Assembly (NCBI GenBank): GCA_943704425.1
Contig: CALSCP010001307.1
Span: 1 to 53,537 of the forward strand
Direction: 5' to 3'
Source of the DNA: Ministeria vibrans ATCC 50519
Lineage: Eukaryota > Protista > Filasterea
Length of the DNA: 53,537 bases
Position numbers and translations under genes: made by a program. This document shows, in pieces, positions 1-53,537 of this stretch; positions within the stretch are counted from its first letter, which is position 1; every line of letters starts with the position of its first letter. The notes under the pieces are model-generated. The model saw nothing but the letters and a program-made list of their open reading frames with translations, was not told the DNA's origin and did no database searches.

Positions 1-69
1 AAAAAAAAAAAAAAAAAAAAAAAAAAAAGGTCTGTGAGGTTAACACAAAATTTAATGCACTTTGCTTAG

Positions 70-1108
70 AACTTCTTGGAGCATTCCGATGGTTTGTCTG
101 GCCCACACTGTTCAGCTGCTTTGTCCCGCAACCGGGGCGCGTCGTTCCCTTTGTCGAAGTGTTCCTGGCGGACGCACTGACGTCGCTGAGCAAGACGATT
201 GCGGACATGGAGGCAGCTGTGTGTGTGCTGTTTGCGCATGTGAGCGGGGACACGTCGACTGCCGCCAAAGCTGGTGCGAAGGCGGGCAGGGGGAGAAGGC
301 CCTTGATGGATTGTGCTCATGTGGGCGAGTGTTGTTTGTGTAGGTTGTTTACATTCGTTTCTGCAGCCCTTGGTGGTGAGCATTCCCTTTCTTATTCGCA
401 TGAGACAATGTCTCATCTCCGCCAGAGCGACCTCTGATGTTAGCAAAGTAACATAATAATAGCAATAGTTGAAAAGAAAACATCACTGACATCGGAATGC
501 GGTAGAGGAAAATGCACTATGTGAATGCAAGCAAGTACGCTGCCTCGCTGCCTGTGGTGTGGCTGTCGGCGCTGCAGAGGGACGATGGGTCGGGTAAGAG
601 AAAGGAGGGATAGAGAAACAAAGTGATAGATAGAGAGACGCGCGGTTTGTGGCGTATCACACGAGACAGTCTCCGTGTGTAAAGTGATACAAAACTCACT
701 CCTCCCTCCCATCATCGCAGGACTGACACTGCACGTCTTGTGGCTGCTCTGCGTCACCTTTAGCAGCACCTTCTCCTTCCTGTGGGATATTACGCAGGAC
801 TGGGGGCTCTTCCAAGACGACCGGTTTCTCCGGCCCACCCTCCTTATGGGTCCTCCCTTGGTCTACTTTGCCGCCATGGCTCTTGATCTCGTTCTGCGTG
901 TCACTTGGTCTCTTAAGCTCAGTGGCCATTTGCATCTCACCTCCGCCGAATTCATTCTGATGTTTGAGGTAGCACTTCTTATTTGCACTTGTTTTTCTTT
1001 CCTTATGACGTTGCTCTTTTTTTTTAGATTTGTGAAGTGTTTCGTCGCTTTATTTGGATTTTCTTTCGCATTGAGTGGGAACAGGTCAAAGGGTTAGCGC
1101 CAGTTTAA
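70..1108 (+). CDS. EXS-family (ERD1/XPR1/SYG1) membrane protein, ERD1-like; 5'-partial, multi-exon
   Basis: Spliced translation: FVEVFLADALTSLSKTIADME...PFLIRMRQCL...YVNASKYA...FSFLWDITQDWGL...LRP...DLVLRVTWSLKLS...EVFRRFIWIFFRIEWE, then TAA at 1106-1108. These are hallmark EXS motifs. Confidence 0.9.
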
Positions 1109-1547
1109 TTCGTAATAGTAATCTTCTTACTTTACTATTATAACATATATTTATTAGTGCTTTCCCTTTGTGCTGTCTTTGTAACTAAACATACCTCTGT
1201 TTGTACAATGAAAGTACAGTAAAAATATAAAATTGACTAAAGATAACTGAGTTCAGTGTGAGCAAAAGAGTAAACCCCAAATTGAAATGAACACCGCGTG
1301 TCACTTGTCTGTTGAACAATGAAACCAGTAATTATGACATTGGTTGCGTCATTTCTCTTTCTTTCCCAAACTGGTATTAATCAACCACAATGCCTCTCAA
1401 CGCTCCCTCCAATGTATAATAACCAAGACGTATTTTTACTTCCCAAAAGACCACACATACACACACAGACAAAGCACAAAATAACCCAGTGTCTCAACTC
1501 GTGTACAGACACATACAAATCAATTAAAGAGATAGAAACGGAAAAAG

Positions 1548-2992
1548 TCACAGAATGCAGCACTCAGCGGAGTGTGCCTCAGAAGGCACATCTAAAGCCC
1601 CTCTTCGCTCCCCTCCTACTTCACCACCACCGCCATTTCCAGCGTTCCCACTGAAACTTCCTCTCTGTCCTCCTCCTCCTCCTGCTCCACTCCCTGTCGT
1701 GCTGCTCCGCTTGCGCTTCTCCGCCTCGCTTCTCCGGTTCCGTCGGCGTGCGTCCTGTCGTGCCTTGGCCTTTACTTCCTCTGCGCACATCTCTCCACTT
1801 CCCGCCTTTTGCTCCTTTTGCACCTGCTCAATCAGCTTCAAATGTCCAATTCCCGCCAGCAGCGCAATCCGCTCCTGTCGTTTCTGCTCCCCAATCAAAT
1901 GCTTTGCCTGTGTCACTCGTCGATACGCATCCAACACAGTTTGCTATAATTATTATCAGAACAAAAACATTAACGTCACAAACACAAGTTTTTCTCTCTC
2001 TTCCTCTCTCTCTCTTTCTCGTACCAACGGGAGTGTGTCGTCAATGACCGCCTGAAGCACTCCCTCGTACGCCTCCTGTGCCATATCCATGGCGTTGTAC
2101 TGGAATAGCAGCACATCCATTCCCGCTTTTAGCGCTAAAACTCCAATTTCGCGCGGCTTTTTCTCTACAACAAAAACCCGAGTTCAAAATCTTTTGTTTG
2201 TTTGTTTGTTTGTTCTTTACCGTTGACAATGACTGGGGATGATAAATCGTCTGTGATAATAAGACCCCAAAAGGACAAATCGTCGCGCAGCATTTTGACA
2301 AGAATGTTGGAGAATGGAGAGCGGTTGTGCGGGTCAATCGCCGAAACGACCGAATTGGTCAACATCACCATTTCCATTTGATCTACATGGACACCCCCCT
2401 AATGAGGATTGTGGTGTGTTGGTGATTCGTCACGATTGCCGAACCTTCTACAAGGAGAGCGCGAAAGGGCGGGAGATCCTCAATGTCCATTTCGAGTCGC
2501 GAGTGGGAATTTGGGGTTGGATTTTTGAGAGGGTCATCTGATTCAATGCCCATTCCGGGAAATCGCACGGGACACGAGATGATGCCCGCTGAGCGCAGTC
2601 CGCGCGAGATGGCAAGTGCGCACACCTCAACGACGGACGCGTCGCGCGAGAAGGACCGCCCCAAATCGCCGAAAAAGTACTTCTTCTTCGACTGCGGCTC
2701 AATGTCGAGACAGGGCCCAATGCACACGTCAACGCCGACCGACGCCATCTCGACGCCCATCGCATGTCCAACACGCTCTGCAAACTGCACTGCGTTGCCT
2801 ACTGTGCGTGCCGATGGGAACAGCGAAAAGTTGGGTGGCTGAAAGGCCTCTTGGAAGTGCCCTCCCTTAAAGTAAACAACAACAACAGAAGTCAGAGAAA
2901 CGAAGAGAGAGAGGAGGAAGAAAGATCAATCAAAGAATCACAAGGTGGTACAGAGAGGAGTGTAAAAAACAGAAAAAATTAATATTAATATA

Positions 2993-3030
<38 letters not shown>

Positions 3031-3890
3031 TTATTATTATTATTATTATTATTCTTATTATTATTCTTATTATTATTATTATTCTTATTATTATTATTCT
3101 TATTATTATTATTATTATTATTATTCTTATTATTATTATTATTATTATATTTTTATGAAGGTCGACAGAGAGACGGAAAGAGACAGAAAGAGAAAAAGAG
3201 AAAGTAAAAACCAAAAAAAAAAAAGTTCCAAAATTTTCAGTAACAGAGAAAATCTCTCAAAGTAGTAAGACGTAAGTGCATAATTAATGTAAATTAAATA
3301 TTAATGATTATGGGTAAATAATACGAAAGTAGAGGAGTGCAGAACAATGGCAGATTAGGGCAATGATCATACTTCCCATTTCAGAGCAAACAACCAGCCA
3401 CATACCTCGTGGGCCGCTGCAATGGCAGGATTGCAGTCCAAGTCTTTGAGATTCCGCGCGACACGGGCGATTTCCGTTGCTGAGCGATCCGCAAAGAATT
3501 CCGGTCGAAGGTAAACAAAACCCGGTTGGAACGCCGTCACGCTCTCCATGGCGTTCTACGCATCCTCCGTGTTAGACGAATCCCTCATACATTGGGTATA
3601 TGGGTGCGCTCCAAAGGGAGACAGCCAGCGTGCGCCCCAGCGCGTCGTTTGCGGGATGAGAGAGATTAATGTTGTTGCGGTCAAAAGAACGCTGACGATC
3701 TAGCGACCGCCACAGTGAACAGATGCGCTGCGAGCCGTACCCCATCGACGCCAATCATGAACAGCTGCTTGATAGCCTCCTCGATGGTCACGCCAATAGG
3801 CAGTTTGGTGATTTTGGTGCGTTTTGCGCAAGTGTGACGACGCTTTGTCGACGGACGGCGTGTCGCAAGTTCCGGCACGCTCTTGGACAT
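1548..3890 (-). CDS. Glycoside hydrolase family 3 (NagZ/beta-hexosaminidase-like) N-terminal-domain protein with degenerate active site and basic C-terminal tail; about 6 exons
   Basis: Spliced: IKQLFMIG...IAAAHE|GG...FPSARTVG...GVDVCIGPCLDI...GRSFS...RFPGMG...DLPPFRAL...LRDDLSFWGLIITDDL...ALKAGMDVLL...LDAYRRV. The motif order follows the GH3 TIM barrel. Confidence 0.85.
2995..3148. repeat. (ATT)n microsatellite with CTT interruptions, intronic
   Basis: Directly visible, inside the long intron of the GH3-like gene. Confidence 0.95.
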
Positions 3891-4172
3891 TTATAGGCTA
3901 TAGCGGCGCTGATGACTCTTGATCCGTGTATATGAGTTCAATTTTGATGGTTGATCGAACTCGAGAGCTCAGCAAAGGAACAATAATTAATGTTAGTCAA
4001 TGACTTTAGTTTCACTTGTTCATATTAATTCTCCTCCTTCCCTCACTTTCTCTTTTCTCGCGCTCTCTCTCACTATCTCTGCGCCAAGAAATCTTGCAAT
4101 CTGACTTTACTTTGTGATCGCAGCTGTGAGCTGTCACGCAGCTCTCTGTGGTCTGTGCCTTCTCATATAGAC

Positions 4173-4487
4173 ATGGATGGATTCGATTCGCATGAAGTGA
4201 AAAGGTTCTTTGCAACCGCCCAAGCAGCGTCAATGTCGCGGGTTGTTGACGGAAAAGCAGGTAGAGGCCTTGAAAATGGATGCTCTGGAGTGTGAACTCG
4301 TCGTTCGTTCTCGTGCTGTGTGTTATTCTCAGAACTGCATTTGAATGACAGTGGTGGTTACCATGACGACCTCTCTCACGCACGCAACGTGGAACCAAGC
4401 GCATTCCTTGAGGAAGCAGTCTACCTGATCGAGCACGCCTCCAGTCCGAGGCCCAACCAGTTGAGCGTGAACAAGAGTGGCAAATGA
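4173..4487 (+). CDS. Putative small (~80 aa) two-exon orphan protein
   Basis: ATG 4173, GT-AG intron 4261-4332, TGA 4485-4487; gives MDGFDSHEVKRFFATAQAASMSRVVDGKAELHLNDSGGYHDDLSHARNVEPSAFLEEAVYLIEHASSPRPNQLSVNKSGK. No recognisable homology. Confidence 0.4.
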
Positions 4488-4731
4488 TCAGACGAACACA
4501 ATTCCCCGGTACAGACGAAGCGGGCTCTGTCCGGGTGCGTTGCACTCGCTCGCACAAGTGACAACACTCAGATGACCGAAGCAGACTGAGAAAACGTGCA
4601 ATGAAGCGTGAGCGTGTGCGAAATGAAACTCATTTCTTTCCCAGATCGATTTACAATTTAGTCAACAAATTTTTTTTTCTTTCTGAACTTTCACACACTT
4701 TGTTGTCTACAGAATCACGTGTTACAGTAGC

Positions 4732-6446
4732 ATGAGCGTCGACTTGTGGAAAATCCAAAACGAGCTGATTGCGGCGGACGAGACAGTGACAAAGAGCAGT
4801 GGACGGATGCTGAACTTCGGTGGTGGAGCTGCTGCTGCCACGCCTGTTGAAGAGCCCCCCAAGACGGAGGTGCGCAGTAGCCTGGCCATGTGTGCCTGTG
4901 TGGCTAGGCCACGTGTGTGCTGGATGTCTCTGATGTTCCCTCTAGAAAAAGTACAAGTGGTCAACGTCACTCGACACAAAGTATGTCTTCCCCTTTGCCA
5001 CGGCCACAGCGCACAAGGACATCTCCGCCATTGACTGGTCCTCGGCCAAGGGCGTGGCTCGCTCCGAGTCCGGTGCCGAGGGCGTCTTCTTCGTGGAAAC
5101 GCCCGTGGGCGCCATTGTTGTCAAGGGCTCTCGTTCACTCGGCTCCGAATTCTTTGCGTCGCTTCTCAGTCTGCGCCTCGGTGTCCTTGCTCCACGCAGC
5201 CGTGTCTTGTCTACCAACTCTGAAGAAGGTTTGTCTGCGACCCTCGCGTCGGCCCGTCTCACTCAATCGTCTCTTGTGGTACTTTGGTAGGCATTGCAAT
5301 GCTCAAGAAACTCAAGTCGCTTGACCCCACTTGGCAAGTGGTCACCTGTCTCCACGACCAGTCCCATGTTCTTCTCAAGGTACGACACTTTTACAAAACA
5401 TTATGTGGCAAATCTATGTATCCTTACCCTGTACAACACACACACTCACTCACTCACTCACTCACACACACACACACACACACACGCAGGAGTATGTAGG
5501 TGGCGGTCAGAACCTGGGGAGTGCGCGTGACGATGAATCGCTGTTTCTCAGTGGTGGAGAGGTCAGTAAAGCAGGCAGGATCCGCCTTAGGGACATAGGA
5601 CGGTACACAGACATTAGGGTTAGGGTTAGGATTAAAGTTACTTTTCTCTTATTTCTAGGTTGATGGTGACAGACGTGCTGATGAACAACGGAGACCGTCT
5701 GCCGCTCGTGTGGGCCAACGCGGGTAATGCGGGTAATGTCATGTTCTGTGCAGGCTATTCCGCCATTGTCACTAACATCGACAGCCAAATGACCAGCATT
5801 AACGCTCACAAATTCCCCAAAGAGTTCCAACAGGTTTTTACCACGCACTTGCACGCTCATGCACTCTAATCATAATCCAATTGTAGTATGTTGATCGCGT
5901 TGGCTCATTGGTTGAACGACTCTCGTCCAATTATGACTCGTCTTCACATGAAATCAAATCGGTCGTTGTCGACTTTGACCCCGTGCGAACGAGCATTCTC
6001 CAAGTCAGACTCACACTAAGCGCACACAATGTTACAAATCATCTTTACACATACTCGCTATTGATCAGTGATTGACTCACTCACTCACGTCTCCCTCACA
6101 TCTCCCTCCCATTACTCACTGACACTCGCCCAATCACTTTGCAGCACACTGGAATCGATGTGGGCTCAATGGGAATGAATGAACTTGCAACGGGTTTTGT
6201 CCAGGGAATTCGCTCACTCAAGGCCAATCCACTCACCGAGGCTCAGCTCAACCTATGGCTATCAGGTTCAAAACAGCCCCTTTCCCGTAATAGAAATATT
6301 GATACGCTTTCTTTTTAGGAATGACTTCGCATTCTCAGTCGTCTGACGGTTCTGAAGCGGACAATCCGTTTGTCGGTCTTGAAAATGTCTCGGTGGACTT
6401 TCTGATGGCCATTCAGAATGTCCTTCTCTCAACCAACTTTGACTGA
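4732..6446 (+). CDS. Actin-fragmin kinase (AFK) family, catalytic domain only; multi-exon
   Basis: LWKIQNEL...IDWSSAKGVARSESGAEGVFFVETPVGAIVVK...SEFFASLLSLRLGVLAP...DVLMNNGDRLPLVWANAGNAGNVMF...IDSQ...TGIDVG closely follows the Physarum AFK catalytic domain as I recall it. Confidence 0.88.
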
Positions 6447-6712
6447 ATGATTCTCAAACATTTCTCAAACGAATGAAACTCAAAAATGGATCAAACGAAA
6501 CTGAAATTTATCATAGTCACACACAAACCATCCATAATACTGGGTCCCAACTCAATAGTTCAAATATATATAAATATATATATTATAATTATAATAAATA
6601 TAAAATTATATAAAAGAAAACCTTCTCGTCGAAAATCTCCAAACACTTTTGTCTCACTAATAACATTATTGACAATTTCCTATTACTAAATTTTAATGGT
6701 ATTGCACCCACA

Positions 6713-8564
6713 TCAAAGCAACTGGTCCATTCCCGGAAGTTCCTTCAACAAATCCCTAAAAACGAAAAAAAAAAAAACGAAACAATGCGGAAAAACGAAA
6801 AAAGGTTACTTGACTCAAAAAAACAAACAAAAAAAGACTTACAGTGCGACAGTGAGTCGACTGAGTGACGTTGAAAGTGGTAAAGTGCGCTCCATAGTCC
6901 CATGCAGTCTCTCAATCATTTCCCTTCCAATCAAATCTGTTTCGTCTTCTTCCATTTCGTTCGTGTCGCTCCTTTCGCTCTTGAGACTCTGCTCTATCAG
7001 AGTTTCGTCTAACAGTGCCTTTTCCGTTCCGCTCATTTCCTCAAATTCTTCACTCTCCTATAAAATAATCGCAAAAAGAATTATTATTCTTTTGCTCTCT
7101 CTTTTGAATGTATTGTACCTTTGCGCTTTGCAATTTTTGTTTTAATTCTGCAATTTCTCGATCAATTTCGTCCAATTTCACGTCCAAAAGACTCTCCGCT
7201 CTAAACAGAAAGGGAAAAGAGACGAGAGAGAGAAAAGAGAAGAGACCATTAGGATATCATTAAGGTCAAGGTAATCGGATTAAATAGAGTTCCTATTTCC
7301 ACTAACACTTTATCACACAGACACACACAAACACGAAGCACACAATACGCACACACAGATTCGTTTTGTCCCACACTAACGAGGCTTACACTGCGTCTGA
7401 GTCTATGGCACTCTGAATACGTCTGATATCGCCAGTGCCCTGAAAGACCTTCTCCTCCAAACGCGCAATGACACCCGATTGAGTGTCCGTCGACAGGGTG
7501 AAGAATCGCTTTGGGAGTGTCATGCGAGTGGGCACTTGCACGTGCGCCAGAAGAAGAACATATCGAGCTCGTAACCGTTGCAAATGATGCTACAAGAAGA
7601 AAGAAAAACTCTCAGAAGACTCACACAAAGCCTAAGCACTAATACTAAGCTACACGCACACACACACTAATCACTAAGCTACACACACTAAGCACACACA
7701 CACGCAACTCACACACATTTTGTTTCTTTTTCTCTCTCGCATGCACACACACACACTTACCACAATCTCGTTAGACTCGTCTGAATTTCGTTCGCGGTAC
7801 ACAATACGTTGCATGATCGAGTCAAAGACCTCCAAGAGATGTCTGCGCTGCGTCGGCTGCAGTGGCTTCCACTGTTGTAACTGTCCAATGGGCATATCGA
7901 TTGTGCTAATGGTCACCGCCGGTTCTGCTGTGTCTGGATTCACCAGCTTCCGCACGCCCAGTCGTGCCAGTCGCTCGCGGCGGTACTGGTCTTCTTGTCG
8001 TTCTACAGAGCAATACACCACAAAGTGGAGTTGTTTGAGGAGAGTCGCTGATTGTGTGTAATGCATTAAGTGTCTACCAGCGTCTGTCATGTCTCGTCGC
8101 GCTTTCTTGCCGACTCTCCCACCGCGCGACGCCTCTTCCCGGGGCCCCTCGGCGTCGCTGAGAACCTCGTCTTCATCTGACTCTCCGTCACTCCACCGTC
8201 GCTTCGTCTCCTTGATCCTCTCACGGCGCACAGTTCGCTTTGGCGGCGCACGGACGCTTTTCGGTCTGGACACAACAGTCTTCTTGGCAACGGCCGTCTG
8301 GGCCTTCTTGGCCTTTGCCGCCGCCACATGTGCCTTCTTCGTTGCCTTTTCGGTCTGTCCCGGCGGCACAGAGGGCAGCACCAAGTCCTGGTCCGAGTCA
8401 GAGTTTGAATTTGAGTCTGAGTCTCTTTCCTCTTCTTCTTCTTCTTCTTCTTCTTCTTCTTCTTCTTCTTCAACCACCACGGGATCCTCCTCTTCTTCGT
8501 CCGAGTCAGCGGCGGTCTGTCTCGTTCGACGGCTTCGCGGCGTAGCAGCACTGCGCGAACTCAT
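6713..8564 (-). CDS. CENP-Q/Okp1-like inner kinetochore protein with acidic/basic disordered N-terminus (alternative in-frame ATG at 8627)
   Basis: WKPLQPTQRRHLLEVFDSIMQRIV...NEIV|HHLQRLRARYVLLLAHVQVP resembles the vertebrate CENP-Q segment WQPLS..TRDHLQ..MES..........EEIQYHL..LK.RL......LKVP, followed by coiled coil (LDEIDREIAELKQKLQ). Confidence 0.6.
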
Positions 8565-8600
8565 TGCGATTCGTAAAAAAGGTTTGTTTTCGTTTTTGAT

Positions 8601-8612
8601 TTTTGGCGCGCG
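8601..8612 (+). promoter_or_regulatory. E2F-like site (TTTTGGCGCG) in the divergent promoter between CENP-Q-like and RFC2
   Basis: Matches TTTSSCGC consensus; lies in the ~150-bp gap between two cell-cycle genes. Confidence 0.45.
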
Positions 8613-8716
8613 ATCAAAGTTCGCCATTCAATTGATCACAAAGATCAAAAAGGTTAAACTCCTTTCGGCCGCGCCATTCCAATTTTACTTCTTTTTACAG
8701 TCTTCTATCAGTTATC

Positions 8717-10248
<1,532 letters not shown>

Positions 10249-10399
10249 GGACACTCACACGCGCTCACACACCTCACACACATCTTTCTTCTGATCATAC
10301 TTTTGTCGTTTCAGAGTGTACTCTTCTCTTTCTGCTTTTCTTCATGCTTATTGAGTGATCTTTGACCTTCTTCTTTTATTTTTCTTGATTGAGTGCGGT

Positions 10400-12852
<2,453 letters not shown>

Positions 12853-12943
12853 TGCGAATGTAACGGATGACGAAAATGACACAAGACAGTGATTAGAGTT
12901 TTGAGTTTTTCTTTTGATTTGACTGTCTTTTGACAGATCAGTC

Positions 12944-13987
12944 ATGTTCTTCTTCTTATTCGCAGTTGCTATTGTGCTCAGCTCACCGGCTGCTCTTGGC
13001 GCTACTGCAAGCCAGGTGGTTGGTGTAAATGGTGACACGTACGTGGCGGCCGTCGTTGAATTCTCGCCTGAGATCTCGACCCAGCCGCTCTCACGCGCCG
13101 ATGCGGTTTCGCTCATGATGCGAAATCTGGCACAGTACCAAAGGTGGGCTGCCGATGCGGCAGCGCAGGGTGCCGACATCATTGTCTTCCCCGAAGACGG
13201 CCTCTACGGCCACGAGTTCCCCACACGCGACTCGATTTCGCCCTATCTGGAGGCGGTTCCCGCTGCGGGCGCCAACCTGTGCGTGTCGGGCAACCACAGC
13301 GCCACGCCCGTCGGCACGGCCCTCTCGTGCCTCGCCCGCGACACCCGCATGGTGGTGGTTGCCTGCTACGGCGAGTACGAGGCGTGCAGCGCGTGTGCGG
13401 ACGGACGCCGCCAGTTCAACACGCAGGTGGCGTTTGACGCAGACGGCACGACGCTTGCGCGCTACCGCAAGAGCCACCTCTACCTGAACGAGCCGCAATT
13501 CAACTCGCCCGTCGGCGGACCCGATCCGGCTGTGTTCACGCCCGTCGCCGCCAAGAACCTTGTGTCAGTGACGTTTGGCATGGCTATATGCTACGACATC
13601 ATGTACAAGCGCCCGGTCATGGACTACGTCATCCGCGACACCCGGCACATCGTTGTGAGCCACTGGTGGGTGAACACCCCGCCAAGCATGACAGCGACTA
13701 TGTACCACCAAGCATACGCACGCGAGCTCAACATTGTGCTGTTGGCAAGCAACGGCGTCGACCGTCACGCTGCCTGGAACAACTCCGGTGCGGGCATCTA
13801 CGCCGCAGGAGACATTCTCGCAACCTACTTCAACCCCACACAGAGTCCCCTCAACAAACTTCTCCTCGCCACAGTCCCTAAAGACGTAAGAGAATAAAAC
13901 GACCCAAAATCGTGTAACCATAACATATTCTCCGACATACGCAGTTTGGTGCGTCGCCAGTCGCAACTGACTGTAATCGAATCCCTC

Positions 13988-14033
<46 letters not shown>

Positions 14034-14580
14034 GCAACAGCAACAGCAACAACAACCTCCACCTTTCCACTCCATTGTTCACTCGCAACCCCACATGCCT
14101 GCGGGGCAATGGGGCTGGCAGACCTTCCGTGCACTTCCAAACACACAGCTTGAGCTCACTTCCTCCTCCGGTTCCTTCCAGTGCTATGCGTCCTTTACCG
14201 TCGCACCTCACTCCCCATCCACGCCTGCCGAATCACTCATTTACGGCGTCCTTGCCTACGCGGGTGGCTGGAACAACCAGTATTACGAGGAGCACTGCGG
14301 ACTGTATCGCTGTGCGTCCATCGATGACTGTCGTCCAGTCGTCACCGATGCACACTCCCTCTTCTCGTCTGTATACCTGTATGCCACACACACCCAGACG
14401 GGCCTCACGCCATTCCCCATGGTTGCCACTCACAATGCTCAGCTGGTCAACCAGAGTCACTTTATTGTCTCACACGGCACTTCCTATGCACATGACTTTA
14501 CTCTCATTGAGTCGCTCGACAGTGCTCTAACCGTTCCTCTCCTTGCTTTCTCAATCGTCGCAATTCACATGAAACCCTGA
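12944..14580 (+). CDS. Secreted vanin/pantetheinase/biotinidase-family nitrilase; two exons (intron 13886-13944)
   Basis: Signal peptide; YVAAVVE; GADIIVFPEDG (Glu), ARYRKSHL (Lys), FGMAICYDI (Cys) triad; FNTQVAFD; C-terminal vanin base domain (FQC...HCGLYRC). Confidence 0.9.
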
Positions 14581-14740
14581 ACAAAGTGCAATACATATAT
14601 GTATGTTGTTTTTATTTTTTCTCAGTCGTCTCAGCTTATATGAAACCCTTGACAAATTACAACAATGTATGTTGTTTTTATTCACGTGAACCCCTAAACA
14701 AATTGCAATACAAAAATATTTGCTGTTTTATTTTTACAAG
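14569..14740. repeat. Three imperfect tandem copies of a ~50-70-bp unit
   Basis: Unit TGAA(A)CCCT..ACAAA.T.CAA.......T.TG.TGTTTT(T)ATT starts at ~14570, ~14641 and ~14687. Confidence 0.75.
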
Positions 14741-14761
14741 AACTTTTTTGTGTACTTTCTG

Positions 14762-16939
14762 TCACGGCCGGAAGTAACAGAACACCTTTAAAGAGAAAAT
14801 TAAAATTAATAACAAAATCGACAAAGACAAGTCCCTTTAGGTTACTTCTCCAATGTAGTTCGCAACGAGAATCGCCTGAGAAGTACATAGAATGTCAGTG
14901 AGTGGCTCGCGGCCAAAAGAATCGCCGCCAATGGGCCGCACAAGTAACGGAGTGTGTCGCATTGGCACTGATTGGCACATCTCATTGAGTTCCTATCCAA
15001 AATATGAGTACACCTCAACCTTTTTTGGTCCGTCTTTTGCTTTACCTCTGTTGAACAATCCCTGAGCGGCTTTTCAGTGTCAATGTAATAGTCCCATAAA
15101 TAGACGCGCGTGTCCTGTCCCACTGACGCAATTCTCACTCGCTCACTGGTACACAAAAGCGCATCAAAACACACACTACACAGAAAAGAAAAAGAAAAAG
15201 TTTTTTTCACATCACATATCAGTTCCGTTTACATACACCGTGCAACAAACAAACGGACCTTGAAACATACGAGAGATGACCCTCAAAACGAGCCAAAAGG
15301 CACTTGTGCTCAACGGACCACAGTGACACCAAATCATCTTCTCCTCCAGTCTAATTGTACACAGCCATACGTCATAAAGTATATAAATTAAAAATGAAAT
15401 TAGAATGTTAGGGCGAGGGTTTATCATCTCGCAAAGCACATGCTTTCCACTTACCACCACAAAACGATCGTCGGGACTCCATTTAACACACAAAAACGCT
15501 CCAAAGAAACTGCGCTGAGCCAACACCACAGAATATCCCCTCGTGTCCTCATCGCTCTCCTCTTCACTTGTCCCTCCTTTCCGCTTACTCTTCTTACTCT
15601 TCTCGCTCTTCTTTCCTTTATGCTTCCGGTCACTTTCCTCTCTTAACAGTCCGATTTGAATCACTCTCAGTGTTCCGTCACTGCTCACAACACTCATAAG
15701 CGAGTCGTCGCAATGTGACACTTCAAATTCTATCAAAGACATTAATTTTTTCTCCTTCTTCTTCTTCTCTTTTTTTGCGTTTTACGTGTGATTTTCGCTT
15801 CTGAGACTTTCAATGAAATGAGTGGGTTTCGTTTTGTACCCGAATCGCTGTAAGAAGAAGACGAAAAAAAAGAAACGAAACACATTCACAACCCAAAAAA
15901 AAAATCAGATGTTTCTCCATCTTGTTTTTTTTCTTGTTACGGATCGGACGAATCTGACGCCAAAAGCGAGCAAAGCGCAAGCGAACCGTTTTGAAAGGAA
16001 ACTGCAAAAAGATTGGTATTGGGAGGGGAACGGAGCCAGCGAATGCAGGTGGGAGGGTGCGAAGTGAACGGAGGCTCGGTGTTGAAAGCGATGGAGCAGG
16101 CAGAAGAGTGAGAGGCGGAGGAGGAGGAGAGGAGTGCGCAGAGAGGACCCGTTTGAAAGGCAAACAGTGTTTCGAGGAAGGGCTCCTTGTCACTGCGGGT
16201 TTGGCTGTCGGGTTGGACGAGACGCACATCGTGGCTGACGAGAAGCAAGTCTGGAAAGGATAAATGTCGGATGGGTGTCTGTTGAAATAAAAGAATGAGA
16301 AGCAAAACAAACCAACGTATAAAAAAATGGTATAGGGTCACCGGTCGAAGGTCTCTGGACTTGTTTGCTGCTGCCGTGCGGTGGCCCTGGGGCGTGTCTT
16401 GAGGTACGGGGTACGCCATGAGATGCTGGCCGACGTTGAACAGGACAATGTCGCCTTGGTCGGGAAGTGGCTCGTGAATCTGCGAGTGGTGTGTGTGTGT
16501 GTGTGAAACGCAATTGGGTTTGAGAGGAACGCAATAACAATAATAATAATATAAGGAAGGGACCTTCGCAGTGCCGTCACGAGGAGAGCCCGACTTGGCC
16601 GCAGTAGAACGGCCAAGGGCAGATGCTGCTGACCGAAGCATGCTTCTGGTCCAGGACGACGAGGACGAGGAGGACGAGGAGGAGGAGGAGGAGGACAGAG
16701 CGGATTTGGCGCTTGAACTTGAATGGCCCTTGTCGCGCGTTGCCGCACCCCCGCGAGCCGCGCCCTGTATGACTTTCACATGAGAGAACCAGACGGGTCG
16801 CCACCGCGGAGGACGTGCCACCATGTGGACGAGAACCTGCACAGACGGAAGGCAGTTAGGGTTTCCCTTTGCTCTTGGTCTTTACGTCGTTGGAGAGGAT
16901 ATATTCACCCTCGGGCCCGCTTAACCCGCCGTCTGCCAT
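14762..16939 (-). CDS. WD40 protein of the WDR20/DMWD/CreC family (USP12/46 cofactor); multi-exon
   Basis: DIVLFNVG; VVSSDGTLRV; SFFGAFLCVKWSPDDRFVV|TGGEDDLVSLW...ARFEGH.SYVS; RIASVGQDTRVYLWD; PLL..P...EPLTDI; ends VFCYFRP-stop. Confidence 0.85.
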
Positions 16940-17131
16940 GATCAGCAAGCGCCAAGCTCTCAGTAAAACAAAAAATATCAAAGTAATAAAATTAAAAATT
17001 GTGTGTGTGAATCGACTCCATAATATAATAACTGCTTTCGCTGTTCACTTTTACATATACAACACATTTTCAATTCAAATAGACCCTACTTCTCATCTTG
17101 TCTCTTCCTCCTCTCTCTATCTATCACATTG

Positions 17132-17134
<3 letters not shown>

Positions 17135-17164
<30 letters not shown>

Positions 17165-17226
17165 CTTCTTCTTCTTCTTCTTCTTCTCCTTCTTCTTCTT
17201 ACTCCCTCCTCCTCCTCCTCCTCCTC

Positions 17227-17312
<86 letters not shown>
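17135..17312. repeat. Compound (CTT)n-(CCT)n-(CT)n microsatellite
   Basis: Directly visible, downstream of COX18. Confidence 0.95.
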
Positions 17313-17317
<5 letters not shown>

Positions 17318-17355
17318 CCTCTTTCTCTCTTTCTCTTTTTCTCTGTGTATGTGTG

Positions 17356-18613
17356 TCATAGTCCCTTCTGCAAACACGTCTGCACAAGCGACCGCTCCTC
17401 TGAGGGTGCATTGGGAATCCCCAGTGCCCGTCGTACCGGCACCACTTGCAGTGTCAGATTCTGCACAAGCGAATAGGCAGTCGAAGTGGTCCAATAGAGA
17501 GTGACAGCCTATGACACACACAAATTAACAAAATAGTACAACACGTCGTTCTGCTTCTCCTTTTAAGTATTACTGAGGGAAGAGTGGCGGCAATGGGTAT
17601 AAGTGCGACTGAGACCAATCGAATCACATTGGTAACAATGCGCATTTGCGTTGAAAGTCCACTCATTGCTTTCATATTGTTCATCTACAAGACAACACAC
17701 ATGACTGTTTCAGTACAAAATCATCACACACGCTTCAGCACTGAAGAGCACACACACACTACGCACACACACTACGCACACACTAAGCACACACGCACAC
17801 ACGAAATAGGATTACTTCAAGATTGAGTATGTTGAAAAGGCCCATGAGAACGGGTAGCACAAGTGTGCCGTCAGGCGCAGTGAGATCGAGACACCAGAGA
17901 GCGCCTTGAGTGTCCATGAGAGGGCTCGGCGGACACACTGCGCTACTAGCTACAAAAAGCGACGGTGCACCCGACATGCGACGCAGCACAAGCGAGATCA
18001 TAATCCATAGGGGTACTTGGGTAAGCGGCAGTGCCACAATACGCCATGTTTCACACTGGTGCTCGCGTTGAAGCTGTAGTCGTTTGCGTCGCAACGTCTC
18101 GCGCGCCACTTTCGGGTACAGTGCCGCTGCAAGGCCCTTCTTGCGCATCTCGCCCGGAAGGCGTCGCTTCATCATCTCCGAGTACTCCGTTAGAACCGGC
18201 GAGAGCAGCTCGAGACGTGCGCCCGCGCTGAACAAGCGGGAAAGAGTGAGTTCGCACGAATCACTAGATGTGCAAAAACATCTACTTTACCTCGTCTGAT
18301 AGATCGACATGGGCAGTGTGACTACGCTGCGCAACAGGACGGTGCCTATTACAATGTCAGCCCACCACGGGAGACCGGTGAGGCTGTGGAGCGCCTCGCA
18401 AGCGTCCTTGCAGGCATCAACAAACCCCAAGCCGGTGCGAGTCGCCGCCTCAACATCCGTCTCGCTCACCGCACGAACCACCTGCGCCTCGGCCGCGTCT
18501 CCACCAATGGCCGTATCACTTGTAATGGCTGCATCGCTCGACAGGTGGCGCGGTAAGGCAGACAACGTCCGCAGTCGCACAACAGAGCGACGCAACGTGA
18601 ACGTCGACAGCAT
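17356..18613 (-). CDS. COX18: Oxa1/YidC-family insertase, COX18-like, mitochondrial; 4 exons
   Basis: Transit peptide; LHSLTGLPWW..I...TVLLRSVVTLP...YQ; LPLTQVPLWIMISLVLR; GALWCLDLTAPD.TLVLP; IAATLPS|AVTLYWTTSTAYSLVQN; RRALGIP. Confidence 0.85.
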
Positions 18614-19156
18614 CAAACGAAAGAAAATGATTGATTGATTGTAGTACTACTAATTACTAAACGAGTAGTAAGTCGTTTTGATTTTTCAAACTTTGTTTGT
18701 ATATGATCTTGTTTTGACATTGAGTTATTTGAGTACGGAGTCGGGGGTACGGAGGTCGTAGTAGTGAGTACAGCTCTCGATTCTCTATTTATTTCTCTTA
18801 TATTTATTATTACTATGAATAATAAAACAATAATAATTATTAAGAAAACTGAAAAACTGCTGACATTCTTTAAAATTTTGAGTTCAAGACGTTTCAAATC
18901 GCAAAACTGTATTTTCCAAGTAAATATTAAATATTTTCTTCTAATTTCTTGTTGATATTTGATTTTTAAGGTGAAAGGAAAGACCGGTATGAAAAATGTT
19001 AATGAGAGGCTACTGAATAAAACATGGAGAAGGAAAAAAATTGGCTGGTTGACTGGATGCTTTCCTTGTTTAAGACTGAGTCGAGACGCGGGAATCACAA
19101 AAACATAGGTCATCTTTTTAATGCATTCACACAAACATAAAATAAACAAAGGCAAA

Positions 19157-22100
19157 CTATGACAACACACGCAACTGCACAGGCGACGCCAACAGAGGCC
19201 ACAACATGGTCTCGGAGACGCTCTCGGGGTAGGGCAAGCAGGCATCAAAGAAGAGCCAAGGACCCACAAAGCGCATCAGGAGGTACCACACAAAGAGCAC
19301 CGCAGCGACTACAAGTAGCCACAGTGACCAAGCACCCTTCCGCTTCGACCCGTCCAGCGCACCCACACTCCTCGTACTCGAAAAGCTCAACGCAAGCATC
19401 GGCAGACTCCACCAGTCAAAGTCGTACTGACTCACCAAATGCATCACAAGGCACACCGCAGCCACACGCAATAGCTTCTCAAGCCACACCGGGTGATTCG
19501 CCCCACTGCCAATCGTCATCATCTTCCGCGACGCAACTAGCATTTCCGCCTGTACACGCAGGCCCGCCAGTGTCTTCTCACACGTCAATTGACGTCGTTG
19601 TAGAGCGTCCACCTCACCCAACGTTCGCACAGCCAACGCATCTCTATCCCAATAGCAAATACAATACACCATCAGACACAACACACTCAATCTCTCATCA
19701 ACCCATTCCCTCACCTGAACCCATCGTAATAACTAAAGTCGCGTTCAGTCGCATCCACCTCGCTTCCTTCCCCTTCCATCAAAACAGTCTTCTCCAGTGC
19801 CGCTGCAACACGCCCCAGCGACTCCACCTCAGACGCGTCCTCGCCCGCCATTCGCATCTTTGCAATTTTGTTATGCAACGCAGACACTACCACCTGAAAA
19901 AGAGAAGGACAAGAATGAGGCAAATTCTCAAAGTACTCCCCCTCTCCGTCTTCGATCACTTTGTTTTTTCTCTCCCCACCCCTTTTCCTCTCTCAGTGTC
20001 TCTCAGGTTTATACCAAAATTTGTTCCTGAATGAGCATTCGCGCGCGCAACAAGTGCTGCACACGGTCTCCATTCACCTCAGCACCCTCTACAATGTCTC
20101 CCGCCGACGACAATTCCTCCAGACTCGATTGCACAAGCTCCTTAGTTTCCTTCCAACGCACAGTAAAACGAGCCACTAAAAAAAATGTAACAACATTAAT
20201 AATTATAATTATATTTTTACAGAATGATGAAAAATAATGAGGCAAAATACCCGAGAGACGAGCGGTGGCGTCTTCGATGCTGTCCACCTTTACTGAATCC
20301 GCGTCTTTTTGACAGAGCTTCAGCTGCTCTTCAATGTCCGACACCAGTTTGAGCACACGGTCTTGCTTTTGCAACCTGAATACAATATACAATAATAATA
20401 ATAATTAATAAACAATCTGTCCCTCTCTCACCCCTCTCGCTTACAATTCGTTCTCAGCGGCGCTCGTCTCTGAGCGATCCGTCACACTCGCAGTCTCAGC
20501 ACTCCTCAGCATTCCTTCAAGTCGCGACACCTCATTGCGCAGACCGCGCAACTCAAGCTCCTTCTCCTGCAAACTAGCCTCGCGTCGCTCGCGTGCACTC
20601 TTCTCCTTGTTATGCTCAGCAAGCGCATCGCGCCCCGCCGATTCCTTGCGCAGACACTCCTCTTCGGCTCGCATCAGACGCTCATTCGTGTCTTTCAATT
20701 CTTCTCGCAACCGCGCAATCTCACTCGCGGTCGCTGCACTCTCTGCCTCGCTTGTGCGAACCGCCGCGTCCAACTCACGCTTAAGGCTGTCCAGTCGCTC
20801 CTCAAGCGACATCTTCTCCTGCATAAGCAACACTTGCTTCTCTTCCCCTTCCTTCACACGCACGTTCAGCTCTTCGTTCGTTTCGTTCGCCGCATCCAAA
20901 TCGCGTTGCAACGAACTCACCACACTCGACATATCCCCACGCGNNNNNNNNNNNNNNNNNNNNNNNNNNNNNNNNNNNNNNNNNNNNNNNNNNNNNNNNN
21001 NNNNNNNNNNNNNNNNNNNNNNNNNNNNNNNNNNNNNAACACTTGCTTCTCTTCCCCTTCCTTCACACGCACGTTCAGCTCTTCGTTCGTTTCGTTCGCC
21101 GCATCCAAATCGCGTTGCAACGAACTCACCACACTCGACATATCCCCACGCGCCAGCTCAGCTTCAAGCTCGTCATTGCGCGCGCGCTGCAGCTCCAACT
21201 GTGCCAAATGTTGGCTCACCTCGTGTGCCATGTCACTGCGCAATCTCGCGTCCTCATCGCGCACCGACCGCAGCAGTTGCAGCTCCTCCTGCATCTTTGC
21301 AACGGCCTCTGTGTCCTCGGCCGGTGGACACGTGTGTGCGTCCAACTCACGCTGAAGATCATCCAGTCGCTCCTCAAGCAACTTCTTCTCCTGCGCAAGC
21401 AACAATTGCTTCTCTTCCCCTTCCTTCACACGCACGTTCAGCTCTTCGTTCGTTTCGTTCGCCGCATCCAAATCGCGTTGCAACGAACTCACCACACTCG
21501 ACATATCCCCACGCGCCAGCTCAGCTTCAAGCTCGTCATTGCGCGCGCGCTGCTGCTCCAACTGTGCCAAATGTTGGCTCACCTCGTGTGCCATGTCACT
21601 GCGCAATCTCGCGTCCTCATCGCGCACCGACCGCAGCAGTTGCAGCTCCTCCTGCATCTTTGCAACGGCCTCTGTGTCCTCGGCCGGTGGACACGTGTGT
21701 GCGTCCAACTCACGCTGAAGATCATCCAGTCGCTCCTCAAGCAACTTCTTCTCCTGCGCAAGCAACAATTGCTTCTCTTCCCCTTCCTTCACACGCACGT
21801 TCAGCTCTTCGTTCGTTTCGTTCGCCGCATCCAAATCGCGTTGCAACAAACTCACCACACTCGCCATATCCCCACGCGCCAGCTCAGCTTCAAGCTCGTC
21901 ATTGCGCGCGCGCTGCTGCTCCAACTGTGCCAAATGTTGGCTTATCTCGTGTGCCATGTCGCTGCGCAATCTCGCGTCCTCATCGCGCACCGACTGCAAC
22001 CGTTGTAGTTCCTCCTGCATCTTAGCAACGGCCTCTGTATCCTCGGCCGGTGGACACGTGTGTGCGCGCAATAGTCCAATCTCACGCTGGAGCTCTTCAA

Positions 22101-23969
22101 GTTGCGCCTCAGCACGACCTTGTTCTCCTCGAGCCTGTTCCACTGCGAGTTCATCGGCCTCGTGCGCCGCTCGCAACTCCTTCAACTCTTCCTCTAGTTC
22201 CCGCGACCCTTGCTCAATGGTCGCCAGTCGTTCGGTCACCTGCCGCCACTGCTCGTTGCGCTCCATCAGTGTCTGCTCGAGTTCCTCGCGCACCCGCTCA
22301 CCTTCTTCACACGCGTCCTTCAGACGCGCCACCTCACCCTCAAGCTTATCAATGCGCCCCGTGTCCACCACCACTGCTGGTTCAGGCAGCGGGCACACGT
22401 GTGCGCGCAATGACGCCAACTCATGCTCACACTCCTCGAGACGCAACGCGTTCGCCGCCAACTGTTCTTCCGCCAAGAGCTTCGCCTCCTCCAGCTCACT
22501 CACGCGACTCGCCAATTCCGCGGCCTCCTGGGCCAGCTCGCGCCGCAACTCGGCCTGTCGTGCATGCACATCGGAGCGATCAAGACCCGTCGCATCGTGC
22601 GAGAACTCGTCAATGTGTCGCATCGCCCGCTCGCGCTTGCGACGCGTCGACTCACTTGCTTGTGCTGCCAATCGCGAATAGTAGTTGTTGCCACCGGCAC
22701 CCCCCATGGACGAAGATGGAGGTGAGCCCAAAGAGTCGCCCTCAGTCATCAACGCGACCTCTTGCAGCTCGGCAAAAAGACTCTTGGGCGTGGCGGCGGC
22801 ACGCGGCGTCGACGCGGCCCTTGGTGATGCAGCAGTAGGGGCATCAGTGCTCTCGTCGTGCGCTCGACTCACGTGAACCTCTTCGCGCAGACTGGTATTC
22901 TCATCGCGGACCGTGTCCAGTTCGCTGCGCATCGCATCGAGCACTCGCTGTTGGTGTGCCGTGTCGGCACTCAGCTGGTGGTTTTGCGTCGACAGATCGA
23001 GCACAACGCTTGCGAGCTGATCCCGATCGTCTTGCACTGTGCTGAGTGTTTGGAGTTCCTGGCGCAGTGCGCGACCCTCCGCCTCAAGTTCACGCACACG
23101 TGCCAGGGCTCGCTCCGATGCGGCGCGCACGTCCTGAACGTCGTCGAGTTGCATGCGCAGCTCCATCAACTCGGCCTGCGCTCGTTCGGCGCCCGTCTTC
23201 ATTTGGTCGCGTTCACGTCGCGCCCGATGCAACGACTGTGTAGTCTTCTCGTGTGCAGACTGTTCGCTGGCGAGAAGACGCCGTGCCAAGGCGAGGTCGT
23301 CGCGAAGACGACGCCCTTCGTCGCGAGCGCGTTGCGACGCCGTCACCACACGACGCATCTCCTCCAGCTCGTCCATCAGCTGCTGCTGCGCCTGCTCGCT
23401 CTCCTGAAGCTGTGCCTCAAGTCGTCGCTCGCGTGCTGCCGATCGTTCGCGCTCCACACGGCGCGGCGTTGCCACTGTGTCGCCCGAATAGTGTGAACTG
23501 CGCGTCGGCGACACAACGCCACGAATCGTACTGGGCGAACCTAGAGACGCATCGCTCCTGCTCGATCCTGTGCGTTTGTCCGGCGTGCTCTGCTGCGTCC
23601 TGTCGACAGTCTCGATGCCCCAGCGGCCTCCGCGGAGTCCTTTTTTAGGGGTAAAAAAAAAAAAAAAAACATTATATTTTTGAAAAACACTTTTCAAAAA
23701 CACAACAGAAACACTCAAAGCGTACCGTGTGCTTCAAGCCATGCGCGCATACCCACGTGAAAATCGTCCCATTCGACCATACCGTACTCGTCGGCGGGCA
23801 AGAGACGCTCTAGCGCTCCCAAATCGGCCGCTTCCTGCACGCTCGACAAATACTCAAAGACAGTCGCTTTCAAAACGGCCGTTGCAGCACCCACAAGCCC
23901 CTCGCCGCCCCCTTCCTTCTCCGCACACAGCATAAATAGCCGACGGATCGTCATGTCGAGGTCGTCCAT
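19157..23969 (-). CDS. Large EF-hand-like / coiled-coil / C-terminal TM protein; KASH5/LRMP-like architecture; multi-exon, interrupted by an N gap
   Basis: N-terminal exon (IRRLFMLC...VFEYL...LERLLP...GMVEWDDFHVGMRAWL) is EF-hand-pair-like; very long heptad region; SLFAEL motif; C-terminal TM WSLWLLVVAAVLFVWYLLM plus short tail. That it is coding is secure; the family call is inference. Confidence 0.65.
20829..22070. repeat. Coding tandem repeat, 363 bp (121 aa) unit, ~3 copies
   Basis: Unit starts at 21038, 21401 and 21764 (spacing 363); first two copies nearly identical; partial copy at 20829-20943 before the gap. Confidence 0.95.
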
Positions 23970-24238
23970 GCTGAACAAGCGGACGTCGCGCGACCTGTCA
24001 AAATAATAATAATAATTATTATGAATATTTGACAGTTGGATTTCAATTTTGGAATGAGGAATTCTCCATGTCCGCTTTACGCTTTGACAGGTGCCTCTCT
24101 TATTCCTCACTAGTCACTAATGTCAAACTCCTGTCACTCCATCGAGTGTTGATCGTGTCATCGCCACAATTCAGCATTTTGAGTGGCGGATTGAAATGAA
24201 TTTAATGAGTTAATGAGTTCACTTCTCTTTCATCACTA

Positions 24239-27200
24239 ATGGCAAACCTCGAGGGCAACTCCTCCCAAGTAGGAGGTCCTCACCTTCAGCGGCTGGCCAC
24301 CGTTGACGTGGCAGATCTCGTTGGCCGTAAGTTGTTTCTGTGTTTTTTCTGTCCGCTCTCATTCGACCCTGCACTTTTCTTTTCAATGTAGCGGACAGCC
24401 TTGAGGCTAGCGGCGCGGGCGACGACATGTGGTGGCTCAACGAGGCGCTTCTGTCCCTGACTCACGACGCGCAACGACTGCTGGTTGCCACAAACGACCA
24501 GTTTCTGCTGTTGAGTCCGGACGACTCAGTCACGACCCAAACTGTCTTTCGCGTAACTCTCCGGCATATCAAGCGTATTCATCCTGCTCACACACACACA
24601 CACACACGCCCCATTTGATCTCTCCTTGCCAACACACAGGTGGCGTGCGGCTCAGACGACGCCGACGCCTTTGGCTCAGTCACCAGTGCGCGAGTCGTAG
24701 CGACAGCGCAACCACACGACGTCTCGTCGCCCAAGACCCTCTACATCCTCATTCTCGGCTATGCCAATGGTTGGCTCCGAATCCTTGACGACCATGCAAA
24801 GGTAAAGTATAAACCAAACCATATATTAAAATTAATATTATACTATCTTGTTTTGCTCACAGCCGTTTATGGCACAACAACTGTTTCCCGAGTCGGACCA
24901 AGTCGCACAGGTGCGTGTCAGTGGTGCTGGCGACATTGTGGTACTTAGCAGTGACGGCAAGACAGTGGCTATTGTGGACGCGACCGCAGTGCACGAAACG
25001 GCGCTCGAGCGTCACACTGCCTACGGGGGTCAACCGTGTCTCATTGCGCACCGCAAATGGGCACTGGATCGCCACAAGTACGTCAGCGATGTGTGCATGC
25101 GCGTCACCCATGATATGACCACGAGCTCCTTTGAGGAGCTTGTCTACCGCGGTGGTGGACTCCACTCGCACGCAGCGAGCATTGTGGCAGTGGGCGAACA
25201 GCCGTGTGTCGCCGTATACGGCACAGACCGACGCAAACGCGACGGGGCCGTTGCGAGCGTCGGTGAACTTGCCAAGTCGGTTGCAAAGACGCTTACGAGC
25301 TCGGTGTTCAGCTGGCTGTCGGGTCCCGCGGCAACTGCGGCTGCAGCAGTGGCTGCGGGTGGAGGCGACGCAGACGCCGCCACGGAACTCATGGCGGGAG
25401 ACGCTGTCGAGCTGCAGGCACCCGATCGTGTAGCGGCCTCTGTGCGGTTCCGTGATGCCCGCCGACATGTGATGGGTGTGTGGGCGTCGCCGTGTGGGGA
25501 GTATGCGGCGACAAGTGACTCATTGGGTCGCGTGACGCTACTTGAAATGCGCACGCTGACTGTCTTGCGAGTGTGGAAAGGATATCGCGACGCCGAGTGC
25601 GGCTGGGTAACGGCACACGACCAGCAGCCGGGTGGCGTACGTCGCTCTGTCGACTACCTTATCATCTTTGCAGTGCGTCGGGGTCTTCTTGAGGCATGGC
25701 ATGCACACACGCGTGTCCGTGTGTGGGCACGTGACGTCGGCAAACAGGCCCGTTTGCTCTCGTGCGACTCGCTCCTGCTCGGCGAACACGGCGCCCACTG
25801 CTATCTGTTGCAGGCAGACAGTTGCACTCTTTCACGCATCGTCGTTCCGTACCACTGCGCCTCACAGGCTGGCGGTGCCACGGCCCGTGATAATCATTTG
25901 CTTGCCACAGCACGCTCGCTCATCAACGACGTCGCGGACCCCGCCATGCTCACGGCCGTCACGGCTGAACTCTCCTCGTCAACGTCGCTGCGTCGTCTTG
26001 CCTCCATGTGCATCGTAGCCAACCTCACCGCACCCGCACTTGCTCTCGTTCTCACAGCAGTCCGCGACCGTCTCGCCGCCCTTGACCCTGTCGCCCACGC
26101 CACTGACATCCAAGTGGTCGACGACCGTCGTGCGCTTCTTCAAGTCTACATCTCGGTTGCCGACTTCTTTCCCTCCTCGTTTTCCGCTCCTTCTACGCCC
26201 ACCTCGCAGCCGCCCAACCCACGTCCCATTATCGCGTCGCTGCTCCTTCCCTCTCATGCGGATAATAGTGAGAGTGAGAGCGCACCTCCTGGCGACGACG
26301 AGACAATTGGCTCGTCGTACGCCACTCTTATTGAGCGCGCCCTCTCACGCCCTCCCCTTCCTTCTTCCCCCTCCTCCTTTCCTTCTGCACCTCACTCGAT
26401 TGTCACTGACCTCTCTGCAGCTTCATTCCTTGAGTGTTTTCCCGCACGTTCACCGGGTTCACTTCAAATCACACTTGCCGACGCGCAACTGAGTCGTCTT
26501 GCGCGTTTCCTCTTTGGTGCCACACTTCTCGACCTTTGCCCCGTGTCGCAAATGGCCCGCACTCTTCGCTCACTTTCACTCTCGCCCAATGCTGTCGCGC
26601 GTCTCGTAGGCGCCTTTTTCTTTGACACGCCCCTTCAAGAGCTCTTCCGCTCAGTCGAGCACTGGAAACGACTCACCTTTGAGTACCCAGAGCTGCTTGA
26701 CAACGAGACGGTGCGCGAACAACTCGGTCTTGTCTGTGCGTCCACCACCCATCTGACATCGGCTCTGCTCCTCTTGATACTCACTCGGTCTGCGAGTGCC
26801 AACGCAACAGCCGCATCAAATGTGGCCATGAGACAAACGTGTGATCGAGTCGCGTCGGCGCTTGCTCTGGATCTTCTGACGACTACTTCGACTAGTAGTG
26901 GCGCAGTGCTGACGGTTGAGCAGCTGATGCGCACGCCGGGACGAGCAGCGGGAGCTCTTGCGCGTCGTACGCTGCGCACTCGCAATGAAGACGATGCGAC
27001 CACCAAGGCACTTCTTGAGCGTCACTGGCCCATCCACAGCGCACCGCCTCTCGTTGCGGCACTCTGTGCTCGCGGTCTTGTGCGTCGGTGGGCCGAACGA
27101 CCCGCCGAGCGCATGGAAATCCTTGAAATGGCCATTCCATATTTGCGAGCGTGTCGTGATGCCAAGGCAGTGGCATTGTGTGCGCGTGTCTCGGTGCGAC

Positions 27201-28468
27201 TGTGGCACGTTCACCTGAGACCCATTGTGAGCTCGGTGTTGCGAGCCATGGCGAAAACATCACGTGTGCTGCGCGACCGTCAGTGTGTGCGCGTCTGTGG
27301 TCTCACCCTGCCTCTTGTACAGCGCCTTCTCGCTGCCGCTGTGTTTGTGCTGCGCTTCGGCCATGCACTGCCGCGACAGTATGACGGCGACGCCTGGTAC
27401 ACCTACGGCCTGCCCACTCGCCTGTGGCAGACTACCTGGTCGAGCAGTCTTGCCGACAGCAACGACATGCTGCTGGCCAAAGCTCTGCTCGACGTGGAGC
27501 GCACGCGTGGCCGTGCGTCACTCCATGGCCAGGCGGCCGTTGAGTGGCAGCTCACCATCTGTCTCACTGCCTGGCTTGCTTTTGCTGTGTCGCTCGAGCA
27601 CGCTCCCCTTGTGAAACTTGTGGGGCGGCACGTTGACGACGTGCTCGACAGCAACGTTGACGTGCTCCTTGACGAACCAGTGCGTGTTGCCGTTGCTGGG
27701 CAGAGCACGAGCTGTCCCACTCGCCGTGCATGGATGGAGCTCCTTGAACGGGCTACGGGTGTTGCCGTGTTTCTTTGCAGTGTCAAGCATAATCGTCTTC
27801 CTCGCTCATTTGCCACGCTATGCGGTTCACCACCCACCGAACAGCAATCTTCTCGTCGTCGTCGCTTCCCCTCACTTGGCAGTGACGACGCAGCCGACGC
27901 TGCTTTCGACGTATGCTTCTGGCTTAATCTCCACTTGTCTCTGCCAACACGCCCGCTTGTTGCAAGTGCTGTCACCATGGCCGTGGTACGCGCACACGAC
28001 GCTGAGGCAGACGAGGTGATTGCCAAGGCAACGCAACGGAGCAGTGAGGTTGTCGAATTGGAATCGAGTTGTGAAGATGACGACGGAATTGACAAAACAC
28101 AGCTTGGTAATGCACTGCTCTGTGTAACCGCCCGTCGAGTGGCTCAGCTGCTCGACTCGGCTGCCAGCCAAAGCGCATATGCCCGTCGTGTGTCGCTCCT
28201 CCCCGTGCCCCTTTACGACTGGATCACACACACCGCAGAGCAAGTCAACGAACAACCACAGCAACAGCAGCCTCAACCGCCCTCCGACACACAGCATTGG
28301 CAACGGCTCCCTCCTGAGTACGCTCCCCTCAGCGACATTCCCTCCAGCGATGCCGTTGCCACAGCCGCAGCCGCGTCGCTTGCCACCACCACCCTCGAGC
28401 TCATCCCAACCAATGATCGCGCAAAGGCACTCGCGTCCATTCTTCAGGACTTTCGTTCTGTACAATAA
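24239..28468 (+). CDS. RAB3GAP2: Rab3 GTPase-activating protein non-catalytic subunit (Rab18 GEF subunit)
   Basis: LILGYANGWLRI; FRDARRH....WASPCGEYAATSDSLGRVTLLE......LRVWKGYRDAECGW; YLIIFAVRRGLLEAW are RAB3GAP2_N signatures; last exon ~3.6 kb. Confidence 0.9.
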
Positions 28469-28519
28469 CAAAATAAATAATAAAATTAATAAGAATAATA
28501 ATACGAATAATAATAATAA

Positions 28520-28921
28520 TTACTCCCTTTCGAGGGCCCTCGTGCGCATTGAGCTTGAGGGGCGCGGCAATGGCGCACTAGGGACTGCTGTGTACAGGGT
28601 GTACCTGTGCCTCGGTACATTCTTTATGGGTGTATCAGTGGGTCTATGGGCTTCTTTCGGGACATTCTCGTCTTGAAGTCTACGGCGGAAGTATTGCGCT
28701 GCTCTTTGTTTTGTATATTGTCTTGTTTTGACATTGAGTACAGCTCTTGATTCTCTATTAATTATTAATTTCTTATTTATAATAATTATTTTATTTTACA
28801 CGACCGTCTCGGGCTCCGACACGTCAGAGTCTGACTCTGTGTTAACTGCAACTGCTTTCAAGTCCGCATCAGGCACTCCAAGGAGCTTGAGTGGGACAAT
28901 ACAATAATACGAAGAATTTAA

Positions 28922-28999
<78 letters not shown>

Positions 29000-30721
29000 T
29001 AATAAAATTATAATTATAATCATAATAATGAGAGAGACAATCATTATTATTGGTTATGTTATTGCACGTGTAAGTTTACCACTTGAACAACTTCAAGTCG
29101 ATCGCGGTGACTTGATGTGAGTGACGACAATCGAACGTTGTCTGAGAATGGAGGGTTGATCATCTCTTCGGCTCGCGCGGAGGGGGAAGGGGCAGGAGAG
29201 CCAGTGCGAGGAGAGAGCGGCAGAGACCCCTGAGGAGAAGTGCTGTTGTCCCGGGTGAGAGTGCGACGAGAAGAGAAGGAGGAGGAGGAGCGAAGGCGAG
29301 GGAGATCGTCGCGGGAGAGCGTCGAGGTGACGGGCGGTGAGAGTAAATCGTCGCTTGATGACTGTCCTTGTTGTTGATGATCATAATGCAGCTCATTAAG
29401 TTGTGAAGCAAGGGTGTGTGGTGAGCGCGAGGCGGGCGAGCAAGGGGGAGGAGAAGGAGAGAGCGAGGGAACAGAGCCTTGTGAAAGAAAAGTGACGCGC
29501 GTCACTCGTTTGCCCTGTCAAAAAAAGAGGAAATGTGATAGGGAAAGAGGCAGAGAAAGATAATGAGAGAGAGAAAAAGAAAGAAAGAGAAAGAGCAAAA
29601 GAAAGTGTAAGAGAACGTGAGAAAGAAACGGTGATACAGAGAAAAAAGGGAGAAAGACACAAAGTGAGAGAAAGAGATAGAGAGTTTGTGCGTGTAGTGG
29701 GATTGTTGTGTCACCTCTGCGTCAAGAAACGGAGAAATTCGTTCGAAAGTGGGTCGTTCTGAGACAGACCGGTTGAGGCAGGCGCGCAAAAGAGACGAGT
29801 AGGGCTCGGCAAGGTGGTCAGGAACTTCGACGGGTTGTTCTATGTGAGAAAAGGGAGAGGGTTTAGAGAGAGGGGAGGGAAAAGGGAAGTGACGGACCAA
29901 GAAGGCGAAAAAGATGAAGAGGGTCAGTGATTCTGGCGGTGGGGATAAAGCGAGTGCGTAGGAGAGTCTCCCAGGCAACGACGCCAAAGCTGTAGACGTC
30001 TGACGCAGTGGTGACGATGGCAGAGTGTGTCGCAGTAGAAGTAGCAGTAGTAGGAGGAGTGGCGGGGGTGGTAGTAGAAGGAGGAGCAGCACTTGCAGTA
30101 GTAGAAGAAGTAGTAGTAGCAGCAGTTGTAGTGGTGAGGGGAGTGAGAGGCAGGGGGGGGGTAAGGGATTCTGATGGGGAGAGTGGTGAGAGAGGCGAGT
30201 CTGCCGAGGGAGTGCCTAGACCGGAGAAGATGAGTTCGGGAGCGGTGGAGGCGAGGAAGGAGAAGGTGTCGGATTCGCTGTGGCGCAGATGGTGTGAGTT
30301 ACGGCGCACAAGACGACGGGGGTGGTTCTCGCGAAGTGCAGAGGAGCCAGAGGTGTGGCGGGGACGTTTGCCTGTTGAAGCGTGGGCTAAGGGATGGATT
30401 GTCGGTGAAGAATGGTTAAACTGACGAGTCGCTATGAGAGGGTGAGGGATGGTGACGGAGGAAGGGAGAGGGGAGGCAGAGGATGGAGAGTGGAAGGCAG
30501 TTGGGGTGGAGGGCGGTGCAGACGCAAATGCCCGCGTGCTGCTCAGCAGATTGCCAATGCGTGCTGTGTAGTCTGACGCCACCTATTTTCATATTTATCA
30601 AGAGAGAGCGCGAGAAGGAGATGAAAGGGAAGAAGAAAGAAACAAAGTGATAGAGAGAGAAGAAAAACACAAAGAAAAAAAGTGATAGATATTGTGTGTC
30701 AGTCCGTTGTTAAATTAATAC

Positions 30722-30784
<63 letters not shown>

Positions 30785-33700
30785 TATATTTAGGGGTACC
30801 AGACACGAACGCACTGAGAGCTGATGGTGAATCACTGGCGGCTTCAAGGAATGAAGATAGTTCATTCCTCTGTAAGCCATACACAGTCGAACAAAAAGAT
30901 AGAAAGAGAGACAGAGAGAGAGAGAGAGAAAGACGGGAGAAAGAAACAAATTGATGATAAAGAGAGTAAGGTAAGACTTGAAGTGGATATATTATGTGTA
31001 TACCGAGCAATGTCTGAAATAATTGAGTGCCGTGTTTGAAATATGAGTCGTTCTTCCGATTCAAACAGGACCTAACATAGGATGTTAATGTAATAATAGA
31101 TTCATTTTTTCTCTATCTCCCTTTTTCTCTTTTTCTTTCTCCTCTCACTCTTTCGTTTTTCTTACGTGTTCTAATGTTCCGCGCTCAGCAAAGGCAGACA
31201 CTATTAGAATGTCAGAAGGAGTCGAACACACTCCGTAAAACTCATTGAGATTTGGATGATTGATGGTCCTGAAAAAAGAAAAAAGCATACAGGAATTAGG
31301 AATTAAGTTTCGCGTTTCGTTCAGCATTGTCTGGTGGTTACATTCTGAGAGCTATTTCAGACTTCAATTTGACCCAAAAGGAGTTTGAAAGTCGCGAGAG
31401 ATTCTCCGAGAGGACAATTCTCTTGACAACGACTCTGTGGGTGCCCCTTAGAATACCCTCTGAGAGCACAAAGGGCTTTGATTTAGACTTGGAATGAAGC
31501 TGATTCAGATTGCTGTTCAAATCACTGTTTGCAGCGTTATTCAAATCCGGTTGAGCACTCTCTACCATGATCAGCTCGTGAGATTGGATTTTCCATTGGC
31601 CCACCATTGAGTGCTTTTTCTTTTCGCCCTTGAGTGGCACAGCCCCATGACTGTTGTTGTGGCTGTTCTTCATCAGGCTCTGATTGCGCAGCTCAGTCAT
31701 CCCAACTGTCTCGCGATGGTGGATCTGCCACACTCCAAACGACAAATCCTGTCGCTCAACCTAAGTTCGTCGGTGAGTCAGTATTATTTTCAGTCTCTGT
31801 GTCCGTATTTTGACCCATCAACTGATTCAATTCAGTGCAGGCGTTTCTTTTTCTTTCTATTCTTGTCGCAGATTCATTTCTTACTCGTGCACACACCAAA
31901 TTGTGCTTCTCCGATACTGTGTTACGATCAATATTATTCCAGAATTCGTTGCACGTCAAAATTTGTCCCGCTTAAAAAACCAAAAACAAAAAAAAATAGA
32001 CAGAGAGAGACGTAAGTTTAAGTTCCCCATTCTTTTGAAATGGTTTTCGATTTATACGTTGAGCGATCGCAATGAGTTGCAAGACAATGGGGGTCGCATC
32101 GCCTGAATATTCTACTTGTCGGGTTTCAATGTCCAAAGAGCGTTTCATCCTACAAGAAAGTCATGAATAAAATATTGGGGGTAGGGACTGAGCGCGAGTT
32201 GGGCTTAGGATTCGGGATAAGATTTTTTGTGTTTCTCTCAATCTCTCTTTCTTTTGCTGTGTACATTCCGCTGTGAATCGCAATTTTGATCTCGTCCCGT
32301 TCTGACTCGCTCCCAGAGTCCATTTCAGACTCATTCTGGTCAGCTGCAGCTGACGCAGATGAGCTGTCATTGTCCAAAATGTTCAGTGAAGCAGCTAGTT
32401 CGCCCGAATAACTTTTCAGTTGCAACTGAGCACTGAATAGTAATCCGCTCTCAGAATCGCCAAAAATAAGCCCTAAACAAGATTGGGTTCACTTTGTGAT
32501 TACTTCGCTCGTTGTCTTACAGATTCGGTCTGTTGAGTTTGAGACTTCAAACCCGCCAAAATCCGCAGTGAGTAACTCAATGGCCGAAAAGATCTCGCGA
32601 TTGCTCTAAATGATTACAATTCATTTTTTGTCAGGGTATCAGAGAAAATAATAATAACTTACTTTCATGTCAAAATCAGGTAAAGCAACGCAAACAAGGC
32701 ACATTTCACTCTGATCTGTTCCCCTCTCCTCCAAAATAAGCTCAATGCCCTATCGAGTAAAAAGACAGCAAAAGAGCGGGAAAAGTTGTAGTAAGGTGAT
32801 AATTTTATGACTGACAATCATCATTATTAAATAAGTATTATCATAATTATAAAAATAACAATAACAAGAAAATATAATAATAATAATTATAATTATTAAT
32901 AATTCTACGCTAGTGGTAGAGAATAAACATAAACGTGCTGCCGTTAGGGTTAGGGTTAGGGTTAGGGTTAGGGTTAGGGTTAGGGTTTACGCTTGGCATT
33001 GATGTCCGTGTTAGGGTTAGTGTCGTACATTGAGATGCGCTGCGTTTCGTGGGATGTTCGCCTGAGTAACAGTGAGCGTTGAAGATGACGAGCGAAAGTG
33101 CTCTTGGATACTCTCCAGTCTCGGTCCCTGCCAGTATAACGTCATTAATATAATTATTATAACAAACTCTTAATAATAACAATGATAATAATAATAATAT
33201 AACAATAATAAAATGGAATGGTTACGAGTTGATCAAACTCCAACCGATTAGTCGGATCTGAACTCCACTGACGTTCCATAAGCTCAGCCAATTCCTAAGC
33301 ACTCATTCAAGTTACTCACTATACTAGTAGTTTCTCTGGTTCATTTCTCTGTACCGGATATGTTTCAGTGGGAATTGTCGGTCGCAAATTCTGTCGCAAT
33401 ACTCTATAAACACACCCACACACAATAATTGGTGTCAATAAATCGCTTATTCGCCTGTTTCATTCGCGAATGTGTCTGACCGATAAGCGACTGAAAGTGG
33501 ATTTTGATTTCGGTACAGCTCTGTGCGCGTCACAATTTCCCACATCACAATTCCAAACGCATAAGCATCTAATATCATTAATAATAATACAATCAATAAT
33601 AAAATTATGATAATAATAATACAATCAATAATAAAATTATGAATAACCATTATTGTGCAATGTCCGACCTGTTTTTGTAGTGTGCGGTTCACTTCTCATA

Positions 33701-34948
33701 ATTTCCGGTGCGTTCCAAAAAAGAGACCCAATAACATTGGGAGCGGAACTGGACAGTCCTAACCCACTCGCTTCGCTCTAAAGACGACCCAGAGTGAAAG
33801 TTTTATAAATTCAGAAGAAAAAATAATTATTATTAGTATATTTTGTGGTGTTAGGGCTCGGTGTTGTAGATTGGAGATTGGAGTTTGAGTGTACCTTTTC
33901 ATCGACTTGTTTCGGTTGCATAAGATCAGTCAGACCAAAATCAGACACTTTAATAGTGAGGTTGTCGTCCACCAGAAGATTGGGAGATTTGAGGTCTAAA
34001 GCAGCGACAAGTTGAGTCTCTCAGTCTCTCTCACTTTTCTCTCTTCTCTATCACCTCTGTGAAGGAATGGAGGCTTGTGAGCGTGCAAATAGGTCATTCC
34101 GTTGCACACGTCACGCATCATTCCCAGACGAAGGACCATTGGGAGTTCTACTTCGTCATTGAGGAGCACTATTGGAAAACACACACCATAATCATGACGG
34201 GGCACTCAGCGTCTCTGTGTGCAAACCTTCGTGGAGTGACCCTTTGTTCATAAGCTCCGTAATAATCATGAGATCGGGCGGAGCAATGCAAGCACCCATG
34301 AAGAGCACCACATTCGGGTGGCGGAGACTCGCCATCACTTGCGCTTCGCGGTTGAAGTCATCCAGAACACGATTGTCCAGAGGAAGCGAAAGCCGCAACA
34401 GTTTCTTGACGGCCACACGTGAGCCTCTAAATCGCCCCACATAGACAATTCCTGGCAATGACCAAGCATGGGGAGCGCGGGCCGGCGCACAAGAAGACGT
34501 GAGTAGAGCGCAACGGCGATAATATACAAATTTGGTCGTTGAAATTTTGCGTTTCTCTCTCTCACCGTATGAGCCTCGTCCAATCACGTTAAGCAACTCA
34601 ATATCCTCTTTAAAGATCCTAAAAATGGGTTGGGGTGTAAGCGGGGCTATCGGAGGGAACAGGGAGCCACACAGACCGATCTGGAGCAGGTTCTACTTTT
34701 TTGGTTCTCTTACTGTTCGCCTAAAACCCGCATGGCCATCCTACACGCCGCAAAACACACACAACATGATTAGGTGTACGCCAGACATGTCGTCGAGACA
34801 GGTACCCTTCCTCAACTTCCTTGACGGTCGCTGACAAGTGGCGACGGTGTTTCCGGCGTAAGTACCAGCAACTGATCGCCATGGCCACGACAAACGCCAC
34901 TGCGGCGATCACAATGCCAACAATGATCTCGTTGGCCAGCGTCGGCAT
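28520..34948 (-). CDS. Single-TM protein with TKL kinase, degenerate class III nucleotidyl cyclase and C-terminal pseudokinase; many exons (3' end either 28796 or 28520)
   Basis: TM IIVGIVIAAVAFVVAMAISCWYL-RRKHRR; kinase 1 IGRGSYG/VAVKK/HR|DLKSPN/DFG/APE/DAYAFG; middle GGFEVSNSTDRIWLIF...IKIAIHSG...RQVEYSG...GQIL; kinase 2 HPNL..FYGVC/YLHS.KPPVIHHQL/IGNL/APE/SDVYSFG/ERPTF. Confidence 0.85.
32944..32985 (+). repeat. Interstitial telomere-type repeat (TTAGGG)7, intronic
   Basis: Seven perfect copies plus TTAGGGTTAG at 33011-33020, inside a kinase-gene intron. Confidence 0.95.
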
Positions 34949-35046
34949 GGTTGCGAGAGAGTTTTATTAAAAACAGTTGAAACTGTGAAACTTCACGTCT
35001 TGTTGTTCTGTTTGCTTATCAGTTAACAACCAGTCAGCCTTCCCCG

Positions 35047-35077
<31 letters not shown>

Positions 35078-35246
35078 TCAGTCTCGACACTACGTTTAAA
35101 ATTGATTATGCGTCAACACCGCTTGCTTTTGTTTCTTGATAGACTGTATCTTAACTATCAGAAATTGTTATCAAGTTTGAGTGAAGTTTCAACATAGCAT
35201 TTTTTTCTTTTTTTTTTCTCTCTCTCTCTCTTACACAGTCGCTACA

Positions 35247-36809
35247 ATGGTAAACGTAACGCTTGCTTTGACTATTCACACCACCACCTAGGCATTTACT
35301 CTTCATCTCTTCTTTTAGCACTGTGTCTTTTGTGGACGAAACGCGTTTGATTCGCGCGTCGATTTTGAACAGCACTCGCGCCAGTGCGCTCTCGAGAGCG
35401 CTCGTGAGTTTGACGATTCAGAGTCTCCTCCTGGCAGCCCCCCGGCACCGTTTGCCACTTGCCAGGCGTCTCTGGTCGACTCGTCGTCGTTTGTGAAAAG
35501 TGCCAAACGTACCACGTCAGACCGAGTATTTGGTCAGTCGTCGCCCTTTATCGGCTCCACCAAAGTCAAGTACGGCAAAAAGCGGAGTACCGGTAAGTTT
35601 TTTCTTGCTTTTTCTATCAAAATAATTATGACTTTCTAACAACGTTTTGTGACAGCTCCTCCCATCACAAGCCATGTTGATTCTCCGTCGCCTCTCGTCG
35701 ACTCGCTTGTCACCGTTGTGCCTGATAGTCAAGGGGCCGAGTCGGAGGAAGGAGACGTCGTGTGCCCTTGGACGAGAGAGGGCGAACTTGTGTCGCCTCC
35801 GTCTCTCGCACATCAGGGCTCTCTTGAGTCTTTAGAGCTCGGCTGCGGCTCTCAAGAAGAGCGCCCCATTGCTTTATCGCAGTCCACAGCACCCACTGCC
35901 ACTATTGTTGCAGCAGATGAAGTCACACCACCGTCACAACCACCGCCACAGCACACTACAAGAAGACGAAGCACACGAAATCAGAAACCACTCAGCGTGA
36001 AGCTGGAACCCGCCTCGGATGCAACAATAGCTCCACGTACAAGCAAAAAGAGGAAGACTCCACAGCAAGACGTGACGGAGGAGACACCCACCACACGACA
36101 CGAACCAACAACTAAAAAAAGAAGGACCTCGCTACAACAACAACGGCAACAACAACAACAACAACATGCACAATCCACTCGACGCTCTACTACCACCGCT
36201 CCACCGCTGCAATGCGAGAAGATTGTCACTCAACACAAGGAGAATGTCCCATCGCCACGAAAGAAGCGCGGTCTTGCCATCAAAGAAAAAGAAAAGCAAA
36301 GCATATGTCTCACGGGTAGCACTGACCCAGCTGCCGATCGTGAAGTGCTTGCTGCAGCCGTTAAGCATCTAGGCTGTTTTCAAGGTGGTATAGTGAGCAC
36401 TGTAGACGCGTCAACGACACACATTGTCGTGTGCTCTCCCGCTGCTACACCACGACGCACTCTCAATCTCCTCCACGCACTCTCTCGCAACTGTGTCGTT
36501 CTGCCATTTGAATGGGTCATGGAGAGCATTGAGAACGAAGCATGGCTCCCCACTCAGCCCTACCGGCTTACCATGGCGGTCCACGAGCCTCGTTTTTTTG
36601 CCAATCGTGCCTTCTTTATTGCCTCTCGCACCGCCCCTTCTCCAGCGGAACTCCGTTTGCTCATCCTTTCGCTTGGTGGTCGCATTGTTCACTCGCACCG
36701 TCAAGCGGACTGCTTTGTGGGCAGCCCAACGCAGTTTCCCTCACGTGGCGGCAACAGCTGCGAGTGTATATCGCCATCACGTCTTCTCGATGCAATTTTG
36801 CCGGCGTAG
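35247..36809 (+). CDS. Microcephalin (MCPH1)-like tandem-BRCT protein with N-terminal C2HC zinc finger
   Basis: ATG|intron 35250-35318|HCVFCGRNAFDSRVDFEQHSRQC; C-terminal TTHIVV...RTLNLLHAL...C.VLPFEWVMESIE...W...PY and FFA...FFIA....PSPAELRLLILSLGGRI......AD.FVG match MCPH1 BRCT2/3. Confidence 0.75.
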
Positions 36810-37060
36810 AAAATGAAAGCTAAAGGTGTCTTGTAAACATTGTATCATTCAAAAAAAATTAATTGAGCGTGAGAGTAACAACGAGGTAAAATCTTGGCTC
36901 AAGATGAACCCTCCAAAAATTAATCCATCCCACCCTTGAAGCAGCCTTGATATTGATTGGTAATATTTCAACTTCTGATCTTGTTGAAAATTCAAAATTT
37001 AAAAAAAAAAAATTTAAAAAAAAAACATTAAACAATCTTTTTCAATCTTTATTCATCAAC

Positions 37061-38637
<1,577 letters not shown>

Positions 38638-39196
38638 TGCAGCGCACACACACACACACACAGACACAGACACACACATACACACACTTACACACACACT
38701 CGCCGCGGGCGGGTACTCCTTGCTATACACAGACGCACACTGTATACACACACTGTGTGTGTTTTCCTTTTCTCTTTCTTATTTCTACTTAGTTCTTTTT
38801 CATTCAACTGTTTCAACTGTCCCTTCAAAGCCCGTTCTCATCAAAAAAAAAAAGGGAGTTTGTCTCAGTAGCTCTCGTGTATCGTTCGTAACTCTATAAT
38901 AACGACAATCAAAAAATAACTCGAAAGGATTCCATTTCGGGTTGCTCCCTCTTGATACCCCTGTGTCTTGATTGTGGTTTGAGCTGTTTGAACGGCTTGT
39001 CGCTTCTGGCTCGGTTTTTCTCCTACAACCATTAAAATAATTCTTATAATTATAAAAATTAATTAATATTAATAATAAGAGAATAATATTATTGTTTATT
39101 AAGGAGAAAAAACAATTATTATAATAATAAATACAATAAAGAAAGAGTAATACAACATTAATTAATTAACTAAACCCTATTAATGGGATAGTGGTA

Positions 39197-42105
39197 TTAT
39201 ACAAAAGAGTCATTTGTGATACTCGGCTGGAGCCGCTCAACGTGACGGCGAGTGAGCGTCAGTTGGCTCAAAGGCAGTTTGTGTCGTTGTTGTTGTTGTT
39301 GTGCGGGAGCCAGATTGAACGAGAGATTCTCCAGATCTGGCAAACTGATTTGATCTTCATCGTGAGTCCACCTAGAGGAGTGTTCTTCTTCTCCCATCTC
39401 CTCTTCCAGCACTTCAATTTCACCGCAGTCCTCAAACTCCATCTTTGACTCATTGTTTCTCCCAATGTCCTCCATCTCCACACTCCCATGTTCCATAACC
39501 ACTGACTCACTCTCTCGAGCTACCTCTGCCTTCGCCTCTGCCTCTGATTCATCCACCACTCCATCGACGTCCCATTGCACTAGCTGCAACCTGTGCAGTG
39601 TCAGCGCCGATGCCCACAGCGACGTCGGAGACTTGCCCGACGTCGATGAGGCAACCGATGAGGAGTGCGTGGACGCCCGAGAGGCATACTGGACGTTGTG
39701 CAGTGGCTGAAGCGGCGTAAGCGCAGGTACACTTGCGTCTGGTGTTTGTTGTGCGGTAAACAGAGGAAGTCCCGGGTGTTCGTGAAGTGGGGTGAGTTCA
39801 AGCGGGACAATATTGCGAAAGAGGGGAGTAAATGGGCGCGCGCTGAGTGGAGTGAGTGCGGGGGGTATGGAAGACTGCATGGGTGTGCCGCGCTCGTGAG
39901 CAAGTGAAAGGGCGTCCAACGAAGGGACGCAGCGCATCGAGACGCTCTTGTTAGTGTTGTGGAACGAGTGCTGCGAGAGCGCATCTAGTGAGGGCGCACA
40001 CTGTGAGAGCACATCCAGGGAGGGCGCACGTCGAGACCAGCTGCTCATGTTATGTTGCCGTTGTTGCTGATGTTGCTGTGAAGGTTGATCGACAAGCGAC
40101 TGCTCGTTCATCGATGCGAGTCGATCAAGGGAAGGCAATGGACAGGTCGTGTCAAGAAGAAGCGACTGCACACGTGACGACACGTGTGACGACACTCGCT
40201 GTTCGTTCGACTCTTCGTCCTTCACTGTTGTCGTTGTCACGCGCGAGTGTTCAAGAGTCGCCTCCTCAATGGCTCCAAGACTCGGACAGTTGTCAAGCTC
40301 GCGCAAACGTCGCGAAAGAGACCGCTCGTGACCTTTCATGATCATCAGTGGGTTTTCCATCATAAAAGGCTCAGAGCGACGCAGGACGGGCGACTCACAG
40401 AACCCAACGGTCATGCGAGTACGTGCCACTGCAGCCGGCACAGGCGCACCTGCAACCAACAGACCATGGTGAGTACTTGACGACGACGACGACTGTGAGG
40501 ACGCAGACGAGCGACGACGACGGCTCTTGAACCACCATGCCCCAATCCCATGGGTGGAAGTTTCCTCTTGCTCCTGCTGCTGCTGCTGCTGCTGCTGCAC
40601 TCTCACACTGTTGTCGCTTGTGCTGCTGCTCTGTCGACTTGCAGCACTCGTCCCCCCCGCTATAGTGCTCGTGCCTTCAGCACTAGAACTGTCCCGTGGC
40701 TGTCGTGGCACCGCGGGGTGCGCCACCACCGGCGACGCAAACACACCACCGCCGTCTTCACTCATACGCGATCCACGTAGACTGCGCAGCGAGAAGGACC
40801 CGCCACGCGTGTAAAAGTAGCTAAAGAAGGCGGATTTGCGTCCACCATACCGTTGTTGTTGCTGTTGGTGCGGGTTTGGTTGGAGCTGCAGTTCCGCCAT
40901 GAGCTGTGTGCTGTGTCTGCGACGGCTCTGGCGTTCGTGTCGTCCGCGCTCGCGTAAATCGTGCATGCGCTGACGACGACGACGCATTGACGGCCGGAAC
41001 GTGCTGACGGCCGTCGAGAGTGCCTGGCGGATTTTGCTGTTGCGCACAAAGTTGAAGGCAATGAACACTCCCTGAAGAGTGACAGTGAGCACAAAGAGCC
41101 AGGCAGAGAAGGCATTTTGGGGCGCAAGGACGACCAGAATGCCCAAGAGCCAGGGCAGTGAGAGAAGTAAAAAGAGGGTGAAGCACACCTTAAGGTGGTC
41201 GCGAAAGAGTTGCAACCGAGAGCGGTCCGTGCTTGAGGGTGGTGCGGTGCCAGCGGCCGCAAGAGACTCGGTGGAGCGCTTTTGCTTGCGCTGACGAGAG
41301 TTGCGCTGAAGGCGCAGCACAGAGCGCATCATGAGCACCAGTACAATTGTGTTGAAGATCATGATGAGCAAGGCAGGCACCAAGAAGCTGAGAATAAGAC
41401 CGAGCTGAGAGGCAATAAAACACACGCCCGGCGTTTCATGAGTGCCGTACGCACGACTGGCGGAACCCGACGCCGCCGCCGCATACACAATGATGTAAGT
41501 GAGCACAATGACTGCAGGCACCACAAGGCAAACGGCAAGAAGGTGGCGTGCTTTGCCGGGCCGTGCGTCCTCCAGGCGCACCATAGCCGTGTAGATTTTG
41601 CCGGCATGCACCAGCGACACACAGAACTGGACAAGTAGGAAGTAGTGCAGTGCAAGGCCGGTGAAGAAACAGCCGCCCGCGGGGGTTGCGATCGCCGCAC
41701 TATCTCCGTTCATAGAAGCTGTGGACAAGGGTGCCTTACCTCGAGCAGCGAGAAAGAATATTTGAACTTTAAATAAAGTCAGTCGACGAAACGATTAATT
41801 TTCAAATATGTACCGGCAAGAATTGAAGCGGCTAGTGCGACCAAGAGACGCACAGGGACCGATCGGAGGTTGTTCTGGTTGCAAATGAAGGCGTAGATGA
41901 TCAGAACGAGAACGCATGTGACGATGGAGAAGGTGCTGCAGACGGTGGAGGCAACGGCGAGTGCGGGTGATGAGTACGCCGAAGAGTCGACGAGAACCGC
42001 AAATGTGCGGTTCGACGACGCTGTCGAGCCCTCGTCTAGAGTGCTGTTGACTGCTGATGTCGACTGGACAAGCGCCAGAGCAAGGGCGAGGGCCAGGAGA
42101 GTCAT
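39197..42105 (-). CDS. Adhesion/secretin-class (7tm_2) GPCR with short ectodomain and ~600-aa disordered C-tail; 2 exons
   Basis: Signal peptide; TM1 SIVTCVLVLIIY; GCFFTGLALHYFLLVQF; CFI...LILSFLVPALLIMIFN; LFLLLSLPWLLG; WLFVLTVTLQGVFI...RNSKIR. Confidence 0.85.
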
Positions 42106-42366
42106 ATGGTGACTGGAACGCGTTTTTTTTTTTTGAAAAATAATACACTGAAAATTCAAAAAATTGACAAAAATTGACAGTCGACTCGAAAGAGATAGTA
42201 TGAGTCACTCAGCGACTGCTTTCTTGGCTGCTAACTGCTGAGTGAACAGAGTGATAGCTGCTATAGAATAGTGCAGATTTAAGAAAATATTATGAAATTA
42301 TATGTGAGACTGACTAAATCGAATCGACTTGAATATTAATTGATTCACATTTCACAGATTTCTTCA

Positions 42367-45300
42367 ATGGCCTGCCCTCCTTCGTCGCTGCCGATAGCGC
42401 AGATGCGTCGAGAGATCGTCGACTGGGTGCGATCGTCGCGTGTCTGTGTTGTGCTGGGCGCGACGGGCAGCGGCAAGACGACGCAACTGCCGCAGTACCT
42501 CATTGACGACAACGACATGCTTCCTGCCCATGGCTGCGTTGCGGTGTCGCAGCCAAGACGAATGGCCGCCATCTCCGTCGCAACACGCGTCGCAAATGAG
42601 CGCCAGTCACCGGTAGCACACGAAAACAGTCTCTCTCTCTCTCAAACTCAAACTCAAACTCTCTCTCTCACTCACTCACTCTCTCAATCGTTGCCAATCA
42701 TTTTCCTGCCAAGCTCGGCGATGAAGTCGGCTATGCGGTTCGCTGGAACGTCGAGTGCTCGTCCAAGACCCGCATCAAGTACATGACGGACGGCGTAAGT
42801 TATTGTCTCGACTCGTTTGAATTTTCCATTTTTCATGTTGAATAATTTCCATTGCAAATTAAAAGGTTTTGCTGCGCGAGTTTATGAGCGACCGCAACCT
42901 CTCGCGCTATGCGGCCGTTATTCTTGACGAAGCACACGAACGATCGATGCAGACGGACATCCTCTTTGGTCTGATGCGGACCTACATTGCCAAACACGGC
43001 GAAAAGGCACCACGACTGATCATCATGTCAGCAACACTGAACAGTGCACAAGTATGACGCCGTCAAACCCCTTGCACGCGTTCTCACTTCCATGCCTTTT
43101 CTCTCCCTCTCTCTCTCTCTCTCTCTCTTATAGGTGGCAGACTTTTTCCAATGCCCCGTCTTCACCATTCCAGGACGCACTTTCCCCGTCACAGTCACAT
43201 ACCACTCACTCATCGACCTGTCCAGTCAACAGGACGCACTCAGCTGCAATCACGTCACGCACGCCTGCAATCTTGCTCTTGATCTTCACACAGATCGCCC
43301 ACCCGGTGACATTCTCATCTTTCTCACTGGCGCAGGTGAGATTGAACGCGCCTGTGACCTTCTTTTCCGTCGCTCAGAGGTCAGTACTCTCAAATGTTAC
43401 ACTTTCCCTTACATGCAATGTGCAACACACAATAGGAACTTGACTATCGGTACGACGTGCGCTCGTCCTCCGTCTCCGGTCTCATGATCCTGCCCCTCTA
43501 CGGTGCCATGTCGTCGGACCAGCAACAGCGCGTCTTTGACCCCGCCCCCTTTCTCCACTCTCCCTCGTCCTCTGTTCGCCGTGTCATTGTCAGTACTAAT
43601 ATTGCCGCTACGAGCGTCACTGTAGACGGCATTGTCTATGTCATTGACTCGGGCATGGTCAAACTCAAAGTGTACAATCCCAAGACGGGTTTGGAGGCTC
43701 TTCAAGTACCTAATCCCTAACCCAAGCCCAAACCCTAACCCTCAGACTTGGTTTTGTTCAGGTCGACAGAGTGTCCCAGTCCGAAGCAGAGCAGCGCATG
43801 GGTCGCGCTGGGCGCACTCGTGCGGGTGAATGCCACAGACTCTATGCTCAAGAACATTTTGACCGTTTCCCAAAGGACTCCGTCCCCGAAATTATGGTAC
43901 TCACACTCACATAACCAATCATATTAATGAAATCAATATTAATTTTATTAATTATTAATTAATATTGCTTTTATCTTTTCTTTTAGCGAACGAGTCTCAC
44001 CAGTGTAGTTCTCACACTAAAAAGTGCGCGCATTTCCAATGTGCTGCGGTTCCCGTACCTCTCTCCCCCCTCACCCGCACTCCTCAGAGACGCACTTCGT
44101 CAGCTGTTTCTCGCAGACGCGCTCACTCGCGACGGCGCACTGACTGATCTTGGTACACACTGCAATTTTCCAACACTTAACTTACACCATCAACTCTCCC
44201 TATCACTTTATATATATATACTTTTTTTTCGTTCTTTCCTTTCTTTTTGTCTCTATTGCATTTGTGTTTAGGAAACCAAATGGCGCACTTTCCTCTTGAA
44301 CCTGCAATGTCTCGCTCGCTCTTACGCGCTTGTCAACTTAAATGTGGTCCAATTGCAGTCAAGGTAACAACACTCTCTGCACTCCCTTACTCACTCACAC
44401 ATATTCACTTACTCACTCAAACTTCACTTAGCTCGCGTCACTTTTGTCAGTGGAGAGCATTATGGTGGGCGGAACGGAGCGCGGACGACAGGAACGCCAA
44501 TCACAGTCACAGTCCAAGGACGCACCGCCTCAGCCAAAGAAGGCCCATTTGCTGGACCATTGTGCCGATGATTACGCTGCACTTCTCTTTGCCTATGCCA
44601 ATTACTGTGCTATCGAGTCGGTGCGCGATCGCAAAATGTTTTGTCGCGAAAATGGCTTTCACTATAGAGCGCTTTCTGCCGCGCAAAGTGTTGAGCGTCA
44701 GCTGAACGAGTTGTTGGGCAAACTCAAAGTTGAAATGCCCCTCTCAAAGATTTACCCTGACGAAATGAGCACACGAAGAGTACGCGACACCCTTGTTTCC
44801 AAGCACCCACTCAGTCTATTGTTCTGTTTTTTAGCCACTGAGTGAGGAGCAACTGAATCCGTTGCGCGAAGCAATGTGTGAGGGACACTTTCACTTAGTT
44901 GCGCGTCGCTCAGCCGGCACTCGATCGTTCCACACAATGGACGGCCATGCGACTGTCATGCATGTGCATCCTGGCTCGCAGTTGAGCGGGAAGGAAGATG
45001 CTCTCCATTGGGTGGTGTTTCACGAAGCAGTACGATTTTTCCCTAGATTGCGTCACAATACAGTATTGACTTTGTCTAGGTTGTGACTGTGAGGCCACTG
45101 ATGCGCATTGTGGCGCCCGTTCAATATGCCTGGGTGAAAGATTTGCTTCCTCGTCTCCACCAAGTCGACATGAAGCGACTCACCAGTGGCGACGATGATG
45201 ATGTACTGGCCATCAATTCTAGATGAATCTTCTTCTTACTTTGCGGTGTGGTGGTATCTATTTTGTAGTTGTTCGATGCTGCGTCAACCTCACCCGAGCC

Positions 45301-45505
45301 GTCGGCATCAACTTCAAGCTCAAGTGCCCTTGAGGCAGCTCGACTCGAGTCCGTGCGCGCCTTGGACAAACTTCAGCGCGTCACAGACGCAGCAAAAGTC
45401 CACCGAAACGACTCGACGGACATTTCCGAGGCAAAACAACGCTTCCTCAAACGCAAAGCCGAAGCGGCCGCTGCGCGAGGACAGCAGAAGCGCACAAAAA
45501 AATGA
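42367..45505 (+). CDS. DHX40: DEAH-box RNA helicase, DHX40-like; multi-exon
   Basis: [15 protein letters not shown]; QPRRMAA; ILDEAHER; MSAT; PGRTFPV; [10 protein letters not shown]; QRMGRAGR; HA2 FPLEP; C-terminal [18 protein letters not shown], typical of DHX40. Confidence 0.85.
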
Positions 45506-45558
45506 AAATATCGATGTATAGAATGAATCGTGCGTGTATAAAATGAACTGTGCGTGTG

Positions 45559-45883
45559 CTACACGTTTGGCACAAAGTGGAACTCGGTCGAGCTCACTCG
45601 GTAGTCTGGCAGTTGGCGCAGTCGTTGCCAAATCTCATGTTTTGGTGCAAACCGAATTGTCTGGGGTCAAAAAACAAAAAAATAAATTATAATAATAAAT
45701 ACACTTCCCCACTCACATCAATTGTTTGCATACCTTTTCGCACAATTTTAGAGACACCATTGCACGAAAGTGAATCAAGCTCCATAGTTCATACACTCTC
45801 TTCAAAAAAGGTCGCCTGCAGAAATTAATATAAATTTATTACAATAATAATTATAATAAGAACAATAATAATAAAGAACTCAA

Positions 45884-45932
<49 letters not shown>

Positions 45933-47487
45933 CATAATAATTATATTTTCTATCATTATTATTATTATACTTTGCTCTCGTGACGACTTCTTCTACACTC
46001 GCACTGCTGCTTCCGTTCCACAGAGCATCCACCACAATAAGTTCTTCACGCGTATCGTCTGTCTCTGTTGTCTCGTCTTCAATCTGATACGCCAAATACA
46101 GCGCTGGAAAGAAAAAACGTGCAATTTCGGCGCGAGTTTTCACATTTTTCCGCAAAAGATACACAAACGCCATGGCAAAGGTGTACTAGAACTGAAAAAT
46201 AAATCCTCTAGATAGCACCTCTAGGTTTTGGTCATACCTTGTCAGTGTGTGAGTCGTGCTCGAGCCACGCTTGCACAATGGGATCGTCAAGCGCCGCAAG
46301 ATAGCGACCCATTGACCGCCCACGCTCCTGCCCTGAAAAAACGACGTAAAAATATAATTTTCTTGCTTCAACGCATCATACACTCCGGTGTGCTCTTGCG
46401 AGGAGCAGTCACGCTCTTGGCAGCTTTCCAGATGTACGAGAATAGATGGAGGGGAAAGTGAGTGGGAATGGTACTGATTGACGGAAAGAAGCGAAACTCG
46501 CGCGCTGCACTATTCACTGCCAATGTGTCGTGAACGGCTCTGGAAAAGACAGGAGAGCGAGGCGCGCAAGAACTGCCACTGTTGCTATCAGAACTGTGGT
46601 TGTTGTGGTTGTGGTTGCTGCTGGATTGGAGGATATTACTGCAGGCACGTACCCCGCTCACAGCAACAAAACGTTCCGGAGTCCGAAGAGGTGTCTAAAA
46701 CAATCATGATTGATTACTATATTAATTATTTTCTTTTCTTCTTTTCTTATTATGGGTTTAAAAATCACCTTAAAATTCTTGTCATTGGATTGAGCTGTTG
46801 GTGGTGCATCATAAAACAGTTCGGGTGACTCGACCATGGGTTGCTGTATAAAACAAAGAAAACAAAAACAAACAATAAAAAATGTTGCATTCAATTTCTC
46901 CCGCCAAAATATACAAAACAAGTCATTGTCTCACCTCAATGTCGGGAACTGTTTCGGAAATGTCCAATTGCTCCTGTTCTGTGCCGTGCTTGTGTGTGCT
47001 TTTTGTGAGTGCATCGCCGATGTCGTTGAGCTGGTCAGTGGCATCCTTTGAGAAACACAACGGAAAAAACAATCATAACGGTTTTATATTATTCGTTTTA
47101 TATACGTTCAGTTTTCGTTCTCACTCACTCACTCTCTCTCCCTCCCTCTTCTTTTACTCGCTCGTGTAATACCTTTGACCGTGCTCGCTTGGTACTGTGC
47201 TGAAGAAGAGCGTCGGAAGCTGGACGTTTTTTGGTGGTTTCTTTTTCGACTGTTTCACGTTTCGCTTCGCTCGAAAAGTGTCGCTTTGTCGGCACACGAC
47301 GACGATACGCGTGGTCGTCTTCGCCGACACTGTCTGTGTCGCTTCCACTGCTGTCGCTTGCAGCAATGAGAACAACGTTGCCCACCAGCTGTCGCCGAGG
47401 CGGAGTCGTTGGAACGTGCTGCTGCGCCTGTTCGCCACTCTCCTTCTTCTGCTTGCGCCTGTCCTGTGTATTTCTCGCAGTCTTCAT
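45559..47487 (-). CDS. Speedy/RINGO (Spy1) atypical CDK activator; multi-exon (start uncertain)
   Basis: Spliced: LDDPIVQAWLEHD..TDK|YTFAMAFVYL...FFFPALYLAYQIEDE...FLKRVYELWSLIHFRAMVSLKLCEK|TIRFAPKHEIWQRLR covers the whole Speedy box. Confidence 0.85.
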
Positions 47488-47988
47488 TTCTGACTGTATA
47501 TAAGTGTGTGTGTGTGTGTGTGTGTGTGTTTAAAAAGTGGCTGTATTGCGAACAAGGGGGTAACTTGAGAAAAAAGTGTTGTGTGTGAATAACATTGAAA
47601 TTCTTATTCATATTTGGTCTCTCTTTCTTTGGTATAAATCTTTGACTGGTAGGATGATACTGCAATTGAAAAATCATCATGGGTGTCAAGTGACCACAAG
47701 TAGACACTAATAGCTACTGTACAATAATAAGAAAGAGTCTAAGAAACGAAAGCGTGAACTATGAATGTCGCAAAGACTCACGTCTTATTCATTAAAATGA
47801 TTAACTAACTTACTGGCTGAATGACTCTTGCAAGGCTACAATAGACGATAGTGACCAGTGATCATACACATAACACATTAGAATATCCGGCGCTGCTGGT
47901 AACAACATTACAATATCCATTCATCGCAGACAAGTCACAAGTCACAAGTCACAAGATCATTCACATCACACACTTTCTTTACTTTCAA

Positions 47989-50900
47989 ATGCCTGAGGGA
48001 GACGAACGTCTTCTTTTGGGAGACCGTAGACGCTCGGGAGGAGCCAGCTGGTCGGCAATCTGCGGACGAGCTGTGCAGCGACACAGCCGAGCGCTCATTG
48101 TCGCGGCTGTCGTGGTTGTCATAGTCGTCGCCACTACTGCGGGCGTTCTCGCCTCCAAATCGAGCTCGTCGTCGTCGTCGCAGCCCTGGACCAACTCCAG
48201 ACTATCGGGTGATGTGTGGCCTCAGGCGTACACGCTCTCGATGAGTCCCGACGTTCTGTAAGTTGAGACAACGCAAAAAGAAAGAAAAAAACGCGTGTTT
48301 TTTGTGTGGTGACAATCTCTTACTCTCACGCGACAGGAACTCAACGTTCACCGGACACGTCGCCATTAACGCCACCTTTGTTGTGCCCACGACGTCAATC
48401 GTTTTGCAGTCGCTGGGCCTCGATATCGGCGCTGTGCGGGTCAGTCACAGCGGTCAAGATGTGCAAGTCGACAGCGTGTTTCTCTACCCTGAGGTAACAG
48501 CGGGAAAGACGCCCACGCCACTCCCACTCCCGCTTTCGAGCCCCCTCTCTGTGCCTCCAAGACTGTGCTGACTCTCTTCTTGCCTTCAGAACGAGTTTCT
48601 GGTCATCCAACTGCACCAGACACAGCCCAGTGGGGTGGACTATGTGATCGACATTGACTTTGCTGGCTCGCTCGATCAGCCCACTCTTGCCGGATTCTAC
48701 CGCAGCAGCTACGTGAACAGCACCGGCGACACCGTTTACCTGGCCACCACGCAGTTCGAGCCGACGGATGCACGTCGTGCCTTCCCTTGCTTTGACGAGC
48801 CCAGCTTCAAGGCGCAGTTCTTCATCTCGCTCACCGTCGCTGACAACCAAGACTACGTTGTGCTGAGCAACATGCCCACCAAGGGCGCCGTCGAACCTCT
48901 GCCCAACTCCCTTGAACGCTGGACCTTTGAAGGCACTCCCCTCATGTCAACCTACCTCGTCGCCTTCATCGTATGTGACTTTGGCAGCATTGAAACAGTC
49001 AGCTCAACCGGCATTCAAGTGCGCGTGTGGGCCCCCAAAGACATTGTTCAAGTCCAGGGCGCCCTTGCCCTCAACTCGTCTGCCGAAATCCTGTCTTTCT
49101 ACGAGGCATTCTTCGATCAGCCTTTCGTTCTCCCTAAAATGGACCTTATTGCCATTCCGGATTTTGCTGCGGGTGCAATGGAAAACTGGGGTCTTGTCAC
49201 CGTAAGAAGAAGAGGAGGAGGAGAAGAAGAAAGACTTTTCCAAACTTTTCTCGTTGTGTAGTATCGTGAAACAGCCGTTCTGTGGGACCCGAGCGAAGGC
49301 TCAAGTGCAGCCAAACAGCGCGTGGTCGTTGTCATTGCACACGAACTGGCCCACCAGTGGTTTGGTAACCTTGTGACTATGAAATGGTATTGCTAATAAT
49401 AATTGTTATACTATAGTTCATTAATCACTTCCACAAACGCTTCTTTTTTTAGGTGGAATGAACTGTGGCTCAACGAAGGATTTGCTTCGTTTACCGAGTA
49501 CATTGGCACTGAGTCGGTCTTTCCGTCGTGGGAAATGCAACAGCAATTTCTTCTCGATGACTATGGTCCCGCTCTGTCCACCGACTCACTGAATACGTCT
49601 CATCCAATCAATATGACTGTCTCAACACCAAACGATATTAATGGACTCTTTGACAGTATCACCTACGAAAAGTACGAAAACAGAGAGACAGAGAGGAGAT
49701 TGAAACAAAGTGATGAGAGAGAGTATTAAACAAAATGATAGCGAGAGAAGATTGAAGATTAAACAAAGTGATAGAGAGAGAAAATTGAACAAAATAATAG
49801 AGCGAGAATATTAAACAAAATAAGAGAGAGAAAAAATATATTAATTAATAATAATTTTTTTTATTATTATTATTATTTTTGATGCAGAGGAGCCGCTATG
49901 ATTCGAATGCTCGAGGGAATTATTGGAAAAGCAGTGTTCCTCACTGGCATTCGCGCGTACATTAAAGAGTACGCCTACAGCAATGCGCAGACAACGCAGC
50001 TGTGGGCGAGTCTGCAGAAGGCCGCTGATGATGCGGGGGTGAACGTGAACATTGCGGAGACGATGAACTCGTGGATCACACGCGCGGGCTACCCAGTGTA
50101 AGTGATCACTCTTTCCCAACCAAATTCATCTTAGCGTCTTGTGTTGTTGATAGACTCACTGTGACGGGCGGTGCTGATGGTGAAGTGACTCAAGAGCGTT
50201 TCTTGTTGCCTGCGAGTGCAGTGAATCCTGACGAAGGGCTTTTGTGGGACGTCTACTTCACGTATGAGACGCAACGGGGCGCACCGGGCTCGTTTCAGCT
50301 CACCGACGCACAGTCGACTGTCCCTTTTGCGGACTATGATGTAGCGCGTGACGGATGGATCAAGGGCAACGTCAACGAGGCGTCCTTCTACCGCACCAAC
50401 TACGCTGATGTGGGCGTTTGGCAACTGCTTGCAGACCAACTCCTTATGAACATGTCCGTTTTCACTGTTGCAGATCGCACAGGGATTGTCTCGGATGTGT
50501 TTGCGCTCGGCCGTGCCGGTGACACGGACATGCTTGCTGCGCTTAATGTGTCACGCTACCTCATCAACGAAGTCGAGTATGTCCCGTACATCACTGCAAT
50601 TTCAGGGTAAGAGTAGGATGTTTTTTTTTTTCATCTGACCCGTTGATTCACGCATTTTCTTATGTTTTACTTTTGTTTCGTTCCCTTTATTTAGACTGTC
50701 GTACACTGAGTTGATGCTGCGCGTCACTCCTTCCTTTGGCTTGTTCAGTTCGTTTATGAAGAAGGTGTTGACACCCCTGACTGACTCGCTTGGTTTTGGC
50801 TCGGGCGATTCTCTGTCGCATACGCAGCGACTGTTGCGTGCCGATGTGGCTAGCGTGGCGTCGAGCTTTGGTGTACCTTCGGCTGTCGGCAACTGCTCGG

Positions 50901-51460
50901 CGCTCTTTGCTGCCTTTATGGCAGACCCTCAAGCGAATCCAGTCACCCCCGACTTGCGTGCAGCTGTGTACTCGACGGGAGTGCGCCAGGGCGGCGAGGC
51001 AGCATGGGACTTTATCTGGTCGGTGTACGAAACGACACAGGTGGCGTCGGAGCAGATTGTTGCTCTGCATGCGCTTGGGCAGGCCGTTGAGCCTTGGCTG
51101 CTCAACCGCTATCTGTATCGTTCCATTGACGGTTCAATTCGCTCGCAGGACCGTCGCACTGTGATTGACTCGGTGGCCGGCACGGCCATTGGCGAGCCGC
51201 TTGCCTGGCAATTTGTCAAGACCAACTGGGACCTGCTGGTGGAGCAGAGTGGCTTTGCCATGGCAGGTGTGGTGGGTCGTGTCACTAAAGGATTCAACAC
51301 ACTCAGCCAGCAGCAGGAGGTCTCGGGCTTCTTCACAGGTCGCAATCTGGGCAGTATGGCCTCATCCATTGCGAGTGCTGTCGAGACCATTGGTGCCAAC
51401 ATTGTGTGGATGAAGGAAAACGAGGCAAAAATTGACGCCTGGCTCACAGTGAACCAATAA
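47989..51460 (+). CDS. M1 family aminopeptidase N-like type II membrane zinc peptidase; multi-exon
   Basis: N-terminal TM; GFYRSSY; [20 protein letters not shown]; [15 protein letters not shown]|YRE; [16 protein letters not shown]; LWLNEGFA; FDSITYEK|G; ERAP1-like C-terminal domain. Confidence 0.95.
49700..49832. repeat. Imperfect ~25-30-bp minisatellite (AAACAAA[G/A]TGATAGAGAGA core), ~5 copies, intronic
   Basis: Directly visible in an aminopeptidase intron. Confidence 0.8.
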
Positions 51461-51645
51461 ATATTTTTTTAAACATTTCTATTATTCCCTGAAAATTACA
51501 CAACAAGTGTGTTGACACACACAAGAGAGCGAGCCAACGATGCTTATAAATATTGAAGAACAAAACGAGTGTGTTCATTCGCGACACACACACACGCACA
51601 AGAGACAGAGACAGAGAGAGAGAGAGACCGCACACGCAACAGCGC

Positions 51646-53510
51646 TTAGAAGGAGAGCTTCTCAACATTAGGATCAACGACGGCGGAGATAGAGTCCTCG
51701 ACAATGCCGGTAATGATCTCCTCGATCATGTCAGGGAGACTGATAAAATCGGTAAGAGCATCGGGGACCATGCTCTGAACGGGCTCGGCGAGCGACTGGC
51801 AGCGAGGGATAACCTCTTCCTCAAAGGGCGGCATAACGAGCGTGCCAATAATGTCCTTGAAGTACAGGCCCGTCGCCAGCTTGCAGTCGTGCTTCATCTT
51901 CTCCAGTGTCTCATCACGCGCGCGCTTCACGTCCGACGCGAGGTCACCCGTGTTCTCCGCAGAGGCACTGTACACAAAAAGATAGAGAGAAAGAGGAGGA
52001 AGAAAGAAACAAAAAGAAAATGGAGCAAAAGAAGGGAGAAAGAAAATACAAGTTGGAGAGTTACGACGCGAGAGAGAGAAAGAAAAAAGAACTATATAGA
52101 GGCGTACCGGTCGACGGCCTGCTCAAACGTGTAGAAGGCGTTTGAGAGGACAGTGCGGCACTGGTCGTGTGCCTTCCAAATGAGCGACCAGGGGTGGATG
52201 TCGCTGAAGAACTCGCGCAAGAGCCAGAGAGGATCGTACATGACGTCGATTTCCTTGAAGGCAGCACGGAGCTCCCACCAGCTGCGGGCGGAGCGGCCCA
52301 GGTCCTTGAACAGCTCGGCGTTGTCGCCGCCGCCCGGAACCATCTTGGAGATGAACTCGTCGACCTTCTCCTCGTACACCTTGAGTGAGAGAGAGAAAGG
52401 AGAGAGAAGTGGGTTGACATGCTTGCACGATGGTTTGTTGTTGTTACCTTGATGAGCTCGCCAAAGCCCTTGATCATGGGCGACGTGAGCACTTCGATAA
52501 TCTTAGAGAAGCGCGGAGCGACCTTCTCCTCGAGCACGGGAGTGATGACACCCATGACGCCGTCCTTGAGCTTGTCGGAGATCTTGCCTTGCGCCTCAAA
52601 GAGCGGGTCAAGCAGGTCGGCCATCTTCTCCTCGACAGACGGACGCAGCTTGTCGACAGTGCCCTTCATGGCACGCCACGCAGGTCCCACCGCGCCGCCG
52701 ACCATAGTGTCGATGGCCTTGAGGACCTTGTCGCGGATGGTGCGGCGCACACGCCAGCCACCGACAATCTTGCTGTAGATCTTGTACATGATCTGGTAGT
52801 CAATCTCTGTGGTGATGAGATCCGTAATGATCTGCTGCTCAGAGCCACCATAGCTCCACCAGCCCCAGCGTCCGAGCTCCCAGCGTGTCTTGCGGATGGC
52901 CACGCGGAACGCACGCTCGTGCACGCGCTCACGGTCGTTGAGTCCGTAGCAGCGACGGCAGCACATCTTGAACATCTTGACCCACTCCTCCTTCTCCTCA
53001 GCGTCCTTGGCCGTAATGTAGTAGCAGCGTCGTCGCGAGTGTTGCACCTCAAATGTGTGGTCGGGGTACTTCTTGGGCGCAGGAAGGCCGTCCACCTCCA
53101 TGTCTGAAGAAGAAAAGAGACGAAATAAGTCAAAAATTCCTTTTTCCTCTGCTGAATTTGAGTTTGGGATACCCATTGACTTTGCGATGCTCTTGAGACG
53201 CTCCATCATGGTGTTCTCGAGGTCATCGTTGACGGTGTATCCACAAGGCGAGATGGTTCCCTTGGGCGTCGCCTGGTTGTTGTATGCCTGAAAGCACAGA
53301 AACCATAGTTATAGTGCGTCGCTCTCTCAACAGAGAGACAGAGAGACAGAGAGAGAGAGTGTGTGTAGTGTGTGTGTGTGTGTTACCTCTTCGTTCTCGT
53401 AGTAGTCAATGGTGTAGTCGTACTTGACCACGAAGAACCGAGTCTTCCAGCTCTTGCGAACACCTCCCTCCTTGACCAGCGTGCCTGTCTTGAGAACCTC
53501 CTTGGACTCC
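51646..53510 (-). CDS. PH-domain plus helical-bundle protein, Niban/FAM129-like; 5'-partial
   Basis: LKTGTLVKEGGVRKSWKTRFFVV...YYENEE|AY....PKGTISPCGY...FEVQHSRRRCYYI.A....EKEEW (PH), then AFRVAIRKTRW...W.YGGSEQQIITDLI and a long helical region. Confidence 0.7.
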
Positions 53511-53537
53511 TGTTGACAAGAGAAATGGCAAAAAAAA

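Follow-up and report, generated by a model that had tools for sequence, protein, structure and literature searches.

Adaptors that activate dynein share a generic plan in which a LIC-binding domain is followed by a long coiled coil, a random coil and a Spindly motif (PMC13547401). The coiled coil that precedes the Spindly motif averages ~260 residues, and in Spindly itself residues S256 and F258 are critical (PMC5379953). Human KASH5 (CCDC155), a vertebrate meiotic transmembrane dynein activating adaptor (PMC10071310, PMC9242646), has its EF-hands and coiled coil in residues 1-349, and residues 371-376 form a putative Spindly motif (PMC10071310). Zebrafish Futile cycle (Fue/Lrmp) binds dynein and combines a KASH5-like N half with an LRMP-like C half in one protein (PMC3787381). 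LRMP/JAW1/IRAG2 (KASH6) and MRVI1/IRAG1 reside in the ER and nuclear envelope and have a short lumenal tail (PMC10827754); the human LRMP terminus, as read from a reverse primer, is NGPPPV (PMC3787381), and the LRMP C-terminus enters the SUN pocket (PMC10827754). KASH tails are ~30 aa long and carry Tyr at position -7, or His in KASH6 (PMC10827754), and their C-termini follow the pattern [PATHQL]PP[QTVFILM] in animals and xVPT or PLPT in plants (PMC4050730). Where KASH5 is missing, ZYG-12 of C. elegans and fungal proteins of the Kms1/Csm4 type link the nuclear envelope to the dynein-microtubule system (PMC3787381, PMC7227075).

In the 53,537-nucleotide stretch of DNA that we analysed (the window), the original prediction had placed a KASH5/LRMP-like dynein adaptor. 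The locus is one intact and coherent minus-strand gene with GT-AG introns and six predicted exons, and its predicted product is ~1,370 aa as assembled. The proposed interpretation was partly supported: the adaptor-like N-terminal layout and the C-terminal anchor held, but membership in the LRMP, KASH5 or KASH families did not. Since our searches fail to place the protein in any of these families, we treat it as a candidate rather than a proven motor adaptor, tail-anchored and assigned to an orphan family. By analogy, and with a probability of roughly 0.4, it may be a membrane-bound adaptor for cytoplasmic dynein-dynactin that works like KASH5 or zebrafish Fue. The gene is built as follows:

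23726-23969, minus strand: exon 1, with the ATG at 23969, 81 codons plus 1 base, donor G/GTACGC and GC 0.58
23640-23725, minus strand: intron 1, 86 nt, GT...AG, GC 0.24, with a 17-T tract
20445-23639, minus strand: exon 2, a single long open frame that contains an N gap
20251-20375, minus strand: exon 3, placed by splice sites and phases
20078-20175, minus strand: exon 4, placed by splice sites
19715-19893, minus strand: exon 5, ending ...EVDATERDFSYYDGF(R), with 45% identity to the related contig L001 (E 3e-12)
19157-19643, minus strand: last exon, frame open throughout, stop at 19157-19159

Donors, acceptors and phases are mutually consistent across the whole model. GC content is 0.52-0.61 in the exons, and four of the five introns are AT-rich (0.17-0.42), with intron 4 at 0.47. 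Exon 4 differs at two positions, both third codon positions, from an independent ENA metagenome scaffold that is 99.5% identical (L002), and the exon 5 intron is placed identically in L001. The last exon had been divided into exons 6 and 7; we rejected this split in favor of a single exon, since the supposed intron at 19350-19435 has an exon-like GC of 0.57, compared with 0.17-0.47 for the introns, and matches a further sequence (L003) exactly, as it does L002 within the coding part. The promoter region is common to this gene and a Rab3GAP2-like gene arranged head-to-head with it.

The N gap lies within a tandem array:

20944-21037, no strand: assembly gap of 94 N, inside the tandem array
21038-22066, minus strand: tandem array of a 363-bp (121-aa) unit, 2.8 copies, 97% identity (Tandem Repeats Finder)
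21040-22689, minus strand: CC2 and repeated coiled-coil spacer, interrupted at every H[TV]CP[PL]

As written, the 94 N break the reading frame because 94 = 3 x 31 + 1. The gap is flanked on both sides (20829-20943 and 21038-21152) by an identical 115 bp, and merging this overlap restores the frame. The metagenome scaffold crosses the gap junction in one open frame, with an array that is exactly one 363-bp unit shorter than in this gene. The frame across the gap thus holds, given the identical flanks and a second sequence that is open through the junction. The array extends to the left of the gap, and its copy number is not fixed by the assembly. These repeats belong to the further coiled coil that had been noted after SLFAEL, which is present.

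Exon 1 encodes 81 aa that end in ...GMVEWDDFHVGMRAWLEAH, and the N-terminal stretch described as an EF-hand-like pair is present as stated, but matched no EF-hand profile or PDB chain. Its best site for the PROSITE EF-hand loop is:

23736-23798, minus strand: EF-loop-like stretch and exit helix, PADEYGMVEWDDF HVGMRAWL, exon-1 residues 58-78

This site differs from the pattern at two loop positions, 1 and 5, and a match with at most two mismatches also occurred in 18.5% of exon-1 shuffles. A single-sequence AF2 model contained helices at residues 4-20, 23-43, 50-56 and 67-80, with a pLDDT of only 57.7, a poor model. Foldseek gave no match to this model at E ≤ 0.001 (best TM-score 0.43, to S100P). 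In hmmscan, no Pfam family, EF-hand_9 (PF14658) included, matched exon 1 at E ≤ 1 or E ≤ 10, and phmmer against the PDB returned no EF-hand chain at E ≤ 10. The model suggests that exon 1 forms a small domain of four helices, which may be a degenerate EF-hand pair. EF-hand pairs are one of the known kinds of LIC-binding domain, along with the CC1 box, Hook and RH1.

Downstream of the head, AF2 applied to the first 346 aa of exon 2 yielded an ordered succession of segments: disorder at exon-2 residues 1-57, a helix at 58-260, coil, a helix at 285-292, coil, and a helix from 317. This layout corresponds to the following features:

23467-23639, minus strand: linker, exon-2 residues 1-57, S/T/R/P-rich, AF2 pLDDT <50, no secondary structure
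22858-23466, minus strand: CC1, a single 203-residue helix, exon-2 residues 58-260, ~protein residues 140-342
22759-22785, minus strand: Spindly-like motif KSLFAELQE, in a P/S/T-rich break after CC1 (SLFAEL at 22765-22782)

CC1 is modelled with pLDDT >90 throughout, in agreement with a stretch of 208 aa without proline and with a high heptad score (exon-2 residues 59-266). The short isolated helix at 285-292 is KSLFAELQ, flanked by two disordered stretches, and KSLFAELQE starts 25 residues beyond the end of the 203-residue helix. We thus recovered the predicted coiled coil of ~200 aa followed by KSLFAELQE, with SLFAEL exactly at the positions given for it. With 82 residues added to account for exon 1 plus the split codon, SLFAEL falls at ~protein residues 368-373. 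The S, F and E of a Spindly-type motif are all found in SLFAE. LFxE occurs once in the whole protein, in KSLFAELQE, and exon 2 contains seven matches to the minimal Spindly pattern, L[FA]xE. Being short, a Spindly-type motif is weak evidence taken alone. None of the short motifs of this protein is by itself significant against chance; the gene is real, and so is its architecture.

We also compared the coiled coil with Pfam profiles. The closest family aligned within CC1:

23134-23433, minus strand: sub-threshold KASH_CCD alignment, colinear with profile positions 23-122 of 191

KASH_CCD (PF14662) ranked first of 24,736 Pfam families for CC1 (E 7.4e-4), at 20.0 bits against a cut-off of 43.3. 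It was again the top family for the first half of CC1 (E 7.9e-3, 16.6 bits, below the 43.3-bit cut-off), gave no colinear match to the second half, and did not appear for three further coiled-coil pieces of the protein. Control coiled-coil pieces of the same protein reached E 6e-4 and 8e-5 to unrelated families. Judged by these scores, the KASH_CCD value for CC1 is within this protein's coiled-coil noise. Rab11-FIP3-like appeared only at E 0.7-4.4.

The C-terminal region combines a conserved juxtamembrane block with a single anchor:

19589-19627, minus strand: best-conserved block, RTLGEVDALQRRQ, 13/13 residues identical to P0003/L001
19265-19333, minus strand: transmembrane segment, AWSLWLLVVAAVLFVWYLLMRFV, last-exon residues 104-126, with SKRKG just before
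19160-19264, minus strand: C-terminal tail, 35 aa, GPWLFFDACLPYPESVSETMLWPLLASPVQLRVLS

The string EVDA...GFR-D...QAEML...VMHL anticipated near the C-end is present in exons 5 and 6 (EVDATERDFSYYDGFR; DALAV...QAEML...VMHL), and both exons are conserved in a second species with identical intron positions. The transmembrane segment reaches a 19-residue Kyte-Doolittle mean of up to 2.32 and is the sole sustained hydrophobic run of transmembrane length in any exon piece; a second 19-residue window scores 1.68 and includes charged residues. The KRK on its N side and the acidic residues after it fit a type II tail anchor. One transmembrane segment and a tail are present as predicted, but the tail measures 35 aa rather than ~38 aa. 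It runs GPWLFF...MLWPLLASPVQLRVLS, and its last residues are VQLRVLS, so that the canonical terminal PPPX is absent, as had been cautioned. No PDB chain, KASH peptides included, matched the transmembrane segment and tail at E ≤ 10, and Pfam KASH (PF10541) was likewise unmatched at E ≤ 10. The string 'LWPFTRLR', given in the prediction for the lumenal tail of LRMP, does not fit the human KASH6 residues W534, L537, E538, H539 and L541 (PMC10827754).

Profile and sequence searches placed the protein in neither the KASH5 nor the LRMP family, nor in KASH. The suggested HMMER comparison gave no match at E ≤ 10 to EF-hand_9, MRVI1 or KASH and at most 20 bits, against 43.3, to KASH_CCD. For Pfam MRVI1 (PF05781), exons 3, 4, 5 and 6/7 returned nothing at E ≤ 1, and exons 5 and 6/7 nothing at E ≤ 10. 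PDB searches returned no matching chain. An exhaustive phmmer search of 1.84 billion protein representatives, queried with the C-terminal 161 aa, returned the ORF of the gene itself, a repeat artefact and a fragment of 78 aa from a related species. This fragment is the sole true relative found with this query; LRMP, MRVI1 and KASH5 were not among the matches. Relatives covering the head, the SLFAEL motif or the tail were not found in the sequence searches.

In layout, the closest counterpart is KASH5, with which the protein has in common a head, a random coil, a coiled coil of ~200 residues and a Spindly-type motif (PMC10071310, PMC9242646), the last lying ~20-25 residues after the coiled coil at nearly the same numbers (368-373 here, 371-376 in KASH5), as well as a single C-terminal transmembrane segment and a short tail. 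Unlike KASH5, it matches no EF-hand_9 profile and lies far under the KASH_CCD cut-off, inserts ~900 extra residues (the repeated coiled coil and the conserved juxtamembrane region) between motif and membrane, and has a tail without PPPX. Fue likewise joins a KASH5-like N half, a C-terminal region and a membrane anchor in one protein, but its C half is recognisably LRMP and carries a KASH sequence, whereas the MRVI1 and KASH profiles are unmatched here. LRMP and MRVI1 are similarly tail-anchored, with coiled coil ahead of the anchor and a short tail behind it, but have no detectable sequence or profile similarity to this protein, whose tail ends VQLRVLS instead of the NGPPPV of human LRMP. The EF-hand adaptors CRACR2a, Rab11-FIP3 and NINL follow the same succession of head, coiled coil, coil and Spindly motif (PMC13547401), but have heads that are recognisable EF-hand pairs, whereas the head of ~80 aa with four predicted helices found here matches no EF-hand profile or PDB chain. 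By description, the protein also resembles ZYG-12 and the fungal Kms1/Csm4-type proteins, which are membrane-anchored coiled-coil proteins. The head of ZYG-12 is of the Hook type, and some KASH-like proteins of the ZYG-12/Kms1/Csm4 type have divergent tails.

The gene model might be a chimera: exon 1 would be untranslated or a small ORF of its own, with the coiled-coil protein starting at an internal Met, or the array would be misassembled and the two halves would come from different loci. The intron 1 acceptor is weak (AAG), the first Met of exon 2 comes only at residue 87, and the gap sits among near-identical repeats. Against this, exon 2 is open and GC-rich for 86 codons 5' of its first Met, such that an upstream start is needed, and exon 1 has a GC content of 0.58 and a frame that meets a stop three codons beyond its donor. 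Intron 1 is the sole donor/acceptor pair that brings exon 1 into frame with the long ORF, and it carries a 17-T tract. In addition, a single open frame carries the array through to the 3' exons in L002, and across 20756-18770 L003 shows 100% identity. We consider a chimera very improbable. A far stronger competitor, quite possibly correct although we would give it somewhat less than an even chance, sees in the protein a coiled-coil tether or scaffold that is tail-anchored and specific to its lineage, of golgin, ER or organelle type and without a dynein role. The EF-like loop, SLFAEL and the KASH_CCD rank would then be chance features of a long, fast-evolving, low-complexity rod. All family tests were negative or sub-threshold, other coiled-coil pieces reach equal or better E-values to unrelated families, the motifs are short and were picked out in hindsight, the juxtamembrane block rather than the head is best conserved, and tandem units this nearly identical suggest that the rod turns over rapidly. 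What such a tether leaves to coincidence is the succession of head, linker, 203-residue helix, coil and S-L-F-A-E helix in KASH5 order at nearly KASH5 residue numbers (PMC10071310), along with a KASH_CCD match that ranks first of 24,736 families only at the expected segment.

Descent from the known families is a separate question. It is unlikely, though conceivable, that the Fue/KASH5 transmembrane dynein adaptor has in this protein a true but very divergent homologue, from a eukaryote that is not a vertebrate and perhaps not an animal. Distinctly less probable still is a true KASH protein of the LINC complex, homologous to Fue, KASH5 and LRMP, whose divergent tail binds SUN in the perinuclear space. 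A single transmembrane segment at the extreme C-end with a 35-aa tail is the general KASH topology (~30 aa; PMC10827754), the N half is like KASH5 in layout, and Fue is a precedent for one protein that is KASH5-like in its N half and LRMP-like in its C half (PMC3787381). Yet the RVLS end, with no proline in the last four residues, fits neither the animal nor the plant pattern (PMC4050730), and position -7 is V rather than the Tyr of other KASH sequences or the His of KASH6 (PMC10827754). The absence of Pfam KASH and MRVI1 matches at E ≤ 10 and of any PDB KASH chain, and a search of 1.84 billion proteins that returned no LRMP, MRVI1 or KASH5, also argue against it, and a SUN-KASH link is not supported.

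For the membrane-bound candidate adaptor, the order along the rod is a helical head, a flexible linker of ~60 residues, the 203-residue helix, coil, the SLFAEL helix, the coiled-coil spacer, the juxtamembrane region, the transmembrane segment and the 35-residue tail. By analogy with described adaptors, we infer that the protein would dimerise and bind both dynein and dynactin. The head would hold the helix of the dynein light intermediate chain, CC1 would lie along dynactin, and the SLFAEL helix would contact the dynactin pointed end. Through the anchor, the motor would be attached to a membrane, putatively the ER or the outer nuclear membrane, with the tail on the far side.

If the protein is indeed a divergent Fue/KASH5 homologue, the combination of an EF-hand-type head, a coiled coil of ~200 residues, a Spindly motif and an anchor would predate vertebrates, and the original tail would have been without PPPX, binding SUN in another way or anchoring to the ER rather than in a LINC complex. 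ZYG-12 and Kms1 are unrelated proteins that do the same job in other lineages. So far the protein amounts to a candidate that can be tested rather than to a result. Should a distant and sparsely sampled eukaryote have the same head-helix-motif-anchor plan, then either the design is older than vertebrates or it arose twice. Each possibility is relevant to the coupling of nuclei and the ER to microtubule motors, and the protein would offer a compact test case for the essential features of an adaptor.

The gene lies on the minus strand, starts with an ATG at 23969 and comprises the following exons.

Exons of the minus-strand gene at 23969-19157
23969-23726 (-), exon 1, beginning with the ATG at 23969
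23639-20445 (-), exon 2
20375-20251 (-), exon 3
20175-20078 (-), exon 4
19893-19715 (-), exon 5
19643-19157 (-), last exon

All five introns have GT-AG borders, are 69-184 nt long and have a GC content of 0.17-0.47 (four of the five are AT-rich), compared to 0.52-0.61 for the exons. (AAT)n-like runs were also observed at 23970-24030, 20380-20420, 20180-20240 and 18800-18850, in introns 2 and 3 and in flanking intergenic DNA, in sharp contrast to exons of ~58% GC. The original prediction placed the transmembrane (TM) segment in an exon of its own; the proposed intron between exons 6 and 7 was rejected and the two were treated as a single last exon, since 19350-19435 has an exon-like GC content of 0.57 and the frame is kept. 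The frame of exon 2 is open and GC-rich over 86 codons upstream of its first Met, so this exon needs an upstream start. Exon 1 meets a stop codon 3 codons beyond its donor, and the sole in-frame junction between exons 1 and 2 carries a 17-T tract; we infer from the sequence that the two are probably joined there. The plus-strand ORFs at 20535-22025 and 19159-20034 (496 and 291 aa, S/P/R/A-rich) are mirror ORFs antisense to the coiled-coil gene and were dismissed as codon-bias by-products.

Three runs of N are present in the window (9160-9168, 20944-21037 and 38013-38020), and the 94-N run sits within a tandem array of a 363-bp (121-aa) unit in exon 2, which Tandem Repeats Finder delimits at 21038-22066 (2.8 copies, 97%). 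With a length not divisible by three, the gap as written breaks the minus-strand frame. Identical stretches of 115 bases flank it on the left and on the right, and deletion of the N run together with one copy of this overlap (209 bases) brings both frames into register. An independent, near-identical metagenome scaffold (ENA ERZ23497376, 99.5% identity) matches 22287-21338 followed by 20943-19001, in two alignments that overlap by 178 bases. It translates in a single open frame from ...EELEQTLMERNEQW... to ...SAAENEL, taking in two HTCPP units and a divergent last unit. The overlap-merged window equals this scaffold plus exactly one 363-bp unit. Because the open frame and the overlap merge agree, the two sides of the gap are continuous and in frame, with the number of array units not fixed by the assembly. 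The window has 3 HTCPP breaks (21038-22066 plus 20766-20943) and the scaffold 2 (its positions 1-950); arrays of this sort are prone to collapse in short-read assemblies, and the difference could be either such a collapse or a real polymorphism. With the gap overlap merged, the pieces sum to about 1,370 aa. Both the gene and its architecture are real; a faulty model of the gene is very improbable.

The window is gene-dense, with closely packed genes. A Rab3GAP2-like gene (24239-28468, +; Pfam RAB3GAP2_N 3.8e-44, RAB3GAP2_C 5.4e-9) lies head-to-head with the gene under study, and the about 270 bp between the start codon of the latter and the first ATG of the former look like a shared bidirectional promoter region. 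Exons were also found for a secretin/adhesion-type 7TM protein (39200-41725, -; 842 aa open, 7tm_2 1.1e-15), with ~600 residues beyond the 7TM domain giving no family match; an M1 aminopeptidase (48638-49258, 50074-50607 and 50714-51457, +; Peptidase_M1_N, Peptidase_M1, ERAP1_C); a protein kinase (34195-34593, -; PK_Tyr_Ser-Thr 6.9e-13), with a weaker, sub-threshold match to the same family at 29866-30579 (-) that could be part of this gene or of another; a carbon-nitrogen hydrolase (12947-13894, +); a BRCT-pair protein (35652-36806, +); and a PH-domain protein (52064-53206, -). Rfam gave no match across the window.

All five sequence features on which the original prediction was built were found in place. 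Exon 1 encodes 81 aa ending in GMVEWDDFHVGMRAWLEAH. Exon-2 residues 59-266 are devoid of proline and have a strong heptad signal, KSLFAELQE occupies residues 285-293 (SLFAEL at 22765-22782), and the remainder of exon 2 is coiled coil interrupted at every H[TV]CP[PL]. Exons 5 and 6, the latter now part of the last exon, contain EVDATERDFSYYDGFR, DALAVRTLGEVDALQRRQ, QAEML and VMHL. In the last exon a single segment, AWSLWLLVVAAVLFVWYLLMRFV, is of TM grade (Kyte-Doolittle mean up to 2.32); SKRKG lies before it, and the 35 residues after it end in VQLRVLS. A second TM segment at VWLEKLLRVAAVCLVMHLV was rejected, its uncharged core being only ~11 residues. The H[TV]CP[PL] breaks, each with a cysteine, fall at exon-2 residues 413-420, 526-530, 647-651 and 768-772 (about 22378-22401, 22048-22062, 21685-21699 and 21322-21336) and might serve as a regular hinge or as a site for a disulphide or a metal.

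In the predicted structure of exon-2 residues 1-346, residues 1-57 are disordered, residues 58-260 form one long helix (CC1, pLDDT above 90), and a coil, a short helix at 285-292 (KSLFAELQ), another coil and a new helix from 317 follow. Counting the 82 residues contributed by exon 1 and the split codon, the long helix lies at about 140-342 and the motif at 368-373 in protein numbering. The exon-1 model has four helices (4-20, 23-43, 50-56 and 67-80) at a mean pLDDT of only 57.7; Foldseek of this low-confidence model against the PDB gave no match at E≤0.001, and the top TM-scores, 0.41-0.43 to S100 EF-hand pairs, come from a model of too low quality to count as evidence.

The spliced gene was searched exon by exon. 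By hmmscan against Pfam-A (E≤1 and E≤10), the exon pieces matched no EF-hand family, MRVI1 or KASH; the expected EF-hand_9, MRVI1 and KASH assignments were thus not borne out at E≤10. KASH_CCD (PF14662) surfaced when CC1 was searched alone, ranking first of 24,736 families (E 7.4e-4) with 20.0 bits against a curated cut-off of 43.3 bits. The alignment pairs CC1 residues 10-109 with profile positions 23-122; the first half of CC1 alone also ranks KASH_CCD first (E 7.9e-3, runner-up family 0.17), and the second half has only a non-colinear match (E 0.14). Since three other coiled-coil pieces of the protein score alike against plainly unrelated families (E 6.4e-4, 8.4e-5 and 7.6e-3), the KASH_CCD score is within the noise for this protein; its rank and position alone are suggestive. 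When all 1.84 billion representatives were searched by phmmer with the C-terminal 161 aa, three proteins came back, namely the ORF itself (P0001), a repeat artefact (P0002) and a 78-aa fragment (P0003), and none of LRMP, MRVI1 or KASH5. P0002, a repeat-laden retroelement-like protein matched in 11 short stretches, was rejected as a relative. Phmmer against the PDB with exon 1, the first 346 aa of exon 2, the C-terminal 161 aa, or the TM segment plus tail returned nothing meaningful. Membership in the KASH5, LRMP/MRVI1 or KASH family is not established.

The 78-aa fragment sits on a 690-bp contig of a related species (L001; NCBI assembly GCA_025491055.1), which holds counterparts of exon 5 (45% identity, E 3e-12) and exon 6 (48% identity), with the intron between them at the same position as in the window; a donor comes straight after the counterpart of ...VMHL. 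The juxtamembrane block RTLGEVDALQRRQ (19589-19627, -; L001 298-480) belongs to no known family; its 13 residues are all identical (13 of 13) in L001, the only relative known, and no other part of the protein is better conserved. Given the conservation of the exon 5 and 6 counterparts, at least two species keep the juxtamembrane region under constraint. One extra T at L001 283-300, where the exon-6 counterpart begins, shifts its frame relative to exon 5; this is a true frameshift or else an error of sequencing, in an assembly that is very fragmented. The exon after the exon-6 counterpart was rejected as a match to the pre-TM stretch, as BLASTP gave no alignment. Searches for homologous proteins with exon 1 and with exon-2 residues 1-340 found no relatives, and scanning JGI metagenomes with an alignment of the conserved part of exon 6 produced 484 pattern matches and no relative; none of these searches yielded a relative covering the exon-1 product, the SLFAEL site or the tail. 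The window has exact matches in environmental assemblies only, and the identical ORF was seen solely in a single scaffold of an ENA metagenome and a single Logan assembly.

The layout common to dynein activating adaptors starts with an LIC-binding domain at the N-terminus; a long coiled coil that holds an HBS1 site comes next, and a stretch of random coil then leads to a Spindly motif (PMC13547401). The coiled coil ahead of this motif averages ~260 residues, and S256 and F258 are critical in human Spindly (PMC5379953). The single EF-hand pair of KASH5 binds no calcium, and L77, F97 and M101 are required for LIC binding (PMC9242646); KASH5 residues 1-349 comprise the EF-hands and coiled coil, with a putative Spindly motif at 371-376 (PMC10071310). 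In zebrafish Fue/Lrmp, a KASH5-like N half (~343 residues) continues into an LRMP C half (PMC3787381). The protein encoded here has these elements in the same order and at almost the same positions, and to this extent the predicted adaptor-like layout is supported; EF-hand_9, MRVI1 and KASH are unmatched. About as probable as an adaptor-like build is a lineage-specific tether with chance resemblances to adaptors. Exon 1 fits the PROSITE EF-loop pattern best at PADEYGMVEWDDF, with 2 mismatches, and 18.5% of 20,000 exon-1 shuffles gave a match as good or better; a stricter pattern for the second half of the loop, picked after the sequence was seen, was found in 1.1% of shuffles. In the alignment of VEWDDFHVGMRAWL with a presumed KASH5 helix proposed in the original prediction, the spacing agrees with that of the published F97, L98 and M101, which serves as a lead only. 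L[FA]xE occurs 7 times in exon 2, with SLFAEL the sole LFxE among them and the sole one outside a long helix.

A true KASH/LRMP homologue binding SUN is improbable. The tail fits a KASH-type topology but does not carry the KASH signature. Animal KASH tails end in [PATHQL]PP[QTVFILM] and plant ones in xVPT or PLPT (PMC4050730), and the C-end of human LRMP is NGPPPV, from the reverse primer in PMC3787381; the window tail ends in VQLRVLS, in line with the original caveat that PPPX is missing. In all solved complexes the C-terminus enters the SUN pocket, and at position -7 KASH6 has His where the other KASH sequences have Tyr (PMC10827754); the window tail has V. The LWPFTRLR attributed to LRMP in the original prediction is also at odds with W534/L537/E538/H539/L541 of human KASH6 (PMC10827754). 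The most economical reading, to which we assign a probability of roughly 0.4, is that this gene encodes a tail-anchored, probably dimeric rod, held in the outer nuclear membrane or the ER, with about 375 N-terminal residues arranged as in a dynein-dynactin adaptor of the EF-hand type, making it a candidate for such a function in Ministeria vibrans.
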